The translations under genes were made by a program, and so were the position numbers. A stretch of DNA of 64,000 bases, taken from a virus. Below, piece after piece: positions 1-64,000 of this stretch (the first letter of the stretch is position 1; each line of letters opens with the position of its first letter). The stretch spans positions 5,316-69,315 of IMG/VR virus record IMGVR_UViG_3300046321_000141; one strand, given 5' to 3'. Below the pieces are notes generated by a model. That model ran no database searches, was not told the DNA's origin, and saw only the letters and a program-made list of their open reading frames with translations.

Positions 1-769
1 ACCCTTGTATGTAGATGTTGTGATTATTGACTGTCGTTGTTAGCGCCTGAGTTATCCAATATGGGTATCGTCCATCAATATCCAGCCCGAAAATCTCTAT
101 ATCCGCGCAATTCCGAAAGCTGAAAGGAGCCTGAGCACCCGAGCCCGGCAGCAATGCCATTACCTTTGTCAATTGCCCGACAAATGCAACACCGGTAAGG
201 TTGTCAAAATATGTCGGGTTCATAGCGTATGCAACTGTCGGCGGAGGTAGATTAACTACACCGCCACCAAGACCGCTTATATACGTTGCCGCCGCCAAAA
301 TTGCAGGGCCATCATCAGTAACTCCGTCGCCAACGGCACCAAAATCCTTAACGCTCACCGACTCCCGAGCCTTATCCTGCACTGTCCGCGCAACAGCGCC
401 AGTACCAGCCTGCAAGAAGCCAACCAATGCAGCACCACCGCTTGCAGCTAGAGTAGTTGCAGATGTTTTCTCGGTGTCTAGCTCCGCAATAGCTGCTTGA
501 GTATTGGTTGCAGCAATTGCCCCTGTAGGATTAAAACCTACCAAAGCTGCTCCCCCACTAGCAGCAAGAGTAGTATTACTGGCTTTTTCAGTATCCAACT
601 CAGTAATTGCCCCTTCAATAGTGGTAGCAGAGATTCCACCGCTAGGAGTAAAAGCACTGCTAACTTTATCTGTATCCAACTCTACTAGAGCACTTTGTAG
701 GTCAGTAGAGGTAATACCACCTGAAGGGGTAAATCGAATCTGTGAACTTGTTGGTTTGGTGATAGCCAT
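1..769 (-). CDS. Tailspike / depolymerase with pectate-lyase-like beta-helix (3' end runs off the window)
   Basis: Not in the ORF track. Read manually from ATG at 769 (SD AAGGA upstream): MAITKPTSSQIRFTPSGG...LQAGTGAVARTVQDKARESVSVKDFGAVGDGVTDDGPAI..., the typical tailspike head plus Pectate_lyase_3 start motif. Open to the window edge. Confidence 0.85.
   Translation of the reverse strand, partial: MAITKPTSSQIRFTPSGGITSTDLQSALVELDTDKVSSAFTPSGGISATTIEGAITELDTEKASNTTLAASGGAALVGFNPTGAIAATNTQAAIAELDTEKTSATTLAASGGAALVGFLQAGTGAVARTVQDKARESVSVKDFGAVGDGVTDDGPAILAAATYISGLGGGVVNLPPPTVAYAMNPTYFDNLTGVAFVGQLTKVMALLPGSGAQAPFSFRNCADIEIFGLDIDGRYPYWITQALTTTVNNHNIYIQG
421..735 (-). repeat. Internal peptide repeats at tailspike N-terminus
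   Basis: Three copies of F(T/N)P(S/T)G.I..T....A..ELDT(D/E)K and two of TTLAASGGAALVGF. Confidence 0.75.
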
Positions 770-794
770 AATATTTCCTTACTGATTTCACTAA

Positions 795-1340
795 TTAAGA
801 GAGTTTAGTCCAAGTGAGAGTGCTACTTCGGAGAGTATTCCCGTACAAACTCAGAAACCCTTGAGTATCTCCGTTGCTAATACGCATCTTGTAGGTGGTG
901 GGTGTAGCCACTACTACATTAACTACACAGGACAATGTAAACGCACTTGTATTAGTTCCCGGACGTGAAGTTTGTGAGCCGGCTACGATAGCATTAGCAC
1001 TATTGGTTATGACCGCGTGTGCTACGCTTGGGGAAGCTAGGCTACTGCTACAGTCTGTAGATACCGTATAAGCAATCTGCCAAGTTCCAGCAGTTAGCGC
1101 CATACTGGAGTTAACCACATCCACATAAGCCGTACTGCCCGCAGTAAGAGTTTGGTTAGCAAGATTAACAAAACCAAACTCAGGAGCTACCCAAGTTCCT
1201 GCACCAGTTAGAACGCTATTTTGACTACCAGCAGCAGGAATAGGTACAGGACCAGAAGTACCAGCAGCTACTGCTGTAGCTCCAACCATGATTCCAGAAG
1301 AACCACTGCCACCACCATTTGAACTAAAGTTAGCTGCCAT
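795..1340 (-). CDS. Short tail-fibre-associated protein (beta-sandwich C-terminus)
   Basis: GATAVAAGTSGPVPIPAAG...LTGAGTW motif common in phage fibres; Ser/Thr/Gly-rich beta-type C-terminal domain; tail cluster context. Confidence 0.6.
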   Translation of the reverse strand: MAANFSSNGGGSGSSGIMVGATAVAAGTSGPVPIPAAGSQNSVLTGAGTWVAPEFGFVNLANQTLTAGSTAYVDVVNSSMALTAGTWQIAYTVSTDCSSSLASPSVAHAVITNSANAIVAGSQTSRPGTNTSAFTLSCVVNVVVATPTTYKMRISNGDTQGFLSLYGNTLRSSTLTWTKLS

Positions 1341-1354
1341 GATATTTCCTTGGT

Positions 1355-1756
1355 TTATTTCTCATTTTTAATAACGTCATACCAAACACGAATAGCTTGC
1401 GCAGCTTGTTCTTCAGTTGGCCCCATCCAATGCCAGATGTTGTAGTGCAGCAGATTTGAAGCCTGATTATAAATAGTCAGTGTCAAATCTTCTTCTGAAC
1501 CCACAATTGTTAGCTTTTCTTTAACAGATACAGCATAAGCTTCTGCTTCATATTCAAATCTACAAGCAGGACTAAATACATAGCGCAAAGACCATAACAA
1601 CCAACCATCTCGGTGTTGTTGTTCTTTGTGCCGAAGTTCATGCTTAATTGTGGTGCTTGATGCATCTACACCAAGTAAAACAACTCCAGGGATAAAACAG
1701 AAACCAGAGTTATCTGGGAGTAGTTTAGTTCTAATTAGTTTAGTCATATTAAACAC
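1355..1756 (-). CDS. Small zincin-like metallopeptidase
   Basis: HELRH (HExxH) followed by Q and a downstream FEYEAEAYA glutamate motif. Start may be 1747. Confidence 0.6.
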   Translation of the reverse strand: MFNMTKLIRTKLLPDNSGFCFIPGVVLLGVDASSTTIKHELRHKEQQHRDGWLLWSLRYVFSPACRFEYEAEAYAVSVKEKLTIVGSEEDLTLTIYNQASNLLHYNIWHWMGPTEEQAAQAIRVWYDVIKNEK

Positions 1757-4700
1757 TTACTGCAAAAGCATTGCTTGCTGCATTTTTGGTTAGTAAAAGA
1801 TCGGTTTCTGCTGTATTACCAGAAGTCATGATGGTATCCCACACATCAGCAGGAATAGTAATAACACTGGCTTCTTTAGCTAGTACTGTACTAGCTTCTA
1901 TCTGAGCTAGTGTAGGTGAAAGATACGCTGTAGTAGCAAGCCTTGTAGAAGTTGCTACATCTATTCTTGCCATCTCTACAGCCAACTCTTCACGAAGCCA
2001 GGTTTTAATCTGAGCCTCACTTGGTGCAATCCCGCCAGAAGAAGTGAGTAATACTTTGCCACCTGAATACAGCGTAATGCCTCCACCACCAGTAGTAGGG
2101 TTCAATACTGGTAGCGTACTGCTAGAGTTATAGACGTTAATAACATCCATTTGGTAAGCTGTATTAGCTCTGCTGTTATCCAAAACAACAGAACCAATGT
2201 TTATGTTTGCAGCATCTACAGTCGTAACTTCAGTAAAGAATCTACGTTCACCCACATTCCAGACTGTGTACACATACCAAGCATACATTCTGTGCGCATA
2301 CCACTGATCGTTTGTATCATTGAAGTCTATCTGCAAGTTTACAGGATCATGCGAGAACTCAGTAATAGTAGACGGTACAACAGCATACGAACTTACAAAA
2401 GTAGAGTACACATCGTCGTTTACTTCAGTAACCAGAACACTCCAACCAGTTGATGTTACTGCTGTACTGGTTTTACTTCTTAGAGTTGTATCATTTGCAA
2501 CTGTATCAAAGTAAGTGTGATAAACCTCTACTACATCACCATTTGTAAATGGCGAACCATCAACATAAGCTAATGTCCAAGATGTTCCTGCTGGTTTGCC
2601 GTTATAAACTTCTGTGTTTGTCGTAACGTTATAAACAATAACTCTACTGTTTGCACTAAAACCAGTGACGTAAGCATTAGCGTACACAGTAGGACGTTGA
2701 AATACTACTGTAGCACCTGCTGTAATATATGTTGGTTGAACCTGAGTAAGTGACAGATGAATCGTCACTGTTGCGGTAGTGGCTGATACATTTATTGCTG
2801 TCGTATAGCCAGTAAAAGTAGTGTCAGTAAGATAAAAATCACCATCCGTAGGAATGTTGATAGCGTAACTTTCTGCTCCTTTAGTAAAGCGACAGTTTGT
2901 TACTTGCCCACCATTGCCCATCAACAGAGCATGTGTAGTTGACCTGCTGTCTGTAATAGAGCAATTGTTAAACGTTGCAGCATTGGCAGTAATAACACCA
3001 CAGTCACTAAAGTTAGCACTGTCACATACCACTGTATTTTTCCATGTCACATCCCACCCAACAATAGCGGCACCTGAAAAACTGTAGGTAGCTGCTGCAT
3101 TGGAAGCTGCGGAAATAGTGAAGGGTTGCGGATCATTGCTTCTAACAATAGCAGCACTAAAGTCAATAACGTCTGAAGCACCTGCTTCAATGGTCAAACC
3201 AGCTCTGTTAGGCAGCCTCCATTCATATCTTCCAGCAGACTCGTTGTACGGCAGTGGTAGCTCATAACTTGTTGCGGTGGCTTTAAAGTTAGTTAGGTTA
3301 ATTCCGCCAGTACCAATTTGTACAGGCTGCTTAAGCTGCACTTGTCCAATGCCTTGGGTAGTACCTCTATAAGCATTCCTGAGCATGGTTGTAGCTTCAG
3401 GTGTTGCTGCTAAGTCAATAGGACTATTTGTCCCGCCCCCTGTTACATACAGTGTGTCAATCGCAGCAAAGTTACGTATATAAATACTGTTACTGGTTGC
3501 TGAACTACCGTTACGGTGATGCAGGATAGCTACTCTGTTGATTTGTGTAAGGTTCACTGCTGTTGAACTGCTCAACACCACTGGATGAGTTGTTGGATCA
3601 AAGTCAAATGGGTAGAGCCTTCCTGCTGACATACCTGACTTTAGCCGCATACGGTAAACAGAATAATTACCGGAAGTGTCTACCAAGGCAAAAAGAAAAC
3701 CACGCGAACCAAACCTAGACGTAGAGCTTATGCCATACATCACTGACAGTATTTTGCTGGATACGTTTATAGTAGCTGTTAGAGGAATTACTCCACCAGT
3801 CCAACTACCTGCCGTACTGTTGGTAACCAACATATAGCCGGTAGATTCTTGTGGCGCATCATTAAGCAAAGTTGCATTTGCCCATGTAGGTAATGCACTT
3901 GAGAATGGGATGCCTTCAAACGGTACAGAAGCACTGAACAATGCATTCGGTACAGTTATTGTTCCTTGATCGTTCTGTTGAAACGTTTTGTAAATGGTTA
4001 AACCGCCAGTGGGATTCTGCCCCATAGTGCCGCCAGCCACATTACGAATAGCAATAGCAGATACATGTCCACCATTGCTAAGACCCATATTACCTGTCAA
4101 AAATACAGAAGCACCTGCTACAGGTTGATTACGATAAACACAAAGAAAACCACAAGATTCTGTACCATCATTCACACCTCGGCCAATAGGCACTGCATCG
4201 CTTTCTTTAACTCGTACTCTTGAACTAATTGAGCTATCCAAGTGCCAACTATGTACCAGCGTACAGTCTGCTACTGTAGTAGTTAGTGCAGGAGTTATGT
4301 GAGTAGCTCCTGATGCACTAGCAACAATGCTAGAAGCATTGATAGGGAGTGTTTGATGTACGTCTTTCCAAGCTGATATATTTACAGCCCATTGACCGAG
4401 TGCTCCAGTAAGTACAACAGATTCATTTGCAGTAGTTGCTAGCTTATAAGCCAAGAAACCACGAACAGTGTCACTAACTCCTGTTGGGTTAAGGACTGTC
4501 CATGCTGTATTAGAAGTTGGTACAGTAATACCACAACTAATATCATCAATGTAACCATCAAGATTAGTACCATCTACCCGTACATAACGTTGTTTAATTC
4601 GTACAGTCCTGGTACCTACAGGAATGGTGTTAGTGGTTTCTATTTGTGTCCATACAGTAGCACCGTTGGTTTGTACTCCCGTCACTGTACCTGTCACAGT

Positions 4701-5147
4701 AGACGCTGCATTAAGCCAAGACACATCCATACCTGATGTATCACCATCACCTGCTAGACCTGATTGCCAGAAACTCAAATAGAAACTTGCTGTACCAGCG
4801 TCAATAGCGGCAGCATAACTAGATACATCGATGTTTTGATATGCAACAGTAGAAGCAGATGCGCCACCTGTAAAGTAAAGAGCGCCACTTACAGGACCAT
4901 TAGATGAGCCCGTTCCAAGAGCACCTGTTTCATTAATCCAAGAAGCAGTACCAGATTCTGCTCCTGGATTAACAATTGTTAGAGTAGTCAACGATGTGCC
5001 ATTAGCAGCAGTAATTACGCTAGTGCCTACATCGTTTACACCTGATATCAAAAGCAAGTCCCCAATAGCATGAGCAGGTACATCTGGCTCAAATGTAGTT
5101 GCCGCTGTATCAGTAACACTTGTTATTTTTGACGATATATAAGCCAT
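1749..5147 (-). CDS. Large multidomain tail fibre / virion adhesin
   Basis: 1132 aa, Thr/Ser/Gly-rich; carbohydrate-binding-like module (NPGAESG...YQNIDVS...DGYIDDI); beta-helix-like segment (FNNCSI...VTNCRF...LTDTTFTG). Confidence 0.7.
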   Translation of the reverse strand: MAYISSKITSVTDTAATTFEPDVPAHAIGDLLLISGVNDVGTSVITAANGTSLTTLTIVNPGAESGTASWINETGALGTGSSNGPVSGALYFTGGASASTVAYQNIDVSSYAAAIDAGTASFYLSFWQSGLAGDGDTSGMDVSWLNAASTVTGTVTGVQTNGATVWTQIETTNTIPVGTRTVRIKQRYVRVDGTNLDGYIDDISCGITVPTSNTAWTVLNPTGVSDTVRGFLAYKLATTANESVVLTGALGQWAVNISAWKDVHQTLPINASSIVASASGATHITPALTTTVADCTLVHSWHLDSSISSRVRVKESDAVPIGRGVNDGTESCGFLCVYRNQPVAGASVFLTGNMGLSNGGHVSAIAIRNVAGGTMGQNPTGGLTIYKTFQQNDQGTITVPNALFSASVPFEGIPFSSALPTWANATLLNDAPQESTGYMLVTNSTAGSWTGGVIPLTATINVSSKILSVMYGISSTSRFGSRGFLFALVDTSGNYSVYRMRLKSGMSAGRLYPFDFDPTTHPVVLSSSTAVNLTQINRVAILHHRNGSSATSNSIYIRNFAAIDTLYVTGGGTNSPIDLAATPEATTMLRNAYRGTTQGIGQVQLKQPVQIGTGGINLTNFKATATSYELPLPYNESAGRYEWRLPNRAGLTIEAGASDVIDFSAAIVRSNDPQPFTISAASNAAATYSFSGAAIVGWDVTWKNTVVCDSANFSDCGVITANAATFNNCSITDSRSTTHALLMGNGGQVTNCRFTKGAESYAINIPTDGDFYLTDTTFTGYTTAINVSATTATVTIHLSLTQVQPTYITAGATVVFQRPTVYANAYVTGFSANSRVIVYNVTTNTEVYNGKPAGTSWTLAYVDGSPFTNGDVVEVYHTYFDTVANDTTLRSKTSTAVTSTGWSVLVTEVNDDVYSTFVSSYAVVPSTITEFSHDPVNLQIDFNDTNDQWYAHRMYAWYVYTVWNVGERRFFTEVTTVDAANINIGSVVLDNSRANTAYQMDVINVYNSSSTLPVLNPTTGGGGITLYSGGKVLLTSSGGIAPSEAQIKTWLREELAVEMARIDVATSTRLATTAYLSPTLAQIEASTVLAKEASVITIPADVWDTIMTSGNTAETDLLLTKNAASNAFAVSV

Positions 5148-5160
5148 CTGAATCCTAAAG

Positions 5161-6063
5161 TTATTTCATTCCAATGGTCTTGAGTTTAATAGCTTCTGTA
5201 AATTTAACGTCAGCGGTATAAAACTTCATGCCTGTAATTCGCATTGTTTCTACAGCTTTAACATCTGCAATGTCCCAGTTTGATCCGAATAGCTTTGCAA
5301 CGTATTCTCCGGATAGTGCATCAACAGCCTTACGGTTTGGTTCTGACAACTTGTTGTAAGCCCATGAGTTCATGACCACGGCAAAAGCACTGCGATATAA
5401 ACCGCCTGGGAATGATGTCGCATGACGAACTGCGGTATGTAAGCCAAAAGTAACTACTGATTCTGCGGGGAACAACCCACCGTCAACAGAGCCACTAGAC
5501 AACAATCCATATGCCTCATTCATTGGTGTGTCTGTTATTACAACACCCAAGTTTTTAACAATGGCATCAGCAGAGCCTCCAGAACGCAACTTTAAACCTA
5601 TTAGATCACTTGCTTTAGTTACTGGCTTGCTTGCTGTAAATAACATACCTGGGCCATGAGTAAAGTAGCCAAGTACTTTTGTACCTTCTGCTTCTTTCTC
5701 AAAAGCAGCATTCTTCCAAGCTATTTTATTAAAAGCCAGTGAAGTAACTTCTGCTGTATCTCCCATCCCTGGAAACTCAGCAAACCGATGTGATTTAAAT
5801 CGCTGCGGTGTGTAGACCTGCACGATAACTGCAATGTCAGCTTGACCATTCCGGACTGACTCAAACGCATCAGCGGGTGATGATATTGCCCTGGGTGAGA
5901 TGCTGCATTTGAGACTGCTGGTTTTCTCCAGGCTATCGCACCATGCCTTTGTACTTACTGCAAGGTTATGACTAGGCGGAACCCATTGATTGACCGTCAA
6001 GGTTTGAGCATGTGAATAGCCCGCAGCAAATGCAACTAGTAGAGCCAGTAGTGTGTGTTTCAT
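5161..6063 (-). CDS. dctP: TRAP transporter periplasmic solute-binding protein (DctP family)
   Basis: Sec signal peptide ending SHA-Q; WVPPSH, VRNGQADI, DLIGLKLR with the conserved carboxylate-binding Arg, EAYGLLSSGSVDG, VMNSWAYNKLS. Confidence 0.9.
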   Translation of the reverse strand: MKHTLLALLVAFAAGYSHAQTLTVNQWVPPSHNLAVSTKAWCDSLEKTSSLKCSISPRAISSPADAFESVRNGQADIAVIVQVYTPQRFKSHRFAEFPGMGDTAEVTSLAFNKIAWKNAAFEKEAEGTKVLGYFTHGPGMLFTASKPVTKASDLIGLKLRSGGSADAIVKNLGVVITDTPMNEAYGLLSSGSVDGGLFPAESVVTFGLHTAVRHATSFPGGLYRSAFAVVMNSWAYNKLSEPNRKAVDALSGEYVAKLFGSNWDIADVKAVETMRITGMKFYTADVKFTEAIKLKTIGMK

Positions 6064-6401
6064 TGCTTGTTACCGTAGAGGATTTTATAAATCCGGTTTA
6101 TTTCTGCTTCGCTAACCTGCTCCACCCCAAATGCTGGGCATGTTGAGTAACCATGAAAAGGAGCTTGCCCTCTAACATGTCTTACAAAACTGGCTTTATC
6201 TAAAGACTTTCTAATAGGAAGCATGTTCCCACTTTCAGGACTATGACATGCAATACAAGCACTACCAGTTAGAGCTGCTCTAGTAGCTTCAATCCTATCT
6301 TGTCCTTGCTGAATCCAAGAAGTTTGTACTTTTACTTGGTTTAGCGTTATTGCAGCCCAAGCAGCTAACGCTAAAAGGGCAAACACTATTAGTTTAGGCA
6401 T
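6060..6401 (-). CDS. Monoheme c-type cytochrome (class I fold), membrane-anchored or secreted
   Basis: Hydrophobic N-terminal signal/anchor; CIACH heme motif (C49,C52,H53); C-terminal CPAF...VSEAEINRIYKIL matches the class I (M)PAF..LS..EI helix. Confidence 0.8.
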   Translation of the reverse strand: MPKLIVFALLALAAWAAITLNQVKVQTSWIQQGQDRIEATRAALTGSACIACHSPESGNMLPIRKSLDKASFVRHVRGQAPFHGYSTCPAFGVEQVSEAEINRIYKILYGNKQ

Positions 6402-6403
6402 AT

Positions 6404-6688
6404 TTACTCCCTAGTTATGGAGCGCACACCTGTATGCACAATGGCTGTTTTCAGTAGTTCTACGTCTGCTTTAACTATGCGAACATCATCTGCCAAACTT
6501 TGTGTCTTGTCTGCGGACTTTTGTAACGCCTCAACTGCACGGGTCAGTGCCTCTATAGCAAGCTTTAGAGACTGCAAACCATCAGTTTCACGTTTGACCA
6601 GTGTGTAGGCCAATCCTGCTGCGACGAGCAAGCTCAAACCTACCATGCCCAACCCTTCGAGCTGCTTAACTATTGCGATCAAGTCCAT
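6404..6688 (-). CDS. Holin-like single-TM protein with coiled-coil tail
   Basis: One hydrophobic helix (GLGMVGLSLLVAAGLAYTLV) followed by a heptad coiled coil; 94 aa; late-operon context. Confidence 0.5.
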   Translation of the reverse strand: MDLIAIVKQLEGLGMVGLSLLVAAGLAYTLVKRETDGLQSLKLAIEALTRAVEALQKSADKTQSLADDVRIVKADVELLKTAIVHTGVRSITRE

Positions 6689-6705
6689 ACTATTTCCTTA
6701 AGCTG

Positions 6706-6737
6706 ATAACCCCTAGAGGGTTAGTTCTAGGGGCTAT
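6706..6737 (-). terminator. Stem-loop between coiled-coil gene and holin-like gene
   Basis: CCCCTAGA / TCTAGGGG inverted repeat just after the 6743 stop; weak U-tract. Confidence 0.5.
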
Positions 6738-6742
6738 TGCTA

Positions 6743-7369
6743 TTACACCAGTGCTGCTGTTTTGGCGCTATTAAAAGCACCAGTGAAGCCCGCAATGGTT
6801 ACAGCAGCCAAACCAGCATGAGACAAGTAGACCTGAGTACGCAGCTTGCCAATAGCGTTACCATGATTGGTATGCCGATCATCTTCGCGCTCAGACAGCA
6901 CAGTAATAGCCACTTGAGCAGCATTGGCAGTAACTTGTGCTGCAATAGCAGTAGCAGTAGCAGAAGCTACTTCCGCACCCATATCAGCCAGTTCTTGAGC
7001 GGTTGCACCACTGAGGGTACTCAGCCGGTCATCTAGATCAGCGACTGCATCATTAAGATTGGCAATAGCAGTATCAGTAACAGCTTGGGCAGTTTCAAGA
7101 GCAGCAACACGATCCAGCAAAGCCATCAAGGCTTGCAAATTTTGCATCCCTGGGGTATTGCCATCGCCATCAAGCAAGTTATACAACGACTGAACACGGG
7201 TCTGCAACAGCGTAAATGCTGCTGCATCCAAACCCATAAGGTTGTTCAATTGTTTCTGAAGCAAACCAATTTCAGTACCAACAACACCACCAACATGATT
7301 GATGATTTGGCTTACTTCTGCACGGACAATTTCTTGAATATCAAGGTCTTGGGGATTAGCTTGTGACAT
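6743..7369 (-). CDS. Coiled-coil protein, probable virion fibre component
   Basis: 208 aa Ala/Leu-rich heptads; strong SD (AAGGA). Confidence 0.55.
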   Translation of the reverse strand: MSQANPQDLDIQEIVRAEVSQIINHVGGVVGTEIGLLQKQLNNLMGLDAAAFTLLQTRVQSLYNLLDGDGNTPGMQNLQALMALLDRVAALETAQAVTDTAIANLNDAVADLDDRLSTLSGATAQELADMGAEVASATATAIAAQVTANAAQVAITVLSEREDDRHTNHGNAIGKLRTQVYLSHAGLAAVTIAGFTGAFNSAKTAALV

Positions 7370-7431
7370 ATTATTTCCTTGGTTTTAACTAAGAGACATT
7401 CTTAGTTTGGGCATTTTAACTAATAAACCAA

Positions 7432-7743
7432 TCAATAACGGACATATAAAGAAGCTACACCAGCAGAAGCATTCAAACGTATAGCTGTAGCCCCTGTGAC
7501 CATAGAGCCTGTAGACGTTGTGACTGTTCCTGCTGACCAAGGAAGCCACGTAGCAGTACCTGCAAGAATTTCACTAGGCAGTCCTGATGTTTGTTGCATG
7601 GTTGCACTGCCTGAAGTAATAACAAGGTCTACACCTACATTACTAGCAGGTACAAAGATAGGTGGGCTAATCTCGTTAGTACACGACATTTTTACTGCCA
7701 TACCTGTAGGGCTGGCAATAGCTTCTTCAGTTTTCAAGCTCAT
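7432..7743 (-). CDS. Hypothetical beta-rich virion protein
   Basis: 103 aa ORF with SD GAGG; tail cluster context. Confidence 0.55.
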   Translation of the reverse strand: MSLKTEEAIASPTGMAVKMSCTNEISPPIFVPASNVGVDLVITSGSATMQQTSGLPSEILAGTATWLPWSAGTVTTSTGSMVTGATAIRLNASAGVASLYVRY

Positions 7744-7764
7744 ATAACACCTCTGTATAAATAA

Positions 7765-7926
7765 CTACCATTTGTTCTTTGGACATGTACCTATTGCACA
7801 TTTTCTTTTAATTGGGCACTTACATTCACCACATATAGGTATTTTTAAACCAAGCACTCTTAACTCTTTCAAATATTCACATTTAGTGCATATTTGTATC
7901 TTTGCTTCATATTCGTCAACAAACAT
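7765..7926 (-). CDS. Small Cys-rich metal-binding protein (DUF6171-like)
   Basis: Below the ORF-track cutoff; manual translation MFVDEYEAKIQICTKCEYLKELRVLGLKIPICGECKCPIKEKCAIGTCPKNKW (CxxC...CxxCxC...CP..KW). Confidence 0.75.
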   Translation of the reverse strand: MFVDEYEAKIQICTKCEYLKELRVLGLKIPICGECKCPIKRKCAIGTCPKNKW

Positions 7927-7931
7927 AGAGT

Positions 7932-8288
7932 TTACACAGTACTTTCTATAACATTAACTAAAACTCCACCAGAGTATGTAAAGTCTTTGCGTGTAGTAAC
8001 ACTATTACGTATGAGATCAACTCTAGTTAAGTTATCTCCTACATAAGATAAAACTTTTGTAGCTCCATCAGAATAACTAATACCTGTTAACTTTCCTGAT
8101 GTATATGTAAATGTAGGCGACTTAAGTGGATCATCACTGTTGTTTAGTTTATGAGCAATTAAACCAGATGAGTCTGTTATGTGTAGATCAAAGCCAGTAC
8201 TACGTCTTACAGCATAGATAGTATTGGCTATCAAAGTTACAGGTAATGCTGCAACTTCTTTTCTAGCGTAGAGAGCAGTAGTACTCAT
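7932..8288 (-). CDS. Tail-associated protein with YD-like beta repeats
   Basis: N-terminus paralogous to 8295-8861; C-terminal FTYTSGKLT / LSYVGDNLT / FTYSGGVLV repeats. Confidence 0.6.
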   Translation of the reverse strand: MSTTALYARKEVAALPVTLIANTIYAVRRSTGFDLHITDSSGLIAHKLNNSDDPLKSPTFTYTSGKLTGISYSDGATKVLSYVGDNLTRVDLIRNSVTTRKDFTYSGGVLVNVIESTV

Positions 8289-8294
8289 GGTTTA

Positions 8295-8861
8295 TTACCA
8301 AGCAGCAGATTCCCACCGACCAACAGGAAGTGCTCCGTTATACAAAAGCTTACCACCAGAGTCTGTAACAAGGTCAAGAACTGCTTTATTAGCATGAGTA
8401 TGACTTGCGGCCACAGCAGCATCAATAGCTGCTACAGAAGATGTTGGCTTACCTTGTAGAGTTGCCCAGTTAAGGACAATATCTAACGACTCTGCTTCAG
8501 ACGACTTAATCCAAGTAGTAGTACCAGGGTTATACAGATACGTAGCACCGCCAGCAACCACAGACACATCTGCTGTAGCATCAACTACATAAGACCAAGT
8601 AGCTGTAGTAGGTGCCAAAGCGTTACGGGCAGCAATGTCAGCAACAATTTGTAGTTGACTGGCAGACGACATAGCAGAAGCAATCATAGTTGCTACATCT
8701 GCTGAATTAATAACGTGACGTGCAGCTACCCCAGTGTTGTCCACTACATAGATTTCCATGAGAGTTGGGTTACCAACTACAGAAACATAATAGACAGCAT
8801 TACTGACCAATGTGCCAGGAAGCGCAGTTACTTTAAATTGTTGAAGAACGGTTGTTGACAT
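8295..8861 (-). CDS. Tail-fibre-associated structural protein
   Basis: KVTALPGTL...YYV; VADIAARNAL; DATAD.SV..GGATY; W..LQGKPTSS...ID.AV...HTHANK motifs typical of phage tail cassettes. Confidence 0.65.
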   Translation of the reverse strand: MSTTVLQQFKVTALPGTLVSNAVYYVSVVGNPTLMEIYVVDNTGVAARHVINSADVATMIASAMSSASQLQIVADIAARNALAPTTATWSYVVDATADVSVVAGGATYLYNPGTTTWIKSSEAESLDIVLNWATLQGKPTSSVAAIDAAVAASHTHANKAVLDLVTDSGGKLLYNGALPVGRWESAAW

Positions 8862-8877
8862 GATTTACCTCGTTAAA

Positions 8878-9096
8878 TTACCAATCAGGGGTACTGCCCC
8901 AAGTTTGTTGCATTACATACAGACCACCATCCAAGCCATATGTAATCATATTTCCAGTGTCATTGCTGACATTGGCACTAGGGCCGGTTAAGTAAGTACT
9001 CATTTCTATAGACACGCTACCACTGAGCGCATCTATGGTCAGAGTACCTACATCACCTGATAACTCAGCAGATGCAGATAGTGTTGCTTCAAGCAT
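8878..9096 (-). CDS. Small tail-associated protein
   Basis: VSNDTGNMITYGLDGGLYV motif seen in phage fibre proteins; overlaps its neighbour. Confidence 0.55.
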   Translation of the reverse strand: MLEATLSASAELSGDVGTLTIDALSGSVSIEMSTYLTGPSANVSNDTGNMITYGLDGGLYVMQQTWGSTPDW

Positions 9097-9418
9097 TGGT
9101 AATTTCCTTCACTACTTCAATCGTAGCTGTAGAGGTGTTAACAATGTCACCGTTAGGAGCAACAAACCGTATATCCATGTATAGAGAACCAACAGGCCAA
9201 AGAGCAGTGTTGGTTGCAGTTTCACGTACTTTGACTAACCGAGTAGTTGCATCAAGCCAGGAAAATGTGGGTTTAGATATTAGTTTTGCATTCGCATCCC
9301 TAATATAAACACTACCTTCCCAACCAGTTAAGTCAAGAACAGCAACACTGTCTTGGACTACTGCAACCACTCCTGATAGTTCAAACGTATTTCCTCGTTT
9401 AAATGTGTATGTGGTCAT
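9089..9418 (-). CDS. BppU-like Ig-fold tail protein
   Basis: FKRGNTF...DLTGW...IRD...T..WPVG.LYMDI.F...G....T.T..IEVVKEIT pattern. Confidence 0.65.
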   Translation of the reverse strand: MTTYTFKRGNTFELSGVVAVVQDSVAVLDLTGWEGSVYIRDANAKLISKPTFSWLDATTRLVKVRETATNTALWPVGSLYMDIRFVAPNGDIVNTSTATIEVVKEITNA

Positions 9419-9432
9419 ATTAATATTAGTAG

Positions 9433-11442
9433 TTACATATTGTAGTAAGGTATCTTGTAGGTAGTTCCCCCAATACTGACTACAACATACCCAACAGGAT
9501 TAGCTGGTAATGCACTAGCAGCGCCAGCAGCCCCTACAGTAGCAGCAGTAGTATCACCAATAGACATACTTGCCCAAGCACTAAGAGCAGTTCTTACGTA
9601 CATCTTATTAATCGTACTATCAAAGTACATAGCGCCAGTAATAAGAGCACTGCCATCATTGTCCACAGTAGGCGCTACAGTTTTAGCACCTAGGTAACGA
9701 TCATCAAAACTATCAAAACTAAGCGCAGCAGCATTAGCACTGGCTTGAGCAGCAGCAGTTGCAGCATCCAAAGTAGCTTGGTCAGCAACACTTAAACCAA
9801 CAAATTGACTAGGCACTTCGTACTGGATTTCTACAGTATCAGAAATAATTGCACTGCTGAAAGTCAAAACAGTACCACTTAAGCTATAGGTGTTACTGTT
9901 TTGATAAACCCCATCCATGAACACTTTTACAGTGTTTATCTTAGCAGGCGTGTAGCCAAGATTAATGACAGTACCTACGTTTTGCACATAGTGAGAGCCA
10001 GCAAGGAACAGTTCCTTAATACCATCTACTGCTTGTGTAGCAGTAGCAAGGGCGTTAGAAGCGTACAAAGCAGCATCAATACTCCATTGCAAAGCATTAG
10101 CTGCTGAGTTAGTAGCAGAAGCTTCAGCAGCAGTAATGACAGCAGTATCTGCTGGACTCAAACCAACATAACTACTAGGAACTTCATAAGTAATCTCTAC
10201 ACTGCTTGAGCTAATGGCAGAGTTAAATACAATGGTTTTACCTACTCGACTCCAGGTATTGCTGTTCTGATAAACACCACCAAAGAATACTTTTACGGAG
10301 TTTGACTTAGCAGGAAAGTAGGTAAGTGTGAGACTTGTACTGGTATTCTGTGTGTAGTCCGTACCTGCGGTATAGAGGTCTTTCTGAGCATCTACTGCTT
10401 GAGTAACAGCAGCAGCAGCATTGGTTAAATTAGAAATGTTTGCAGCAAGAACAACAATCTCTTCTTCGAGGTCTTGAACATCATTAATGTTGTCAATATT
10501 GTTACCTACAGCAACAATTGGCGTAATATTTGTAGCCACAGTCGATATGTTTGCTACATAAGGAATGATGGCGGCAATATCAGTAACAATACCAACAGCT
10601 GCTTGAACATCTGCCATATTGGTAGCAACAGTGTTAACTGAAGCAATATTTGTACTAACAGTAGCTACCACAGCAGTATTAGCAGCTACCGTGTTGATGT
10701 TGGTTGTATTGCCTGCAACAGAACTCACACTTGTAGAAATACCAGCCACAGTAGAAACATCAGCAGCTATTGGCGCAACAGTTGCAATATTTGCTACATA
10801 AGGCGCCACTGCACTAACTGCTGCAATAGATCCAGCAACAGCAGCAACATCTGTGACTACACCTGCGACAGTAGCAATATTGGCTGCATAAGGGCTGATA
10901 GTAGAGATGCTAGAAGCCACTCCAGCAACAGTAGCAATATTGGTTACTGCGCCAGCAGCAGTATTGACACTTGCAATGTTTGTACCTACAGCAATGATGT
11001 TAGCAAGATTAGTACTAAGGGTACTGACACTTCCCAATACACTGACAGCTAGCAGAGCTTGATTAGCAGCATTCAAAGCTACTATCTTGGCTTCAATCAA
11101 AGCAGCTACGCTCTTATCATTCCACTGCAACGAGCGGCGACTCAAGTCAACATACAGCAACTCTGCCGACAAACTTGTGCTGGAGGTTGTAGGAACAAAA
11201 AACTTATACGAAATGATTTGATCGGTGGAGCCATCCAACTTACTCAAGTAGTAAGGAGCCTCTGTTACGGTAAGTGTGACAGATGCTTGACCAGCAGAGT
11301 CTGTAGTAAAAGTAACTGTAGCAGGCATAACATCTGGAATCTCTCCAGTGTTAAGACGGCCTGATGCAATTTGAAAGGACGTTAACGGTACAACCGCACC
11401 ATCTAAATCTTTAATCGTAAAATCAATAGTGGTAGTAGTCAT
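9433..11442 (-). CDS. Tail fibre protein with 10-aa repeats and a duplicated domain
   Basis: Array of NIASVNTVAT-type decads; two copies of a ~100 aa unit; C-terminal FDDRYLGAK..APTVDNDG..L..GA.YF motif of podophage fibres. Confidence 0.8.
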   Translation of the reverse strand: MTTTTIDFTIKDLDGAVVPLTSFQIASGRLNTGEIPDVMPATVTFTTDSAGQASVTLTVTEAPYYLSKLDGSTDQIISYKFFVPTTSSTSLSAELLYVDLSRRSLQWNDKSVAALIEAKIVALNAANQALLAVSVLGSVSTLSTNLANIIAVGTNIASVNTAAGAVTNIATVAGVASSISTISPYAANIATVAGVVTDVAAVAGSIAAVSAVAPYVANIATVAPIAADVSTVAGISTSVSSVAGNTTNINTVAANTAVVATVSTNIASVNTVATNMADVQAAVGIVTDIAAIIPYVANISTVATNITPIVAVGNNIDNINDVQDLEEEIVVLAANISNLTNAAAAVTQAVDAQKDLYTAGTDYTQNTSTSLTLTYFPAKSNSVKVFFGGVYQNSNTWSRVGKTIVFNSAISSSSVEITYEVPSSYVGLSPADTAVITAAEASATNSAANALQWSIDAALYASNALATATQAVDGIKELFLAGSHYVQNVGTVINLGYTPAKINTVKVFMDGVYQNSNTYSLSGTVLTFSSAIISDTVEIQYEVPSQFVGLSVADQATLDAATAAAQASANAAALSFDSFDDRYLGAKTVAPTVDNDGSALITGAMYFDSTINKMYVRTALSAWASMSIGDTTAATVGAAGAASALPANPVGYVVVSIGGTTYKIPYYNM

Positions 11443-11561
11443 CTTCTATCCTAACGGGTGAACCAACATGGTTTGCATTTACTGGGGGTGTATGTTACAG
11501 CATAGCCTGTTTTACACATATACCACTATTTTACAAACAAAACTTAAACTAACAAACACAT

Positions 11562-12200
11562 ATGATTTCTGTAGAGCTAATTGACCACATGGGTAATGAT
11601 GCCACTGTTGTTAACGCAGCACGAGTTTCTTTTGAAAAAGACGCAGCAAACTTCTCTGATGAACAAAATGCAAAACTAATTGCATATCTTGCGAAGCATG
11701 ACCACTTCACACCATTCACCCATCCACAAATCACTTTACGTGAAACTGTGCCAATCTTTGTAGCACGTCAACGCACTAAGCATACTATTGGATTTTCTTA
11801 CAATGAAATTTCAAAAAGGTATGTTTCTGATACACCAGAGTTCTTTATTCCTAAAACTTGGAGAAGCAAACCAGAAGGCAGTATAAAACAAGGAAGTGGA
11901 GGAACACATGAAAATGATAAGTACTGGGACATTCAGTACACATTGATGCTTGCTCAATGCAAGAAGATGTATGAGTCCATGATTAAAGATGGTATTGCAC
12001 CAGAGCAAGCAAGGATGGTGCTTCCTCAGTCCATGCTTACTAGCTATTATGTTACTGGGTCATTGGCAGCATTTGCTAGAGCCTATAAACTGCGTATTGA
12101 TAGCCATGCACAGGAAGAGATACAAGACTTGGCTGTATTGTGGGATAAAACAATTGCACCACTTTTCCCTGTAAGTTGGAAAGTACTTACTAACCAATAA
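11562..12200 (+). CDS. thyX: Flavin-dependent thymidylate synthase
   Basis: VVNAARVSF, HFTPFTH, IFVARQ..KH..GFSYNEISKRY, APEQARMVLPQS, HAQEEIQ. Confidence 0.93.
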   Translation: MISVELIDHMGNDATVVNAARVSFEKDAANFSDEQNAKLIAYLAKHDHFTPFTHPQITLRETVPIFVARQRTKHTIGFSYNEISKRYVSDTPEFFIPKTWRSKPEGSIKQGSGGTHENDKYWDIQYTLMLAQCKKMYESMIKDGIAPEQARMVLPQSMLTSYYVTGSLAAFARAYKLRIDSHAQEEIQDLAVLWDKTIAPLFPVSWKVLTNQ

Positions 12201-12207
12201 ATCTAGT

Positions 12208-12230
12208 GAGCACTGCCGTGCTCTGTGTGA
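12208..12230 (+). promoter_or_regulatory. Class-2 hairpin element (variant with 4-nt loop)
   Basis: GAGCAC-TGCC-GTGCTC followed by TGT-GTGA, right after the thyX stop. Confidence 0.5.
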
Positions 12231-12236
12231 TTTGAT

Positions 12237-12260
12237 AAGCCAGTATTCACTGGCTTTTTT
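12237..12260 (+). terminator. Intrinsic terminator
   Basis: AAGCCAGT-ATTC-ACTGGCTT plus T run. Confidence 0.75.
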
Positions 12261-12273
12261 ATTTGGAGAAACA

Positions 12274-12510
12274 ATGTCAGAAGCCAAAAAGACAGGAAGC
12301 AGTCACTACAAAGCCATGAAATTAGAGCCTTGGGATGTGATTGATGAGTGGCCTATTGAGCAACAAATAGGATACCACCGAGGTAATATTTTAAAGTACA
12401 CGATGCGTATGGGTACTAAAGATGAAGCCATTAAAGAAATCACCAAGGCACGCCATTATGCGGATAAGTTGTTAGAAGTTCTTCATAAACAAAACCAAAC
12501 GGATTATTAA
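12274..12510 (+). CDS. DUF3310 family protein
   Basis: GSSHY..MKLEPWDVI...GNILKY.MR.G.K...EI.KA.HY; ATG at 12274 after GGAG. Confidence 0.8.
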   Translation: MSEAKKTGSSHYKAMKLEPWDVIDEWPIEQQIGYHRGNILKYTMRMGTKDEAIKEITKARHYADKLLEVLHKQNQTDY

Positions 12511-13487
12511 TGCCCACTTACTCAAACATTCAAGCAGTGCCTTTGGCACTACAGGTTTTCCTGGCTACTGATTCTTACGACCACAATCCCGATCCATTCA
12601 CTATCTCAGCCACCTCAGTAATCAAACCACTCAGGCAACTTATTCTTGGTAGTCGGATCAACCAAGAAGACTCTGCTGTAGACCTTTCACAAATGGTAGC
12701 AGCCAGAATGGGTACAGCTATTCATGATGGTATTGAGCGTGCTTGGATTAATAACTATAAACAAGCACTTACTACTCTAAATTACCCAGCTAATGTAATT
12801 AATAGAATTGTTATAAATAAACCAATTGATGAAGTTACTGAAGAAGATATTCCTATCTATCTTGAACAACGAATTGAACGAGAAATTGCTGGGTATAAAG
12901 TGAGCGGTAAATTTGATTTTGTATCGGAAGGAATGGTGCAAGATTTCAAATCTACTGGAGTGTATTCAGCAATGACAGGTAATAACAATGATAAATACAT
13001 CCTACAAGGATCGATATATCGTTGGCTTAATCCAAAGCTTATTACTAAAGATGAAATGGCAATTCATTTTATATTTACAGACTGGTCTGCTATGAGGGCA
13101 AAGACTGAAAATAATTACCCACAGTCACGAATTTTGCAAAAGATATTTCCACTTAAATCATTGGAGGAGACAGAGCGATACATTGTTAATAAACTAAACC
13201 AAATTAAACAATATCAAGATGCCGATGAATCTACTATTCCTCTATGTGGTGACAGTGATCTTTGGCGCAGTGAGCCAGTTTTTAAGTATTACAAAGACCC
13301 TAATAAGTTAGTGCGTAGTACTAAAAACTTTGATAACAAACAAGACGCCTATTTGAAGCTTTCTCAAGAAGGTATTGGTATTGTTATTGAAAAACCTGGA
13401 GTTGTTACTGCTTGTCGGTACTGCTCAGGATTTTCTTTGTGTACGCAAAAAGATGCCTTTGTAGCATCAGGAGAATTAATTCTATGA
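12510..13487 (+). CDS. PD-(D/E)xK exonuclease (N4 gp42-like)
   Basis: MGTAIHDGIE, SGKFDF...VQDFKSTG, YILQGSIY, C-terminal CRYC...C; position before the primase. Confidence 0.85.
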   Translation: MPTYSNIQAVPLALQVFLATDSYDHNPDPFTISATSVIKPLRQLILGSRINQEDSAVDLSQMVAARMGTAIHDGIERAWINNYKQALTTLNYPANVINRIVINKPIDEVTEEDIPIYLEQRIEREIAGYKVSGKFDFVSEGMVQDFKSTGVYSAMTGNNNDKYILQGSIYRWLNPKLITKDEMAIHFIFTDWSAMRAKTENNYPQSRILQKIFPLKSLEETERYIVNKLNQIKQYQDADESTIPLCGDSDLWRSEPVFKYYKDPNKLVRSTKNFDNKQDAYLKLSQEGIGIVIEKPGVVTACRYCSGFSLCTQKDAFVASGELIL

Positions 13488-15625
13488 AAGATTTTGCAGC
13501 AATGGAGTACAACCCTACAGCGGAAAAGCTTGTAGAAGTGTTGTGCAAAAAAACACAAAATGACAATCCACTGTTCTTTCGTGTACTGGTTGGTTACTAC
13601 TTTAGCTTAGTAGCATCCATGATGCGCTGTAGTGTCATTACACATGATCGTGGTGATATACCTGTTAGCTTTTACGCAATAAATCTCAGCCCCTCTGGAA
13701 GTGGAAAAGGCTTCTCTACAAATATTGTAGAAGGCAGTGTTATTAACTTGTTTAGGCAGCGTTTTCAAGAAGAAACCTATCCATTGCTTGCAGAATTGAA
13801 TCTTCCAAAGATTGCCAATAAAAGAGCAGCTAGAAAAGGTGTAGACCCTGATGAAGAATTGGAAAGAGTAAAGAAAGAGTTTGACAGTGCGGGAACACTG
13901 TTCTTTACCTTCTCTGAAGCCACGGCACCAGCTATTAAGCAAATGCGGCATACTTTATTGATGGCAGGAGCAGGCTCACTTAACCTTGCCATTGATGAAG
14001 TGGGGAGTAATTTGAGCGGTAGTATTGATGCTTTGAATACGTACTTAGAGCTTTATGATGTAGGTGCAATCAAGCCAAAACTAACAAAAAACACTGCTGA
14101 CAGTAAGCGTAATGAAGAGATCGCCGGACGAACACCCGCTAACTTGATTGCATTTGGTACGCCTACAAAGCTACTAGATGGGTCTAAGACTGAAGAAGAG
14201 TTTTACTCTTTACTGGAGACTGGGTATGCACGGAGAAGCTTTTTTGGTTATATACGCACAGCTTCTCAAACCAAGTATCAAACACCCGAAGATGTTTACG
14301 CAGCATTAACGGATACCTCTAGTGATGTTTTTCTGGACTCTCTGGCTCAAAAACTAGAGCACCTCGCTGACATGGTTAATACCAATAAGCGACTTGTAAT
14401 GAGTAGGGACACTAGCCTCCTTCTTATCGAGTACAGAATGAAATGTGAAGCAGAGGCTGCAACATACTCCGATCACGAAGAGGTAAAGAAAGCTGAGATA
14501 TGCCACAGGTACTTTAAAGCTTTGAAGCTAGCAGGTGCGTATGCATTTATAGATGGTTCTGCCACAGTTACAACAGATCACCTATACAACGCTATAAAGC
14601 TGGCAGAAGAGTGTGGAGAGGCTTTTAATCAGCTACTCACACGAGATAGGGCATATGTAAAGTTAGCTAAGTACATCTCGTCTGTAAAGCGTGACGTTAC
14701 TCAAGCAGACTTGGTAGAAGACCTGCCTTTCTACAGAGGAGGTGCTGCACAGAAAAACGAAATGATGACCTTGGCTATAGCTTACGGCTACAAGAACAAC
14801 ATCATTATTAAAAAATCTGTATCTGACGGTATTGAGTTCTTTAAAGGTGAAACCCTTAAAGAAACTGATAGCACAAAACTCATTGTGTCCTATGGTACGG
14901 AGTTAGCAGAGAACTATCGTAATGAGTATGCACCGTGGGATAACTTGCATAAGCTCACCCAAGCTCGAGGACTGCACTGGACTAATCATCACCTAGCCAA
15001 TGGGTATAGGAATGAGGAGTCTTGCCTTTCTGGTTTTAATTTGATAGTGGTGGATGTGGACGGAGGTACGGATGTATCTACAGCCCAGTTACTGCTGAAA
15101 GGTTATAAGTACTTGCTATACACAACCAAACGACACACAGAAAGCGAGAATAGGTTTAGGCTCATTTTCCCAACTAACTATCAACTCAACCTTGACCCCA
15201 AGGACTACAAAGAGTTTATGAATAGTGTGTATGACTGGCTACCTTTCGAGGTAGATAAAGCCACTAACCAACGAAGTAGAAAATGGTTATCTCACCAAGG
15301 ACAGCACTTCTATAACGAAGGTGAAGTATTGGACGTACTGCCATTTATTCCTAAAACCAGCAAGAGTGAGGAACGTAAAGCACTGCTTAAAGACCAACAA
15401 GCACTGGACAACTTGGAACGTTGGCTACTTAACCAATGTGCTCAGGACGGAAGAAACAACACATTGTTGCGTTATGCAATGGTACTTGTTGATGCTGGTT
15501 TCACTTTTGAAGACATACGGAAAAAGGTACTTTCTCTTAATGAGAAACTTCCAGACAAGTTGGATGAAGTAGAAATTATGGGCACAGTGTTAGTGACCGT
15601 TGCTAAAACACTAGCTAAAAAGTAA
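13484..15625 (+). CDS. DNA primase (N4 gp43-like; P-loop N-terminal part, primase and PriCT C-terminal part)
   Basis: SPSGSGKG Walker A; VDVDGG, YTTKRH, RFRLI primase motifs; GRNNTL PriCT. ATG at 13484 overlaps the upstream stop (ATGA). Confidence 0.88.
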   Translation: MKDFAAMEYNPTAEKLVEVLCKKTQNDNPLFFRVLVGYYFSLVASMMRCSVITHDRGDIPVSFYAINLSPSGSGKGFSTNIVEGSVINLFRQRFQEETYPLLAELNLPKIANKRAARKGVDPDEELERVKKEFDSAGTLFFTFSEATAPAIKQMRHTLLMAGAGSLNLAIDEVGSNLSGSIDALNTYLELYDVGAIKPKLTKNTADSKRNEEIAGRTPANLIAFGTPTKLLDGSKTEEEFYSLLETGYARRSFFGYIRTASQTKYQTPEDVYAALTDTSSDVFLDSLAQKLEHLADMVNTNKRLVMSRDTSLLLIEYRMKCEAEAATYSDHEEVKKAEICHRYFKALKLAGAYAFIDGSATVTTDHLYNAIKLAEECGEAFNQLLTRDRAYVKLAKYISSVKRDVTQADLVEDLPFYRGGAAQKNEMMTLAIAYGYKNNIIIKKSVSDGIEFFKGETLKETDSTKLIVSYGTELAENYRNEYAPWDNLHKLTQARGLHWTNHHLANGYRNEESCLSGFNLIVVDVDGGTDVSTAQLLLKGYKYLLYTTKRHTESENRFRLIFPTNYQLNLDPKDYKEFMNSVYDWLPFEVDKATNQRSRKWLSHQGQHFYNEGEVLDVLPFIPKTSKSEERKALLKDQQALDNLERWLLNQCAQDGRNNTLLRYAMVLVDAGFTFEDIRKKVLSLNEKLPDKLDEVEIMGTVLVTVAKTLAKK

Positions 15626-15647
15626 CGCACTCCGTGCGTTTTTGTGA
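15624..15647 (+). promoter_or_regulatory. Class-2 hairpin element
   Basis: AACGCAC-TCC-GTGCGTT then TTT-GTGA, overlapping the primase stop. Confidence 0.55.
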
Positions 15648-15751
15648 AAAATAAAGGAGCAAGTAACAGGCTACTTTAAATACGCGCGTATTCAGTAGAG
15701 GGTGGGACATAGAGAAAGCCCTCACCACACTACCAAACCACAGGAATTAAG

Positions 15752-16474
15752 ATGAAACAAACAAACAAGAATATTGTTTTGATTATGGGAAAACCAAATA
15801 CAGGTAAGTCCACATCTTTACGTAATTTACGTAATCAAGACAAAATGGTTTACTTAAACACAGATTTAAAAGATTTACCATTCAAAAATAAATTCATGCG
15901 CTCTGTAGAAATAGGGGATGCTTTAGATGTGCTGGCATACATCAAAGAGATTGAAAGTAATGAAAAAGTAGAAGGGGCTGTGCTTGATACAGTCACTTTT
16001 CTTATGTCTTTATATGAGCGTCAGTATGTCAGTAATGCTGCCAATGGTCAAAAGGCTTGGGGAGAGTATGGAAACTTCTATAAAGAATTTATCCATACCA
16101 TTAAAGCAGGTACTAAGGATTACGCAATATTGGCACATGAAGACACAATATTGAATGAACAGTCTATGCAAATGGAAACGCGCATCCCGATAAAAGGTAG
16201 TGTCGGCAAAATCGGAGTCGAGGCAGACTTCACCACCATCTTGTCTACTAAGCAGTTGCCTATCCGGAAACTAGAAGGTTTTGAAAATGAGCTTCTACAT
16301 ATTACTGATGAGGAGCGTGAAGATGGCTTTAAATACGTTTTTGCTACCCGAGTCGTAAAAGAGTCAATTGGGGAGAAAATGCGATCCGCAATTGGATTGT
16401 GGAAACGTAATGAACTCTATATTGATAATGATTTAGACCAGGTATTCACACGCTTGCGGCAGTATTACTCGTAA
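15752..16474 (+). CDS. Sak4-like AAA ATPase (N4 gp44-like)
   Basis: GKPNTGKST Walker A; VLDT; ILAHE; between primase and SSB. Confidence 0.85.
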   Translation: MKQTNKNIVLIMGKPNTGKSTSLRNLRNQDKMVYLNTDLKDLPFKNKFMRSVEIGDALDVLAYIKEIESNEKVEGAVLDTVTFLMSLYERQYVSNAANGQKAWGEYGNFYKEFIHTIKAGTKDYAILAHEDTILNEQSMQMETRIPIKGSVGKIGVEADFTTILSTKQLPIRKLEGFENELLHITDEEREDGFKYVFATRVVKESIGEKMRSAIGLWKRNELYIDNDLDQVFTRLRQYYS

Positions 16475-16568
16475 CAATTTCTCAGTCTGCAACGCTTAGT
16501 TAATAAATACAGCAGACTTTTCCAGAAAAGTATTTATTAACAAAAACAACTTAAACCAAATTAAAAAT

Positions 16569-17297
16569 ATGTCACTTCTCGCAGCACTCTCAACCGACAG
16601 CAGTATTCAAGATGAAACAGACTCAGTAGGAGCTACTGTACTGGACTCTGGACTGTATAACGCCACTATTAAATCTGCTTACATTGGTAAATCAGATGGT
16701 GGAGCAATTAGCCTTGTTTGTGGCTTTACAACAGATACTGGTAAAGACTTTAAACAAACCTTTTGGATGACTTCAGGAACAGCTAAAGGATGTAAAAACT
16801 ACTACGAGAAAGATGGGGAAAAGAAATATTTGCCTGGATTCTTGATGGCAAATAGCTTGGCTTTGTTGACAGTAGGTAAAGAGATTTCTGCTCTGGACAC
16901 GGAAACCAAAGTAGTTAAAGCCTACAACAAAGACGCAAAAGCAGAGATGCCTACCAAGGTAGAGATGCTTATGGACTTGCTAAACCAAGATATTAAAGTA
17001 GGGCTGCTTAAACAGACCGTCGATAAAACAGTCAAAGCAGATGATGGTACGTATGTACCTACTGGTGAGACGCGTGATGAAAATGAGGTAGATAAGTTTT
17101 TCCGGGCTAAAGATGGAATGACTACAGCAGAGATTCGTGCTCAAGCTGATACAGCAACATTCATGAATACTTGGTCTACCAAATGGACGGGAAAGGTCAA
17201 GGATCGTTCTAAAGGTGCTGCTGCATCAGGCACTGCTGGAGCTCCAAAAGCTGCCTCTACTGCCGCTAAAAAGCCTACTACTAGCTTGTTTGGTTAA
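16569..17297 (+). CDS. ssb: Single-stranded DNA-binding protein (N4 gp45-like)
   Basis: LDSGLY...IK.AY..KS.GGA; NYYEKDGEK.YLPGF; ENEVDKFF; C-terminal KKPTTSLFG. Confidence 0.85.
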   Translation: MSLLAALSTDSSIQDETDSVGATVLDSGLYNATIKSAYIGKSDGGAISLVCGFTTDTGKDFKQTFWMTSGTAKGCKNYYEKDGEKKYLPGFLMANSLALLTVGKEISALDTETKVVKAYNKDAKAEMPTKVEMLMDLLNQDIKVGLLKQTVDKTVKADDGTYVPTGETRDENEVDKFFRAKDGMTTAEIRAQADTATFMNTWSTKWTGKVKDRSKGAAASGTAGAPKAASTAAKKPTTSLFG

Positions 17298-17307
17298 GGA
17301 CTAAATC

Positions 17308-17553
17308 ATGATTCAACAAGATGCATTTGAACTCACAAACTTGGTAGACATGGCTGCTTCAGCAGAAGCTTGGCGCATTGCCAAAAGCAAAACCTTTCTA
17401 CACATGGCAGAGATTCCCACAGGCACCATCATGGATGTAGATGGTGTGCAACACTGTCTGGAAGGCGATCTACTCACTGGATTTATTGGCGGAATGCGCT
17501 TTGCTGCTGACATGCTAGCGTCTGAGCAAGTGTTTGTAACCCTAGATGATTAA
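17308..17553 (+). CDS. Hypothetical protein
   Basis: 81 aa, SD AAGGA, coupled to neighbours. Confidence 0.6.
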   Translation: MIQQDAFELTNLVDMAASAEAWRIAKSKTFLHMAEIPTGTIMDVDGVQHCLEGDLLTGFIGGMRFAADMLASEQVFVTLDD

Positions 17554-18130
17554 GATAAGTATCTGCGGCAATGACCCTAGTTTCAGACACTGGGGAATAG
17601 CAGTTGGTGAGTACTGTCTTGTTACTAACAGAGTGGTGATTAATCATTTAGATGTAATTGAGCCTGTACTTACCAAGTCTAAGCAGGTTAGACAAAATAG
17701 CTTAGATGTAGAAGCCAGTAAACAAATATTTGAGAGTGTTTACAGATACACCAAAGACGCTCAAGTAGTGTTTGCTGAAGTACCTGTCGGCAGTCAGAAC
17801 TCCAGAGCAGCAACTGCTTTTGGAGTGTGCGTAGGAGTGTTAGGTTGTCTGAATGGTTTAGGTATATCAATTAACGAAGTTACACCTACACAAGTCAAGG
17901 TAGCAGCAGTCAATAATAAGACAGCTACCAAGCAGCAGATGATTACCTGGGCTTCTATGCTACACCCTGAAGCCAATTGGCCTACATATAACCACAAAGG
18001 TAAAACCTTAATTACCGAGTCTAAAGCAGAGCACATGGCTGATGCCATAGGGTCTATATATGCAGGTATAGCTTCCCCGCATTTTCAACAACTGCTTAAT
18101 ACACTAAAGAAAGCAAACTATGCAAATTAA
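17546..18130 (+). CDS. RuvC-like Holliday junction resolvase (N4 gp46-like)
   Basis: GNDPSFRHWG, FAEVP.GSQ, V.PTQVK, ATKQQMI, EHMADAI. Confidence 0.85.
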   Translation: MIKISICGNDPSFRHWGIAVGEYCLVTNRVVINHLDVIEPVLTKSKQVRQNSLDVEASKQIFESVYRYTKDAQVVFAEVPVGSQNSRAATAFGVCVGVLGCLNGLGISINEVTPTQVKVAAVNNKTATKQQMITWASMLHPEANWPTYNHKGKTLITESKAEHMADAIGSIYAGIASPHFQQLLNTLKKANYAN

Positions 18131-18446
18131 ACTTACACCATTAGAAATTACAGAAGCGCTCACTACACACCTACGTAACAAAGGTTTGGACGTAGACACT
18201 AAGCCAGTAAGCTTTGTCTTTTATAACCGCCGTACAAAAGGAGGTGTGTATGCTGAAGCTACTATCGGTGAAGAAGCCCCTTCTGAATCAGTAGTTAAAG
18301 TGGTTACTTTTACTGCACCAATGCAAGACATTCCTACAGCAACTACGCATATAGAAGTTGCTTACGCTGAACCAGTTACTGTAGAAGTTGCGCCGGAGAA
18401 CATTCAACTTACCCAACCAACCTCTGTAACGTCATTGTTCGGTTAA
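18120..18446 (+). CDS. Hypothetical protein (N4 gp47-like)
   Basis: MQIKL...EI..A; F..RR.KGG..AE; ends in SLFG like the SSB. Confidence 0.65.
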   Translation: MQIKLTPLEITEALTTHLRNKGLDVDTKPVSFVFYNRRTKGGVYAEATIGEEAPSESVVKVVTFTAPMQDIPTATTHIEVAYAEPVTVEVAPENIQLTQPTSVTSLFG

Positions 18447-18448
18447 GA

Positions 18449-18634
18449 ATGCTTACGACAGTCCTTAGATGGGTTGTCGCATTCATTTTAGGAATAGCCG
18501 CAATAGTAGTAGTAACGCTGGCCAGTGTCCTATTTGCACTGATAGGGACAGTTCTTGGTGTTATTTCAACAGGAACTGTAATACTAATTGTTGTGGCTGC
18601 CGTTATAAATGAATGGTGGCAATACAGAAAATAA
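18449..18634 (+). CDS. Small membrane protein
   Basis: 61 aa, almost entirely hydrophobic. Confidence 0.65.
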   Translation: MLTTVLRWVVAFILGIAAIVVVTLASVLFALIGTVLGVISTGTVILIVVAAVINEWWQYRK

Positions 18635-18661
18635 GCCCTTGAATAGCTACTCAAGGGCTTT
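18633..18661. terminator. Terminator between convergent middle and late blocks
   Basis: AAGCCCTTGA / TCAAGGGCTT perfect 10-bp stem between two convergent stop codons. Confidence 0.8.
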
Positions 18662-18664
18662 CTG

Positions 18665-21600
18665 TTATTTGCCTGGTACCAGAGCGCTAACAGATGATCC
18701 AATTGCCTTTGCGGTGATTGTTTCATCTACAACATCCAAGAACTTAAATGGCCCATCCTGGAATGGTGACCAAGACCTTGCTGTAAAAGAACTTCCAGTA
18801 ACAATGTCTATACCTGATGTGTATGCATCAAATAACCACAACTGCATAGCACGTAAGGGATGCTCCCGCATTGCTTTAAACAACGGTGCCTGAATACGTA
18901 GAAAATACTTAGTAAAGTACAACAAACCAATACTATTAGCTGCTTCAATCATACGGTGCGACGGAACATCGTAGTTAACAAAGCTATCTGTTATCTCTTT
19001 TAGTATTTCATACTCACTTAACTTATTTTGTTTGGTCAAGTGCTGATAAAGAGCATACCTAGCAGTAAAGTCACTTACTTGTGTGCTGTAACGCAGAAAT
19101 TGATACAGGCCTGTATTTTCTGTCATGTAAAGCGTACTTGTGATGTTTCTTGCTAAATTGCCAAGTGATTTTGCTTTATCTGCTTTTTTGTTTAACTTTT
19201 CAAACAATTTACCTTTGTACGAATAATCTTGAGAGATTGTTTCTACATCTTCAACAATTGTAGGCATAAAGCCAGCATCAATAAGATTCTTTACAGGGTT
19301 CTTATTAATGCTTTCTTGCAGTAAGCCAATACGATTAATGAACTCAGGATGCTTATTAACTTGTGTACCAGTAGCTATGTACATCTGTAATTCGTTCAAC
19401 TCCTGTGACTGTTCCCTGTAAATATTCAGTGCAGACAGTGCTCTACTTTTCTCTTGTAGTGCTTCCTTTATACCCATACCGTTTAGATACAACAAAGACA
19501 AGTTGCTTAACTCGTTACCCACTAACACTGAGCCAGTCTTGATAACAATAAAGTCTTTAACTTCAGATACCACTTCTTCTGTTGCTCTTTGAAGTTGTTT
19601 CATCCACACAGATGCACGAACTCTCGCATCATATTTCTGTTCTACTGTTCCCCTTCTGGCATATAAAAACTCAACTACTTTGGTTACACCCTGTGTAAAT
19701 AGAATTTGATCTTGCTTGGATTGCAGTATGGAATCTCCCAAGGTAAGTTTCTTATATCCAAAAGCCATGTCCAACATGTCTTTACGTACATACATACCTT
19801 TGTCTCCCCAAACAGATTCAATCTCTTGCCGGGTTTCATAAGGAAGTTCGTTGTACCTACCACTGTATTCAGCATCTTTGCTCTTTGCGCCCACTAAGAA
19901 AAAGTCTCGCTCATTGCCTTTATATGTAGCGTCATAAAGTTCTTTTAGTGCTTTAACTATGGTTTTGTTGTGTTCTTTAGAGCTTAACTTTTCTCCTGTT
20001 GTTCCGCTTAACTTACCAAGCAAATATGAAAAGTCATTGTTACGCTGGAGCACGTTGTTTTTAAACTGCTCACTAGCTACATGACGGTAGTTGACTGTAT
20101 TGCCTTGCTCATCTACCAAAGGAACCATACTAGAAGAGCCTGTACTATCAAACTTAAAACCTTTGACTTTAATAGCTTGATATCCTGCTGCTCTGTTCGC
20201 ATCTGCTTGTTGATTCAAGCCTTGGTTGTACGGCCCAAATAAACCAGTCACATCACCATCATGCAGCATTGCTCCTTTGGCTTTGTTATCCAATACAGAG
20301 AATAATCCTGTGGCTCTACGTGTTTCTGGCAGGTTCTTATGCACAAGCATTGTTACTGGTTTTTGCTGTGCCGGGTCTTTAGGCAGAACACCATAACTTA
20401 CATAACCAGCTTTTAAGTACCTGCCCGTTTGCTGCGCTGTTGTTGCTGTCGCCGTGTCCTGTATGTAGATTACATGCACGTTAGGATTGTGCACTTCTGG
20501 CAAGTATCCATGCACCATTGCATGTGGGCTACCCTTGAATAGAGAGTCTTTGGCTTCTTGAACCAGTGCTTTATGCATTGCCATAGTAAAAGACATGCCA
20601 TTGTCTTTGCCACGAGCATTTTCCTCTTTAAGAATACTTTGTGCAGCAACTTTGCTTGCATTGCTCATATGACGTAACGCATACAAAGAAACCAGGTCAT
20701 AAACCAATGGTTCAAGATATGCTTGTTTAGCTGCCAGCTTTCCAGCCACAGGTGTAGCATTCATAGCGATGACTTGTGCAGCATTTAAGGCTGTACCTGT
20801 CGAGTCTTTGCTATTACCCGTCATCAAATAGTGTGCAGTAGCTTCTGCCCTATAAGCCAAGAAGTCAGTTAAGCCTTTAGATTCTGTTTGCATCTTGGTT
20901 TTGATAGAAGCAATTTCTTTATCCAGATGTTTTGCATCAGTTAAAAGTAACTCTGTTCTGGCAGCGTCGTAAGAACTGCTAGCTATACCTGTACGAAGTA
21001 ATGTAGATATACCTGCCTTCACTTCTTTAGTGAGTCGTTTTTCATTAGCAAAGTTTTTCTTTAGCACGTTAACTGTTTGTTCTATGTCCTGCTCTCGCGT
21101 TGCTTCGATTTGTTTAGTCAACTGCAACAAACGAACAAATGCACCCTTTACGTTAGAGGATGTAAGCACCTCATTAAACAAACCAGCAGCAACACCTAAG
21201 CGACCATGTATGTATTGATTACGCAGGCTCATAAAGCCCTGCATACGGGCCTGTACTGTTCCTGTAAGAACAGCTTCTCCAGCTTCTGCAAGCACGTTTA
21301 CAGCAGGTGAAAGAGTTTGCCCAATAAAAGGTACTTTCTTTAATCCTGTTCCTGTAGCTAACTTAGAGCGTACAACTTTCAAACCAACTTGCTTAACTTT
21401 ATTGGAGGCATTCTCCATAGCAGTATTAAGTGTGTTTATTTTTTGCACTTTCTTAAGTGCAACTTGTCTCTGTGCTTCTGCTGCTACTAAGTTATTAACT
21501 AACTTACTAATACTTGTGTCCATAGTTTGACGATTACGAACACCAGTAGAAAAAGATACAAAGGTATTAAGTACTTTACTAAACAAGTCCTTAAGTTTAT

Positions 21601-24600
21601 TAAACAAGTTGTTTTTAATCTTTACATTAGGCAACTTCGTAGTAACGTTGTTCAATGCAGCAATTACTTGCTCAGATGCCAAACCGAATGCAGCAAAGCG
21701 TACTAGCTTCTGTTTATCCAAAGAATTAAACAAATAGTTGTGCAGAGCAGTTGTTTCTGCTTTTTCTGTCACGGTTGCACTATTCCAATCACCGTTGTAC
21801 AAGTTTTCTACTTTTACTGAATCTCTGGCTTGTACAAATAACTTTTCCAGTGTTCTCCAGTATTTAAAGAACTCTGGGCGATTCATTGCAACATCTAAAG
21901 TGATTGCAACCTGATCTACAACAAATGCTTCTTGTGCTGATAAGTTAAGTCCTGCATTTTGTATACCTGTTGCAATAGGCACCTCATTATTATTCAAAGC
22001 ATCTGCGTAGGTAGCTACCTCATCAATAGCAGTGTCCTGCATACGAGCAGAACTGAGGCTTCCAAACGGGCCATGTAGCTTCTCAACTATGTTACTGAGC
22101 AGATTACTCAAGTGTGCTTGTGTGTCTGTCCTGAGTGGATTCTGAGCATCTGTAAGTGCGTTAAAAACATCTACAGTTGCGTGCGTGTACAAACCACTTG
22201 CTGTACGCATGGCTCTTGCTTCAGTAGCAACGTAAGCATTGTACTTAGCATCATTAATAAGGTTGGCACCTTCAACAAGCAAACCAAGCAAGGCATTGTT
22301 AAGTACACCTGTTTTACGCTTATCTACAGAACCATCTAGATTAAAACCAATAGCAAAAGAAAATGCTTTAACTACCGACTTAAGAAAGTCAATCAAAGGG
22401 TTGTTGTAGAAACTCTTAACTACTTTAGCATCTTTACTTATTTTTTTGGTTTTAAGAATGTCTTGAAATGTTTTACTGGTCAAACCATAAGCAACAAACT
22501 CATCAACATTTTCAAACTGAGCATAAGTATTGTCGATAGCAACAAGTTTAGTAATATCTTCTTCTGTAAGTTGTTCTTGTACAGACGCCATCAAATTCAC
22601 GAGGTTATCGTAAGTTTGTTGCTGGTCTGCTGATACTTGCTTACCATTGCGGATAGCTTCCAAGTACCCCACAGTAACTGCATGGATAGCTTCATGCAGT
22701 ATTACTTCTGATGCTTTATTTTTACTGTTGAATACATAAATAGTATTACCAACTGTAAGAGCGTTTGCATTACTAAAGTCTTGTTTGCTGATAGCTTCTA
22801 AGTGTTCAGGACGCACATCTTGAATACTATCTACAGCATACACAGTTGTGTCTGTGCCTTTAAGCACACCTGCAAGCAACTTCTTGTACTCTGTAGGAAT
22901 GTTTGTTTGGATGCGTTCTAGCAAGATATTCAAAGATATACCTGTCGCTGTCTTAGCTTCAGCCAAAAAGCTTTCAGGTGTATAGGTAGCAGGATACTCA
23001 GAGTCCTTGCTTTCTTCTACAGTAGTTATGACAGTGGCTTGTACTTCTTTTGGCTCAGCACCGATGCTAGCTTGTTTAGTCAACAGTTGACTAAGTGTTT
23101 TATTGTCTTCTCTTTGTTGTTTCTTAACTCGATCAATAACTGAATCAATGACTTTTAGGTCAGCGGTAGTAACTTCGTATGCACCACCTTCAAAAGCATA
23201 TTGGTTTATGTACTTGACACTTTTGAGAAATTCAAGTTTATGGTATGTACCCAAATAAGCTGTATTAGTAACTTCAATCAGTTTAGCTACATTCAATGAT
23301 GGTTTGTACTCTGCATCTTGTGCAGCAAGTTCTAACTGAGCTTCAAAGTTTTTAATAGCCATTGAAGTAACAGCATTAACAGGAGAGTACTCAACCATGA
23401 GTTCAAGCGTTGCTTTGTTAAACTCAATAGCCATAGCCTTAGCATGTGCAAAGCCTGTACCGCCAGAGTCATGCATGTTGATAGAAGCAATACCCTGTTT
23501 AAAGAGTTCGTTCATGCGCTGGAACGATATAAAGGAATCTCCTGAGTGAGTACCAACCGAAGTACTCAAAACGCCTGGAGAGCCTTCTACACGCTTCTGT
23601 GAACTAGCAATACGGTGCTTATTGAAACCAGTAAGAAAAGGGTATGAACCAGTAACCATTGTCTTGTAGCTGGGATCATCGGTAGTAGCTTTGTCGCTAG
23701 ATAGCAGTAACAGCCCTGCATCTGGTTCTTTACCCTTTTGGGAGTAGTAAGAATCCATTACAGGAGTAAAACCTTTAGTAAGTAACTCAGACTCAATGTC
23801 TGCTAACTCTTCTTTAGTTAACCCCACATTTACTTCGCCTTTTACAAACTTTATACCTTTTTCTTTTAATTTCTTATCGGTAAAAAACTTTTTAGCTTTT
23901 ATGTAGCCTTCAGCAGTTTGATTAGTTATGTTTGTAACATCATTGCGCTTTTCTATAAAGCTAGAGAAGTATTCTTTTAAAGCAGCTTCTATCAAGTTAG
24001 ATAAACCACCCCCATCTTTACTATAAAAAGTATCTGTAATGGTTTTTCGTTCAGCAGTAGAGATGTACCAATTATTCTGAAGAGTTTCTAATGTTTGTTG
24101 CGAAACATCTAAACCAAGCTGCGTAAGGGCTTCTTTTATTTGGGTTTCTGCTTCTGGCTCACCATTCTTGTAACTTTCTGCAATCTTGTCGTAAATGTTT
24201 TCTTCCAAAGCACTAATGAAGTTAGTGCTAGCTTTGTACAAGCCACTACCAAACGATATTGGGTTGAATAAATCTTTTACTGACTGACGGTTTAGAAACT
24301 TGTCATCCCCATAGAAATACTTAAGCCCTTCGTATGCTTGGACACTTTTACCAACATGCTCACCTTTACTGATAGCGTCAGCTAAGTGATTTTTAATAAA
24401 GTTAGCACCGTGTGTATAAAAGTCCGTATTACCTACTTGTTCTAACCAAACATTAATGTCTTTGTCAGTATCAGTAGTAAAAAAACCACCACGAGCAAAC
24501 AACTCTTTAAATGATTGCTGTCCTGATGCGAGTCCCCATAGCAACTGAGTAAGGATAGGGCCATTACCAACTCCGTCTACTTCAGCCATTATGTCGGTTG

Positions 24601-26452
24601 AGTATATAGAGTCACCTGCTTCTACTGCCTGTAGGAAACCTACATATGCAAGCAAAGCATCAAGAGTCTTAGCCCGCTCACCTTTTTTAAGCCCAGCAGC
24701 CGTAACTAGTTCAAGAAGTGCATTACTCTCTTCTGTGGTGTAGTCAGCCTCCTCAGAATAGGCAATTGCTTGTATTGCTTTTTGTACAAAATCTTGCTGT
24801 ACAAAAGCTTCAAAACTACTCATTGAAGTACTGTTACTCTTTTTATCCGTGGCTATGCCGAAACCTTCTGCTACTCGCAGAAGAAATGTTTCTTCAGATT
24901 TCACATCTCCAATTACTACATCACTATTCCATGATGGGGTAGTCATGTTGTAACGGTGTATTTTTACACTGGTTGGGTCAACACTGCTAGTGACACCCAC
25001 ACGAAGCATCTTCCACACGTCTGTAGATAGGTAGAAACCATTATAAGAATCACTGTCCCCAGCAACTTCATCAAAAGAGGCCAAATCAGCTTGAATACCT
25101 TTATTAGCTGCTTCAGCACCTTTACGCTGACTCACTTGAAGTTCTGCAATCTCTTCTGGCGACTTAACACCCATCACAACTTCACGTAACGACATCCCAC
25201 CATATTCAGTGTTACGCAACTTCTCAAATACCTCAGCATTTTTTACTTTAAATGTGAAAGGAGTTGATTGAAATTGTTTAAGTACTTCTTGCAGCATTTT
25301 TGGTACTGCTTGTCCTGTTTTTGTCTTTGTAGGTACTTTGCTTACTGGTTTATACGAAACATAGTTTTGTTTCTCTTCGTTACCAAAAAACCTTGCAAGT
25401 ACATCTCTACTACCTTTGCTGGAATCAATAAGACTTTTTACACTTTTCTCTACAGCATCAGTTTGGCTTAGAGAGTAAAAAAACATTTGTCGGTTATTTG
25501 CTTTGTCTTGCTCTTCTTTTGTCAAGGTTTCATAGCGACCGCTATCTTTAAGAAACTGTGCTTCATCAACACTATGAACCACTACATATCCAGGTTTATT
25601 TATGTTTCTAGGTTTATCTATGTTTTGCGCTCTAAGCAACTGATACACCTGAGCACCTAAAGATGTTTTCAGATTGGCTATGACGTTAGGTGATGCGCCT
25701 GCTTGATTCTTTAAACCAAGCAAGTTATATGCAGTACTGCCCCAACTAGCATAAGCATTGTTGGTTGTTATGCTGAATCCTTGATATGTATCGAATACAT
25801 CTTTAGACACTGGGGCATCACGATTAAAGCCAAGCAAGCTATTAACCTGCTTAGTGTCGTTAACTGTAGTACCTAGGTCTTTGACAGCCTCATAAGCAGC
25901 ATATATGAGGGCTATCTGTATTGATTCAGGAGTAGCACCATTGACTACTAATTGACGAAACAAATCACTGTCAAAAAGTTTTTGGCTATCAAGATTGAGG
26001 GTAAGACCTCTATCAGCTTCATTTAGTGCAGCTGGAAAGAATGCTTGCTTAAAGTGACTCTTTTTAAGCTTTGCAGACATTTCTGTAGCAAATGTAGAAA
26101 AAGAATTAATAGCACCTTGCTCTGCATCAACAAGTGTTTCAATACCTAAACGCTCTTTAACTGCACTAGCCAACGTACCTTTTGTAGCCATTGAAACCAA
26201 TTGATTAAACTGACTAACCGCAGAACCGAATACAGGTTGTACATGGTCACCAAGTTTGCCTTTTACTTCTGTACCTTTAGCAAACAAACCAGAAGGTAAT
26301 GCTGATACGAGCATTCCTTGTTTTAGCTCTGATATGGCGGAGTTAACTGCCGACTGTGCTCGTTTATCTGCATTACCTTTACTGGTTATATGCTCTGCTT
26401 TATCAGTCAAAGCATGGATTTCAGCATCGGAAAAGTTATCAAAACAGCTCAT
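18665..26452 (-). CDS. Virion RNA polymerase, polymerase + C-terminal domains (N4 gp50-like)
   Basis: Motif A AEVDGVGNGP (D626), motif B RQSVKDLFNPISFGSG (K726, F734), motif C NMHDSG (D995); HEAIH zincin motif; conserved C-terminus (DFTARYALY, FVNYD, GLLYFTKYFLRIQ); one Cys in 2595 aa. Confidence 0.92.
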   Translation of the reverse strand: MSCFDNFSDAEIHALTDKAEHITSKGNADKRAQSAVNSAISELKQGMLVSALPSGLFAKGTEVKGKLGDHVQPVFGSAVSQFNQLVSMATKGTLASAVKERLGIETLVDAEQGAINSFSTFATEMSAKLKKSHFKQAFFPAALNEADRGLTLNLDSQKLFDSDLFRQLVVNGATPESIQIALIYAAYEAVKDLGTTVNDTKQVNSLLGFNRDAPVSKDVFDTYQGFSITTNNAYASWGSTAYNLLGLKNQAGASPNVIANLKTSLGAQVYQLLRAQNIDKPRNINKPGYVVVHSVDEAQFLKDSGRYETLTKEEQDKANNRQMFFYSLSQTDAVEKSVKSLIDSSKGSRDVLARFFGNEEKQNYVSYKPVSKVPTKTKTGQAVPKMLQEVLKQFQSTPFTFKVKNAEVFEKLRNTEYGGMSLREVVMGVKSPEEIAELQVSQRKGAEAANKGIQADLASFDEVAGDSDSYNGFYLSTDVWKMLRVGVTSSVDPTSVKIHRYNMTTPSWNSDVVIGDVKSEETFLLRVAEGFGIATDKKSNSTSMSSFEAFVQQDFVQKAIQAIAYSEEADYTTEESNALLELVTAAGLKKGERAKTLDALLAYVGFLQAVEAGDSIYSTDIMAEVDGVGNGPILTQLLWGLASGQQSFKELFARGGFFTTDTDKDINVWLEQVGNTDFYTHGANFIKNHLADAISKGEHVGKSVQAYEGLKYFYGDDKFLNRQSVKDLFNPISFGSGLYKASTNFISALEENIYDKIAESYKNGEPEAETQIKEALTQLGLDVSQQTLETLQNNWYISTAERKTITDTFYSKDGGGLSNLIEAALKEYFSSFIEKRNDVTNITNQTAEGYIKAKKFFTDKKLKEKGIKFVKGEVNVGLTKEELADIESELLTKGFTPVMDSYYSQKGKEPDAGLLLLSSDKATTDDPSYKTMVTGSYPFLTGFNKHRIASSQKRVEGSPGVLSTSVGTHSGDSFISFQRMNELFKQGIASINMHDSGGTGFAHAKAMAIEFNKATLELMVEYSPVNAVTSMAIKNFEAQLELAAQDAEYKPSLNVAKLIEVTNTAYLGTYHKLEFLKSVKYINQYAFEGGAYEVTTADLKVIDSVIDRVKKQQREDNKTLSQLLTKQASIGAEPKEVQATVITTVEESKDSEYPATYTPESFLAEAKTATGISLNILLERIQTNIPTEYKKLLAGVLKGTDTTVYAVDSIQDVRPEHLEAISKQDFSNANALTVGNTIYVFNSKNKASEVILHEAIHAVTVGYLEAIRNGKQVSADQQQTYDNLVNLMASVQEQLTEEDITKLVAIDNTYAQFENVDEFVAYGLTSKTFQDILKTKKISKDAKVVKSFYNNPLIDFLKSVVKAFSFAIGFNLDGSVDKRKTGVLNNALLGLLVEGANLINDAKYNAYVATEARAMRTASGLYTHATVDVFNALTDAQNPLRTDTQAHLSNLLSNIVEKLHGPFGSLSSARMQDTAIDEVATYADALNNNEVPIATGIQNAGLNLSAQEAFVVDQVAITLDVAMNRPEFFKYWRTLEKLFVQARDSVKVENLYNGDWNSATVTEKAETTALHNYLFNSLDKQKLVRFAAFGLASEQVIAALNNVTTKLPNVKIKNNLFNKLKDLFSKVLNTFVSFSTGVRNRQTMDTSISKLVNNLVAAEAQRQVALKKVQKINTLNTAMENASNKVKQVGLKVVRSKLATGTGLKKVPFIGQTLSPAVNVLAEAGEAVLTGTVQARMQGFMSLRNQYIHGRLGVAAGLFNEVLTSSNVKGAFVRLLQLTKQIEATREQDIEQTVNVLKKNFANEKRLTKEVKAGISTLLRTGIASSSYDAARTELLLTDAKHLDKEIASIKTKMQTESKGLTDFLAYRAEATAHYLMTGNSKDSTGTALNAAQVIAMNATPVAGKLAAKQAYLEPLVYDLVSLYALRHMSNASKVAAQSILKEENARGKDNGMSFTMAMHKALVQEAKDSLFKGSPHAMVHGYLPEVHNPNVHVIYIQDTATATTAQQTGRYLKAGYVSYGVLPKDPAQQKPVTMLVHKNLPETRRATGLFSVLDNKAKGAMLHDGDVTGLFGPYNQGLNQQADANRAAGYQAIKVKGFKFDSTGSSSMVPLVDEQGNTVNYRHVASEQFKNNVLQRNNDFSYLLGKLSGTTGEKLSSKEHNKTIVKALKELYDATYKGNERDFFLVGAKSKDAEYSGRYNELPYETRQEIESVWGDKGMYVRKDMLDMAFGYKKLTLGDSILQSKQDQILFTQGVTKVVEFLYARRGTVEQKYDARVRASVWMKQLQRATEEVVSEVKDFIVIKTGSVLVGNELSNLSLLYLNGMGIKEALQEKSRALSALNIYREQSQELNELQMYIATGTQVNKHPEFINRIGLLQESINKNPVKNLIDAGFMPTIVEDVETISQDYSYKGKLFEKLNKKADKAKSLGNLARNITSTLYMTENTGLYQFLRYSTQVSDFTARYALYQHLTKQNKLSEYEILKEITDSFVNYDVPSHRMIEAANSIGLLYFTKYFLRIQAPLFKAMREHPLRAMQLWLFDAYTSGIDIVTGSSFTARSWSPFQDGPFKFLDVVDETITAKAIGSSVSALVPGK

Positions 26453-29430
26453 TATGTTGCCTTAAGACATTCAAGTAATTCTTGGTATCTCTTCAAATCT
26501 TGCTTGATTTTTGAGAATGATTTATTGACTAAGTGTTGTGCAGGTAATGCACTTACTTTTGTACTGGTAGCTTGTTCAGAGCCTGTGTCATTAACAACTG
26601 CGCTGCTTGCCTCACTGTCTCTTGGGAGGCTGTCAGTTTTTTGCTTTGTAACAGCCTCTTGACTTTTTGTATCGACGCTTGATTCAGCTTTTCCAGTTGT
26701 ATTTGTGTCAAGCCGTGTTTCAGTACTTTTAAGAATTGTGTTGTCATTTAGAAGTTCCGTAGCTAGTGTAACTAGCTCAGATTCTATTTGTTTACCAGCA
26801 GCACTGTTAACAATATTATTTACAGCAGCAGTACTTACCTGTGTCTCAACTTGTCCAGATTCTGTTGGTTCTGTTCTGACACCTTCTTTTGTTGTTCCAA
26901 CAACTTCTGGTCTTTTTTCTTCTGTTTGCTTGGTTTCAATGGTTTGTTTGCCATTATTTATCTCAATAGGTAAGTTTAATCTTGTAGCCATACCATTTAG
27001 TAATGGTGTAGCAACTTCTAGAGCTTTATTAATATTCTCTACTACTTTCTTAGCTCCGACCAATCCTTTTGTAATATCGAATGCAGTTTTTAAACCAGCT
27101 TGAGGTTTATCAGTAATTACGTAACTATTATCCACAGTTTTATAAATATACTGACCAACTTTTATTTTACTCAGCGCATCTGCTTTACTTTGTTGATTTT
27201 CATAAAAAGACTTAAATTTATCAAAAGAAGTTTGTTTAGCTCCTTGTGTGTCTGATTTATTAAAGTCTGCATAGTACTGTACAAAACCTTTGAAGTTTTT
27301 ACCTGGTGTAGTGCCTTGTTGCTTTGAGCCATACAAAACGGTGTTCTGTACATCTGAAGATGTCTTAATACCTAAAGCTGCTTTGTATTCAGCAGATACA
27401 TTACGAAGCGTAGTAAGTTGCTCAGGGGTAGCTAAACCAGAGGCTATAACATTATCTATGGCAGCTACTACTTCAGGTGTAGGAGCAGCTTTAGAGCGCA
27501 TAGCACGCACAACAAACCCAGCTACTGCCTGAGTATCTACAGATACATCAGAACCTGTCTTAGGGGCTGTAATAGCGTCTGCTAAAGCTACTAACTTATC
27601 TGGCGCAACCTCAGCAGTAGCCGCCGCTTCTAAACCAACAAATAAATTATTTACTTCTGTAAGCTGAGGATTCAGGATTGCAAGTTTTTTGTTTGCAATC
27701 TTTTCTTCTTTAGGGTCTACAGGCAAGTTGTAGAAAACATTTGCTGCTCCTATAAGCTTCTCTATCCGTGCTTTGTCTTTCGGGTCAGTAGCTTCAGAGA
27801 GTTGTTGTTGGTAGCCCTGCACAACCTCAGCAAGTAATTCCTGCTTACCCTCTGTAGTCATTTTTTTAAGGTTGTTAACTTCCTCTTCCAAAGGAATTAA
27901 TACCTCTTCCTCAGCGCGCCTAATGTTCTCTTGTTTATCAGTGTCAGACTTACCATCTAAACTACTGTTTTTAACAAACACATCAATAGCGTCAACCCAC
28001 TGTTTCTTAGTTGCTTCTGCTGGTTTAAGGTACTCAGCAGGATCATTATTAGTAACAGCAGCTTCCTTATCTACTTTTAAAGGAGCAAACTTATCTTTAA
28101 TAGCTCCAGCTACATCAGTGGCTGTATTAATAACAGCATCAGCAATAGCTACATCAGGTGCAGGAATACGCTTAACTACTTCATTAGCCAAACCAACAGC
28201 AACAGATGTTGGTTTAAGACCTGCACCAACTAAAGCACCTACGTTAAAGCTCTCTAAATCACTCGCAAAGTTGTTATCTTTATAGGTAGCAGCATTTTCT
28301 AATCTGCCTTGTACAGCCTCAGTGATGCCCTCTCCAGCAGCACTTACAGCAGCTTTACCTGTTGCCTTAGAAGCAGCTTTCGCTAGAGCCAGTGCAATAT
28401 TAGTTGTATCAGCCGTAGCAATAGCAGCAGCCTTCACACCCGGTGCAATACCAAGTGCAAGATCGCCTACTGTCTCACTGGCTGTGGCTACTCCTGCAAG
28501 TCTGAGAGCATCGGAGCGTTCTTTGGATGTAGGTAGTCCTGAATTAGTTGTTGTTGCTTCTACTGACTGGTTATAAATATCAGACCCATAAGCAGCATTA
28601 GTAAGTGCAGCAGCTACTTTACCTGAACCCAGGGAAAGTATGTTACCTGTCTGAGAAGCCAACAATTCAAGAGCACCAACAGGATTATCTACAGCAGCAG
28701 GCACAAACGCTGCAATAGCTCCAGGAGCATTACTAAGGTACTCTCCAAATGCTTTAGCATATTGCCCTTTATCCAGTAGCTCTGAACCTCTATCAAAACC
28801 AGCAATAGCGCCAGCATTACGCTTACGCAAATCAGTTATTAACTCATTGGTTTTAGTAGGATCAACCGTGTTGCTATTATCAAAGAACTCTCTTAAGTCC
28901 TTTGTATCACGTATCTTTGATTTCCAGTTTTCTAGCCGTTGTTGATTAGTCTGTGCCCCATTCAATCTTTCATAGTCTGCTATGGTCATTTGCTTACGCT
29001 TACTGGTTTCCCCAGCAGGTAAGCTAAGTAACTCTAAATCAGCAGGAGTGGCGGTTCCATTAACTCTCCTAGCATCAGCAGCAATAACAGAGTCAGGAAT
29101 GTTTGCTGATATGGCCAAACTCTGCAAAGCATTAAAAGCTGCCCCCATATTGCCAGAAACATTGCCAATAGAGTTACCCCCTATTACAGCTAGGTTAGTA
29201 CCTGTACGTAGTGCCCCACTATCTAAGCTAAGCCTACCAACAAAACTATCATTAGCTTGTTGGCGTAATTGCATGGCTTTGTTGAACACACCATCTTGGT
29301 GTTTCTGTGCTGCTTCTTGAAGTTTTTGCAGCTTAAGCTGGTCGGCAGAAACTGAAGGAGAGTCAACAACACCTAAGTCATTGGACGCTACTCTAGAATT
29401 TAAATAGTTAGTTAAATCAAACTCTGCCAT
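26452..29430 (-). CDS. Separate N-terminal (injection) domain of virion RNAP / large ejection protein
   Basis: 992 aa, close to the ~1000 aa N4 vRNAP NTD; Ala/Gly-rich hydrophobic segment with GEGITEAVQ motif; TAATG overlap with the polymerase ORF; one Cys. Confidence 0.75.
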   Translation of the reverse strand: MAEFDLTNYLNSRVASNDLGVVDSPSVSADQLKLQKLQEAAQKHQDGVFNKAMQLRQQANDSFVGRLSLDSGALRTGTNLAVIGGNSIGNVSGNMGAAFNALQSLAISANIPDSVIAADARRVNGTATPADLELLSLPAGETSKRKQMTIADYERLNGAQTNQQRLENWKSKIRDTKDLREFFDNSNTVDPTKTNELITDLRKRNAGAIAGFDRGSELLDKGQYAKAFGEYLSNAPGAIAAFVPAAVDNPVGALELLASQTGNILSLGSGKVAAALTNAAYGSDIYNQSVEATTTNSGLPTSKERSDALRLAGVATASETVGDLALGIAPGVKAAAIATADTTNIALALAKAASKATGKAAVSAAGEGITEAVQGRLENAATYKDNNFASDLESFNVGALVGAGLKPTSVAVGLANEVVKRIPAPDVAIADAVINTATDVAGAIKDKFAPLKVDKEAAVTNNDPAEYLKPAEATKKQWVDAIDVFVKNSSLDGKSDTDKQENIRRAEEEVLIPLEEEVNNLKKMTTEGKQELLAEVVQGYQQQLSEATDPKDKARIEKLIGAANVFYNLPVDPKEEKIANKKLAILNPQLTEVNNLFVGLEAAATAEVAPDKLVALADAITAPKTGSDVSVDTQAVAGFVVRAMRSKAAPTPEVVAAIDNVIASGLATPEQLTTLRNVSAEYKAALGIKTSSDVQNTVLYGSKQQGTTPGKNFKGFVQYYADFNKSDTQGAKQTSFDKFKSFYENQQSKADALSKIKVGQYIYKTVDNSYVITDKPQAGLKTAFDITKGLVGAKKVVENINKALEVATPLLNGMATRLNLPIEINNGKQTIETKQTEEKRPEVVGTTKEGVRTEPTESGQVETQVSTAAVNNIVNSAAGKQIESELVTLATELLNDNTILKSTETRLDTNTTGKAESSVDTKSQEAVTKQKTDSLPRDSEASSAVVNDTGSEQATSTKVSALPAQHLVNKSFSKIKQDLKRYQELLECLKAT

Positions 29431-29445
29431 ACCAACTTTCTTTGT

Positions 29446-30768
29446 TTACTTCTTAGGCTCAATAGCAAATTTAGTTGCTTCACGAGAGTTATATAGAGTG
29501 TCTCTATATTTGTCACTGTTTTTACGAATAGTGGATATGGCTGCAATATCTGATAAATGCTTTGGAGAATTTACGTAAGCATCTAGCTTTTTCTTAATAT
29601 TGTTTCCTAAGCCCCAATCACCCAACAGTTGCCCAACAGTACTACTGTTTTCTAAACTAGCTTCTTTAATAATACTGACCACTACATTTGCGGGTATCTT
29701 TTTATCACCGTACTCACCAATAACACTTTGAGCATATGCTTTTGCATCTTGTAAGTTTTTATCCTTAGTACTGTCAGGAATACGGGCATTTACCGCAGCA
29801 GTTACAGCATCAGTACCTTCTGTATCATTACCATAGAAACCACCAGTCAAACCGGCCCTACCAAGAGCTTCTGCCTCATACTGTGCGGAAGCTTTCTTAG
29901 CATTATCAGCAGCAGTTATCTGTTTAGTAAGTTTGTCTGCTACAGCAGCATCATTACCAACAGTATCTGTAGGACTACCAAGGTTAAGTGCAGTTTTGAG
30001 AGCTTTAGAACCAGCATCCAGTGCGGCAGTAGGCAGACCCCGTTCAACCAGTTGCTTCATAGCAGTGTCATACATTGCTGTATCTGACAAACCAGCCTGT
30101 CTCTTAGTTAAAAGTCCTTGTACATCCTTCTCTACACCTTGAACAATACGCTTTTCTTCTTCTGCTTTTCTATAAGCATCTTTTTGATTTACTTGCTGTT
30201 CCAGATTAAAAGTTCTGTTATTTCGTACATCCTCAATACCTTGTAAAGATTTAAACAAAGGTACAGCTAAAGCATCGGGAAGTGTGCCTTGACGGTGATA
30301 TTGCAAAGCAGCTTGTTTAGCAGACTCTTGAGCAGCAGGATCGCTACTAAGGGCCATAGCTTCTAAACGATTAACGATGCCCTTACCACCTTCCAGAGTA
30401 GAGGCTTCTGTCCTTAATTTGGCAGCTTCATCGTTAGCACGTGAAGTAGCCAACACCCCTTGGAACAATTTAGTTGCTTCATCAGCACCAAGATCCATAT
30501 CTTGAGCCATCTGCAGAAACTGTCCACTATCAACACCTGCTTGTAGACCTTCAGTACCAGTTTGCAGAAGACCGTATTTAAGAGCATCAAGTTGTTTGGC
30601 TTTTATTGCTGCATCAGCATTAGCAACCCTTTGCTGCTCATCCCCAATCATTTTCTGAAAGCCACCAATACCAGTATTTAGTGATCGTTGGCCTGCCATA
30701 AGCAAGTCAAGTGATGCAGTAGCCGGGTCACCGCCTCTGCTTAGATTATTCCAGGTTATTTGTGCCAT
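29446..30768 (-). CDS. Ejection protein (N4 gp51-like)
   Basis: MAQITWNNL start typical of this N4-like gene; Cys-free; synteny. Confidence 0.7.
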   Translation of the reverse strand: MAQITWNNLSRGGDPATASLDLLMAGQRSLNTGIGGFQKMIGDEQQRVANADAAIKAKQLDALKYGLLQTGTEGLQAGVDSGQFLQMAQDMDLGADEATKLFQGVLATSRANDEAAKLRTEASTLEGGKGIVNRLEAMALSSDPAAQESAKQAALQYHRQGTLPDALAVPLFKSLQGIEDVRNNRTFNLEQQVNQKDAYRKAEEEKRIVQGVEKDVQGLLTKRQAGLSDTAMYDTAMKQLVERGLPTAALDAGSKALKTALNLGSPTDTVGNDAAVADKLTKQITAADNAKKASAQYEAEALGRAGLTGGFYGNDTEGTDAVTAAVNARIPDSTKDKNLQDAKAYAQSVIGEYGDKKIPANVVVSIIKEASLENSSTVGQLLGDWGLGNNIKKKLDAYVNSPKHLSDIAAISTIRKNSDKYRDTLYNSREATKFAIEPKK

Positions 30769-30769
30769 A

Positions 30770-31288
30770 TTATTTCACCCCATATTTGGCAAGGTGGTCT
30801 GCTACCATGCGCTGACTGTCAGCACTATTATTACTAAAGCCGCGAGCAGATGCGCTACCTGTTGCACGAGTATGTAGACGTTCATTAACCAGTCCTTTTT
30901 GTACAGCAAAATCTTGGTTATACCTACGCTGCGATTCATCAAAACCTTTTTTAGCTAGTCCGTACTGTTGCATACCTAGCCACGTATTAAGCAAATTTTG
31001 TCCTATGCCCAAACCAGTAGGAAGAATGCCCGGGTCTTTTTGTGTACCAATCCAATTCATACCTTTAAAGTCACTGAGTGCAGAATTGAAGTTGTCACCC
31101 AGACTAAATCCACCCATTGAACCAACAGAAGGATCATTACCGTACCCACCAAAACCAGAATACTGGGGAGAAGTTTGTGATGGTACGCCATACGCAGGTA
31201 CATCAGGAGCTACTGGCAAGTAACCATTTACAGCAGGATCATTGCCAGTACCTCCAAAACCTGACAATGTTTTATAGTATTCACGCAT
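30770..31288 (-). CDS. Small ejection protein (N4 gp52-like)
   Basis: Gly-rich, WLGMQQYGLAKK.FDE motif, Cys-free; synteny. Confidence 0.7.
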   Translation of the reverse strand: MREYYKTLSGFGGTGNDPAVNGYLPVAPDVPAYGVPSQTSPQYSGFGGYGNDPSVGSMGGFSLGDNFNSALSDFKGMNWIGTQKDPGILPTGLGIGQNLLNTWLGMQQYGLAKKGFDESQRRYNQDFAVQKGLVNERLHTRATGSASARGFSNNSADSQRMVADHLAKYGVK

Positions 31289-33506
31289 AGTTCACCTCAT
31301 ATTGTGGTTCTGGTAATTGTAAAGCGGCCTCAACATAGTTAGATTGCAACTCATACAACCTGGTACCTACGTTTCCTAACCGTATAGTTCTATTATAGAA
31401 ATCTTCAGCAGACTCACCTATCAGAATGTTTCCTAAAGTGTGTGGCTTATCGAGTTCTTTTAATATTTTGTCTATTTCATTAAACTTTTCAGTAGCTTCT
31501 TTACTGAAAGCATTCATCTCTGCTTGTAAATCTTGAAACTTTTCAGCAGTTTCTGCGCTTATTTGTTTAATAAGTACGCCACTAAGAGTAAGCAACTCTT
31601 TTGGACTAAGTGTGAAATACTGAGTTTCAACTCCTGTTTTAGTAAACCCCATGATTGCAGCTATTGCTGCGAGTATTAAAGTAGCTTCCTCACCAATTAT
31701 CTTTACAAATATCTTTATGGCTATGTATCGATAAAGTAAGTTAATGAGGTACGTCAAAGCTAGCTCTATAGCCCATGCCACAGATACAGAAGCAACAGCA
31801 AGCAATGCTTCAAAGAATTGAAATCCTTGGTAGAAACCATTAAGAATAGCAATGATGGCAAGTATCTTCATCAAAGTACTGAACCAAGACTTCTGGTACC
31901 ACTTAACTTTTACCCTTACTAAAGAGTTATTAACTATCTGAGTAGATAAGTAGCAAAGCTGTTCTGCATCATAAGCAGTCAAGTCATCTACCAACTCTTT
32001 ATCTAAAGGTATTAACAAAATATCTTTAGGATCAGTAACATCCTCAGTCCACCCAGAAGTTGCGTAGTAGTCCTCTGATACGTTGTACTTAGCAGTCAAG
32101 TCTATTACTTGATACTCTTCATACTCAGTTGTTGTGGTTTGTTTCCTAAACACATGGTATGCATACGTGTACTGATGTATGTAACCCTCTCCGAAGTCTT
32201 CAGACACAACAATGTGGCCTTTATCACTCCCAAAAGTATTTATGGCCCCAATAGCACCAGTAACAGTGCGCTTAAATATTCCTCGGTTACTCAATACAAT
32301 TTTGAATCGGGCATCACGGATAACAATAGCAGAGTCATTCAGCAATCCAAGACTAAAGCTTGCATTGAAATCGTTCAGTGATAGTGCTGTTGTTGTGCCA
32401 CCAGAAGATATAAAGTGTTTAGCAAAATACCTAAATAGGTACTGCTTCTCCACCTGTTCTGTACCATCAGCAGTAACAGCCAAGTACATAAAAGAGCTTA
32501 TAACTTGATCTAAATCTGCCTGCGACCGCTGCTCATCTAAAGGCAAAGAAGGATCGGTGTCAACTTTATGGATACGCTCCACAATGCTTGCATACTTCAT
32601 ACCCATCTTCTTACAGAGCCGTACACTGTCTGTGTACTCTTGAGTACCTACAACTGGCTCAGTGAAGTTGTATCTAAAGTAAAGCCAAGGGTAATAAGTA
32701 CCGGGGGCATCATATTCAAAACCAAGGGGAGAATCTAAAGATGAGACTCCACTGCCAACTACGTACTCAAAAAACTTGTCCACACCTGTACTAGGTAGAC
32801 TGTATTGTGCTTGGTAATAGTCACCATTAACAACCCCAATATCGAGATTTTCTGTAACTAATACAGTTTCTGTATATGTAGTGCCTACGACAGCAGGAAA
32901 TATAGGAGGAACTGTCCACTCGTACTCAATTTCTAAACCAACAGTAGTACGCCCAGAAACATTTTTAACTGTTCCTGCAAAACCTAGACTGTAAAAACAA
33001 TCAGAGGATACTGCGTCAATAAGGGCAGTCTCAGCCAGTAAACTAACTGCTGTAAGAGTAACTGTGTACCCTTTTACTGTAGACAGGTTAACCAATTCAT
33101 CTGTCGATGGTTCATAGGCATAAGTGGCATAAATCTCTTTCCAACCAAAATGAAAGTAGTTAGAAGGCCCATAAAACACATACTCTGGAGTAATTGTTTC
33201 ACCCTCTAGAGTACTCAAGTGTGCAGAAACATTTACAGTGATAACACTATTTAAACCTGTCTTGGTAGTTGTAGTGTCTTTTGGTATGCCATGTACATAG
33301 CTCCTGCTAGCAGAGTTAAAGTATCTTTTGGCTTTGAATGCAGTGTTGTTTACCAACTCGTCCATGATGTGCTCAGAAACACTCTCGTTTCTGGCTATGG
33401 ACTTGATAACAGCTATGTTGTGTGATGGCTCGTATTTAGTAGAGTCATTTAAACGGGATACAGAAGTACCCACATAAGTTCTAATTTTGCTGCTAAATAA
33501 GCCCAT
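31281..33506 (-). CDS. Virion structural protein (N4 gp53-like)
   Basis: MGLFSSK..TYVGTSV start; VKVKWYQ..WF followed by hydrophobic helices; ESAEDFYNRT. Confidence 0.8.
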   Translation of the reverse strand: MGLFSSKIRTYVGTSVSRLNDSTKYEPSHNIAVIKSIARNESVSEHIMDELVNNTAFKAKRYFNSASRSYVHGIPKDTTTTKTGLNSVITVNVSAHLSTLEGETITPEYVFYGPSNYFHFGWKEIYATYAYEPSTDELVNLSTVKGYTVTLTAVSLLAETALIDAVSSDCFYSLGFAGTVKNVSGRTTVGLEIEYEWTVPPIFPAVVGTTYTETVLVTENLDIGVVNGDYYQAQYSLPSTGVDKFFEYVVGSGVSSLDSPLGFEYDAPGTYYPWLYFRYNFTEPVVGTQEYTDSVRLCKKMGMKYASIVERIHKVDTDPSLPLDEQRSQADLDQVISSFMYLAVTADGTEQVEKQYLFRYFAKHFISSGGTTTALSLNDFNASFSLGLLNDSAIVIRDARFKIVLSNRGIFKRTVTGAIGAINTFGSDKGHIVVSEDFGEGYIHQYTYAYHVFRKQTTTTEYEEYQVIDLTAKYNVSEDYYATSGWTEDVTDPKDILLIPLDKELVDDLTAYDAEQLCYLSTQIVNNSLVRVKVKWYQKSWFSTLMKILAIIAILNGFYQGFQFFEALLAVASVSVAWAIELALTYLINLLYRYIAIKIFVKIIGEEATLILAAIAAIMGFTKTGVETQYFTLSPKELLTLSGVLIKQISAETAEKFQDLQAEMNAFSKEATEKFNEIDKILKELDKPHTLGNILIGESAEDFYNRTIRLGNVGTRLYELQSNYVEAALQLPEPQYEVNYA

Positions 33507-33518
33507 GACATATAACTC

Positions 33519-34124
33519 TTACGCACCAATACCTGATTTAAGCTTAGTAATAACAGAACCAATATCAGCATCTGTAAAGTGAGATACTGTGTAGTCACCG
33601 CCATCATCCAGAGCAGTAGTACGCACATTCAGTACTTCTGCCATGATCTTTGCTGCCTTCTGCTCTGCATCACGAATAAAGCCACTAGCTTGATTCAAGT
33701 ACACAGTGTTCTGCCTATCCAATGGAGAACCTGCACCAATAACAGTAGCGTCAACCTGAGCTTTCTCAGTAATAACCTTTTGAGCAATAAACAAAGTTTC
33801 CTGAGCTACCTTAGCTGCTTGGTTTGTTACCACTAAATTATCTTGAGCAGCATTGAGAGTTTGCTGCTTAATCAGGGCTATTTCAGCATTTGTTTTTTCT
33901 TGAGATAGTAGGAACTGAATGGACGCTTGCAATGTTGCTTGTAGAGCACTCATATACACCGTGCTGTACTCAGTTCCTTTAATACGGTTAGCTGCCCATT
34001 CCTGCTCAATATGTGCTTTTACAGAGCGCATAAGTACATCAAACACACCACTGCCATCAATGGTGCTATTGGTGAGATCAGACAGCTTTACTGCTGTGTC
34101 TTGAGAACCAGAAATGGACAACAT
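33519..34124 (-). CDS. Structural protein (N4 gp54-like)
   Basis: LT...IDGSGVFDVLM, RIKG.EY..VY, F.RDAEQKAAK. Confidence 0.8.
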   Translation of the reverse strand: MLSISGSQDTAVKLSDLTNSTIDGSGVFDVLMRSVKAHIEQEWAANRIKGTEYSTVYMSALQATLQASIQFLLSQEKTNAEIALIKQQTLNAAQDNLVVTNQAAKVAQETLFIAQKVITEKAQVDATVIGAGSPLDRQNTVYLNQASGFIRDAEQKAAKIMAEVLNVRTTALDDGGDYTVSHFTDADIGSVITKLKSGIGA

Positions 34125-34126
34125 AA

Positions 34127-34675
34127 TTAACCTTGCTCAATGTTACGGCCAAGGGCTTGACGACGAGCCAACTCAGCCAACTCTTCTGTAGTAAGCGCAG
34201 GCAATACGACAATATTAAACTCTTTAATGAGTTTGCCCTTACGTACCATGTTTCCACGAGAATCTTTGCCAGAGTAGAAAACTTGACACTGTTTCTCTAC
34301 CAAGTAATCAAAAATAATTTTAGGTACATGCCAACCTTCATCAGCATTAAAAGGCACAAACTTTTTAAAAGTACCTACAGCACTATTACCTACAGCAAAG
34401 ATTTCACCGTCCCACTCTTTCTTAGCCGGATTCATACAAGTAAGATGAATGCGAATCAAACGACCGGCTTCCTTCTTAGGATCAGTACTTGAAGCAACAA
34501 CCTGTTCTACAACAGCGACAGGCTCTTCTGCCTGTACTTCTTTAATCTTACTCAGCAAAGCATCTGCTTTGATATTTGGGTGAAACTTGACACCTAGCTT
34601 AGTAGCTCGCTCTTTCAAACCTTCAAGCATTGCTTGCTCAAGTTCTTCAGATTGTTGGCTATCAATATCGCTCAT
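34127..34675 (-). CDS. N4 gp55-like protein
   Basis: LKERA..LGV.FHPNI, LIRI.LTCMNPAKKEW.GEIF.VGN, KKFVPF, GWHVP, LT.EEL..LA.RQ. Confidence 0.82.
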   Translation of the reverse strand: MSDIDSQQSEELEQAMLEGLKERATKLGVKFHPNIKADALLSKIKEVQAEEPVAVVEQVVASSTDPKKEAGRLIRIHLTCMNPAKKEWDGEIFAVGNSAVGTFKKFVPFNADEGWHVPKIIFDYLVEKQCQVFYSGKDSRGNMVRKGKLIKEFNIVVLPALTTEELAELARRQALGRNIEQG

Positions 34676-34803
34676 TATTTTTCCTTAAGTTTAAAAATTT
34701 ACACCACTCATTCAAGCGGGGCACTGGAAGTTATTAGTAAGTTCCATTTGGGTATTTTCCGCATGTACAGAAAATACGCAAATAGACTCTACCACAGATA
34801 GAC

Positions 34804-34833
34804 TGCCCCCTAGCAATCTCTTACTAAGGGGCA
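34804..34833 (-). terminator. Stem-loop downstream of the major capsid gene
   Basis: TGCCCC..TAG / CTA..GGGGCA inverted repeat about 25 nt after the MCP stop. Confidence 0.55.
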
Positions 34834-34856
34834 ATTACCTGTGTTATATCAACAAC

Positions 34857-36278
34857 TTACAGCTTGGCAGCAGTCTTGACTAGGCCAATACGTTCACTGC
34901 GAAGTACCATAAAACTGTAATACCACTTGATGGACATAAATCCAACTTCACCGAACGGGTCTGTACGGTCAGCAGTTTCCATACCAGGCTTCTTGTGCGT
35001 GATAACAAACTTGACACCTTTACCATCCGTTTGGAAACCAATAGTGGTAAATGAACCATCGCCAACACACAGCATTGGGAACACGTCATAACGCCCATTA
35101 GTCTCATAGCAGGTAGCAGTACTAGAGGCATCGGCACCAGCACCAGACCACTTAAGCATCTCAGGCACAACAACGATACGGAACTGGTCAATAGCACCCA
35201 CTTCACCAGTCAAAGTCGTAGTACCAGCAGCATACTTCTCCACACTGATAAATGCAGGTTCGTTATGCAGGTCTTTCATTGCTTTAATAGTAGGCAGCAA
35301 CTCAGAACCGCAGTACAACACCCGACCAGCAGGAATAGTCTTCGTATCAATCATACGAGTACCAGTAATCACTGTGGTTTGCTTAGGAGTGCGGTTATTG
35401 TCCAAATCAATAGACAAACGCATCAGATCACCATAGGTAACTACAGTGTCATTCAGCGTAACGTTACTCGTAGCCGTACCAGCATAACGAATAACACCAG
35501 CAGACGTAAGCAGGTCAATCTGCAAAGCATCCTCGGTCAACTCATTAGCACCATTAACCATCTCACGGTTGATATGCTGCATCAACTCCGCATCGGTATC
35601 GAAGTCAAGTGACTCTTGCGTGTACTCATCAAAGAAACCAAACTTCTCAAGAGAAGCTTCCAGCTCTTTACGCTTGAAACCAACACGGTTAACCCGGCCA
35701 CCAGTTTCAGACAAAGCAGGCAACTTACCAGAGATAGTGCCAATGTCTTTAGACGAGCCATACAGATTACCGTAGCCTGCTTGAACGCTAACACCCAAGT
35801 TATAAGCAGACACAACAGCAGCCTTAGCAGCGTTGAGGTACTTAACAACTTGGTTCGTCAGTGTAACAGTAGCAAAACCAGTACCAGCAGAATCGTTAGC
35901 ACCGGCAGTAGCAACCGTAAGAGCAACACCATTGTTAGCAATGTTGTCGTTAATAGCAGTAGCCAAAGCAGCCTTACTCGCGTTAGCAATAGACAGTGAT
36001 GTAGACGGATAAGTCACATACTGTTGCGTGCTAGTAATAGTCACACCGGCAGCATCAATACCCTGATCATTGACGTTTTCTTCGTCAAGCATAGGAATAT
36101 AGTGATACAGCTTGATCTTTTTGCCCATGTTTTTGGGCATATTCTTTGTATCAGCAAGCTGACTAAAGTACTGCTCTTTACGAGCTTCCATCAGAGCTTG
36201 TTTCTGATAGTACTCGTTAACGATTTGGGAACCAACAGTTGAGGCTGTTGCAGGAGGAGCGTTGAATTGTTGCGCCAT
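34857..36278 (-). CDS. Major capsid protein (N4 gp56 family) with ~85 aa insertion
   Basis: [70 protein letters not shown]. Confidence 0.95.
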
Positions 36279-36286
36279 GATTTATC

Positions 36287-37354
36287 TCACAAATATGAAG
36301 GTTTTGAAAGTTTGCTGAATTCTTCATCAGACAAAGCCAATGGATTAAATTCCTTGGTTACCTGACCAGAAACAGCAGATTTACTGGGTGCCGCAGCACG
36401 CTTTTTATCCTTTAGCCTGTCATCCTGTGCTTGCATGGGTTTAGGCGCAATAACTTTACTAACTGCGGGTGATCGTTGTCCCTTGGCCAAGTGATCGAAT
36501 CCACCACGAGCTTGTAAAGCATCTCCTACTTTCCTATAAGCCTCAATATCCGACAAACCTTGCAGACGGCCAAATAGCTTCTCGTTCTCCACTTCCTTAT
36601 GAATAAGATCATAAATTCCAGTCTCCATGTGACTGTTTATGACTTTCAAAAGTTGCGGTGTATTAGCTACTACCTGTTTACTAGCCTCGTCCCATTCACT
36701 AGACACTGCGTTAATAGTACGTCCGTAGGTTGGAGAGTCTTTAATCTCGTCCAGTACCTCATCAAGTGCTACTTCACGATCATCTATTGCATAGGATTTT
36801 GGCTTGTATTCGTCTGCTTTCGTGGTGTCCATCTCTAATGGATCAATACCACTATCTTTCACAAGCTTTGCAATTGCCTCTGGATTTCGTCCATTAAGGT
36901 CAATCAGGTAGCTGATTTTAGATTCTTCCATCAAACCAGCTTTCTCCAACATCTTCAACATCTTGAAGTGTGGTTTCAAGCCAGCCATCTTTTTACTGTA
37001 ATTAGCCCCCATTTGCATGAGCGCAATAGCGTCATCTACGCTACGTACATTAATGTCTTTACCATTTGCTTTAAATGGTGCTGTAAGCCGGTCATACTCA
37101 GCTTTGTAATCTACTTCAGCAGCGGACTTCTCTTCTTCTGCTTTGTCCTCGCTGTCTCCAGTAGCTTCAACTACTTCACTGGTTTCTTCTACTTCATCAG
37201 TAGTATCCGCAGATTCCTCTGCATCAACTTGCGTAGCTTCCTCTGGTGCAACCTCTTGTGCTGGTTCCCCAATAACCTCAGCGACCTCTACAGGAGGCTC
37301 ACCTAGTTGGTCATCTGGCAAATCCAAGTAAGACGTTTGCTGTGCTTCAGCCAT
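36287..37354 (-). CDS. N4 gp57-like protein (probable capsid scaffold)
   Basis: Acidic N-terminus, APFKANGK, LMQMGANY.KKM, C-terminal NPLALSDEEF. Confidence 0.85.
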   Translation of the reverse strand: MAEAQQTSYLDLPDDQLGEPPVEVAEVIGEPAQEVAPEEATQVDAEESADTTDEVEETSEVVEATGDSEDKAEEEKSAAEVDYKAEYDRLTAPFKANGKDINVRSVDDAIALMQMGANYSKKMAGLKPHFKMLKMLEKAGLMEESKISYLIDLNGRNPEAIAKLVKDSGIDPLEMDTTKADEYKPKSYAIDDREVALDEVLDEIKDSPTYGRTINAVSSEWDEASKQVVANTPQLLKVINSHMETGIYDLIHKEVENEKLFGRLQGLSDIEAYRKVGDALQARGGFDHLAKGQRSPAVSKVIAPKPMQAQDDRLKDKKRAAAPSKSAVSGQVTKEFNPLALSDEEFSKLSKPSYL

Positions 37355-37694
37355 TATTCAATCCTTCAAAAAGTATATCGTTGCGGGTTTGTTCATCTGC
37401 ACTAGCAGTTTTACCTGCCAAACCAGACATTAATGTAATGTCTTTAAGATAATTACTAAAGGTACCAATAGCATCTATCTTATCAACAATACTCTTTTGT
37501 ACTGCTAAATCAATTGACTCAGCAGCAGCCTTCAGATGAACCAAACGAACGGCTTCTTTTTCAAAGTACCCAGTTAAAACAATCTTTTTAAAGTCTCGGT
37601 TACTATAAAGACGTTCTAGAGCACTACCCAGCTCAATAGCTTCTTTAGCGCTCTTAATGTTTGCTTCTAGTTCCTGAAGTGTTATCTCATTCAT
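37347..37694 (-). CDS. N4 gp58-like protein
   Basis: ALERL..N.DFKKIVL.GYFEKEAVRLV. Confidence 0.8.
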   Translation of the reverse strand: MNEITLQELEANIKSAKEAIELGSALERLYSNRDFKKIVLTGYFEKEAVRLVHLKAAAESIDLAVQKSIVDKIDAIGTFSNYLKDITLMSGLAGKTASADEQTRNDILFEGLNNG

Positions 37695-37702
37695 GGCTTA
37701 TT

Positions 37703-39868
37703 CTATACTTGTTTATTAATAATAAACTCTTTTATTAAATCTTGCTTTTTATCTTCTTGTTGGAACTGTCTGTCCAACATTTTTAACTGTGCTTGGCTTC
37801 TTGCTTGTTCACCATGCAACTCCAATGCTCTGGCTTGTTTTGTTCCTGTTTCCTGCTCAACAAAATCCAGATTCTTCATATCCGTATCTGAAGCCAGATT
37901 ACCTGCTTTAGCACCTTCGGTATTAATCTTAGCACTAGACAACTGAGCATTAGCCATTTCTGAAGCAGTCTTAGCTTGAATAAGTTTAATTTCTTCCTGC
38001 AACTTCATCATTTCCAATTGCTGCAATTGTTGTTGCATTGGGTCAGGCTGTGGCTCATAAGCCTCAATCTTTTTAGCCAAATCAGGCATCTTTCTAAGTC
38101 GTGCAATATCTCCAAGAATCATCTTAGACATATCTGGGGGCATTGAATTACCCATTGTTTGCAACATAAAAGCCAATTCCTGCGCTTTATTGTTATCCTC
38201 TTCAGCAGTAGATATGGACAACCGCAAATCAAAAGCACCACATAAATCTTTACGATCTATTTTTACAAACTCTTCATTTGTAACCCTAACAACTTCAGTA
38301 TCGCTAAGAAACTCAGCATTCATACTGACCAGTTTCCTACCAATCTTAAGCATGGCATTACTCAGCCTACGTAAGATACCCAATTCGCGCTTAGAAGCCG
38401 CATCCAAAGCACCTCTCACACCGGCTGCCACTTGACCCAACGATTGACCAGATACCCCCTGACTAAAACTCTTAACTCCGGTCAACGACTCAGCTTCCAT
38501 ATTCTGTAGCTGAAGCATGAACTGCGCAGAGTTAGGAATCTCTGGATAAGTATGCATATGTATCCCTTGTCTGGGGTCTACATTGGTATTGAACTCATAG
38601 TCCATACCTTTCTCAAACTTACGCCTATTGGTTGCATCCAACATGTCTTTACGGACACCTGTTTGGCCATTGGCAGACTTACCCATGATATCAATCATAC
38701 CTCTGGTAACAGCTCCAATAATCTTCTGATTATCTTCTAGCAAAGCACCATCAGGCTCACCATAGACACTCTGACGCACAGGCAGATAAGAACACACTAC
38801 AAAAGGAATCTTCTTATCAGGAAAAGGATTGTCCTCCATACGAATAAGTGTTTCACCTACCCATGCAGCAACGATAGGCTCAACAACACCAGAGCCATCC
38901 TTATCCCAGTAACCCCAATACTCATAAACCACAAACTTCTTGCGAGGTTTATCACTAAAGTTGAAATTCTTGCTGCCATCCGTAGTTGCGTGGTCAGGTT
39001 GACCAAGAATAGAAGAGTTATCAACATTAATACGATCTAAGTTCTTGTACCTGCCGTCTTTTTCCAACTGCGATAAAGAACTCTCAAAAGAATAAATAAC
39101 AAAACTAGCTTTCTCTACATCACCAAAACAAGTTGGATCAATGATTACATTTCTAAAATCACACACATTAATAGTAGGACGGTTGTACACCGTACGAACC
39201 TTCTTTTCCATACGACTACCAACCTCTATAGGTTCCATAGGCATACCTGTATGCATCGACACTTTAAGAGCCTGTTTAAGAGCCTCTGGTACATCAATAT
39301 CAAACCTTGTAGGGTTCTCTGCTTGCAAAGCTTGTACCTGTTGGAGCGTCTCTGCTATCTCAGGGTTAGGTTTAAAGTCGTAAACAGCAACTTCTTCCTC
39401 ATACTGCTCTTCTGCAAACTCCCAACCAGTACGAACAATTACCGTACCCTCATCAACAGCAGTCCTTACAAACTCGTCAATGAAAGTAGTCTTGTCAATA
39501 TCAACATTGAACTGATGATTAAGAATCAACTCATTTTGTTTAGCAGCATCACGATCTTCCCAAGTAACAGGAGCCACATTAAACAAGTCCTGTGTACTTA
39601 GAAACGGCTCACTCAATGCAGAGTACCTCCACTCTGCTTGCTTACGAATGAGCTTAGGAACAATCTTAGAGTTACCTACAGGGGTAACTACCTTAGCAGC
39701 TCCAGTTACCTTAAGGTTATCCAACCAACCTTCAATCTTAGTTACCTGAGCATCATGGGTGCTTTTGGCATCCATCAAATCCTGCTTTAACGCTCGTAGC
39801 GTAGGCGGATTGCTCCAGTTAACCAGTGGTTTAGCTTCCCCAGTATGCGTAAATGTTTCGGCCATCAT
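37703..39868 (-). CDS. Portal protein (N4 gp59-like)
   Basis: PKLIRKQAEWRYSALSEPFL, EAESLTGVKSFSQG, RGALDAASKRE. Confidence 0.93.
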   Translation of the reverse strand: MMAETFTHTGEAKPLVNWSNPPTLRALKQDLMDAKSTHDAQVTKIEGWLDNLKVTGAAKVVTPVGNSKIVPKLIRKQAEWRYSALSEPFLSTQDLFNVAPVTWEDRDAAKQNELILNHQFNVDIDKTTFIDEFVRTAVDEGTVIVRTGWEFAEEQYEEEVAVYDFKPNPEIAETLQQVQALQAENPTRFDIDVPEALKQALKVSMHTGMPMEPIEVGSRMEKKVRTVYNRPTINVCDFRNVIIDPTCFGDVEKASFVIYSFESSLSQLEKDGRYKNLDRINVDNSSILGQPDHATTDGSKNFNFSDKPRKKFVVYEYWGYWDKDGSGVVEPIVAAWVGETLIRMEDNPFPDKKIPFVVCSYLPVRQSVYGEPDGALLEDNQKIIGAVTRGMIDIMGKSANGQTGVRKDMLDATNRRKFEKGMDYEFNTNVDPRQGIHMHTYPEIPNSAQFMLQLQNMEAESLTGVKSFSQGVSGQSLGQVAAGVRGALDAASKRELGILRRLSNAMLKIGRKLVSMNAEFLSDTEVVRVTNEEFVKIDRKDLCGAFDLRLSISTAEEDNNKAQELAFMLQTMGNSMPPDMSKMILGDIARLRKMPDLAKKIEAYEPQPDPMQQQLQQLEMMKLQEEIKLIQAKTASEMANAQLSSAKINTEGAKAGNLASDTDMKNLDFVEQETGTKQARALELHGEQARSQAQLKMLDRQFQQEDKKQDLIKEFIINKQV

Positions 39869-39881
39869 CGTGTTTCCTTAA

Positions 39882-40625
39882 TCAAACCCAACCATTACGC
39901 ACCAACTTAATATTTTGGCTATCTTGGTCAACTCGAATGTTGTGTTTCTCTATTTCTTGACAAGCACGCTCATACTTTGCTGCATAGTTATTGCCAGCAT
40001 TAAAGTCATTGACCAATCCCATAGGATTATGCAATCTACTGCCCACAAAATACAGCAAAGCTTCTAGATACGTATAGGGCAAGTCTATCTCAACTTGATC
40101 TGCGTCATAACCATTAAAACCAATACCTAAAATCTTATGGTTTGCACGATAAGTAACACTTAGATGGGTAGTTTTATATTCTTCAGGAATACTGCTCACT
40201 TGATCTACCAAATCACTCTTAAGTACCAAAGTACTTAAGTTTGGAGTAAATGCTGAGTAGTATTCAGCATAGTTATTAAGAGGAATCTCTAAACCATCAG
40301 GAATAGACACACTCTCAATCTTAAGCAGCGTATTCCTGTAAGGCAGTGCAACTGAATCAATGATGTAAGGCAGCACAGCATTCTTACTAACGGCATTGGC
40401 ATTAGTAATGTTGTACGTGTACACACCGGGAATCAACAACAATGACAAAGTTTCCCGCTTAAGACAAAACCGTGTATGCAGCGTCGTTAAACCAAGACTT
40501 ACAGCACTCAACACCTTGTCATAACTCTTCTCTGCAATCAAACCAGTAGAAGAATCAATACCATTCAACTGGGCCAGTTCACTAAATGCCAGTTGGTCAA
40601 ATATTTCCCGTAATTTCATACACAC
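39882..40625 (-). CDS. Head-tail adaptor (N4 gp67-like)
   Basis: L.EIF..L...EL, GLT.LHTRF.LK, YRANH, LEALLYFV.SR, ends RNGWV. Confidence 0.8.
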   Translation of the reverse strand: MCMKLREIFDQLAFSELAQLNGIDSSTGLIAEKSYDKVLSAVSLGLTTLHTRFCLKRETLSLLLIPGVYTYNITNANAVSKNAVLPYIIDSVALPYRNTLLKIESVSIPDGLEIPLNNYAEYYSAFTPNLSTLVLKSDLVDQVSSIPEEYKTTHLSVTYRANHKILGIGFNGYDADQVEIDLPYTYLEALLYFVGSRLHNPMGLVNDFNAGNNYAAKYERACQEIEKHNIRVDQDSQNIKLVRNGWV

Positions 40626-40626
40626 C

Positions 40627-43050
40627 TCAAATAATATATGACGCCATACGATCTACTTCAGTATTCGGAGTATCAATCTCCCACATACCATCATCTGTAC
40701 TTTTCATAATGGCTTCCTCTGACGGTTTCCAGGGCTTCAAGGAAGACAGCATAGCCACCGAATCAATGAAATCGTCGTGCTTGCTCTTAAATCCACCAAC
40801 AGATATAAGAGAAAGTTCATTCATTCCCTCTGCAAGTATAGGTTCATTCTTCTTTTCTACAGGAAAGTAAACTTTCTTGCTCTTAAACCAAGGAAGAACA
40901 GTATTAAACCTTACTAACTTGTTATTTACAGGACGAATGCCAGGAGCATTGTTATTTTGATCTGAAGCCAGTGGGAAATATATGTTTCTTTCCATCATTT
41001 GTGACTGAATCCAGCTAACAAACCCACCTTGTTGACCTGTTACCTCAATACCAACACTCTGAGGCTTATATACCTGAGCCAACCTAAACAAATCATCAAT
41101 GTTTTTATCCATCAACTGACGTTTACACACACCATCCACCCACAACCAATCACCAACATTGTTGTAAGCCCATACAGAGATAACACTAAAGTCACTCTTT
41201 TCATTAACTGACGTAGCAAAGTCAGTAGTTATATAAAAGTTAAACCTACTTTTATTTTTAACCACTGAATCCAACTTATACCAGCCAATATCACTATCCA
41301 GAATCATTCTGTCATCATCACTCATAATTCTTAACATCAATTCTTGGTTAAAGGTATCTACTTTTCCTGACAAAAGCGCCTTCTCATATTGCCGCTTAAC
41401 ATACTGAAAATCAAACCTATCTTCCCAACTGCCTCTAAAGTCTACCTCCTCACAAGGAAACTGCTCACAAACAGGGAACACATTAACTTCCCATGCACCA
41501 CTCTCTACAGCCTTATACAGAGGATCTTTGGCATTGAATGGTGTACCACTCCAGATAACCTTTCTTCTACTGGGATGCAAAGCATAGTCAATGGCTTTGT
41601 AAACAGTGTCTTCCACGTCAGCAATAACAGTAGCACTCCTAGCGTCACTATCACTTATCAAGTCATCCAATAAAGCAAGCACAGGTCTTGTCCCAAGCTC
41701 ACGTGTGTTATGCGTAGCTAGGTAGTTATCTGTAATGAACTCGTGCTCAGCATCCTCAACACGAATACATTGGCTTGGTTCATTTGGTATGGCTTCAATA
41801 GCTACCAAGGCCACTCTATTAGAGCGCCTATTAGGTACCTTAAACAAAGCCGCTTTACGGGAAAGTTTAAACGGGTTAACGCTTCCACGTATAAATGCGC
41901 GGTAGATCGGTTGCCTGTTTTCCCTATGCATCACACCAATTCGCACAAGATAGCCCAAACTCCTAGCCAAGTCTGCTACATCAACCACTAACTGCTTGCT
42001 AATAGTGCAGTATGAAACTTGCCCTTGATTACCGCACGTGCCATCAGTATCCAACAAACCAGCAAGTAACTCCCTGCGTTGCTTCACTGACCCTCTTTGA
42101 TATTCAAAAGGGATGTACTTAGTGGCATCAATACATCCAGCAATCAGCAAACCAAGTAAGTAAGGCTGTACCGGCAGCTGTTTCTCTGTGTACTGAACTG
42201 GTTCTACTGCTGCTGTGTAATATTCCCTCAATGTTCCTTTTATCAAAGGAGCACCATCAAGCAACTCTTTGGTAGTAAAGAGCTTCTTCACATACGCCGT
42301 TTTTTTATTCGGATAAGTTTTAACGTACAAAGGATGTAGGTGAGTACTGTCACACTTTAACTCCCTACCATCATCAAACACCAGCTTATACATATCCCCA
42401 TGAAACACCTCTGACTTACCCAGCACAGTAGTCAGTGTTCCTTTAGGCGTATATATCTGGTCACCTACAACCACATCTGCAATTGTCTTGGTTCCTCTAT
42501 CGGTGTAAACCTTGGAGTCCAGAGATAGCGGCCCCCTAACGCCGGTTCTAGCACCATAACCAGATACCACAAAAGGAGTCTTGCTACTATTTATAAACTC
42601 CCACCTAATATCCGTAAACTTAATTTCTGGAATGTACTGCTGTAAAAAAGGACTGTTCTGCCACCTGTATTCCAAACTTTTACGCATCTTCTTTACTCCG
42701 TTATCAATGGAGTCTGATACATACAAAGCATAAGGAACTTTGCCAAAGTTAGGAAGCTCACCGAACACAGCTAGGTAAAGAATCAAATACTCTTTAATAC
42801 TTGATTTCGCAATACCCCTATGACACATGTTAATTACATCTTTTTTACTATCAGATACAAAACTATCTAACATTTTGTAATGAACTACAGGAGTTTTATT
42901 TTCTGTAGCATTTCCGTTAACTAATTTAATAAAGTTAACAAACTCCAAAGCAAAGTCGCTAGGTACATACTTTTTATCAACTTTATACGAGTTATTATTT
43001 AAATACTCCTCTACTTTCCAGTAAGTACCGTCTTTGTGTTGCTGAATCAC
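40627..43050 (-). CDS. terL: Terminase large subunit with intein
   Basis: CHRGIAKS, GARTGVRG | TRELGTRPVLALLDDL, WSGTPFN..DPLY, TTDFATS, HDDFIDS; 807 aa minus 275 aa intein leaves 532 aa. Confidence 0.93.
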   Translation of the reverse strand: MIQQHKDGTYWKVEEYLNNNSYKVDKKYVPSDFALEFVNFIKLVNGNATENKTPVVHYKMLDSFVSDSKKDVINMCHRGIAKSSIKEYLILYLAVFGELPNFGKVPYALYVSDSIDNGVKKMRKSLEYRWQNSPFLQQYIPEIKFTDIRWEFINSSKTPFVVSGYGARTGVRGPLSLDSKVYTDRGTKTIADVVVGDQIYTPKGTLTTVLGKSEVFHGDMYKLVFDDGRELKCDSTHLHPLYVKTYPNKKTAYVKKLFTTKELLDGAPLIKGTLREYYTAAVEPVQYTEKQLPVQPYLLGLLIAGCIDATKYIPFEYQRGSVKQRRELLAGLLDTDGTCGNQGQVSYCTISKQLVVDVADLARSLGYLVRIGVMHRENRQPIYRAFIRGSVNPFKLSRKAALFKVPNRRSNRVALVAIEAIPNEPSQCIRVEDAEHEFITDNYLATHNTRELGTRPVLALLDDLISDSDARSATVIADVEDTVYKAIDYALHPSRRKVIWSGTPFNAKDPLYKAVESGAWEVNVFPVCEQFPCEEVDFRGSWEDRFDFQYVKRQYEKALLSGKVDTFNQELMLRIMSDDDRMILDSDIGWYKLDSVVKNKSRFNFYITTDFATSVNEKSDFSVISVWAYNNVGDWLWVDGVCKRQLMDKNIDDLFRLAQVYKPQSVGIEVTGQQGGFVSWIQSQMMERNIYFPLASDQNNNAPGIRPVNNKLVRFNTVLPWFKSKKVYFPVEKKNEPILAEGMNELSLISVGGFKSKHDDFIDSVAMLSSLKPWKPSEEAIMKSTDDGMWEIDTPNTEVDRMASYII
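41707..42531 (-). mobile_element. Intein (class-3 type, Pro1) with degenerate LAGLIDADG endonuclease
   Basis: Starts PLSLDSKVYTDRG, block B CDSTHLH, LLAGLLDTDG, block F SQCIRV, ends LATHN, +1 residue Thr. Confidence 0.9.
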
Positions 43051-43748
43051 TTTTGTGCCCCACTAGGTAACAATTTCATAATTCCTTCAGGAATAATGCT
43101 GGCAAGATAATTTATATCTTCTGGCTTAACAGGCTGTTGTGCAGTCATTTCTTTACTGACACTGCCATCTTTAATTTGTCCGCCAAGGATAGCCCTCAAC
43201 TCTGCCAACCTTGAATTGATAACATCACCATACAAAGGCGTATTCGCCACCTCTCTTAGAGGTTGTGTAGTAGGGGCATTTGAAGTATTGCGTATGGTTT
43301 TTTCTGTAGGTGTCGGCACTGCCTCACTTGTTGCACCATTGGATTGCCACCCAAGTCTATTCAATACTTTATCTGCATACGCTTTACCTTCCCCATATCC
43401 TGCTAAACCAGTAGCAATATCCCCTGCTTTATTAATCCTAGCTGCTACGTAATCAGTAGCAAATCTAACCTGTTCGCCAAGAGATTTATCTTTCAAAGGC
43501 TCAACACCATACCCAGGTTTACTCGCCGTACTTTCGACAATACCAAACGGCCCAAACGCAGTACTGACTTTGCCAGTATGTCCAGCAACTCTCCTACCGG
43601 ACTTATCTAAGCCATAGTGATAAGCACTTGGATCATCTATATATTTACTATTACCGCCTGTCTCTTGAGCCAGTATTGATGCCATCAAACCAGGGGGCAA
43701 ACCTTTACGAGCCTCTGCTGCATCAAGTAATCTAGCTAAATTTGACAT
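43047..43748 (-). CDS. Lytic transglycosylase (SLT-like) domain protein
   Basis: GLPPGLMASILAQETGG (catalytic Glu), STAFGPFGIVEST, AGYGEG..YADKVL; low-complexity C-terminal tail. Confidence 0.78.
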   Translation of the reverse strand: MSNLARLLDAAEARKGLPPGLMASILAQETGGNSKYIDDPSAYHYGLDKSGRRVAGHTGKVSTAFGPFGIVESTASKPGYGVEPLKDKSLGEQVRFATDYVAARINKAGDIATGLAGYGEGKAYADKVLNRLGWQSNGATSEAVPTPTEKTIRNTSNAPTTQPLREVANTPLYGDVINSRLAELRAILGGQIKDGSVSKEMTAQQPVKPEDINYLASIIPEGIMKLLPSGAQK

Positions 43749-43785
43749 ACATAGTCCTCATTAAAGAATTACTGATTATCCAACA

Positions 43786-44475
43786 CTACACCTCTTCAGC
43801 CACAACATCAATAATCAACTTAGTGTGCGCTACCTGTTGAGCACTCATTGCCCCAGCCTCAACCATCAACCTCTGCTGCTTGGCCAACTCTAAAGTTGTA
43901 GCCCGCAGTGCAGCAATAGAGCCATCCTCTTTAACACCCACACTCAACTCAACCTTCTGAGTTTCAGGCATCTTCAACTGGTTTAACAAACTATTAGCAG
44001 CATCACTCCTAACTTTCTCACTTCTTGCACTAATCATTAACTCAGCCTGCACATTAAGCGCCTTTTGATACAAATCTTGATTCAATACATAACTAGGTAT
44101 AAGAGTTTGCTCCATTATTAAGTTGACCAACTTACTCTTGTTATACGCCGTAACATAACTAGCAATATCTTTACTATCTACACCTCTACTAACAAAATCA
44201 TTGTACTTATCAGGAAATGTTTTTATATATGCAGAAATATTACTAGCCCCCATTAACTTGTGGCTTACATACTTCACAGCATAAATATAGTTCTCCATCT
44301 TGAACCTACCATCAGCCATCACTGAGGTGTAGCTCATCAGATTGTCCCGATATGACTCATACATATCAGGATCACCAAGCGTAGTATTAATCTGATCAAT
44401 CAACTCTTGATTAACACTCTTCTTGATTTTCTCAGGCAATGCTGCCTTAAAAGCTTCTAGTGATAACACTGACAT
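43786..44475 (-). CDS. Terminase small subunit (N4 gp69-like)
   Basis: Y..AVKYVSHKLMG, AY.KTFPD.Y, YVTAYNKSKLVN.I.EQT, SEKVRSDAANSLL..LK.PE. Confidence 0.82.
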   Translation of the reverse strand: MSVLSLEAFKAALPEKIKKSVNQELIDQINTTLGDPDMYESYRDNLMSYTSVMADGRFKMENYIYAVKYVSHKLMGASNISAYIKTFPDKYNDFVSRGVDSKDIASYVTAYNKSKLVNLIMEQTLIPSYVLNQDLYQKALNVQAELMISARSEKVRSDAANSLLNQLKMPETQKVELSVGVKEDGSIAALRATTLELAKQQRLMVEAGAMSAQQVAHTKLIIDVVAEEV

Positions 44476-45080
44476 AACACTCCTTAGTTACTATATCGGG
44501 AGGTTATCATATTTTCACTAAAAATCCACCCAAATTCAAACCAATCAATTTAAACAGCCTACAAGCTATTATTTCCAAACGTACTACCCTGCCTATCAAC
44601 CACCCACTACAAACCTCACCAGCGACCGTCTAGCCCCCTTCTTACCCACACCCCACCACACAACCACACCAACCTTAAACCAATAAATAAACATAACCCC
44701 GGCAACCTAAACCAAGAATCTTGCTGTACACTCCAACCCTTCTTCTTTTACAGCTTCGGCTGGTTTTCTTCTTACCCTCTCCCCCCAATATATAAAATAT
44801 AGTATCTATCTATAGGATGACCCCTGGGTATTTATACAGTACTCTATAGGTATATATACCTGTAGGTTTATACAGTAGTTATTTATATAAAATACGTATG
44901 GTTTAAGTACCTGAAACTTTTTATAAAAATAGTAAATTACGTATGGTTTCAGGTTTTATAGTAATTTACTAATTACGTGTAGCTTTAGTACTAGCCTTAT
45001 ACCAAGGCAAAACACAAAGTACCCCCCGGTACTGAGCATGTTTCTGTATTTATAAGGCTATACCCCAGGTGTAATACATA
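44476..45080. other. Non-coding divergent region, probable genome end / terminal-repeat region
   Basis: About 600 bp without ORFs between the last late gene and the first vRNAP promoter, where N4-like genomes have their ends; strand-skewed, then AT-rich with repeats. Confidence 0.6.
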
Positions 45081-45097
45081 AAGCTCCGCTGGTATGG
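45081..45097 (+). promoter_or_regulatory. vRNAP hairpin promoter P1
   Basis: AGC-TCC-GCT (template AGC-GGA-GCT as in N4 promoters); G 11 nt after the loop centre (45097). Confidence 0.85.
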
Positions 45098-45128
45098 CAA
45101 TCTTGCCTATCCCTAGCTAGGACTCAAC

Positions 45129-45350
45129 ATGTTCTCCACTCTGTCTAACCTCTTTGGTTTGATCAACGATATCGTCAACTCCCTACGTGACTTGTCTCAC
45201 GCTGGACGTAGTTATACTAAGCAAATTGCAGGTGAATCTCATAAAGATTTCCTTGACTATTGCGAAGACTCAGGACTAGATGCTAAAGAGTTTGAGAAGA
45301 TTCTCGAAGACTCTCGTTCCACCAAGAAAGTACGCACTCTCAAAGCGTAA
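45129..45350 (+). CDS. Early hypothetical protein
   Basis: First ORF after P1, SD AGGA, followed by a terminator. Confidence 0.75.
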   Translation: MFSTLSNLFGLINDIVNSLRDLSHAGRSYTKQIAGESHKDFLDYCEDSGLDAKEFEKILEDSRSTKKVRTLKA

Positions 45351-45353
45351 CCG

Positions 45354-45386
45354 ATAAGCTCCCTATATGGGGGCTTATTCTTTTTT
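45354..45386 (+). terminator. Intrinsic terminator
   Basis: ATAAGCTCCC / GGGGGCTTAT stem plus T run. Confidence 0.8.
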
Positions 45387-45540
45387 ACACAAAGAACACT
45401 ATACACAACGCAGTGCCGAAGACAGTAGTTATAGAAGCAGTACTACTTCTATACTTCTACCTACTTCTTCCAGTGTGTGTGACTACTGTATATAAACACA
45501 GTAGCATTCTTTAATATCCTTAGTTAACGTTAATACCTTA

Positions 45541-45557
45541 AAGCTGCGCTTATTTAG
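45541..45557 (+). promoter_or_regulatory. vRNAP hairpin promoter P2
   Basis: AAGC-TGC-GCTT; G at 45557. Confidence 0.8.
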
Positions 45558-45588
45558 GAAATGTTTCCTACCTTTGCTGGAGTTATTT

Positions 45589-45906
45589 ATGTACACCGCT
45601 ATTACTTGGGCTAAACAAGCAACTCAATGTCCTGGCTATATAAGTTATCAAGAAGGCAAGATAACTTTAGAAGAGTTCGTTAAATTAAATGCCAATGACT
45701 ATCTTTTCTGGCTTGAGTATCAGCGAACAAAAGATGCTGCTGCTAAACAACTTAAGCACATCATCAAGTGGTCAGCATTGCTGGTTACCTTGGTGCTTGG
45801 TGCTGGTACCTTGATTTACGGTTTGGCTGCTCTGGACAATGGTTGGATCATGTCTGGTGTTGGAATGCTGCTCGGTGCTTCTATGTTCGCTGGATGTGTT
45901 GATTGA
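45589..45906 (+). CDS. Early membrane protein (two C-terminal TM helices)
   Basis: ATG at 45589 after GGAG; hydrophobic C-terminal half. Confidence 0.7.
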   Translation: MYTAITWAKQATQCPGYISYQEGKITLEEFVKLNANDYLFWLEYQRTKDAAAKQLKHIIKWSALLVTLVLGAGTLIYGLAALDNGWIMSGVGMLLGASMFAGCVD

Positions 45907-45907
45907 T

Positions 45908-45936
45908 AAAGCAGGCTTCGGCCTGTTTTATTTTTA
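45908..45936 (+). terminator. Intrinsic terminator
   Basis: GCAGGC-TTCG-GCCTGT plus T run. Confidence 0.85.
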
Positions 45937-45949
45937 TGGGTAGGTAATA

Positions 45950-45966
45950 AAGCTTCGCTAGTAATG
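45950..45966 (+). promoter_or_regulatory. vRNAP hairpin promoter P3
   Basis: AGC-TTC-GCT (template GCGAAGC); G at 45966. Confidence 0.82.
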
Positions 45967-45989
45967 AAATCAACTTATTGGAGTTTTAA

Positions 45990-46148
45990 ATGAATGCTTT
46001 GTCTAACCTGTTGGAAGCTTTAGCCGGTCTTGTGATGGTTTGTATTGCAGGAATTATTTGGGTTATCTGCGGTATTGGTGCAGTGTTCTTAGTAGCTGTT
46101 ATGGCTACTTTGAAAACTGTAGAGTTCCTAGCTAAACGCTGGCTTTAA
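45990..46148 (+). CDS. Early small membrane protein (52 aa)
   Basis: Below the ORF cutoff; MNALSNLLEALAGLVMVCIAGIIWVICGIGAVFLVAVMATLKTVEFLAKRWL; SD GGAG; bracketed by P3 and a terminator. Confidence 0.75.
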   Translation: MNALSNLLEALAGLVMVCIAGIIWVICGIGAVFLVAVMATLKTVEFLAKRWL

Positions 46149-46150
46149 TG

Positions 46151-46179
46151 AATACGTCCTTCGGGACGTGTTTGTTTTT
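46151..46179 (+). terminator. Intrinsic terminator
   Basis: ACGTCC-TTCG-GGACGT plus T-rich tail. Confidence 0.85.
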
Positions 46180-46211
46180 CTGGGGTATGTCTTTGGTTGG
46201 GCCAAGTCGTA

Positions 46212-46228
46212 AAGCTTCGCTTATATGG
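46212..46228 (+). promoter_or_regulatory. vRNAP hairpin promoter P4
   Basis: AAGC-TTC-GCTT; G at 46228. Confidence 0.85.
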
Positions 46229-46269
46229 GAAATTTCTCCCTACTTGTGTTTGCTTTTAAAGGTTATGTC

Positions 46270-46539
46270 ATGGCTCGTTTTACTGAAAATACCTCTTCTG
46301 CTGCTGCTCAACCTGCTCGTGAACAAGCAGCCAAATGGATCAACCTGTACCTTCCAACAAAGGATGGTGGTAAGGTCAAGATTGGAGCTGTTCCACTGAA
46401 CAAGTCCAATGGTACTCATGCTGCTGTAATGGCACTGCTGTCTACGGAAGAAGGTGCTGAGAAATTCATGAATGCGCTGGTAATTGTGGTTCAGGAAGGC
46501 TCTGGGGGTGATCGTGCTCCGATTGAGTTCGACCTGTAA
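46270..46539 (+). CDS. ssDNA-binding RNAP II cofactor (N4 gp2 / Drc-like)
   Basis: WINLYLP..DG.KVKIGAVPL motif; small early gene just upstream of RNAP II. ATG at 46270. Confidence 0.6.
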   Translation: MARFTENTSSAAAQPAREQAAKWINLYLPTKDGGKVKIGAVPLNKSNGTHAAVMALLSTEEGAEKFMNALVIVVQEGSGGDRAPIEFDL

Positions 46540-46547
46540 AGGTTGAT

Positions 46548-46585
46548 TGAGTACTGGCCGAAAGGCTGGTACTCATGACTTTTTT
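46548..46585 (+). terminator. Intrinsic terminator
   Basis: TGAGTACTGGCC-GAAA-GGCTGGTACTCA plus T run. Confidence 0.8.
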
Positions 46586-46655
46586 ACTTAACCAAGACAG
46601 TCTTAATTGCTGTCGCTTGGTTTCCTCGTTGTTTGGTTTGTTGTTCTATGTTGTA

Positions 46656-46672
46656 AAGCTTCGCTTGGTTGG
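46656..46672 (+). promoter_or_regulatory. vRNAP hairpin promoter P5
   Basis: AAGC-TTC-GCTT; G at 46672; directly upstream of RNAP II subunit 1. Confidence 0.85.
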
Positions 46673-46694
46673 CTATTTAAACCAAGGAGTAAAC

Positions 46695-47777
46695 ATGACA
46701 ATGTTAAAGATAATTCAACAAGAGATTATTGAAAATACTTTTAATAGAAAGCTAATTAATCAAAAGATTAAAGAAGTTATTACTGATGAGTATTCTGGGT
46801 TTATCAGTAGTGGGGTTAGGTTGCTTAGTGAGTGGTTGGGTTGCTCCTATTATTCTAGCAAGAATGTTAGGCTGGAGTTGGTTAAAGCTCTTGATCTTAA
46901 GGAGCTGGTTACCAAGATGCTTGTAGAGGTTGCTCACTGTCAACATGCTGAGTTGTTTACTTCGGTGAGTGCTAAGTTAGCTGGTGCATTGGGATGGACT
47001 GATAAACCAGATGCAATTAAAACAATGGCAGAGATGCTGGCAATAATTGCTGATACAGATGCATATGACATTAAAAGAAATGAAGTCAATTCATTTGTTA
47101 TTAAGTCTAGGATGCAATTTAGTACAGAGTTAACTCAATTCATTGAAAACACTATGTATTTGCCACCAATGTTAGTTGAACCTCATGAAGTTAAAACTAA
47201 TATTGATACAGGTTATTTAACTCTAAAAGATTCACTTGTATTAGGTAAAGGTAACTTTCATACTGGCGATCTATGCCTAGATGCAATAAACATTGCTAAC
47301 AGTGTAAAGCTCAAGTTAGATACAGCTTTTGTGTCTAAAGTTGAGATGCTTTGTACATTTAAAGTCAAAGAGCAAGAGCAGTTAGACCAGTTCAACACAT
47401 TCAAAAAGAATAGCTACAAACTCATGTCATTGCTTGCTACCAATGGTAATGAGTTCTGGCTCACTCACAGGGTGGATAAGAGAGGTAGGTTGTACTCTCA
47501 AGGCTATCACGTACATACTCAATCTAATGCATTTGGTAAATCTTGTATTGAGTTTGCCGATGAAGAGGTGGTTATTGTGCCAGCTGAGTACAGTATGGAT
47601 TACTGGCTTAAAGACGGTAAATTACAAGAAACCATGTCACTAGATACACCTTATGGTGTGACATGTTGGAGCAGCTTTCATGAGTCTTTTGGTGTAAGAG
47701 ATATGGGCAATTTCCATATTACGTTACCTGAAGAAGTATCAGAAGAATTGAAAACTTTATTAAAAGGAATTGTATGA
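46695..47777 (+). CDS. RNA polymerase II subunit 1 (N4 gp15-like)
   Basis: YLPPMLVEP, THRVDKRGRLYSQGYH (DxRGR motif); ATG at 46695 after AAGGAG. Confidence 0.92.
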   Translation: MTMLKIIQQEIIENTFNRKLINQKIKEVITDEYSGFISSGVRLLSEWLGCSYYSSKNVRLELVKALDLKELVTKMLVEVAHCQHAELFTSVSAKLAGALGWTDKPDAIKTMAEMLAIIADTDAYDIKRNEVNSFVIKSRMQFSTELTQFIENTMYLPPMLVEPHEVKTNIDTGYLTLKDSLVLGKGNFHTGDLCLDAINIANSVKLKLDTAFVSKVEMLCTFKVKEQEQLDQFNTFKKNSYKLMSLLATNGNEFWLTHRVDKRGRLYSQGYHVHTQSNAFGKSCIEFADEEVVIVPAEYSMDYWLKDGKLQETMSLDTPYGVTCWSSFHESFGVRDMGNFHITLPEEVSEELKTLLKGIV

Positions 47778-48997
47778 AACATTATTCAGCGTGGGAATGG
47801 TTACTGATTGATTGTGCTAACCAATATGGTTTAGATAAACAATTGTTTGAAACCAGGATTAAATGGACATTGGCTAACCTTCACCAATTGGAAAGTATTT
47901 GTGATCATCAGTGGAAAGAGAAGCCTTTGTATTTGAAGGCTGTAGGGGCTATTCGTAAGGCTCAGAAAGGTATTCCTACTGGTCATATGGTTGCAGTTGA
48001 TAGCAGTGCTTCAGGTGCTCAGTTAATGAGTGCAATGACCAATTGCATTGCTGGAGCTATGGCTACTGGTCTGATTGATCCTAATAAACGTGCCGATCTT
48101 TATACAGAAACCACTGTAGAAATGAACAGTATGTTGCATGAGTCTGGTATCAGTGTTGATGTACCAAGGGCTGATATGAAGCAAGCAGTAATGACTGTTT
48201 TGTATGGGTCGAAGGCTGAACCTAAGAAGCTATTTGGTGAAGATACTACTGAACTTACTACCTTTTATAAGGTGTTGAGTAAGGTAGTACCTGGTGCAAT
48301 GTTCTTGTTGCAAGACTTGTTGGAAGCATGGAATAGTTACTCTAAAGTGCATCAGTGGCAAATGCCTGATGGATTTGAGGCAGTTATTAAGGTAATGGAG
48401 ACCAAAGATTGTAGGATTGAGATTGATGAGCTTGCTCACACTCAATTGAGCTATCAATACAAGGTTAATGAAGGAACTAAGAGGGGCTTGTCCATTGCGG
48501 CTAACGCAATACACAGCGTCGATGCTATGGTTGTCAGAGCCATGCACAGGAAGTGTAACTATGACCCTGTAATGGTAAATGCTGCTTATGAAGCTATCTG
48601 TACAGCTTTGGATATGGAGGGTGCAGAAGCCAAGGGTAAAGTAGCCTACTACAGTGAGTTGTATGAGGCTTCTAAGCTAGCTGATGTAGTGGCATTGCCT
48701 TGGATAGTAGATGATGCTACTGGCTTGTCTAAGCAGCATTTACAGGCTCTTAAGAAGCTTTGCTTAGATATGTTGCAGCACAAACCATTCCCTATTGTGA
48801 GTATCCATGATGCATTTGCTAGTACTGCTGGTAATGTAAATTGGATACGCTATCACTATAAAGAAACTGTTGCAGATATTGCTGCTTCAGATATTCTGAG
48901 CTTTCTATTTAGTCAGTTATTGCATAAATCCGTTACATATCAAAAGCTTGGGGATATTAGTGAGCAGATTCGTAATAGTGAATATGCTGTTTGTTAA
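47774..48997 (+). CDS. RNA polymerase II subunit 2 (N4 gp16-like)
   Basis: VDSSASG (A), RADMKQAVMTVLYGS (B), ANAIHSVDA, SIHDAF (C). Confidence 0.94.
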   Translation: MKHYSAWEWLLIDCANQYGLDKQLFETRIKWTLANLHQLESICDHQWKEKPLYLKAVGAIRKAQKGIPTGHMVAVDSSASGAQLMSAMTNCIAGAMATGLIDPNKRADLYTETTVEMNSMLHESGISVDVPRADMKQAVMTVLYGSKAEPKKLFGEDTTELTTFYKVLSKVVPGAMFLLQDLLEAWNSYSKVHQWQMPDGFEAVIKVMETKDCRIEIDELAHTQLSYQYKVNEGTKRGLSIAANAIHSVDAMVVRAMHRKCNYDPVMVNAAYEAICTALDMEGAEAKGKVAYYSELYEASKLADVVALPWIVDDATGLSKQHLQALKKLCLDMLQHKPFPIVSIHDAFASTAGNVNWIRYHYKETVADIAASDILSFLFSQLLHKSVTYQKLGDISEQIRNSEYAVC

Positions 48998-49009
48998 GTA
49001 ATAACCAGA

Positions 49010-49030
49010 GGCACTCCGTGCCTTTGGTGA
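49010..49030 (+). promoter_or_regulatory. Class-2 hairpin element
   Basis: GGCAC-TCC-GTGCC then TTTG-GTGA; GTGA begins 11 nt after the loop centre. Confidence 0.6.
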
Positions 49031-49058
49031 TTTACTTTTTTCTTTTTAAAGGCTTTTT

Positions 49059-49421
49059 ATGAAACACAGACATTACGACTTGATTATTGAGTGGGCTAAC
49101 GGTGCTGAGATTCAGTCTTGTTTATCAGACGGCACATGGGTAGATGAAGTAAGCCCTTGCTGGCTGTATGCGACCGAATACCGCATAAAACCCAAAATGG
49201 TCAAGGTAGGGAGACATGAGTGGCCTGAGCCACTTCAAGAGTATGTACCCGGTACACAGGTATGGTCATTCTCGTTTCGGGACACCGACACACAGCAGCT
49301 GGCTTTTCCCTCATGGTCTGTCCACAGTGCCGTCTCCGAAGGCGTAGCCCACGCAACCAAAGAAGCAGCAGAACAACATCGCGCTGCGCTGCGCTGCATC
49401 AATATTGGTGATATTGATTAA
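49059..49421 (+). CDS. Hypothetical phage protein
   Basis: H..LI.EWA.GAEIQ...W....P.W....EYRIKP module common in phages. Confidence 0.7.
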   Translation: MKHRHYDLIIEWANGAEIQSCLSDGTWVDEVSPCWLYATEYRIKPKMVKVGRHEWPEPLQEYVPGTQVWSFSFRDTDTQQLAFPSWSVHSAVSEGVAHATKEAAEQHRAALRCINIGDID

Positions 49422-49432
49422 AGGAGATTACT

Positions 49433-49789
49433 GTGAACAAACTTAAAGGAAACCAAATGACTGTATTTAAGTATTGGATGGCAACTGAGCTTGAGGTGAT
49501 TGATTTTGTCGCGGAGCACCTACTGAAACAAGGTAAGAAGTCGTTGTTATCTGAGTATAAGTGTATGTACCGTGGCGTTGGTGATCTTATGTGTGCTGCT
49601 GGGTGCTTAATACCCAGACACCTATACAACACTGGTATGGAACATAAAAGCTGGACAGAGCTATGCGAAGACTTTGGGCTACCAACTGAGCATAAGACAT
49701 TGATATTTAAGATGCAGTGTATCCATGACAACGAATATGTCGAAGAGTGGCCTAATTCGCTGGCTAAATTAAGGGAACAATATGTTTGA
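49433..49789 (+). CDS. Hypothetical protein, paralog of 59457-60002 N-terminus
   Basis: V..HLLKQG..S....C.YRG....CAAGCLIP...Y...ME; Q.IHD. Confidence 0.7.
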   Translation: MNKLKGNQMTVFKYWMATELEVIDFVAEHLLKQGKKSLLSEYKCMYRGVGDLMCAAGCLIPRHLYNTGMEHKSWTELCEDFGLPTEHKTLIFKMQCIHDNEYVEEWPNSLAKLREQYV

Positions 49790-50175
49790 ATATTGGCTGG
49801 CAACAGAATATGAAAGAGGCCCAAATGAGTAATTTTTATGGTGCTTTTTATGGTGCTGATGAGTTCAGAAACAAACTCAAAGAACTTGGGTTTGCTATCG
49901 CGTATGATCATTTTGCACACTCCCCAACCATCATTAATTGGACTGCATATAAAAGGCTGCCTAGTACAAATGAATGTGTCTGCAATGAGAAACCACCATC
50001 ATTAGTTATTAAAGTAGATGGCTACAAGAGTACAACATATGAAATAGAAGTATGTGGGGAGACTCCTGGTAGTTGGGTAAAACTACTTGCATATAGTTTA
50101 GATGTACTTGATTTTGATAAAGACTTCTCTAAACATGAGGCATACCTACTTAAAGCATGGGATAGTGCTTTTTAG
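49786..50175 (+). CDS. Hypothetical protein
   Basis: ORF in operon; C.CNEKPP motif; start uncertain. Confidence 0.6.
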   Translation: MNIGWQQNMKEAQMSNFYGAFYGADEFRNKLKELGFAIAYDHFAHSPTIINWTAYKRLPSTNECVCNEKPPSLVIKVDGYKSTTYEIEVCGETPGSWVKLLAYSLDVLDFDKDFSKHEAYLLKAWDSAF

Positions 50176-50186
50176 TAAATTTCATT

Positions 50187-50207
50187 AGCACTCCGTGCTT
50201 TTCGTGA
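50187..50207 (+). promoter_or_regulatory. Class-2 hairpin element
   Basis: AGCAC-TCC-GTGCT then TTTC-GTGA; GTGA 11 nt after the loop centre. Confidence 0.6.
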
Positions 50208-50210
50208 CTT

Positions 50211-50236
50211 GGGGACTATTTAGTCCCTATTTTTTT
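50211..50236 (+). terminator. Intrinsic terminator
   Basis: GGGACTA-TT-TAGTCCC plus T7. Confidence 0.7.
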
Positions 50237-50345
50237 ATCTTTTTTCTGTAGTCAGTCAAACTACTAAAAACTACTCAAACCGATATAGTAACTTTTAGAT
50301 TTTTGAATTTTTGACTATAGGGCACCTATATACAGACTGGAATTT

Positions 50346-50495
50346 ATGCCATGTAAGGCAAACAATATTTACCCAACCTTTGAAAGCATCGAGCAGTGCT
50401 TTGCTCAAGCAGAAATGCGCTTACCTATCCAAAGCCATAACGACTTGGTTTGGTTAGTTAACGTTATTACTAACACCCTTGTTAATAAACAATGA
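50346..50495 (+). CDS. Small hypothetical protein (49 aa)
   Basis: Manual: MPCKANNIYPTFESIEQCFAQAEMRLPIQSHNDLVWLVNVITNTLVNKQ; ATGA overlap with the next gene. Confidence 0.65.
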   Translation: MPCKANNIYPTFESIEQCFAQAEMRLPIQSHNDLVWLVNVITNTLVNKQ

Positions 50496-50944
50496 ACCAA
50501 AAATACATAATCAGTGCAATATCGAAGGCAACAACCCACTGGATGAGCCAGAATACGGAAGAAGTTATTGCTAAAAAAGTAGAAGCATTCTTTGATGAGC
50601 AATTTAACCGGCTTATTTGGGTGTCTGTTGGCATTACTGAAAAATGGGGCAATCCTGAGATCACAAATAAAGAAACTTTTAATTCTGTTTTTGGTGCCAT
50701 GATTACTAAGCACATTGGGCAACTATTTAGTGAAAGTAATACAAACAATCTCAAGATCAAACCAAAGCTGCTAAAAGTTATTGAAAATAACATAGAAACC
50801 GCTTTAGAACATGCTGTGCATAACCAGACACGGAAACTAACGGATAAGCAACAAGAGGTGTTTGAAAGAGAGTTTGAAAAAGCCTGTGAAATGCTTTCAG
50901 CAAAAAAAGTTGAAGATGCACTTAAACTTATCAAAGGTGGGTAA
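50492..50944 (+). CDS. Hypothetical protein
   Basis: 150 aa helical ORF coupled to the ATPase gene. Confidence 0.65.
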   Translation: MNQKYIISAISKATTHWMSQNTEEVIAKKVEAFFDEQFNRLIWVSVGITEKWGNPEITNKETFNSVFGAMITKHIGQLFSESNTNNLKIKPKLLKVIENNIETALEHAVHNQTRKLTDKQQEVFEREFEKACEMLSAKKVEDALKLIKGG

Positions 50945-51952
50945 ATGGAAGTCAAAATAAGTAAAGCCAGCAATTATGTAGAGAAGTACATAAAAGCTGG
51001 CCTAGTTCCTTATCTATGGGGCTCTCCTGCAATCGGTAAGAGCGACATTGTTAAAGCCATTGCAGAGAAGTACAAGCTAAAGCTTATTGACATTCGCCTT
51101 AGCCAGTGTGACACAACAGATTTATTGGGCATGGTTAAGGTCAGCGGCAGTAAAGCTGAGTACGTCCCATTCAATACTTTTCCTTTGGAATCTGACCCAA
51201 TACCAGAAGGTTATAACGGTTGGTGTCTGTTCATGGACGAAATGAATAGTGCACCTCGTAGCATTCAGGCTGCAAGTTATAAGATTATTCTTGATCGAAT
51301 GGTTGGACAACACAAGCTGCACAAGAACGTAGCTATTGTTTGTGCAGGTAATCAAGCCACAGACAACGCTATTGTTGAAGAGATGAGTACAGCACTTCAG
51401 TCAAGGATGTGTCATATTGAGGTAGTTGCTGATCTGAATGACTGGCTTGAGTGGGCTTACACCAATAACATTGATTACCGCATTACAAGTTACTTGCAAT
51501 TCAAACCAAGTAATCTGTATAGCTTTAGTCCAGATCACTCTGATAAGACTTATGCATCACCCAGAACTTGGTACTTTGCCAATAAGATTCTTGGCGTAGC
51601 AGAAGAAGTGGATTACTTGCCAATGCTTACAGGCGCAATATCTGAAGGTGTAGCAAGAGAGTTTGTTTCTTTTATGAAAGTAGAGAAAGACTTGCCCACT
51701 ATTGAGCAGCTTCTTGCCAATCCTGTATTGATTAAAGTACCGGAAGAACCTAGCGCTCTATTTGCTCTTACAGGTGCTATTGCTCACTACGCAACTAAAA
51801 CAAACATAGAGCAATTAATGCTGTTTGTTAATCGGTTGCCTATGGAGTTTCAAGTGGTTTGTTTAAAAGAAGCCATTCGCAGGAATGCGGCTATTTTGCA
51901 AACACCAGCAGTTAACCAGTGGATATCTACCAATTCAAATGAACTATTCTAA
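50945..51952 (+). CDS. MoxR-like AAA+ ATPase (N4 gp24-like)
   Basis: GSPAIGKS, LFMDEMN, CAGN, MSTALQSR, SPRTW. Confidence 0.9.
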   Translation: MEVKISKASNYVEKYIKAGLVPYLWGSPAIGKSDIVKAIAEKYKLKLIDIRLSQCDTTDLLGMVKVSGSKAEYVPFNTFPLESDPIPEGYNGWCLFMDEMNSAPRSIQAASYKIILDRMVGQHKLHKNVAIVCAGNQATDNAIVEEMSTALQSRMCHIEVVADLNDWLEWAYTNNIDYRITSYLQFKPSNLYSFSPDHSDKTYASPRTWYFANKILGVAEEVDYLPMLTGAISEGVAREFVSFMKVEKDLPTIEQLLANPVLIKVPEEPSALFALTGAIAHYATKTNIEQLMLFVNRLPMEFQVVCLKEAIRRNAAILQTPAVNQWISTNSNELF

Positions 51953-52130
51953 ACTTACAGATATGTTTAAACAGAAGTCGGCAGCTACATTGGTAGAAGA
52001 AGACTTGCTTAGTTATGAAAAACTATTGCTAGAGCACGAACATGCTATGGCGTATCACAAACAGATGGTTGATTACTATCGTAATGGTTTGAAGCGTCTA
52101 CAAACATACGCGGAGAATGGCGTAAAGTAA
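51939..52130 (+). CDS. Hypothetical protein
   Basis: Short helical ORF overlapping the ATPase stop. Confidence 0.55.
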   Translation: MNYSKLTDMFKQKSAATLVEEDLLSYEKLLLEHEHAMAYHKQMVDYYRNGLKRLQTYAENGVK

Positions 52131-52141
52131 TTAAACAATCA

Positions 52142-52216
52142 GCCGCTTTCGTATAGTGATTATTACCCTGGTTTTGTAATCCAGAAAGAAGAGTTTGATT
52201 CTCTTAAGCGGCACCA
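52142..52216 (+). tRNA. tRNA-Thr(UGU), atypical
   Basis: Acceptor GCCGCTT/AAGCGGC + A-CCA; anticodon loop TT-TGT-AA; T stem AAGAG/CTCTT with loop TTTGATT. Confidence 0.85.
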
Positions 52217-52245
52217 GACAACAAAAACAATTTTTAGGATAAAAG

Positions 52246-52455
52246 ATGAGTATCTATACGTACAGTGAAACAGTTCTCAAGAAATATAAACTTTCTTTGG
52301 CAATTATTGCAGCCAGTACAATTTTGCATGAAACAACAGGACGAAAGCAAAAACTTAATATTTATGGTGTAAATAGTGAAGCAGTAGCAACTTTGAAAGA
52401 AGTTAATGATGCTACTTCACATATTTTGAATCAAACCAAGATTGTTTGGAATTAA
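52246..52455 (+). CDS. Hypothetical protein
   Basis: 69 aa, SD AGGA. Confidence 0.55.
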   Translation: MSIYTYSETVLKKYKLSLAIIAASTILHETTGRKQKLNIYGVNSEAVATLKEVNDATSHILNQTKIVWN

Positions 52456-52514
52456 TTACTGGGTTGTTGAAAACACCTCCACAGACGGCCCGCAACAATT
52501 GAATATATCGAACT

Positions 52515-53016
52515 ATGTATAAAGTAATTAATGGTGACAATTATTGTGTAATTAATGGGCAGATTGAACTGCACCCACACAATGAACACATGAAACTGTA
52601 CCAACCCGGTGACACCTGGCAGGCTTATACCAATTACCGTTGGGTTGACTGTGTGAACACACCCTTGTGGGCTTATGATGTTGCATACCGTAAGCACCCG
52701 CATTCCGACACAATGAAACAATATATGTACTGGCTTACCTGCTTGGAACGATGGTGTTTCATACCGTAGGCACCCACACGCTGACTCGATGCGTGAATAT
52801 GTAGCGGGCGAACAATGGCAATGTGCTACTGTAGATCAACCTAAAGAATCTGATTGGGGAGACTGTGGTGGTGAACCTGTATGGAGCGAAAATAGGAAAT
52901 ACCGTAAAAAGCCAGCACCAAAAATCATTACCTTGTACAGGATTCCAGGAACAGTTGTTTATCAAATAACTCCTAATTTTGAGCTGATTGCAGAAACATT
53001 CCAGCAAATTTCATGA
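52515..53016 (+). pseudogene. Tandem-repeat gene broken by an out-of-frame deletion (ORFs 52515-52769 and 52789-53016)
   Basis: Module HPH...M..Y...WQ...W.DC...P.W....YR(K/R) occurs three times across two frames; the switch is near 52722. Confidence 0.6.
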
Positions 53017-53189
53017 CTGCTTTACGCAAACCAACTAAACCAGGCAGTAACAGCGAACCTTTTATAGAGCACTTTGGTATAGCTAAAAACTGTATGACGT
53101 GTTCTATGTGGAAGAGTACAACTGGTTGGAAGAAGCACCCTAATAGACCTTGGCTAGAGTGCAAGCAATGCGCTGAAAAGCGAAAGTAA
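53013..53189 (+). CDS. Small zinc-finger protein (58 aa)
   Basis: Manual: ...KNCMTCSMWK...LECKQCAEKRK; ATGA overlap. Confidence 0.6.
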   Translation: MTALRKPTKPGSNSEPFIEHFGIAKNCMTCSMWKSTTGWKKHPNRPWLECKQCAEKRK

Positions 53190-53191
53190 AG

Positions 53192-53494
53192 ATGACACTA
53201 GAACAATATTTCTGGGCTGAGGCTACCCCAGAAGAAAAGACTGTTGCCTTATTGAGTGGCAAGACTCCCAGAGATATTGAACTAGGTTTCTTTAAAAATA
53301 ACTGGTATTTACACACATTGGTGGTTAAAAAACATAATTTGTTAGGGGAGTTTACTTTAAAGCCTACTAAGTTAAAGAGTTTGCTACACAGTGCAGAAAA
53401 CTTAGAAGATTTGCCATTACAGTCAGTATTATTCTCATGTTTTAAAGAACATACAAATAAACGGCGTATTTATTACTACGCTCAAAGGATTTAA
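53192..53494 (+). CDS. Hypothetical protein
   Basis: 100 aa ORF in operon. Confidence 0.55.
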   Translation: MTLEQYFWAEATPEEKTVALLSGKTPRDIELGFFKNNWYLHTLVVKKHNLLGEFTLKPTKLKSLLHSAENLEDLPLQSVLFSCFKEHTNKRRIYYYAQRI

Positions 53495-53499
53495 CAAAA

Positions 53500-54591
53500 A
53501 TGATTGAAGAAGCAAAAAAAGCAATAAGTAAAGCAAAAATTGCATTAATGACTAAGAAAGATGCAGTTTTCTTTACAGTTATTTGCTTTTCTTTAAAACA
53601 TGAGATTGATGAAACTATCCCAACTGCGTGTACAAATGGTAAGTACATTAAATATAACCCACAGTTTGTACTTAGCCTTACACAAGAAGAGCTTGTATTC
53701 TTGATGCTGCATGAGACTCTGCATGTAGCTTATGCACACATGTCTAGGCTCAGTAACAGGGATGTCCATAAGTTTAATATTGCAGCGGATTACGTAATTA
53801 ATTTGCAGCTAGTAGAGCGTGGTTACAGCATGCCTAAAGATGGACTACTGGATAAGCAGTATGCCAATATGAGTGCTGAACAAGTCTATAACTTACTGTC
53901 TAGCAACTCAATTAAAAACCTTCCTATGGAGGATTTGGTTTCAAACAATTCACCGGAGCTTGCTGAAGAGATTAATGACATTCTTATTCGTGCCAGTATC
54001 CAAGCCAAACAAGCAGGTGACTCTATTGGTTCGATACCGGGAGAGCTACAAAGGTTCTTAGAGACTTTAGTAAAGCCTAAGCTACCGTGGCAAAGGATAC
54101 TTCAAAAGTACCTCACAACAACGATTAAAGAGGATTACAGCTACCGTAAACCCAATAAAAGGTACTTACCTCAGTACTATTTACCAACGCTGAGAAGCAA
54201 AGGTATGCCTGCTATCACCATAGGTATTGATAGTTCTGGCTCTGTTAGTGATGCTGATTTTCGACAGTTTATTAGCGAAGTAGCAAAAATACTGACAACA
54301 CTTAAACCAAAAGAAATTAACCTAGTTTTGTTTGATACAAAGATTATTTCAGTGAACAAAGTTAAAACAGTGTCTGAGTTGTTGAAGGTTACGTTTACAG
54401 GTAAAGGCGGCACACGTATTTTGCCAATGATCGAGTGGGTAAACAATAACAAAACTACGGTTGCAATAGTGATTACAGATGGGCATTTTATACACCCTAT
54501 GGAGCACTCAAAGATTCCTTGGATATGGGCTATTTATGACAACCAAGGCTTTAAACCTAAATTTGGAAAAGTAATTAACTTCAAACTATGA
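53500..54591 (+). CDS. Metallopeptidase-vWA domain protein (N4 gp25-like)
   Basis: TACTNG, HETLH (HExxH), NIAADY.IN, MIDAS DSSGS, GGT, ITDG. Confidence 0.9.
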   Translation: MIEEAKKAISKAKIALMTKKDAVFFTVICFSLKHEIDETIPTACTNGKYIKYNPQFVLSLTQEELVFLMLHETLHVAYAHMSRLSNRDVHKFNIAADYVINLQLVERGYSMPKDGLLDKQYANMSAEQVYNLLSSNSIKNLPMEDLVSNNSPELAEEINDILIRASIQAKQAGDSIGSIPGELQRFLETLVKPKLPWQRILQKYLTTTIKEDYSYRKPNKRYLPQYYLPTLRSKGMPAITIGIDSSGSVSDADFRQFISEVAKILTTLKPKEINLVLFDTKIISVNKVKTVSELLKVTFTGKGGTRILPMIEWVNNNKTTVAIVITDGHFIHPMEHSKIPWIWAIYDNQGFKPKFGKVINFKL

Positions 54592-54899
54592 CAAAAGACG
54601 AAGCACTTAAAAAGATTAAACCAACAGAAAACTATTTAACTTTGGAATGCAATTATTCAAAGTTAGTTTTAACTTATAAGGATGCTATCGCTGTGCTGGC
54701 AGCACTGGCGAATGCTGAAGTAATTGAATCTGACTATTCAGATGACAAAGTAAAAATAGTTCCTGTTGTAAAAACAACTTACACAGTCACACCACTCAGT
54801 GCTGAAAAGTACAAAGATATTAAAGTAGCTCAGTTATTGGGCGTTACATATGAACAACTCAAAAATACAACTGACACCGACGCAACAGGAAGCACTTGA
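54588..54899 (+). CDS. Hypothetical protein
   Basis: 103 aa coupled ORF. Confidence 0.6.
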   Translation: MTKDEALKKIKPTENYLTLECNYSKLVLTYKDAIAVLAALANAEVIESDYSDDKVKIVPVVKTTYTVTPLSAEKYKDIKVAQLLGVTYEQLKNTTDTDATGST

Positions 54900-56106
54900 T
54901 AAGTTTTACGCCTTTTATATTAATCCGCTAGAAAGCGTATTTATTATTGAAGGCTATAGCGGTACAGGTAAAAGTACCCTTGTTAAAACTATTCTTGATA
55001 ACCTACCTAATTACACAAAAACTCTTCAGTTACTACATCCAAAGAGTAAAAGTCTAGCCATTGAGCTTACTGCTACTACTAATAAAGCAGCAGAGAACTT
55101 TTCTGATCTTACAGATATGCCTGTAAGAACAATTCATTCTTTTCTTGGTTTACGTGTTCAGACAGACTTTAGAACCAATGAAACAACTCTCAGTATTAAG
55201 CACAATGCAGCGCCTATAGAAAACACATTGTTGTTTATCGACGAAGCTAGCTTTATTGATAACACCGTGTTGCGGTGGATATTCGACAGGACTCAGAACT
55301 GTAAAATTGTATTCATTGGTGATCCTGCTCAATTGGCACCTATCAAAAGTACCAGTATTCCTGTATTTGATTTGTCTTACCCAAAGGTAATGCTGACAGA
55401 TGTAATTCGGCAGGCTGAGGGTTCTCAGATTACTGAGCTAGCTACGCAGTTCAGAAATACTGTTAATACAGGTGTGTGGACTAGCTTTAAACCAAATAAT
55501 GCAGAAGTATTTAAGCTCAGTCGTGAAGAGTTTGAGCAAGAAGTACATACGGAATTTACTCGTCCAGGGTGGCATTGCAATGATTCAAAAATTCTTGCAT
55601 GGACAAACCAAGTAGTTATTAACTACAACAACACGGTTAGTGACTGGGTAGGTCAGACACCTGAGCTTGAAGTAGGTGACTATGCAGTGGTTAATAGCTT
55701 TATTTATGCACTTGGAAAGGAGATGTATAAGACCAATCAAACAGTACTTATTACTGCCAAGAGTGGTGCTATTACAGAGTATGGTGTGACGGGTAAAGTC
55801 TACAATTTGAATAATGGCGCAGCTTACTTTATGCCGGATAGCTTTAAAGAGCGTAATGACTTGGTTAAGAAGCTGCGGGCCAATAATGACATCATGGCTG
55901 TAGCAAACATTGAAAATTCTTGGATTGACCTACGAGCGGCTTATGCATGTACCGTAGATAAAAGCCAAGGAAGTACGTATGAAAAAGTATTTATTGACCT
56001 TGATAATATCAGTCGCTGCAACAGTGCAAATCGTATTGCGAGAATGCTTTATGTAGCTGTGAGTAGGGCACGCAGTAAAGTGTATCTAGTAGGTGATCTA
56101 GTGTGA
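54850..56106 (+). CDS. SF1 (Dda/RecD-like) DNA helicase (N4 gp37-like)
   Basis: GYSGTGKST, TATTNKAA, IDEAS, GDPAQL, IRQ, KSQGST, YVAVSRAR. Confidence 0.92.
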   Translation: MNNSKIQLTPTQQEALDKFYAFYINPLESVFIIEGYSGTGKSTLVKTILDNLPNYTKTLQLLHPKSKSLAIELTATTNKAAENFSDLTDMPVRTIHSFLGLRVQTDFRTNETTLSIKHNAAPIENTLLFIDEASFIDNTVLRWIFDRTQNCKIVFIGDPAQLAPIKSTSIPVFDLSYPKVMLTDVIRQAEGSQITELATQFRNTVNTGVWTSFKPNNAEVFKLSREEFEQEVHTEFTRPGWHCNDSKILAWTNQVVINYNNTVSDWVGQTPELEVGDYAVVNSFIYALGKEMYKTNQTVLITAKSGAITEYGVTGKVYNLNNGAAYFMPDSFKERNDLVKKLRANNDIMAVANIENSWIDLRAAYACTVDKSQGSTYEKVFIDLDNISRCNSANRIARMLYVAVSRARSKVYLVGDLV

Positions 56107-56573
56107 AAACAAAATCTTATAGGGTATCAGCTGCTTATCTATACACAGAACAATGCATGGAGGTAATAGAAAAAGGTGTAACGCGTAGTTTAGAAAAAGC
56201 TATTGCTGTTATTCAAAGGCAGCATTACGCACTGACTAAAGAGACGTGTTTTCTATACAAAGGGGAGAAATATAACTTAACAAACGTTTCCCCACTTAAA
56301 GCTAACTCTTTACACATTACTTTACGTCATGAGATGGATTGCATTATAAAAGATAGACAAAACTACTTTAATAGTGAACAACCATTAATAAAAGCATTCA
56401 TAGTTGCTTGTGTTGAACAAAGTTGCACATATCTACCAAGTATTTTACAAACCAAAGAAAATACTACATCTTTTGAAACTGTTGATGAGTCAATTAAAGA
56501 AAAGATTTATTCAACACATGCAGAAGGGTGTTTGTTAGTAAAAAAGTACTTAACATTAAACTTACTTACATGA
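56103..56573 (+). CDS. Hypothetical protein (N4 gp38 position)
   Basis: Between helicase and DNA polymerase, overlapping both. Confidence 0.6.
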   Translation: MKTKSYRVSAAYLYTEQCMEVIEKGVTRSLEKAIAVIQRQHYALTKETCFLYKGEKYNLTNVSPLKANSLHITLRHEMDCIIKDRQNYFNSEQPLIKAFIVACVEQSCTYLPSILQTKENTTSFETVDESIKEKIYSTHAEGCLLVKKYLTLNLLT

Positions 56574-59107
56574 AGCACCACATTTTTCAAGAATTTAATA
56601 ACTACGACGCTGCAATACTTATTAAGGCAACAAGTTTTAACAAAGCTGAGATTTATACAAATTATGTACAGATTCTTGAGAAAAGTGTTTCATGTATTGC
56701 CTTTACTCTAAATTATGAAAACAACAAAGCTTCTGCTGCTTTAATTAAAGAATACACAACTAAGTTACTTCCTGTACTGGATTCTTTAAAAGTACGCTAC
56801 TTATATGTAGCAGACGCAAGTTATTTTAAATATCTTGTAAAAGTTACAAAGGTTGATCCGTTGTTTGGTTATGTTCTGCCTTGTAAAGTAAAAGGATATG
56901 AACATATGCAGGTTGTACTAGGTATTAACTATCAACAGTTAATATTTAACCCAGCACTTATTACCAAACTACAAGCAGGACTTTCCGCAATTGCAGAGCA
57001 TGTAAGCGGTGTGTATAAACCGATTGGCGCTGAGATTATTCACTCTGCAAGCTATCCAGAAACATTCTCAGAAGTCTCTGCTGCGCTTAAGAACCTGCAC
57101 CAGTATCCTAAACTTACTTGCGATATTGAAGGCTTCTCACTTCGATTTAATGAAGCTGGGATAGGCTCCATTGCCTTTGCTTGGGATAAGCATAATGGTA
57201 TTGCTTTTGAGGTTGATAACCTTCAAACCAAGAAACCAAAGCAATCAGTGAGGTACGCACTTAGGAAATTCTTTGAATATTACAAAGGAGAATTGCTATT
57301 CCATAATGCACCTTATGACGTTAAAGCGATGGTTTATGCATTGTGGATGCGTAGTCTAAAAGACTATGAAGGTATGCTTAAAGGTATTGACGTGCTCTGT
57401 AGAAATATTCACGATACCAAGATCATTGCATATCTTGCTACCAATAGCACAGCAGGTAATAAGCTTAGTTTGAAAGAACTGGCGCAACCTTTTGCTGGTA
57501 ACTATGCTGTAGAGGTTAATGATATTACTTCCGTAAACAAAGCAGATTTGTTGAAGTACAACTTAACTGATTGTTTATCCACTTGGTTTGTTTTTGATAC
57601 ATATTACCCAAGGATGGTAGAAGATAAGCAGGAGAGTATCTATAAAGAAATAATGATACCTAGCTTAAAGACGCTTACTCAGACAGAGCTTGTAGGGATG
57701 CCTATGAGCGATGTAAAGATAGCAGAAGCTAAGGCAGTGCTGGTAGCTCAAAAAGAAGCAGCCAAGCTAGTTATAGAGAGTTCTGTAGCAGTGCTAGAGA
57801 CTGAAAAACTCATCCAAGAAGTAGCTTTGCAGAAAGCTAATGCAAAACTTAAGACCAAGCAACACAGCATAGAAAAGTTTGCTGACTTAAAGTTTAATCC
57901 TAACTCGGGACAACAACTTCAGGTATTGTTGTATAAAACTCTTGGCTTACCTGTATTGGAAACTACAGATACAGGCCAGCCTGCCACTGGAGCAGGAGTA
58001 ATTGAGAAACTTTTAAACCATGTAACAGATGAGCATAAACCAGTATTAAAAGCTTTATGTGATTACTCTGATGCAGAAAAGATACTCAGTACATTCATTC
58101 CTGCTTTTGAGAATGGTTTGCTTAAGTCTGATGGTATTAGGTGGCTACATGGTAGTTTTAATCTTGGTGGAACAGTATCAGGTAGGTTGAGCAGTAGCGA
58201 ACCGAATCTACAAAATTTACCTAGTAATAGTTTTTTTGGTAAGACTGTAAAAAGTTGCTTTGTAGGTTCAGATGAATGGTTGATGGTCGGCGCAGATTTC
58301 AACGCTCTTGAAAGCAGAATTAATGCATTACTTACAAAAGACCCAAATAAATTAAAAGTTTATACAGAAGGGTTTGACTCACACTGTATTAATGCAGCAG
58401 CATATTTTGCAAAAGATATGCCAGATATTGATAGTACAAGTGTTTCTTCTGTAAACAGCATTGTTGAAAAATACCCAAAATTACGTCAAGATAGTAAAAA
58501 AATAACTTTTGCTGCTCAATACGGGGGGACATATCATACTTTTATGGCAGCCGGTTTTTCACAGGCTGCGGCTAAAGAGATTGAGGCCAATTACCATAAA
58601 TTTTATAAAGTTAGTGATGATTGGGTAAATGAGAAAACTAAAGAAGCAAGTAAAACAGGTTATGCCACATCTGCTTTTGGTTTACGAGTACGTACTCCAT
58701 TACTGAGCCAAGTTATATTGAATAGTAATACTGTTCCGTATGCTGCTAGTGCTGAAGCCAGAACACTGGGAAATGCAATTAGCGGACAGAGTTTTGGTCT
58801 GTTAAACAACAGAGCTACAAATGCATTTATGAAAAAAGCATGGCAATCTCCTTTTAGGTATCAAATATTACCCATTTCAGAAATTCATGATGCTACTTAT
58901 TTTTTCATACGTAATACACCTGAAGTAATTAAATTTACTAATGACAACCTCATTAAAGAAATGGAGTGGCAAGAGTTACCTGAGATTCAGCACCCAACTG
59001 TTAAATTAGGCGCTGCTTTAGATGTATTTAAAGATGGCTGGCATAAACCAATAACATTGGCTAACAATGCAAGCATTGAGGAAATACAAAAAGCACTAAA
59101 CATATAA
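56570..59107 (+). CDS. Family A DNA polymerase (N4 gp39-like)
   Basis: Exonuclease CDIEG, HNAPYD, YNLTDC; polymerase GTVSGRLSS, GADFNALE, RQDSKKITFAAQYGG, EIHDA. ATG at 56570. Confidence 0.95.
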   Translation: MKHHIFQEFNNYDAAILIKATSFNKAEIYTNYVQILEKSVSCIAFTLNYENNKASAALIKEYTTKLLPVLDSLKVRYLYVADASYFKYLVKVTKVDPLFGYVLPCKVKGYEHMQVVLGINYQQLIFNPALITKLQAGLSAIAEHVSGVYKPIGAEIIHSASYPETFSEVSAALKNLHQYPKLTCDIEGFSLRFNEAGIGSIAFAWDKHNGIAFEVDNLQTKKPKQSVRYALRKFFEYYKGELLFHNAPYDVKAMVYALWMRSLKDYEGMLKGIDVLCRNIHDTKIIAYLATNSTAGNKLSLKELAQPFAGNYAVEVNDITSVNKADLLKYNLTDCLSTWFVFDTYYPRMVEDKQESIYKEIMIPSLKTLTQTELVGMPMSDVKIAEAKAVLVAQKEAAKLVIESSVAVLETEKLIQEVALQKANAKLKTKQHSIEKFADLKFNPNSGQQLQVLLYKTLGLPVLETTDTGQPATGAGVIEKLLNHVTDEHKPVLKALCDYSDAEKILSTFIPAFENGLLKSDGIRWLHGSFNLGGTVSGRLSSSEPNLQNLPSNSFFGKTVKSCFVGSDEWLMVGADFNALESRINALLTKDPNKLKVYTEGFDSHCINAAAYFAKDMPDIDSTSVSSVNSIVEKYPKLRQDSKKITFAAQYGGTYHTFMAAGFSQAAAKEIEANYHKFYKVSDDWVNEKTKEASKTGYATSAFGLRVRTPLLSQVILNSNTVPYAASAEARTLGNAISGQSFGLLNNRATNAFMKKAWQSPFRYQILPISEIHDATYFFIRNTPEVIKFTNDNLIKEMEWQELPEIQHPTVKLGAALDVFKDGWHKPITLANNASIEEIQKALNI

Positions 59108-59110
59108 ATT

Positions 59111-59135
59111 AAGCCTGCTAATTGCAGGCTTTTTT
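59111..59135 (+). terminator. Intrinsic terminator
   Basis: AAGCCTGC-TAATT-GCAGGCTT plus T run. Confidence 0.85.
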
Positions 59136-59150
59136 AATTAAAGAGGTTTT

Positions 59151-59441
59151 ATGCGATTTAGTTCTAAAGAAGAAGTAATAGAGGCTGCTGAAAAAGCAGC
59201 GAAAAGCGATTACGAAAAACACAAAGTAATTCACGATGCCGATACCGACTCACCTTGGCAAGTATGTCTAAATCCTTATTGCACACAAGCTGCTCGGGCA
59301 TGTTGGCAAAAAGGGTTTGACGGGGCACCACGATATTCATGGGAAATAGACCAATATTGGGATTTTCAATATCAACGTGGTGCCGCAGCTAAACGAATAA
59401 TTGATGCTGAAGGTGTATCATGCACTCCGTGCATTTTGTGA
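59151..59441 (+). CDS. Hypothetical protein
   Basis: 96 aa, SD GAGG; NPY...W.KGF motif. Confidence 0.6.
   Translation: MRFSSKEEVIEAAEKAAKSDYEKHKVIHDADTDSPWQVCLNPYCTQAARACWQKGFDGAPRYSWEIDQYWDFQYQRGAAAKRIIDAEGVSCTPCIL
59421..59441 (+). promoter_or_regulatory. Class-2 hairpin element
   Basis: TGCAC-TCC-GTGCA then TTTT-GTGA; GTGA 11 nt after the loop centre. Confidence 0.6.
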
Positions 59442-59456
59442 CTTGAAAGGAAAAAG

Positions 59457-60002
59457 ATGACAAGCCAAGAAATATTTGACAAAGTGTGTATGCACTTAAT
59501 GAAGCAAAAGGCACAAGCTTTCAATAGAAACTACGCCTGCGCGTATTTAGCACTTGACGGTAAACAGTGTGCTGTAGGTTGTTTGATTGAGCCAGAGCAT
59601 TACTCAGCAGAATTGGAGCACCAAGCTTGTGATACACAGCCTGTACTAGAAGCTTTACATATGTCATTAGGACATTCCCCACCAATGCTTCTATTGATGA
59701 GTCTACAAAGAATACACGATGGAACCCTTCCTTATCTGTGGGCCGGAAAACTTGTAGAAATTGCAAAACTATTTAATTTAAAGGCTAACTTTATGATTTT
59801 TAATACAAGAGTTAATGGCATTCCTTGCCAATGTCGAGTTGTTTTGTACAAACCTACTTCTTCAAAAAAAGTGGGTGATCTTACTGAGTTTGAATACTCT
59901 TTATATGACCGTAAAGGTTATATAGCTAAATGGCTTGATAGATATGTAACCCCTTCTGTAGATGCCCGGTTACAGCAAGAATTTGAAGAAAGGTTTGCGT
60001 AA
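59457..60002 (+). CDS. Hypothetical two-module protein
   Basis: N-terminal half paralogous to 49433-49789; C-terminal half starts MIFNTRVNGIPCQCRV...DRKGY.AKWL. Confidence 0.65.
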   Translation: MTSQEIFDKVCMHLMKQKAQAFNRNYACAYLALDGKQCAVGCLIEPEHYSAELEHQACDTQPVLEALHMSLGHSPPMLLLMSLQRIHDGTLPYLWAGKLVEIAKLFNLKANFMIFNTRVNGIPCQCRVVLYKPTSSKKVGDLTEFEYSLYDRKGYIAKWLDRYVTPSVDARLQQEFEERFA

Positions 60003-60181
60003 TGAACGCTTATTACTACAGTGGTGCTTACACAGCTCCACGAAGCTCAGGCTTTGATGTGTTCTTGACCACTACACATTGGGTACACCGTAAAACCCTT
60101 AGACAAGCTAAATGGGCAGCTACAGTTTATAAAAACTTAGCGCCTATTACTTTGGAAGAGTTCTATGCATCCGGTAATTAA
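60002..60181 (+). CDS. Small hypothetical protein (59 aa)
   Basis: Manual translation MNAYYYSGAY...EEFYASGN; TAATG overlap with the upstream gene. Confidence 0.5.
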   Translation: MNAYYYSGAYTAPRSSGFDVFLTTTHWVHRKTLRQAKWAATVYKNLAPITLEEFYASGN

Positions 60182-60413
60182 AACAGTTACAGCATTGGTG
60201 TCTACTCTTTATCCTATTGGCTTGGCTATTTGGGATACAAAAAGAAATGACAAAGCATTTATGTCTGACCGGCTTTATGCAGGTTATATGAATGGTGAGT
60301 TTACCCAAGCTGAAGTAAAAAGATTGTGCCGGAAACACAAAATTAAGTATCCACCAATTCCTTTGCATACTATTGCAATTAATAAACCAGAAACATTGAA
60401 AGATAAACCATGA
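60165..60413 (+). CDS. Hypothetical protein
   Basis: 82 aa coupled ORF. Confidence 0.55.
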   Translation: MHPVIKTVTALVSTLYPIGLAIWDTKRNDKAFMSDRLYAGYMNGEFTQAEVKRLCRKHKIKYPPIPLHTIAINKPETLKDKP

Positions 60414-60916
60414 AACTTACTAAATATCATAAAGAAGCTATTGTTCGTGCAATTACAGCAGATATTCCTGAGCCTGACACCTCAGATTATGTAGAAAAAG
60501 TAAAGGCATTTATTTATAAAAACATGTCTAAAGAATGCCGTGCTCTTTTTAGGAAAAGTCCAGCAAGTCTTGCAACTGCATATTTGCAGGTGCCTAATAG
60601 AGTAAGCACACGTACCTATGTGCGTGGGGATGTGGATAATAAACAGCTACAAGAGTATGTAAGTGAACTTAATGCGCCTTTTCGTAAACGCACTGCGGCA
60701 CTTACAAAATTAGAAGCAGCAGTAACTGCTTGTAATACACGTAAACAGTTTGTGGATACGTTCCCAGAGTTTAGTAACTATGCACCACCAGAAGAAGGTA
60801 AATGCACCACTTTACCTGCTGTTGCCAACGTAGTTGCAGAACTTATTAAAGTTGGTTTTGTACCTAAAGTAACTAAATTTGTAGATTTACTAGGTAAGCG
60901 CCATTGGCAAGAATGA
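60410..60916 (+). CDS. Nmad5-like (nucleotide modification associated domain 5) protein
   Basis: MKLTK..KEAIVRAI.AD; L.AAV..C.T.KQ....FPEF..Y.P; LPAVANVVA.L.K.G. Confidence 0.65.
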   Translation: MKLTKYHKEAIVRAITADIPEPDTSDYVEKVKAFIYKNMSKECRALFRKSPASLATAYLQVPNRVSTRTYVRGDVDNKQLQEYVSELNAPFRKRTAALTKLEAAVTACNTRKQFVDTFPEFSNYAPPEEGKCTTLPAVANVVAELIKVGFVPKVTKFVDLLGKRHWQE

Positions 60917-61386
60917 ACTACGAGGAAGTCGAAGTAGAGGCCCTGAGCGCAGAAATGCAAATCACAACCTACTACACCATACTCGGCTATACCGTAGAGC
61001 TAGAACAAGGCGGCTTGTCCACCGAGCTTACCCGAGGCGGTAACCATCCGAACTGCTCTGAGTCCCGAATTCTGCCGTATGAACTTGGGCAGCCTGTGGA
61101 TATGGTGCGTCCAGTCAATCTGACGACCATAAAAAGGTACGCAACCACAGCGCACAAGGAGGCGGTTGCTCAATACCCCACCGCCAAGGATCGCGGGGTG
61201 TCACATGACAGGGACGGGCAGGACGAGGAGATGGCGATGCTGGGTCGTTCCGACAAGATGCGCCCAAGACCGCGACTTCAGTTTCAGCTAGAGCAACTAC
61301 AGTATATGGCCCGCACGTGGCCCGAGTACGCAGACCCAGAGAAGATACAAAGTTTGCGGCTGAAGCTGGCGGCTGGCAAGCCATGA
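60913..61386 (+). CDS. Hypothetical protein
   Basis: ATGA-coupled; first gene of the GC-richer segment. Confidence 0.55.
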   Translation: MNYEEVEVEALSAEMQITTYYTILGYTVELEQGGLSTELTRGGNHPNCSESRILPYELGQPVDMVRPVNLTTIKRYATTAHKEAVAQYPTAKDRGVSHDRDGQDEEMAMLGRSDKMRPRPRLQFQLEQLQYMARTWPEYADPEKIQSLRLKLAAGKP

Positions 61387-61415
61387 CCCCCTCCCCATCA
61401 AAATAGGAGAATGAA

Positions 61416-61781
61416 ATGAACAAGAAACAATTACTTAAAATGCTTTGCACCGCAAATCAAGTCAAGGCAACCCAGATCGGAGGCACCACCGCTGAAGATT
61501 GGCCTGACCTGTGCAACAAGGGTTTTGCACAAGGCTTCATCCTGAATGGTGATCGCCTTGAACACCCTGATGGACGGTACCTCGTATGCCCCAAGTTCCC
61601 CCGAATCCGCCTCGGAACGTTCCACGCGAACAGTAAAGAGTACGACTTTACGTGGGATGCAGGCGAACCTCGCGGTAAGGTTACGAGTTATGGGCAGGTT
61701 ACGCAACTCAAGGAAGTTAACGGCGCACTTGATATGACCATGTTTAACGGCGCTGTTTTGCGTTATGAGGTGGTGGTATGA
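61416..61781 (+). CDS. Hypothetical protein
   Basis: SD AGGAG; 121 aa. Confidence 0.6.
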   Translation: MNKKQLLKMLCTANQVKATQIGGTTAEDWPDLCNKGFAQGFILNGDRLEHPDGRYLVCPKFPRIRLGTFHANSKEYDFTWDAGEPRGKVTSYGQVTQLKEVNGALDMTMFNGAVLRYEVVV

Positions 61782-62191
61782 AAGAACAACACACAACGGG
61801 GCAACTGAAACATCATGGCGGCCATATTCTTGGCCCGGTGGAAGTATTAGTGGCTTTTTGCGGGGAAAGCACAGTAGCCGGCATTCATGGCTCCTACGGC
61901 ATAGGCATCAATGAGGCAAAAGCCAACGCCCGACGCTTGGTGGCTTGCTGGAATGCCTGCCAGCAAATAGAGACAGAGACGCTCGAAAAATTTACCCTTG
62001 GCGTTATCAGCGCAGAGCACAGCCTGGTCACCATTGAGCGCACACGCCAGCGCAATGAGTTTCTGGATGCCTTGCGCCTGATAGCCGATGGGGACGTAAT
62101 GGGCGGCGGGCACAGACACATTGACACGGTGCTGGCATATCAAAACATCGCCCGCGCAGCAATTAAGAAAGCAGAAGGTGGTGCGGCATGA
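61778..62191 (+). CDS. Hypothetical phage protein (HT.G...ANARRLVACWNAC family)
   Basis: Motifs HTTGQ, ANARRLVACWNAC, ARAAIKKAEG common in small phage early genes. Confidence 0.7.
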   Translation: MKEQHTTGQLKHHGGHILGPVEVLVAFCGESTVAGIHGSYGIGINEAKANARRLVACWNACQQIETETLEKFTLGVISAEHSLVTIERTRQRNEFLDALRLIADGDVMGGGHRHIDTVLAYQNIARAAIKKAEGGAA

Positions 62192-62601
62192 GTCAATACA
62201 TCATTGCCCACATCGACCACACCACTAAGTGGGCTGAACACATCCACTGGCGGAAGCCAAAAAGCAACGGCTACACGTTTTGCCTGAGTCGTGCGGGCCT
62301 ATACGATTTGAAAGAGGCAGAGTCGATCACCGAAAGTGGTTGTTGCATCGCTGTTGCAAAGGCTGACGCTGAAAAGATTGCCAAAGGAGAGCCCTTCTAC
62401 CGACGCAGCAATGGGGAGCTTGCCCGTTTGTATGACCTCCACGCTGTGTCGGTTGTGTCGGTTGTACCGAACAGCGCCGACGCATGGCGGCACCTTTTCC
62501 ACTGCTGCATTTACCCAGGCCGCAGCAAGATAGCCAGCACTACGCCAATCGGGGAAAAGGCATGTGCTATCTATCTTTCAAAAGAAGGCGGTGCAACATG
62601 A
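62188..62601 (+). CDS. Hypothetical protein
   Basis: W.P...GYT..L..AGLY...EA motif; ATGA overlaps. Confidence 0.65.
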   Translation: MSQYIIAHIDHTTKWAEHIHWRKPKSNGYTFCLSRAGLYDLKEAESITESGCCIAVAKADAEKIAKGEPFYRRSNGELARLYDLHAVSVVSVVPNSADAWRHLFHCCIYPGRSKIASTTPIGEKACAIYLSKEGGAT

Positions 62602-62774
62602 GCGAGCCAAGATCGGACAGCATTCAGTTTTGTCATAAACAAACAATGTGCGGGGTTGTTCTTATGGTGCGAGATACACAACCTGCAAACGATTACGGAG
62701 ACATTGAGTGGCGTGACTGGCGTAAGGCTACTTACGTAGAGTACGAAATCTATATGCAAAGGAAAACAGCATGA
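62598..62774 (+). CDS. Hypothetical protein (58 aa)
   Basis: ATG at 62598, ATGA overlaps on both sides. Confidence 0.55.
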   Translation: MSEPRSDSIQFCHKQTMCGVVLMVRDTQPANDYGDIEWRDWRKATYVEYEIYMQRKTA

Positions 62775-62977
62775 GCATCATCAACCCTGAGCATTTATCA
62801 CATGCGATAAATGAGGCAAAACGGTTCATTGCAGCCGCTGAAAAAGTACGGCAAGCAGATCCAAAAAAATACGGGGCAACACTTATCTGGAATGCAGGAC
62901 CAAAAGACACCGGCGCAGCCCGGCGAGCGTCAATGGATTTGACAAGAGCACTTGCAGAATTGAGGAAGCCAGCATGA
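62771..62977 (+). CDS. Hypothetical protein
   Basis: AI.EAKRFI..A; RRASMDLTRALAELRK motif. Confidence 0.65.
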   Translation: MSIINPEHLSHAINEAKRFIAAAEKVRQADPKKYGATLIWNAGPKDTGAARRASMDLTRALAELRKPA

Positions 62978-63357
62978 CTAACCAACAACTACAAACCGTT
63001 TTAGGTGCGCTGCAAGAACATGCAAGATATGCAGGTTCAAAAACAGTAGAAGCCATCGCCATAATCAAGCAGATGATGCAAGCCGAGCCAGGCGAGCCTG
63101 GCAATGAGTGTCCTATGTGCAATCACCACCAAAGCTCAATAAGCTATGACTGCAATAACTGTGGGCGTAGTGTTCAGATTGAGTACACCGCCGCACCCCC
63201 AGCGCAAACACCTCCACGGTTGAGTGATGACGCAATCATTGAGATAGCTAAAAGCTTGGGTTGGTGGATAGGTGAGTCTGATATTGCAGCAGACTCGATT
63301 GAAATTTCCCGCGCCATCGAAACCGCAGTGCGGAAACAGTTTGGAGTTAACGAATGA
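62974..63357 (+). CDS. Hypothetical protein with Zn ribbon
   Basis: CPMC...CNNC; YTAAPP..RLSDD.I; SRAIE.A. Confidence 0.6.
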   Translation: MTNQQLQTVLGALQEHARYAGSKTVEAIAIIKQMMQAEPGEPGNECPMCNHHQSSISYDCNNCGRSVQIEYTAAPPAQTPPRLSDDAIIEIAKSLGWWIGESDIAADSIEISRAIETAVRKQFGVNE

Positions 63358-63686
63358 CGTGTACTACATTTCTGCATGATAGTGAGTTGAATATACCGTT
63401 ACCTGACCCAGAGTGCCAGCAAATACTTGAGGCAGCTCGCAAGCATACGGGCCTGGACTGGCAGGTTATACCGATACAGATCAGAAAGCGCAGGTGGTTT
63501 AAGGTTCGTGAGGAGATTTTGTACGGGGTATTCGTATATGTAGGCGGCATCGGCCCCTGGCAGCAGATTAACTTTTATCGAGAGGGTACGCAAACCAGCA
63601 TCAACGTGTATGTTCCGCTGGAAACGGCTATGGCGTATCTCCTTGGGACCTTGGTTGTACCAAAACCCGCCAAGGAACAACCATGA
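63354..63686 (+). CDS. Hypothetical protein
   Basis: ATGA-coupled 110 aa ORF. Confidence 0.55.
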   Translation: MTCTTFLHDSELNIPLPDPECQQILEAARKHTGLDWQVIPIQIRKRRWFKVREEILYGVFVYVGGIGPWQQINFYREGTQTSINVYVPLETAMAYLLGTLVVPKPAKEQP

Positions 63687-63898
63687 CTAGAGACGTGAAC
63701 AACCTCATAGAAAGCATACGACTCAACCTTGAACACCTTGTGCAAGACGCAAAGGAGCTCCAGAAAGGCGCAGCCATGCACGGCCTAACCGTTAACGCGG
63801 TTGAGGCAGAAGGCGCTTTACGAGGAATACTCCTCGCTAAAGAAACCGTAGAAGAAGATATTGCCACATGGCTTAAGTTCGATGGAGAACCAATATGA
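63683..63898 (+). CDS. Hypothetical protein
   Basis: ATGA-coupled 71 aa ORF; a further ORF starts at 63895 and leaves the window. Confidence 0.55.
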   Translation: MTRDVNNLIESIRLNLEHLVQDAKELQKGAAMHGLTVNAVEAEGALRGILLAKETVEEDIATWLKFDGEPI

Positions 63899-64000
63899 CT
63901 AAAGTTAGTGACGGTGGGCCAGCGTTCCCGACCAGCCCACAAACCCGCCAGAACCATACGACACTGGAGGCTGTGGTTTATCAGCACCTATCAGACGGAA

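Follow-up and report, generated by a model that had tools for sequence, protein, structure and literature searches.

In the virion RNA polymerase (vRNAP) of bacteriophage N4, the N-terminal domain (NTD) and the RNA polymerase (RNAP) domain are joined by a linker of ~100 residues (907-1007), and the available text of that work treats the exit of this 3500-residue polymerase through a capsid channel of ~35 angstroms as an open question for the field (PMC13434306). Cysteine makes up 0.00075% of the residues in the 191 Schitoviridae vRNAPs covered by the accessible part of one survey (PMC11445570), and the passages at hand read its absence so far only as avoidance of periplasmic oxidation (PMC11445570, PMC3821669). 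In the Alteromonas phages vB_AmaP_AD45-P1 to P4, an N4-like vRNAP lies in two adjacent genes, an arrangement that the locus described here shares. According to the excerpted report, the AD45 split was verified by resequencing, both polypeptides are present on gels, and the authors, who state two Cys residues in ORF127, took cysteines as the sign of a protein that is not injected (PMC3821669). For the cyanopodophage A4 (Anabaena phage A-4L), cryo-EM shows a Cys1715-Cys5 disulfide that joins gp27 and gp26. The available portions of the A4 paper call both of them ejection proteins, describe a static "mortise-and-tenon" core, contain the term "RNA polymerase" 0 times and draw no general rule from the bond (PMC12002296). 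The accessible part of the crassvirus atlas reports disulfides for no proteins other than those of the tail and the portal vertex.

A predicted N4-type vRNAP encoded in two chains

The window, by which we mean the whole 64,000-nucleotide stretch of viral DNA analyzed here, makes up the greater part of a 69-kb freshwater N4-like podophage. Where a Schitoviridae-type vRNAP is a single polypeptide of ~3500 aa, we found two ORFs of 992 and 2595 aa that meet at a TAATG junction (Table 1). As judged by sequence comparison, the predicted products are an N4-type vRNAP split in the NTD-RNAP linker. Residues 75-2575 of the 2595-aa chain match positions 928-3393 of 3406 in the phrog_2206 "virion RNA polymerase" profile (E=0), and the chain also matches solved N4 vRNAP structures (9pnr and others, E ~1e-32) and aligns by hhalign with N4 gp50 residues 1165-3450 at probability 100. 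The 992-aa chain itself gave no PHROG match. Its homologs P0077, P0078 and P0131 match phrog_2206 positions 146-926 of 3406, and the chain aligned by phmmer with 40 one-piece vRNAPs, over roughly their first 400-990 residues, and by tblastn with N-terminal regions of ~400-940 residues from one-piece vRNAPs in 22 phage records. With offsets to N4 gp50 of 945-970, the cut falls at about N4 residue 945-975, which lies within the 907-1007 linker.

The AF2 model of the 992-aa chain, built on 10 sequences with a mean pLDDT of 57.7, places a candidate flexible linker and a C-terminal helix before the cut (Table 1); a model of residues 1-500 of the 2595-aa chain had a mean pLDDT of 41.7 and was not used. 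Moderately hydrophobic 19-residue windows occur in the 992-aa chain at residues 238-258, 311-339 and 397-415. By homology and gene order, the split vRNAP would travel in the virion and enter the host by ejection. Two further Cys-free genes of the locus had also been labeled ejection proteins in the original prediction. This label is supported by family for the 172-aa product (phrog_2646, N4 gp52), and for the 440-aa product, which returned no PHROG or Pfam family match, it is an assignment by position only.

Table 1. Features of the split vRNAP locus, in window coordinates.
Feature	Position	Strand	Remarks
2595-aa ORF (P0002), split vRNAP C-fragment	18665..26452	-	Predicted RNAP domain and C-terminal domain
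Cys3 codon TGT	26444..26446	-	Sole Cys of the 2595-aa chain
TAATG stop/start overlap	26450..26454	-	Stop TAA 26454..26452, start ATG 26452..26450, one base in common
992-aa ORF (P0001), split vRNAP N-fragment	26452..29430	-	Predicted N-terminal (membrane/ejection) domain and flexible tail
C-terminal helix, P0001 residues 965-991	26458..26538	-	AF2 pLDDT ~55 (low confidence); Cys988 in last turn
AAGG, Shine-Dalgarno-like motif	26460..26463	-	Match made by eye; 7 nt upstream of the 2595-aa ATG, in the last codons of the upstream gene
Cys988 codon TGT	26467..26469	-	Sole Cys of the 992-aa chain
Flexible-linker candidate, P0001 residues 824-963	26542..26961	-	AF2 pLDDT <50 over 824-973; place matches the N4 linker
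440-aa Cys-free protein	29446..30768	-	Position of N4 gp51 / DEV gp72, assigned by gene order only
172-aa Cys-free protein, N4 gp52-like	30770..31288	-	phrog_2646, a family also matched by the N4 16.5-kDa virion protein

Reading frames at the junction

The stop/start at the junction is not an assembly error, since it is bridged without indels by contigs X2, X3 and X5, which derive from three further freshwater runs in different studies. X2 and X3 are identical, and X5 carries 8 substitutions over 501 bp, none of them between 26417 and 26553; X4 spans 26200-26316 only, and X1 was excluded from the junction check as the possible source. When the window was used to look up sequencing runs, no RNA dataset was found among the listed holders.

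The TAATG overlap implies translational coupling of the two predicted chains. Since the 2595-aa ORF lies in the -1 frame relative to the 992-aa ORF, the same overlap could be read as a site where the ORFs are fused in translation by frameshift or readthrough, with the Cys codons incidental to an RNA signal. We give this reading hardly any weight. Only 3 codons of open frame precede the downstream ATG, no slippery heptamer of the form X XXY YYZ was found in 26450-26470, and an AAGG motif stands 7 nt before that ATG. Furthermore, the cysteines are conserved as residues of the protein, in homologs that share 22-46% identity and differ in the residues nearby, and the corresponding gene pairs in AD45-P1 and A-4L have short spacers, not an overlap.

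The sole cysteines of both chains flank the junction

It had been predicted that the only two cysteines in ~4200 aa of ejection proteins flank the split, and our count agrees exactly. Cys988 is the fifth residue from the C-terminus of the 992-aa protein, with four residues after it (LLECLKAT, then the stop codon), and Cys3 of the 2595-aa protein, which starts MSCF, has two residues before it. Each is the sole Cys of its chain. Their codons span exactly 26444..26469, and their first bases are 23 nt apart. With no Cys in the 440- and 172-aa proteins, the total is 2 Cys in 4199 aa, whereas the frequency in the window's 61 remaining long ORFs (176 Cys in 15,256 aa, 1.15%) predicts ~48. If two Cys were placed randomly in 4199 positions, the probability that they fall in the last 6 residues of chain one and the first 5 of chain two is ~3e-6.

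Terminal cysteines are kept in split relatives

Our searches for near neighbors of the window returned none: blastn against phages found no close DNA relative, and locus scans with the queries P0001, A1, P0005, P0077 and A4 found no close locus relative. A word-indexed protein search with the 992-aa chain retrieved only that chain itself, and a profile search with A3, whose word filter was dominated by E. coli phage vRNAPs, added no new split member. More distant homologs could be compared, and the proposal that split homologs should carry the terminal Cys pair held up, with the terminal Cys kept in 8/10 N-fragments and 5/5 close C-fragments. On the N side, eight of ten phmmer homologs of 964-1145 aa have exactly one Cys, located 1-6 residues from the C-terminus, and an N-truncated piece (P0109) likewise has a single Cys near its C-terminus. 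These homologs share only 22-29% identity with the 992-aa chain and have 10 invariant alignment columns. Upon alignment of 10 N-fragments, we found a conserved terminal motif, F-x-x-C-L, and the Cys988 column is conserved in nine, the tenth (P0131) having its Cys one column off. On the C side, a single Cys stands at residue 4 or 5 in the four closest homologs and in the cluster member P0134, all of them 2632-2831 aa long. Across the first 117 residues of seven aligned C-fragments, M1 and C3 are the sole invariant columns. The six close C-fragments form one clade; therefore, their agreement reflects conservation after one origin and not repeated convergence.

One-piece vRNAPs show a different pattern. 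The prediction had taken N4 vRNAP to be cysteine-free, which is correct (N4 gp50, 0 Cys in 3500 aa), and 217 of 221 one-piece vRNAPs of at least 3000 aa lack Cys; the whole set contains 5 Cys in 778,934 residues. C-fragment alignments used as scan queries turned up 13 + 48 loci. Apart from L028 and the clean split L001, these carry either one-piece or contig-cut vRNAPs. L001 is a divergent split relative with the N-terminus MGNCFD; its upstream neighbor on a 6.1-kb contig is a Cys-free minor-tail-like protein, which we count against a bond between the chains. A FastTree of 93 rows, drawn from 102 candidates after the 9 without a phmmer match were left out, forces two changes for the split of L001 and that of the main clade; in an AU test on a 26-row IQ-TREE with rows picked from the 93, a single origin for both was not rejected (p 0.45).

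A number of sequences do not follow the rule or could not be used. Two shorter vRNAP variants are Cys-free: P0075 (2221 aa) starts mid-RNAP, and in P0067 (2928 aa) the 175-aa N-terminus is unrelated. We count these against a bond between the chains. P0081 (964 aa, 0 Cys) could be either a cut fragment or a true exception. L028 and L062 were rejected as clean splits: in both, a frameshift interrupts conserved sequence, the tail runs out of frame and a proper start is missing. The Cys at the end of P0083 was discounted for lying in the out-of-frame tail of such a break. The short N-pieces P0111, P0115, P0116 and P0128-P0130 were treated as cut fragments (contigs of 1-3 kb; P0115 is labeled partial), and P0017 is a cut one-piece form.

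The cysteines of the AD45 pair were recounted on the translated AD45-P1 record (KF005317). We found one Cys per piece, at 2493 of 2495 and at residue 4, in place of the two published for ORF127. The pieces of these cultured phages measure ~270 and ~175 kDa. The recount bears on the reading that takes the cysteines for neutral remnants beside a recent break, present by chance or by hitch-hiking. Although the close C-fragments do descend from one split event, as that reading would have it, the placement probability for the window alone, the retention of the pair at 22-29% N-side identity with only 10 columns invariant and the occurrence of the same pair at a different split site in AD45-P1 all stand against it. 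Already disfavored on these grounds, it is in our judgment highly improbable.

A probable disulfide between the chains

In the A-4L record, the genes for gp27 (1717 aa) and gp26 (1114 aa) are adjacent, and the bonded Cys1715 and Cys5 are the only cysteines of the two proteins. Because split vRNAP homologs keep their Cys pair and A4 shows a bond of this kind, a tail-to-head staple is the best-supported reading of the locus, and we regard an inter-chain C988-C3 disulfide that ties the split vRNAP pieces end to end as the likely explanation. The staple had been put forward in the original prediction; the comparison of relatives and the A4 cryo-EM analogy sustain it as this best reading, while for the phage of the window the bond itself is inferred.

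Two thiols need not be bonded to each other. They could be bridged by a metal ion, join two like chains by a disulfide (N-N or C-C dimers) or attach to a different virion protein, and two observations fit another partner: L001 retains its N-terminal Cys despite a Cys-free upstream neighbor, and further virion proteins in the window contain Cys (portal 4, major head protein 3, 741-aa protein 3). On the other hand, the two cysteines come with the split and are missing from one-piece forms, the A4 pair, which carries this signature, makes a hetero bond, tail to head, and two thiols alone would be a weak metal site. We therefore consider such arrangements unlikely, if the most credible of the alternatives.

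A covalent re-joining of the pieces into one polypeptide, by an intein-like or ligation-like reaction, would give the cysteines a catalytic role and leave the mature protein unsplit. Such reactions use an N-terminal Cys as nucleophile, and inteins are active in the genome of the window, where the large terminase has LAGLIDADG/Hom_end domains and an ATHN/T junction. Since only four residues follow C988 and two precede C3, there is no room for intein halves. Pfam detected no intein domain in either chain, in a scan that did detect the terminase intein endonuclease domains. In addition, the consulted passages report two polypeptides on gels of AD45 phages (PMC3821669) and a disulfide in A4, not a peptide bond (PMC12002296). 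Re-joining is thus very unlikely.

Returning to the disulfide, we propose the following sequence of events. The two chains of the vRNAP would be made by coupled translation, with the cut between them lying in the flexible NTD-RNAP linker. During assembly, the C-terminal helix of the 992-aa chain may dock on the N-terminal region of the 2595-aa chain, and C988 and C3 would form an inter-chain disulfide in the virion, oxidized either within the capsid or once the particle has left the cell. Assembly occurs in the reducing cytoplasm, which we count against the bond. As both cysteines lie so close to the termini, cross-linking would give a nearly linear chain, with stubs of no more than 6 residues; therefore, packaging and threading through the tail would still be possible, as is thought for the single chain of N4. 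The NTD would lead through the tail and pull the polymerase behind it. More speculatively, cytoplasmic thiol reductants might afterwards sever the clasp and detach the polymerase from a membrane-bound NTD.

The wider form of this idea is that the clasp is a programmed redox switch in which a disulfide replaces a peptide bond of the NTD-RNAP linker, the chains thread as one, cytoplasmic reduction frees the polymerase, and terminal Cys pairs are a general mark of ejected head-to-tail chains and of their order. We put this forward tentatively, as a possibility that we on balance doubt.

Comparison with known systems

That one Cys is kept at each broken vRNAP end suggests that chain continuity itself is selected, which supports threading as a single string. 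Our full-text literature search, with most subscription journals outside its scope, found no paper stating a link between terminal cysteines and split vRNAPs. If the pieces are joined as we propose, the published AD45 view that Cys means "not injected" (PMC3821669) would be reversed, and the single disulfide of A4 would be extended into a rule readable from sequence.

The chains of the window have NTD, RNAP and C-terminal domains homologous to those of N4 gp50 and other Schitoviridae vRNAPs (e.g. Pseudomonas phage DEV gp71). Its phage also has the N4-type neighbors, namely gp52-like and gp53-like families, a portal and a major head protein, and its chains share the near-total Cys avoidance of N4-type vRNAPs. 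Unlike N4 and DEV, in which the vRNAP is a single Cys-free chain of ~3400-3500 aa, the window has a cut in the NTD-RNAP linker and one terminal Cys per piece. The accessible account of the N4 model has the linker keep the polymerase anchored to the membrane (PMC13434306), whereas a disulfide at that place could in principle be cut. Should the redox switch prove true, the split polymerase would be freed, in contrast to one-piece vRNAPs such as that of N4, which are thought to stay membrane-tethered. The two-gene vRNAP of AD45-P1 is cut near the RNAP-CTD boundary, and that of the window in the NTD-RNAP linker. The A4 proteins have no detectable sequence similarity to the two chains of the window. 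What the A4 pair and the window have in common is the arrangement: gp27 and gp26 are encoded by co-oriented genes, the sole Cys of the upstream protein lies on a C-terminal helix, 2 residues short of the end, and that of the downstream protein is Cys5, so that C988 of 992 and C3 in the window stand against Cys1715 of 1717 and Cys5 in A4.

The vRNAP is split between two genes, with a unique Cys at each side of the junction

The virion RNA polymerase (vRNAP) of this phage is split in its linker into two chains, each with a unique terminal Cys that split relatives retain and one-piece relatives lack. The original prediction placed these residues, Cys988 of the 992-aa protein (P0001, the N-fragment) and Cys3 of the 2595-aa protein (P0002, the C-fragment), on either side of the gene junction, and this proved correct to the base. 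Each is indeed the sole Cys of its chain, and the 440- and 172-aa proteins contain none. The window's remaining 61 long ORFs contain 1.15% Cys, a rate that predicts ~48 in the 4199 residues of these four proteins. Chance placement of the pair is very unlikely, as two randomly placed Cys would land at these two ends with p ~3e-6. Frameshift fusion of the two ORFs lacks signals: there is no slippery site and no open downstream frame upstream of the junction. Contigs of three other runs, from different studies, span the junction and show no indels. Two of them, X2 and X3, are identical, and the third, X5, differs by 8 substitutions over 501 bp, none of them between 26417 and 26553.

The window covers positions 5316-69315 of its parent record (69,315 bp), which is rated 94% complete in IMG/VR, and the sequencing runs containing the window sequence are labeled freshwater metagenome. 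Judged by sequence matches, its gene content is N4-like. No family match was found for the 440-aa protein. Two further virion-module proteins are Cys-free, and the large terminase carries an intein with LAGLIDADG_3 and Hom_end domains (Pfam) at residues 313-389; the insert likely starts at ...GVRGPL|SLDSKVYT and ends at ...ATHN|T.

Features of the window and of related loci
Feature	Location	Strand	Annotation
SU10-type portal, major head protein, large terminase	window		PHROG/Pfam matches
741-aa protein	window		phrog_2220, family also matched by N4 gp53
172-aa protein	window		phrog_2646, family also matched by N4's 16.5-kDa virion protein
440-, 992- and 2595-aa proteins	successive, next after 172-aa protein	minus
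Cys988 codon TGT	26469..26467	minus	992-aa chain
Cys3 codon TGT	26446..26444	minus	2595-aa chain
TAA stop / ATG start overlap	common base 26452	minus
AAGG	7 nt upstream of ATG	minus
355-aa protein	36287-37354	minus	phrog_2120, Cys-free
669-aa protein	9433-11442	minus	tail-fibre-like, Cys-free
Large terminase (807 aa)	40627-43050	minus	GTG start, contains intein
L028 (IMG/VR record)	2972-4804 / 4714-10692		frameshifted NTD
L062 (IMG/VR record)	7345-8736 / 8730-17732		frameshifted NTD
L065 (AD45-P1, KF005317)	5624-17348		split vRNAP
L001 (divergent split relative)	318-6123		phrog_13352 protein, then vRNAP C-fragment

The 2595-aa protein matched phrog_2206 (E=0) over profile positions 928-3393 of 3406 only, as well as solved N4 vRNAP chains, and we assign it by homology as the vRNAP. 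The 992-aa protein had no PHROG or Pfam match. The N-terminal part of one-piece vRNAPs aligned to it by phmmer and tblastn, and three of its homologs covered phrog_2206 positions 146-926. Since the C-piece starts at 928 and the N-fragment homologs stop at 926, the split lies at about profile position 927. The offset to N4 gp50, the one-piece reference, was 970 by hhalign and 945 by phmmer (C-terminal domain), which puts the cut near N4 residues 945-975. In N4, a flexible linker of ~100 residues (907-1007) connects the N-terminal domain (NTD) to the RNAP (PMC13434306), and the window's cut is predicted to fall within it.

Split homologs retain the terminal cysteines

Absence of the Cys pair from split homologs had been set beforehand as the observation that would refute the prediction; we found the pair retained on both sides. 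With the 992-aa protein as query, phmmer run without filters against 1.84 billion representatives returned 60 matches besides the query itself, 40 of them one-piece proteins (3003-4464 aa) that were all Cys-free. Ten matches were 964-1145 aa long, and in eight of these the sole Cys lies 1-6 residues before the C-terminus (...FLECLG, ...FINCL, ...AACLSK, ...FVCAFK, ...FLKCMKG, ...FMNCL, ...MDCVSSKKG and ...SQACK). As for the two Cys-free exceptions, P0093 is "partial" per its source and shares a MAG with the C-fragment P0005, and P0081, on a 3.9-kb contig, is possibly incomplete. The other ten matches were shorter, namely the N-truncated P0109, ending ...FFVCAF, and pieces that come from 1-3-kb contigs or have frameshift tails. 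Identity of the N-fragments to that of the window was 22-29%, and 10 alignment columns were invariant; the Cys column was retained in nine of ten aligned rows, and the tenth was shifted by one column. We rejected two loci, L028 and L062, as clean splits, where the NTD is frameshifted within conserved sequence. Their out-of-frame tails contain Cys and can imitate terminal cysteines in protein databases (e.g., P0083).

The first 700 residues of the 2595-aa protein, used as a query, returned 71 proteins. The four best matches (34-39% identity, 2632-2829 aa) have a single Cys at residue 4 or 5, as does the cluster member P0134; the starts in this group are MATCSE, MSSKCF, MATCYE and MSSNCF. Of the remaining 67 matches, 65 are Cys-free. 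Across the first 117 residues of a seven-row C-fragment alignment, only M1 and C3 are invariant. The C-fragment P0006 and the N-fragment P0080 both come from ENA, and in each case the longest contig is 18,138 bp, which suggests that they share one contig. Among all fetched proteins of at least 3000 aa, 217 of 221 one-piece vRNAPs were Cys-free (5 Cys in 778,934 residues). Two Cys-free proteins without an NTD, known from protein sequences only, may depart from the rule that split chains have terminal Cys. One is P0075 (2221 aa), which begins mid-RNAP and whose two members lie on contigs of 19-24 kb; in the other, P0067 (2928 aa), the N-terminal domain of 175 aa is unrelated.

Some one-piece homologs (P0014, P0009, P0022, P0142 and P0144) have extra domains, suggesting that cargo enzymes are fused to the ejected polymerase. 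Precomputed Pfam domains of P0014 (3967 aa) are PF13538, PF05970, PF13604, PF13245 and PF13401; PF18760 occurs in three proteins; and P0144 (4502 aa) has no Pfam domain listed, its source name being YbiA-like (DUF1768) ADP-ribosyltransferase.

L001, a divergent metagenomic relative, is cut close to the window's site and starts MGNCFD; Cys4 is the sole Cys of its 1533 visible residues. The L001 contig, unlike N4 in gene order, has no NTD gene upstream of the C-fragment. Since the upstream neighbor is a Cys-free, repeat-rich, minor-tail-like protein, the partner is elsewhere or absent, which gives some weight to other thiol chemistry or homodimers via the two Cys. In a 93-row FastTree, six close C-fragments formed one clade with L001 apart; a single clade including L001 was not rejected (AU test p 0.45, 26-row subset).

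A second split in the AD45 phages

In Alteromonas phages AD45-P1 to P4, two genes encode the vRNAP; resequencing confirmed the stop, and gels showed two polypeptides (PMC3821669). Intein-like re-joining of the window's chains fails for want of room and of intein domains (Pfam), and the AD45 gels show separate chains. Translating KF005317, we found that the AD45-P1 upstream piece (2495 aa from GTG) has a single Cys at 2493 (...ASKHCKQ*) and the downstream piece (1409 aa) a single Cys at residue 4 (MTICTN...). ORF127 has two Cys according to the paper, compared with one per piece in our translation, and the paper's authors read cysteines as a sign of a non-injected protein (PMC3821669). In KF005317 the split vRNAP has no CDS, its sole annotation being a "potential frameshift" misc_feature. 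Since downstream residues 563-1325 align to N4 2742-3426, the AD45-P1 cut lies near the RNAP-CTD boundary and not at the window's site. We count the main clade as one putative split origin and AD45, by its cut position, as a second, and leave L001 out of the count.

Proposed joining of the chains and comparison with A4

Modeled by AF2 on 10 sequences (mean pLDDT 57.7), the 992-aa chain is helical with moderate confidence at residues 455-823, falls below pLDDT 50 at 824-973 and has a predicted terminal helix at 965-991 (pLDDT ~55), whose last turn holds Cys988. For the 2595-aa chain, a model of residues 1-500 was too poor for use. Moderately hydrophobic windows (238-258, 311-339 and 397-415) lie in the same region as the predicted membrane-spanning helices of the N4 NTD (224-278; PMC13434306). 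We propose that both chains would be made in equal amounts via the coupled TAATG junction, would associate through the terminal helix and would then be disulfide-linked in the virion. Since the cysteines are at most 6 residues from the ends in every case, the linked product would be almost linear, which fits the published view that vRNAP exits unfolded or as beads-on-a-string, with the NTD engaging gp51 first (PMC13434306). Speculatively, cytoplasmic reduction might then release the polymerase from the membrane-bound NTD.

Split vRNAPs (AD45, PMC3821669) and one tail-to-head disulfide between ejection proteins (cyanopodophage A4, PMC12002296) are already in print; in a full-text library that covers few subscription journals, we found no paper joining the two or stating the rule. 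The A4 disulfide, seen by cryo-EM, links Cys1715 of gp27 to Cys5 of gp26 (PMC12002296). The A4 proteins have no detectable sequence similarity to the window's chains. The A-4L genes for gp27 (1717 aa) and gp26 (1114 aa) are neighbors with the same orientation; these two residues are the proteins' sole cysteines, and gp29 has none. This signature is the same as that of Cys988 and Cys3 in the window.
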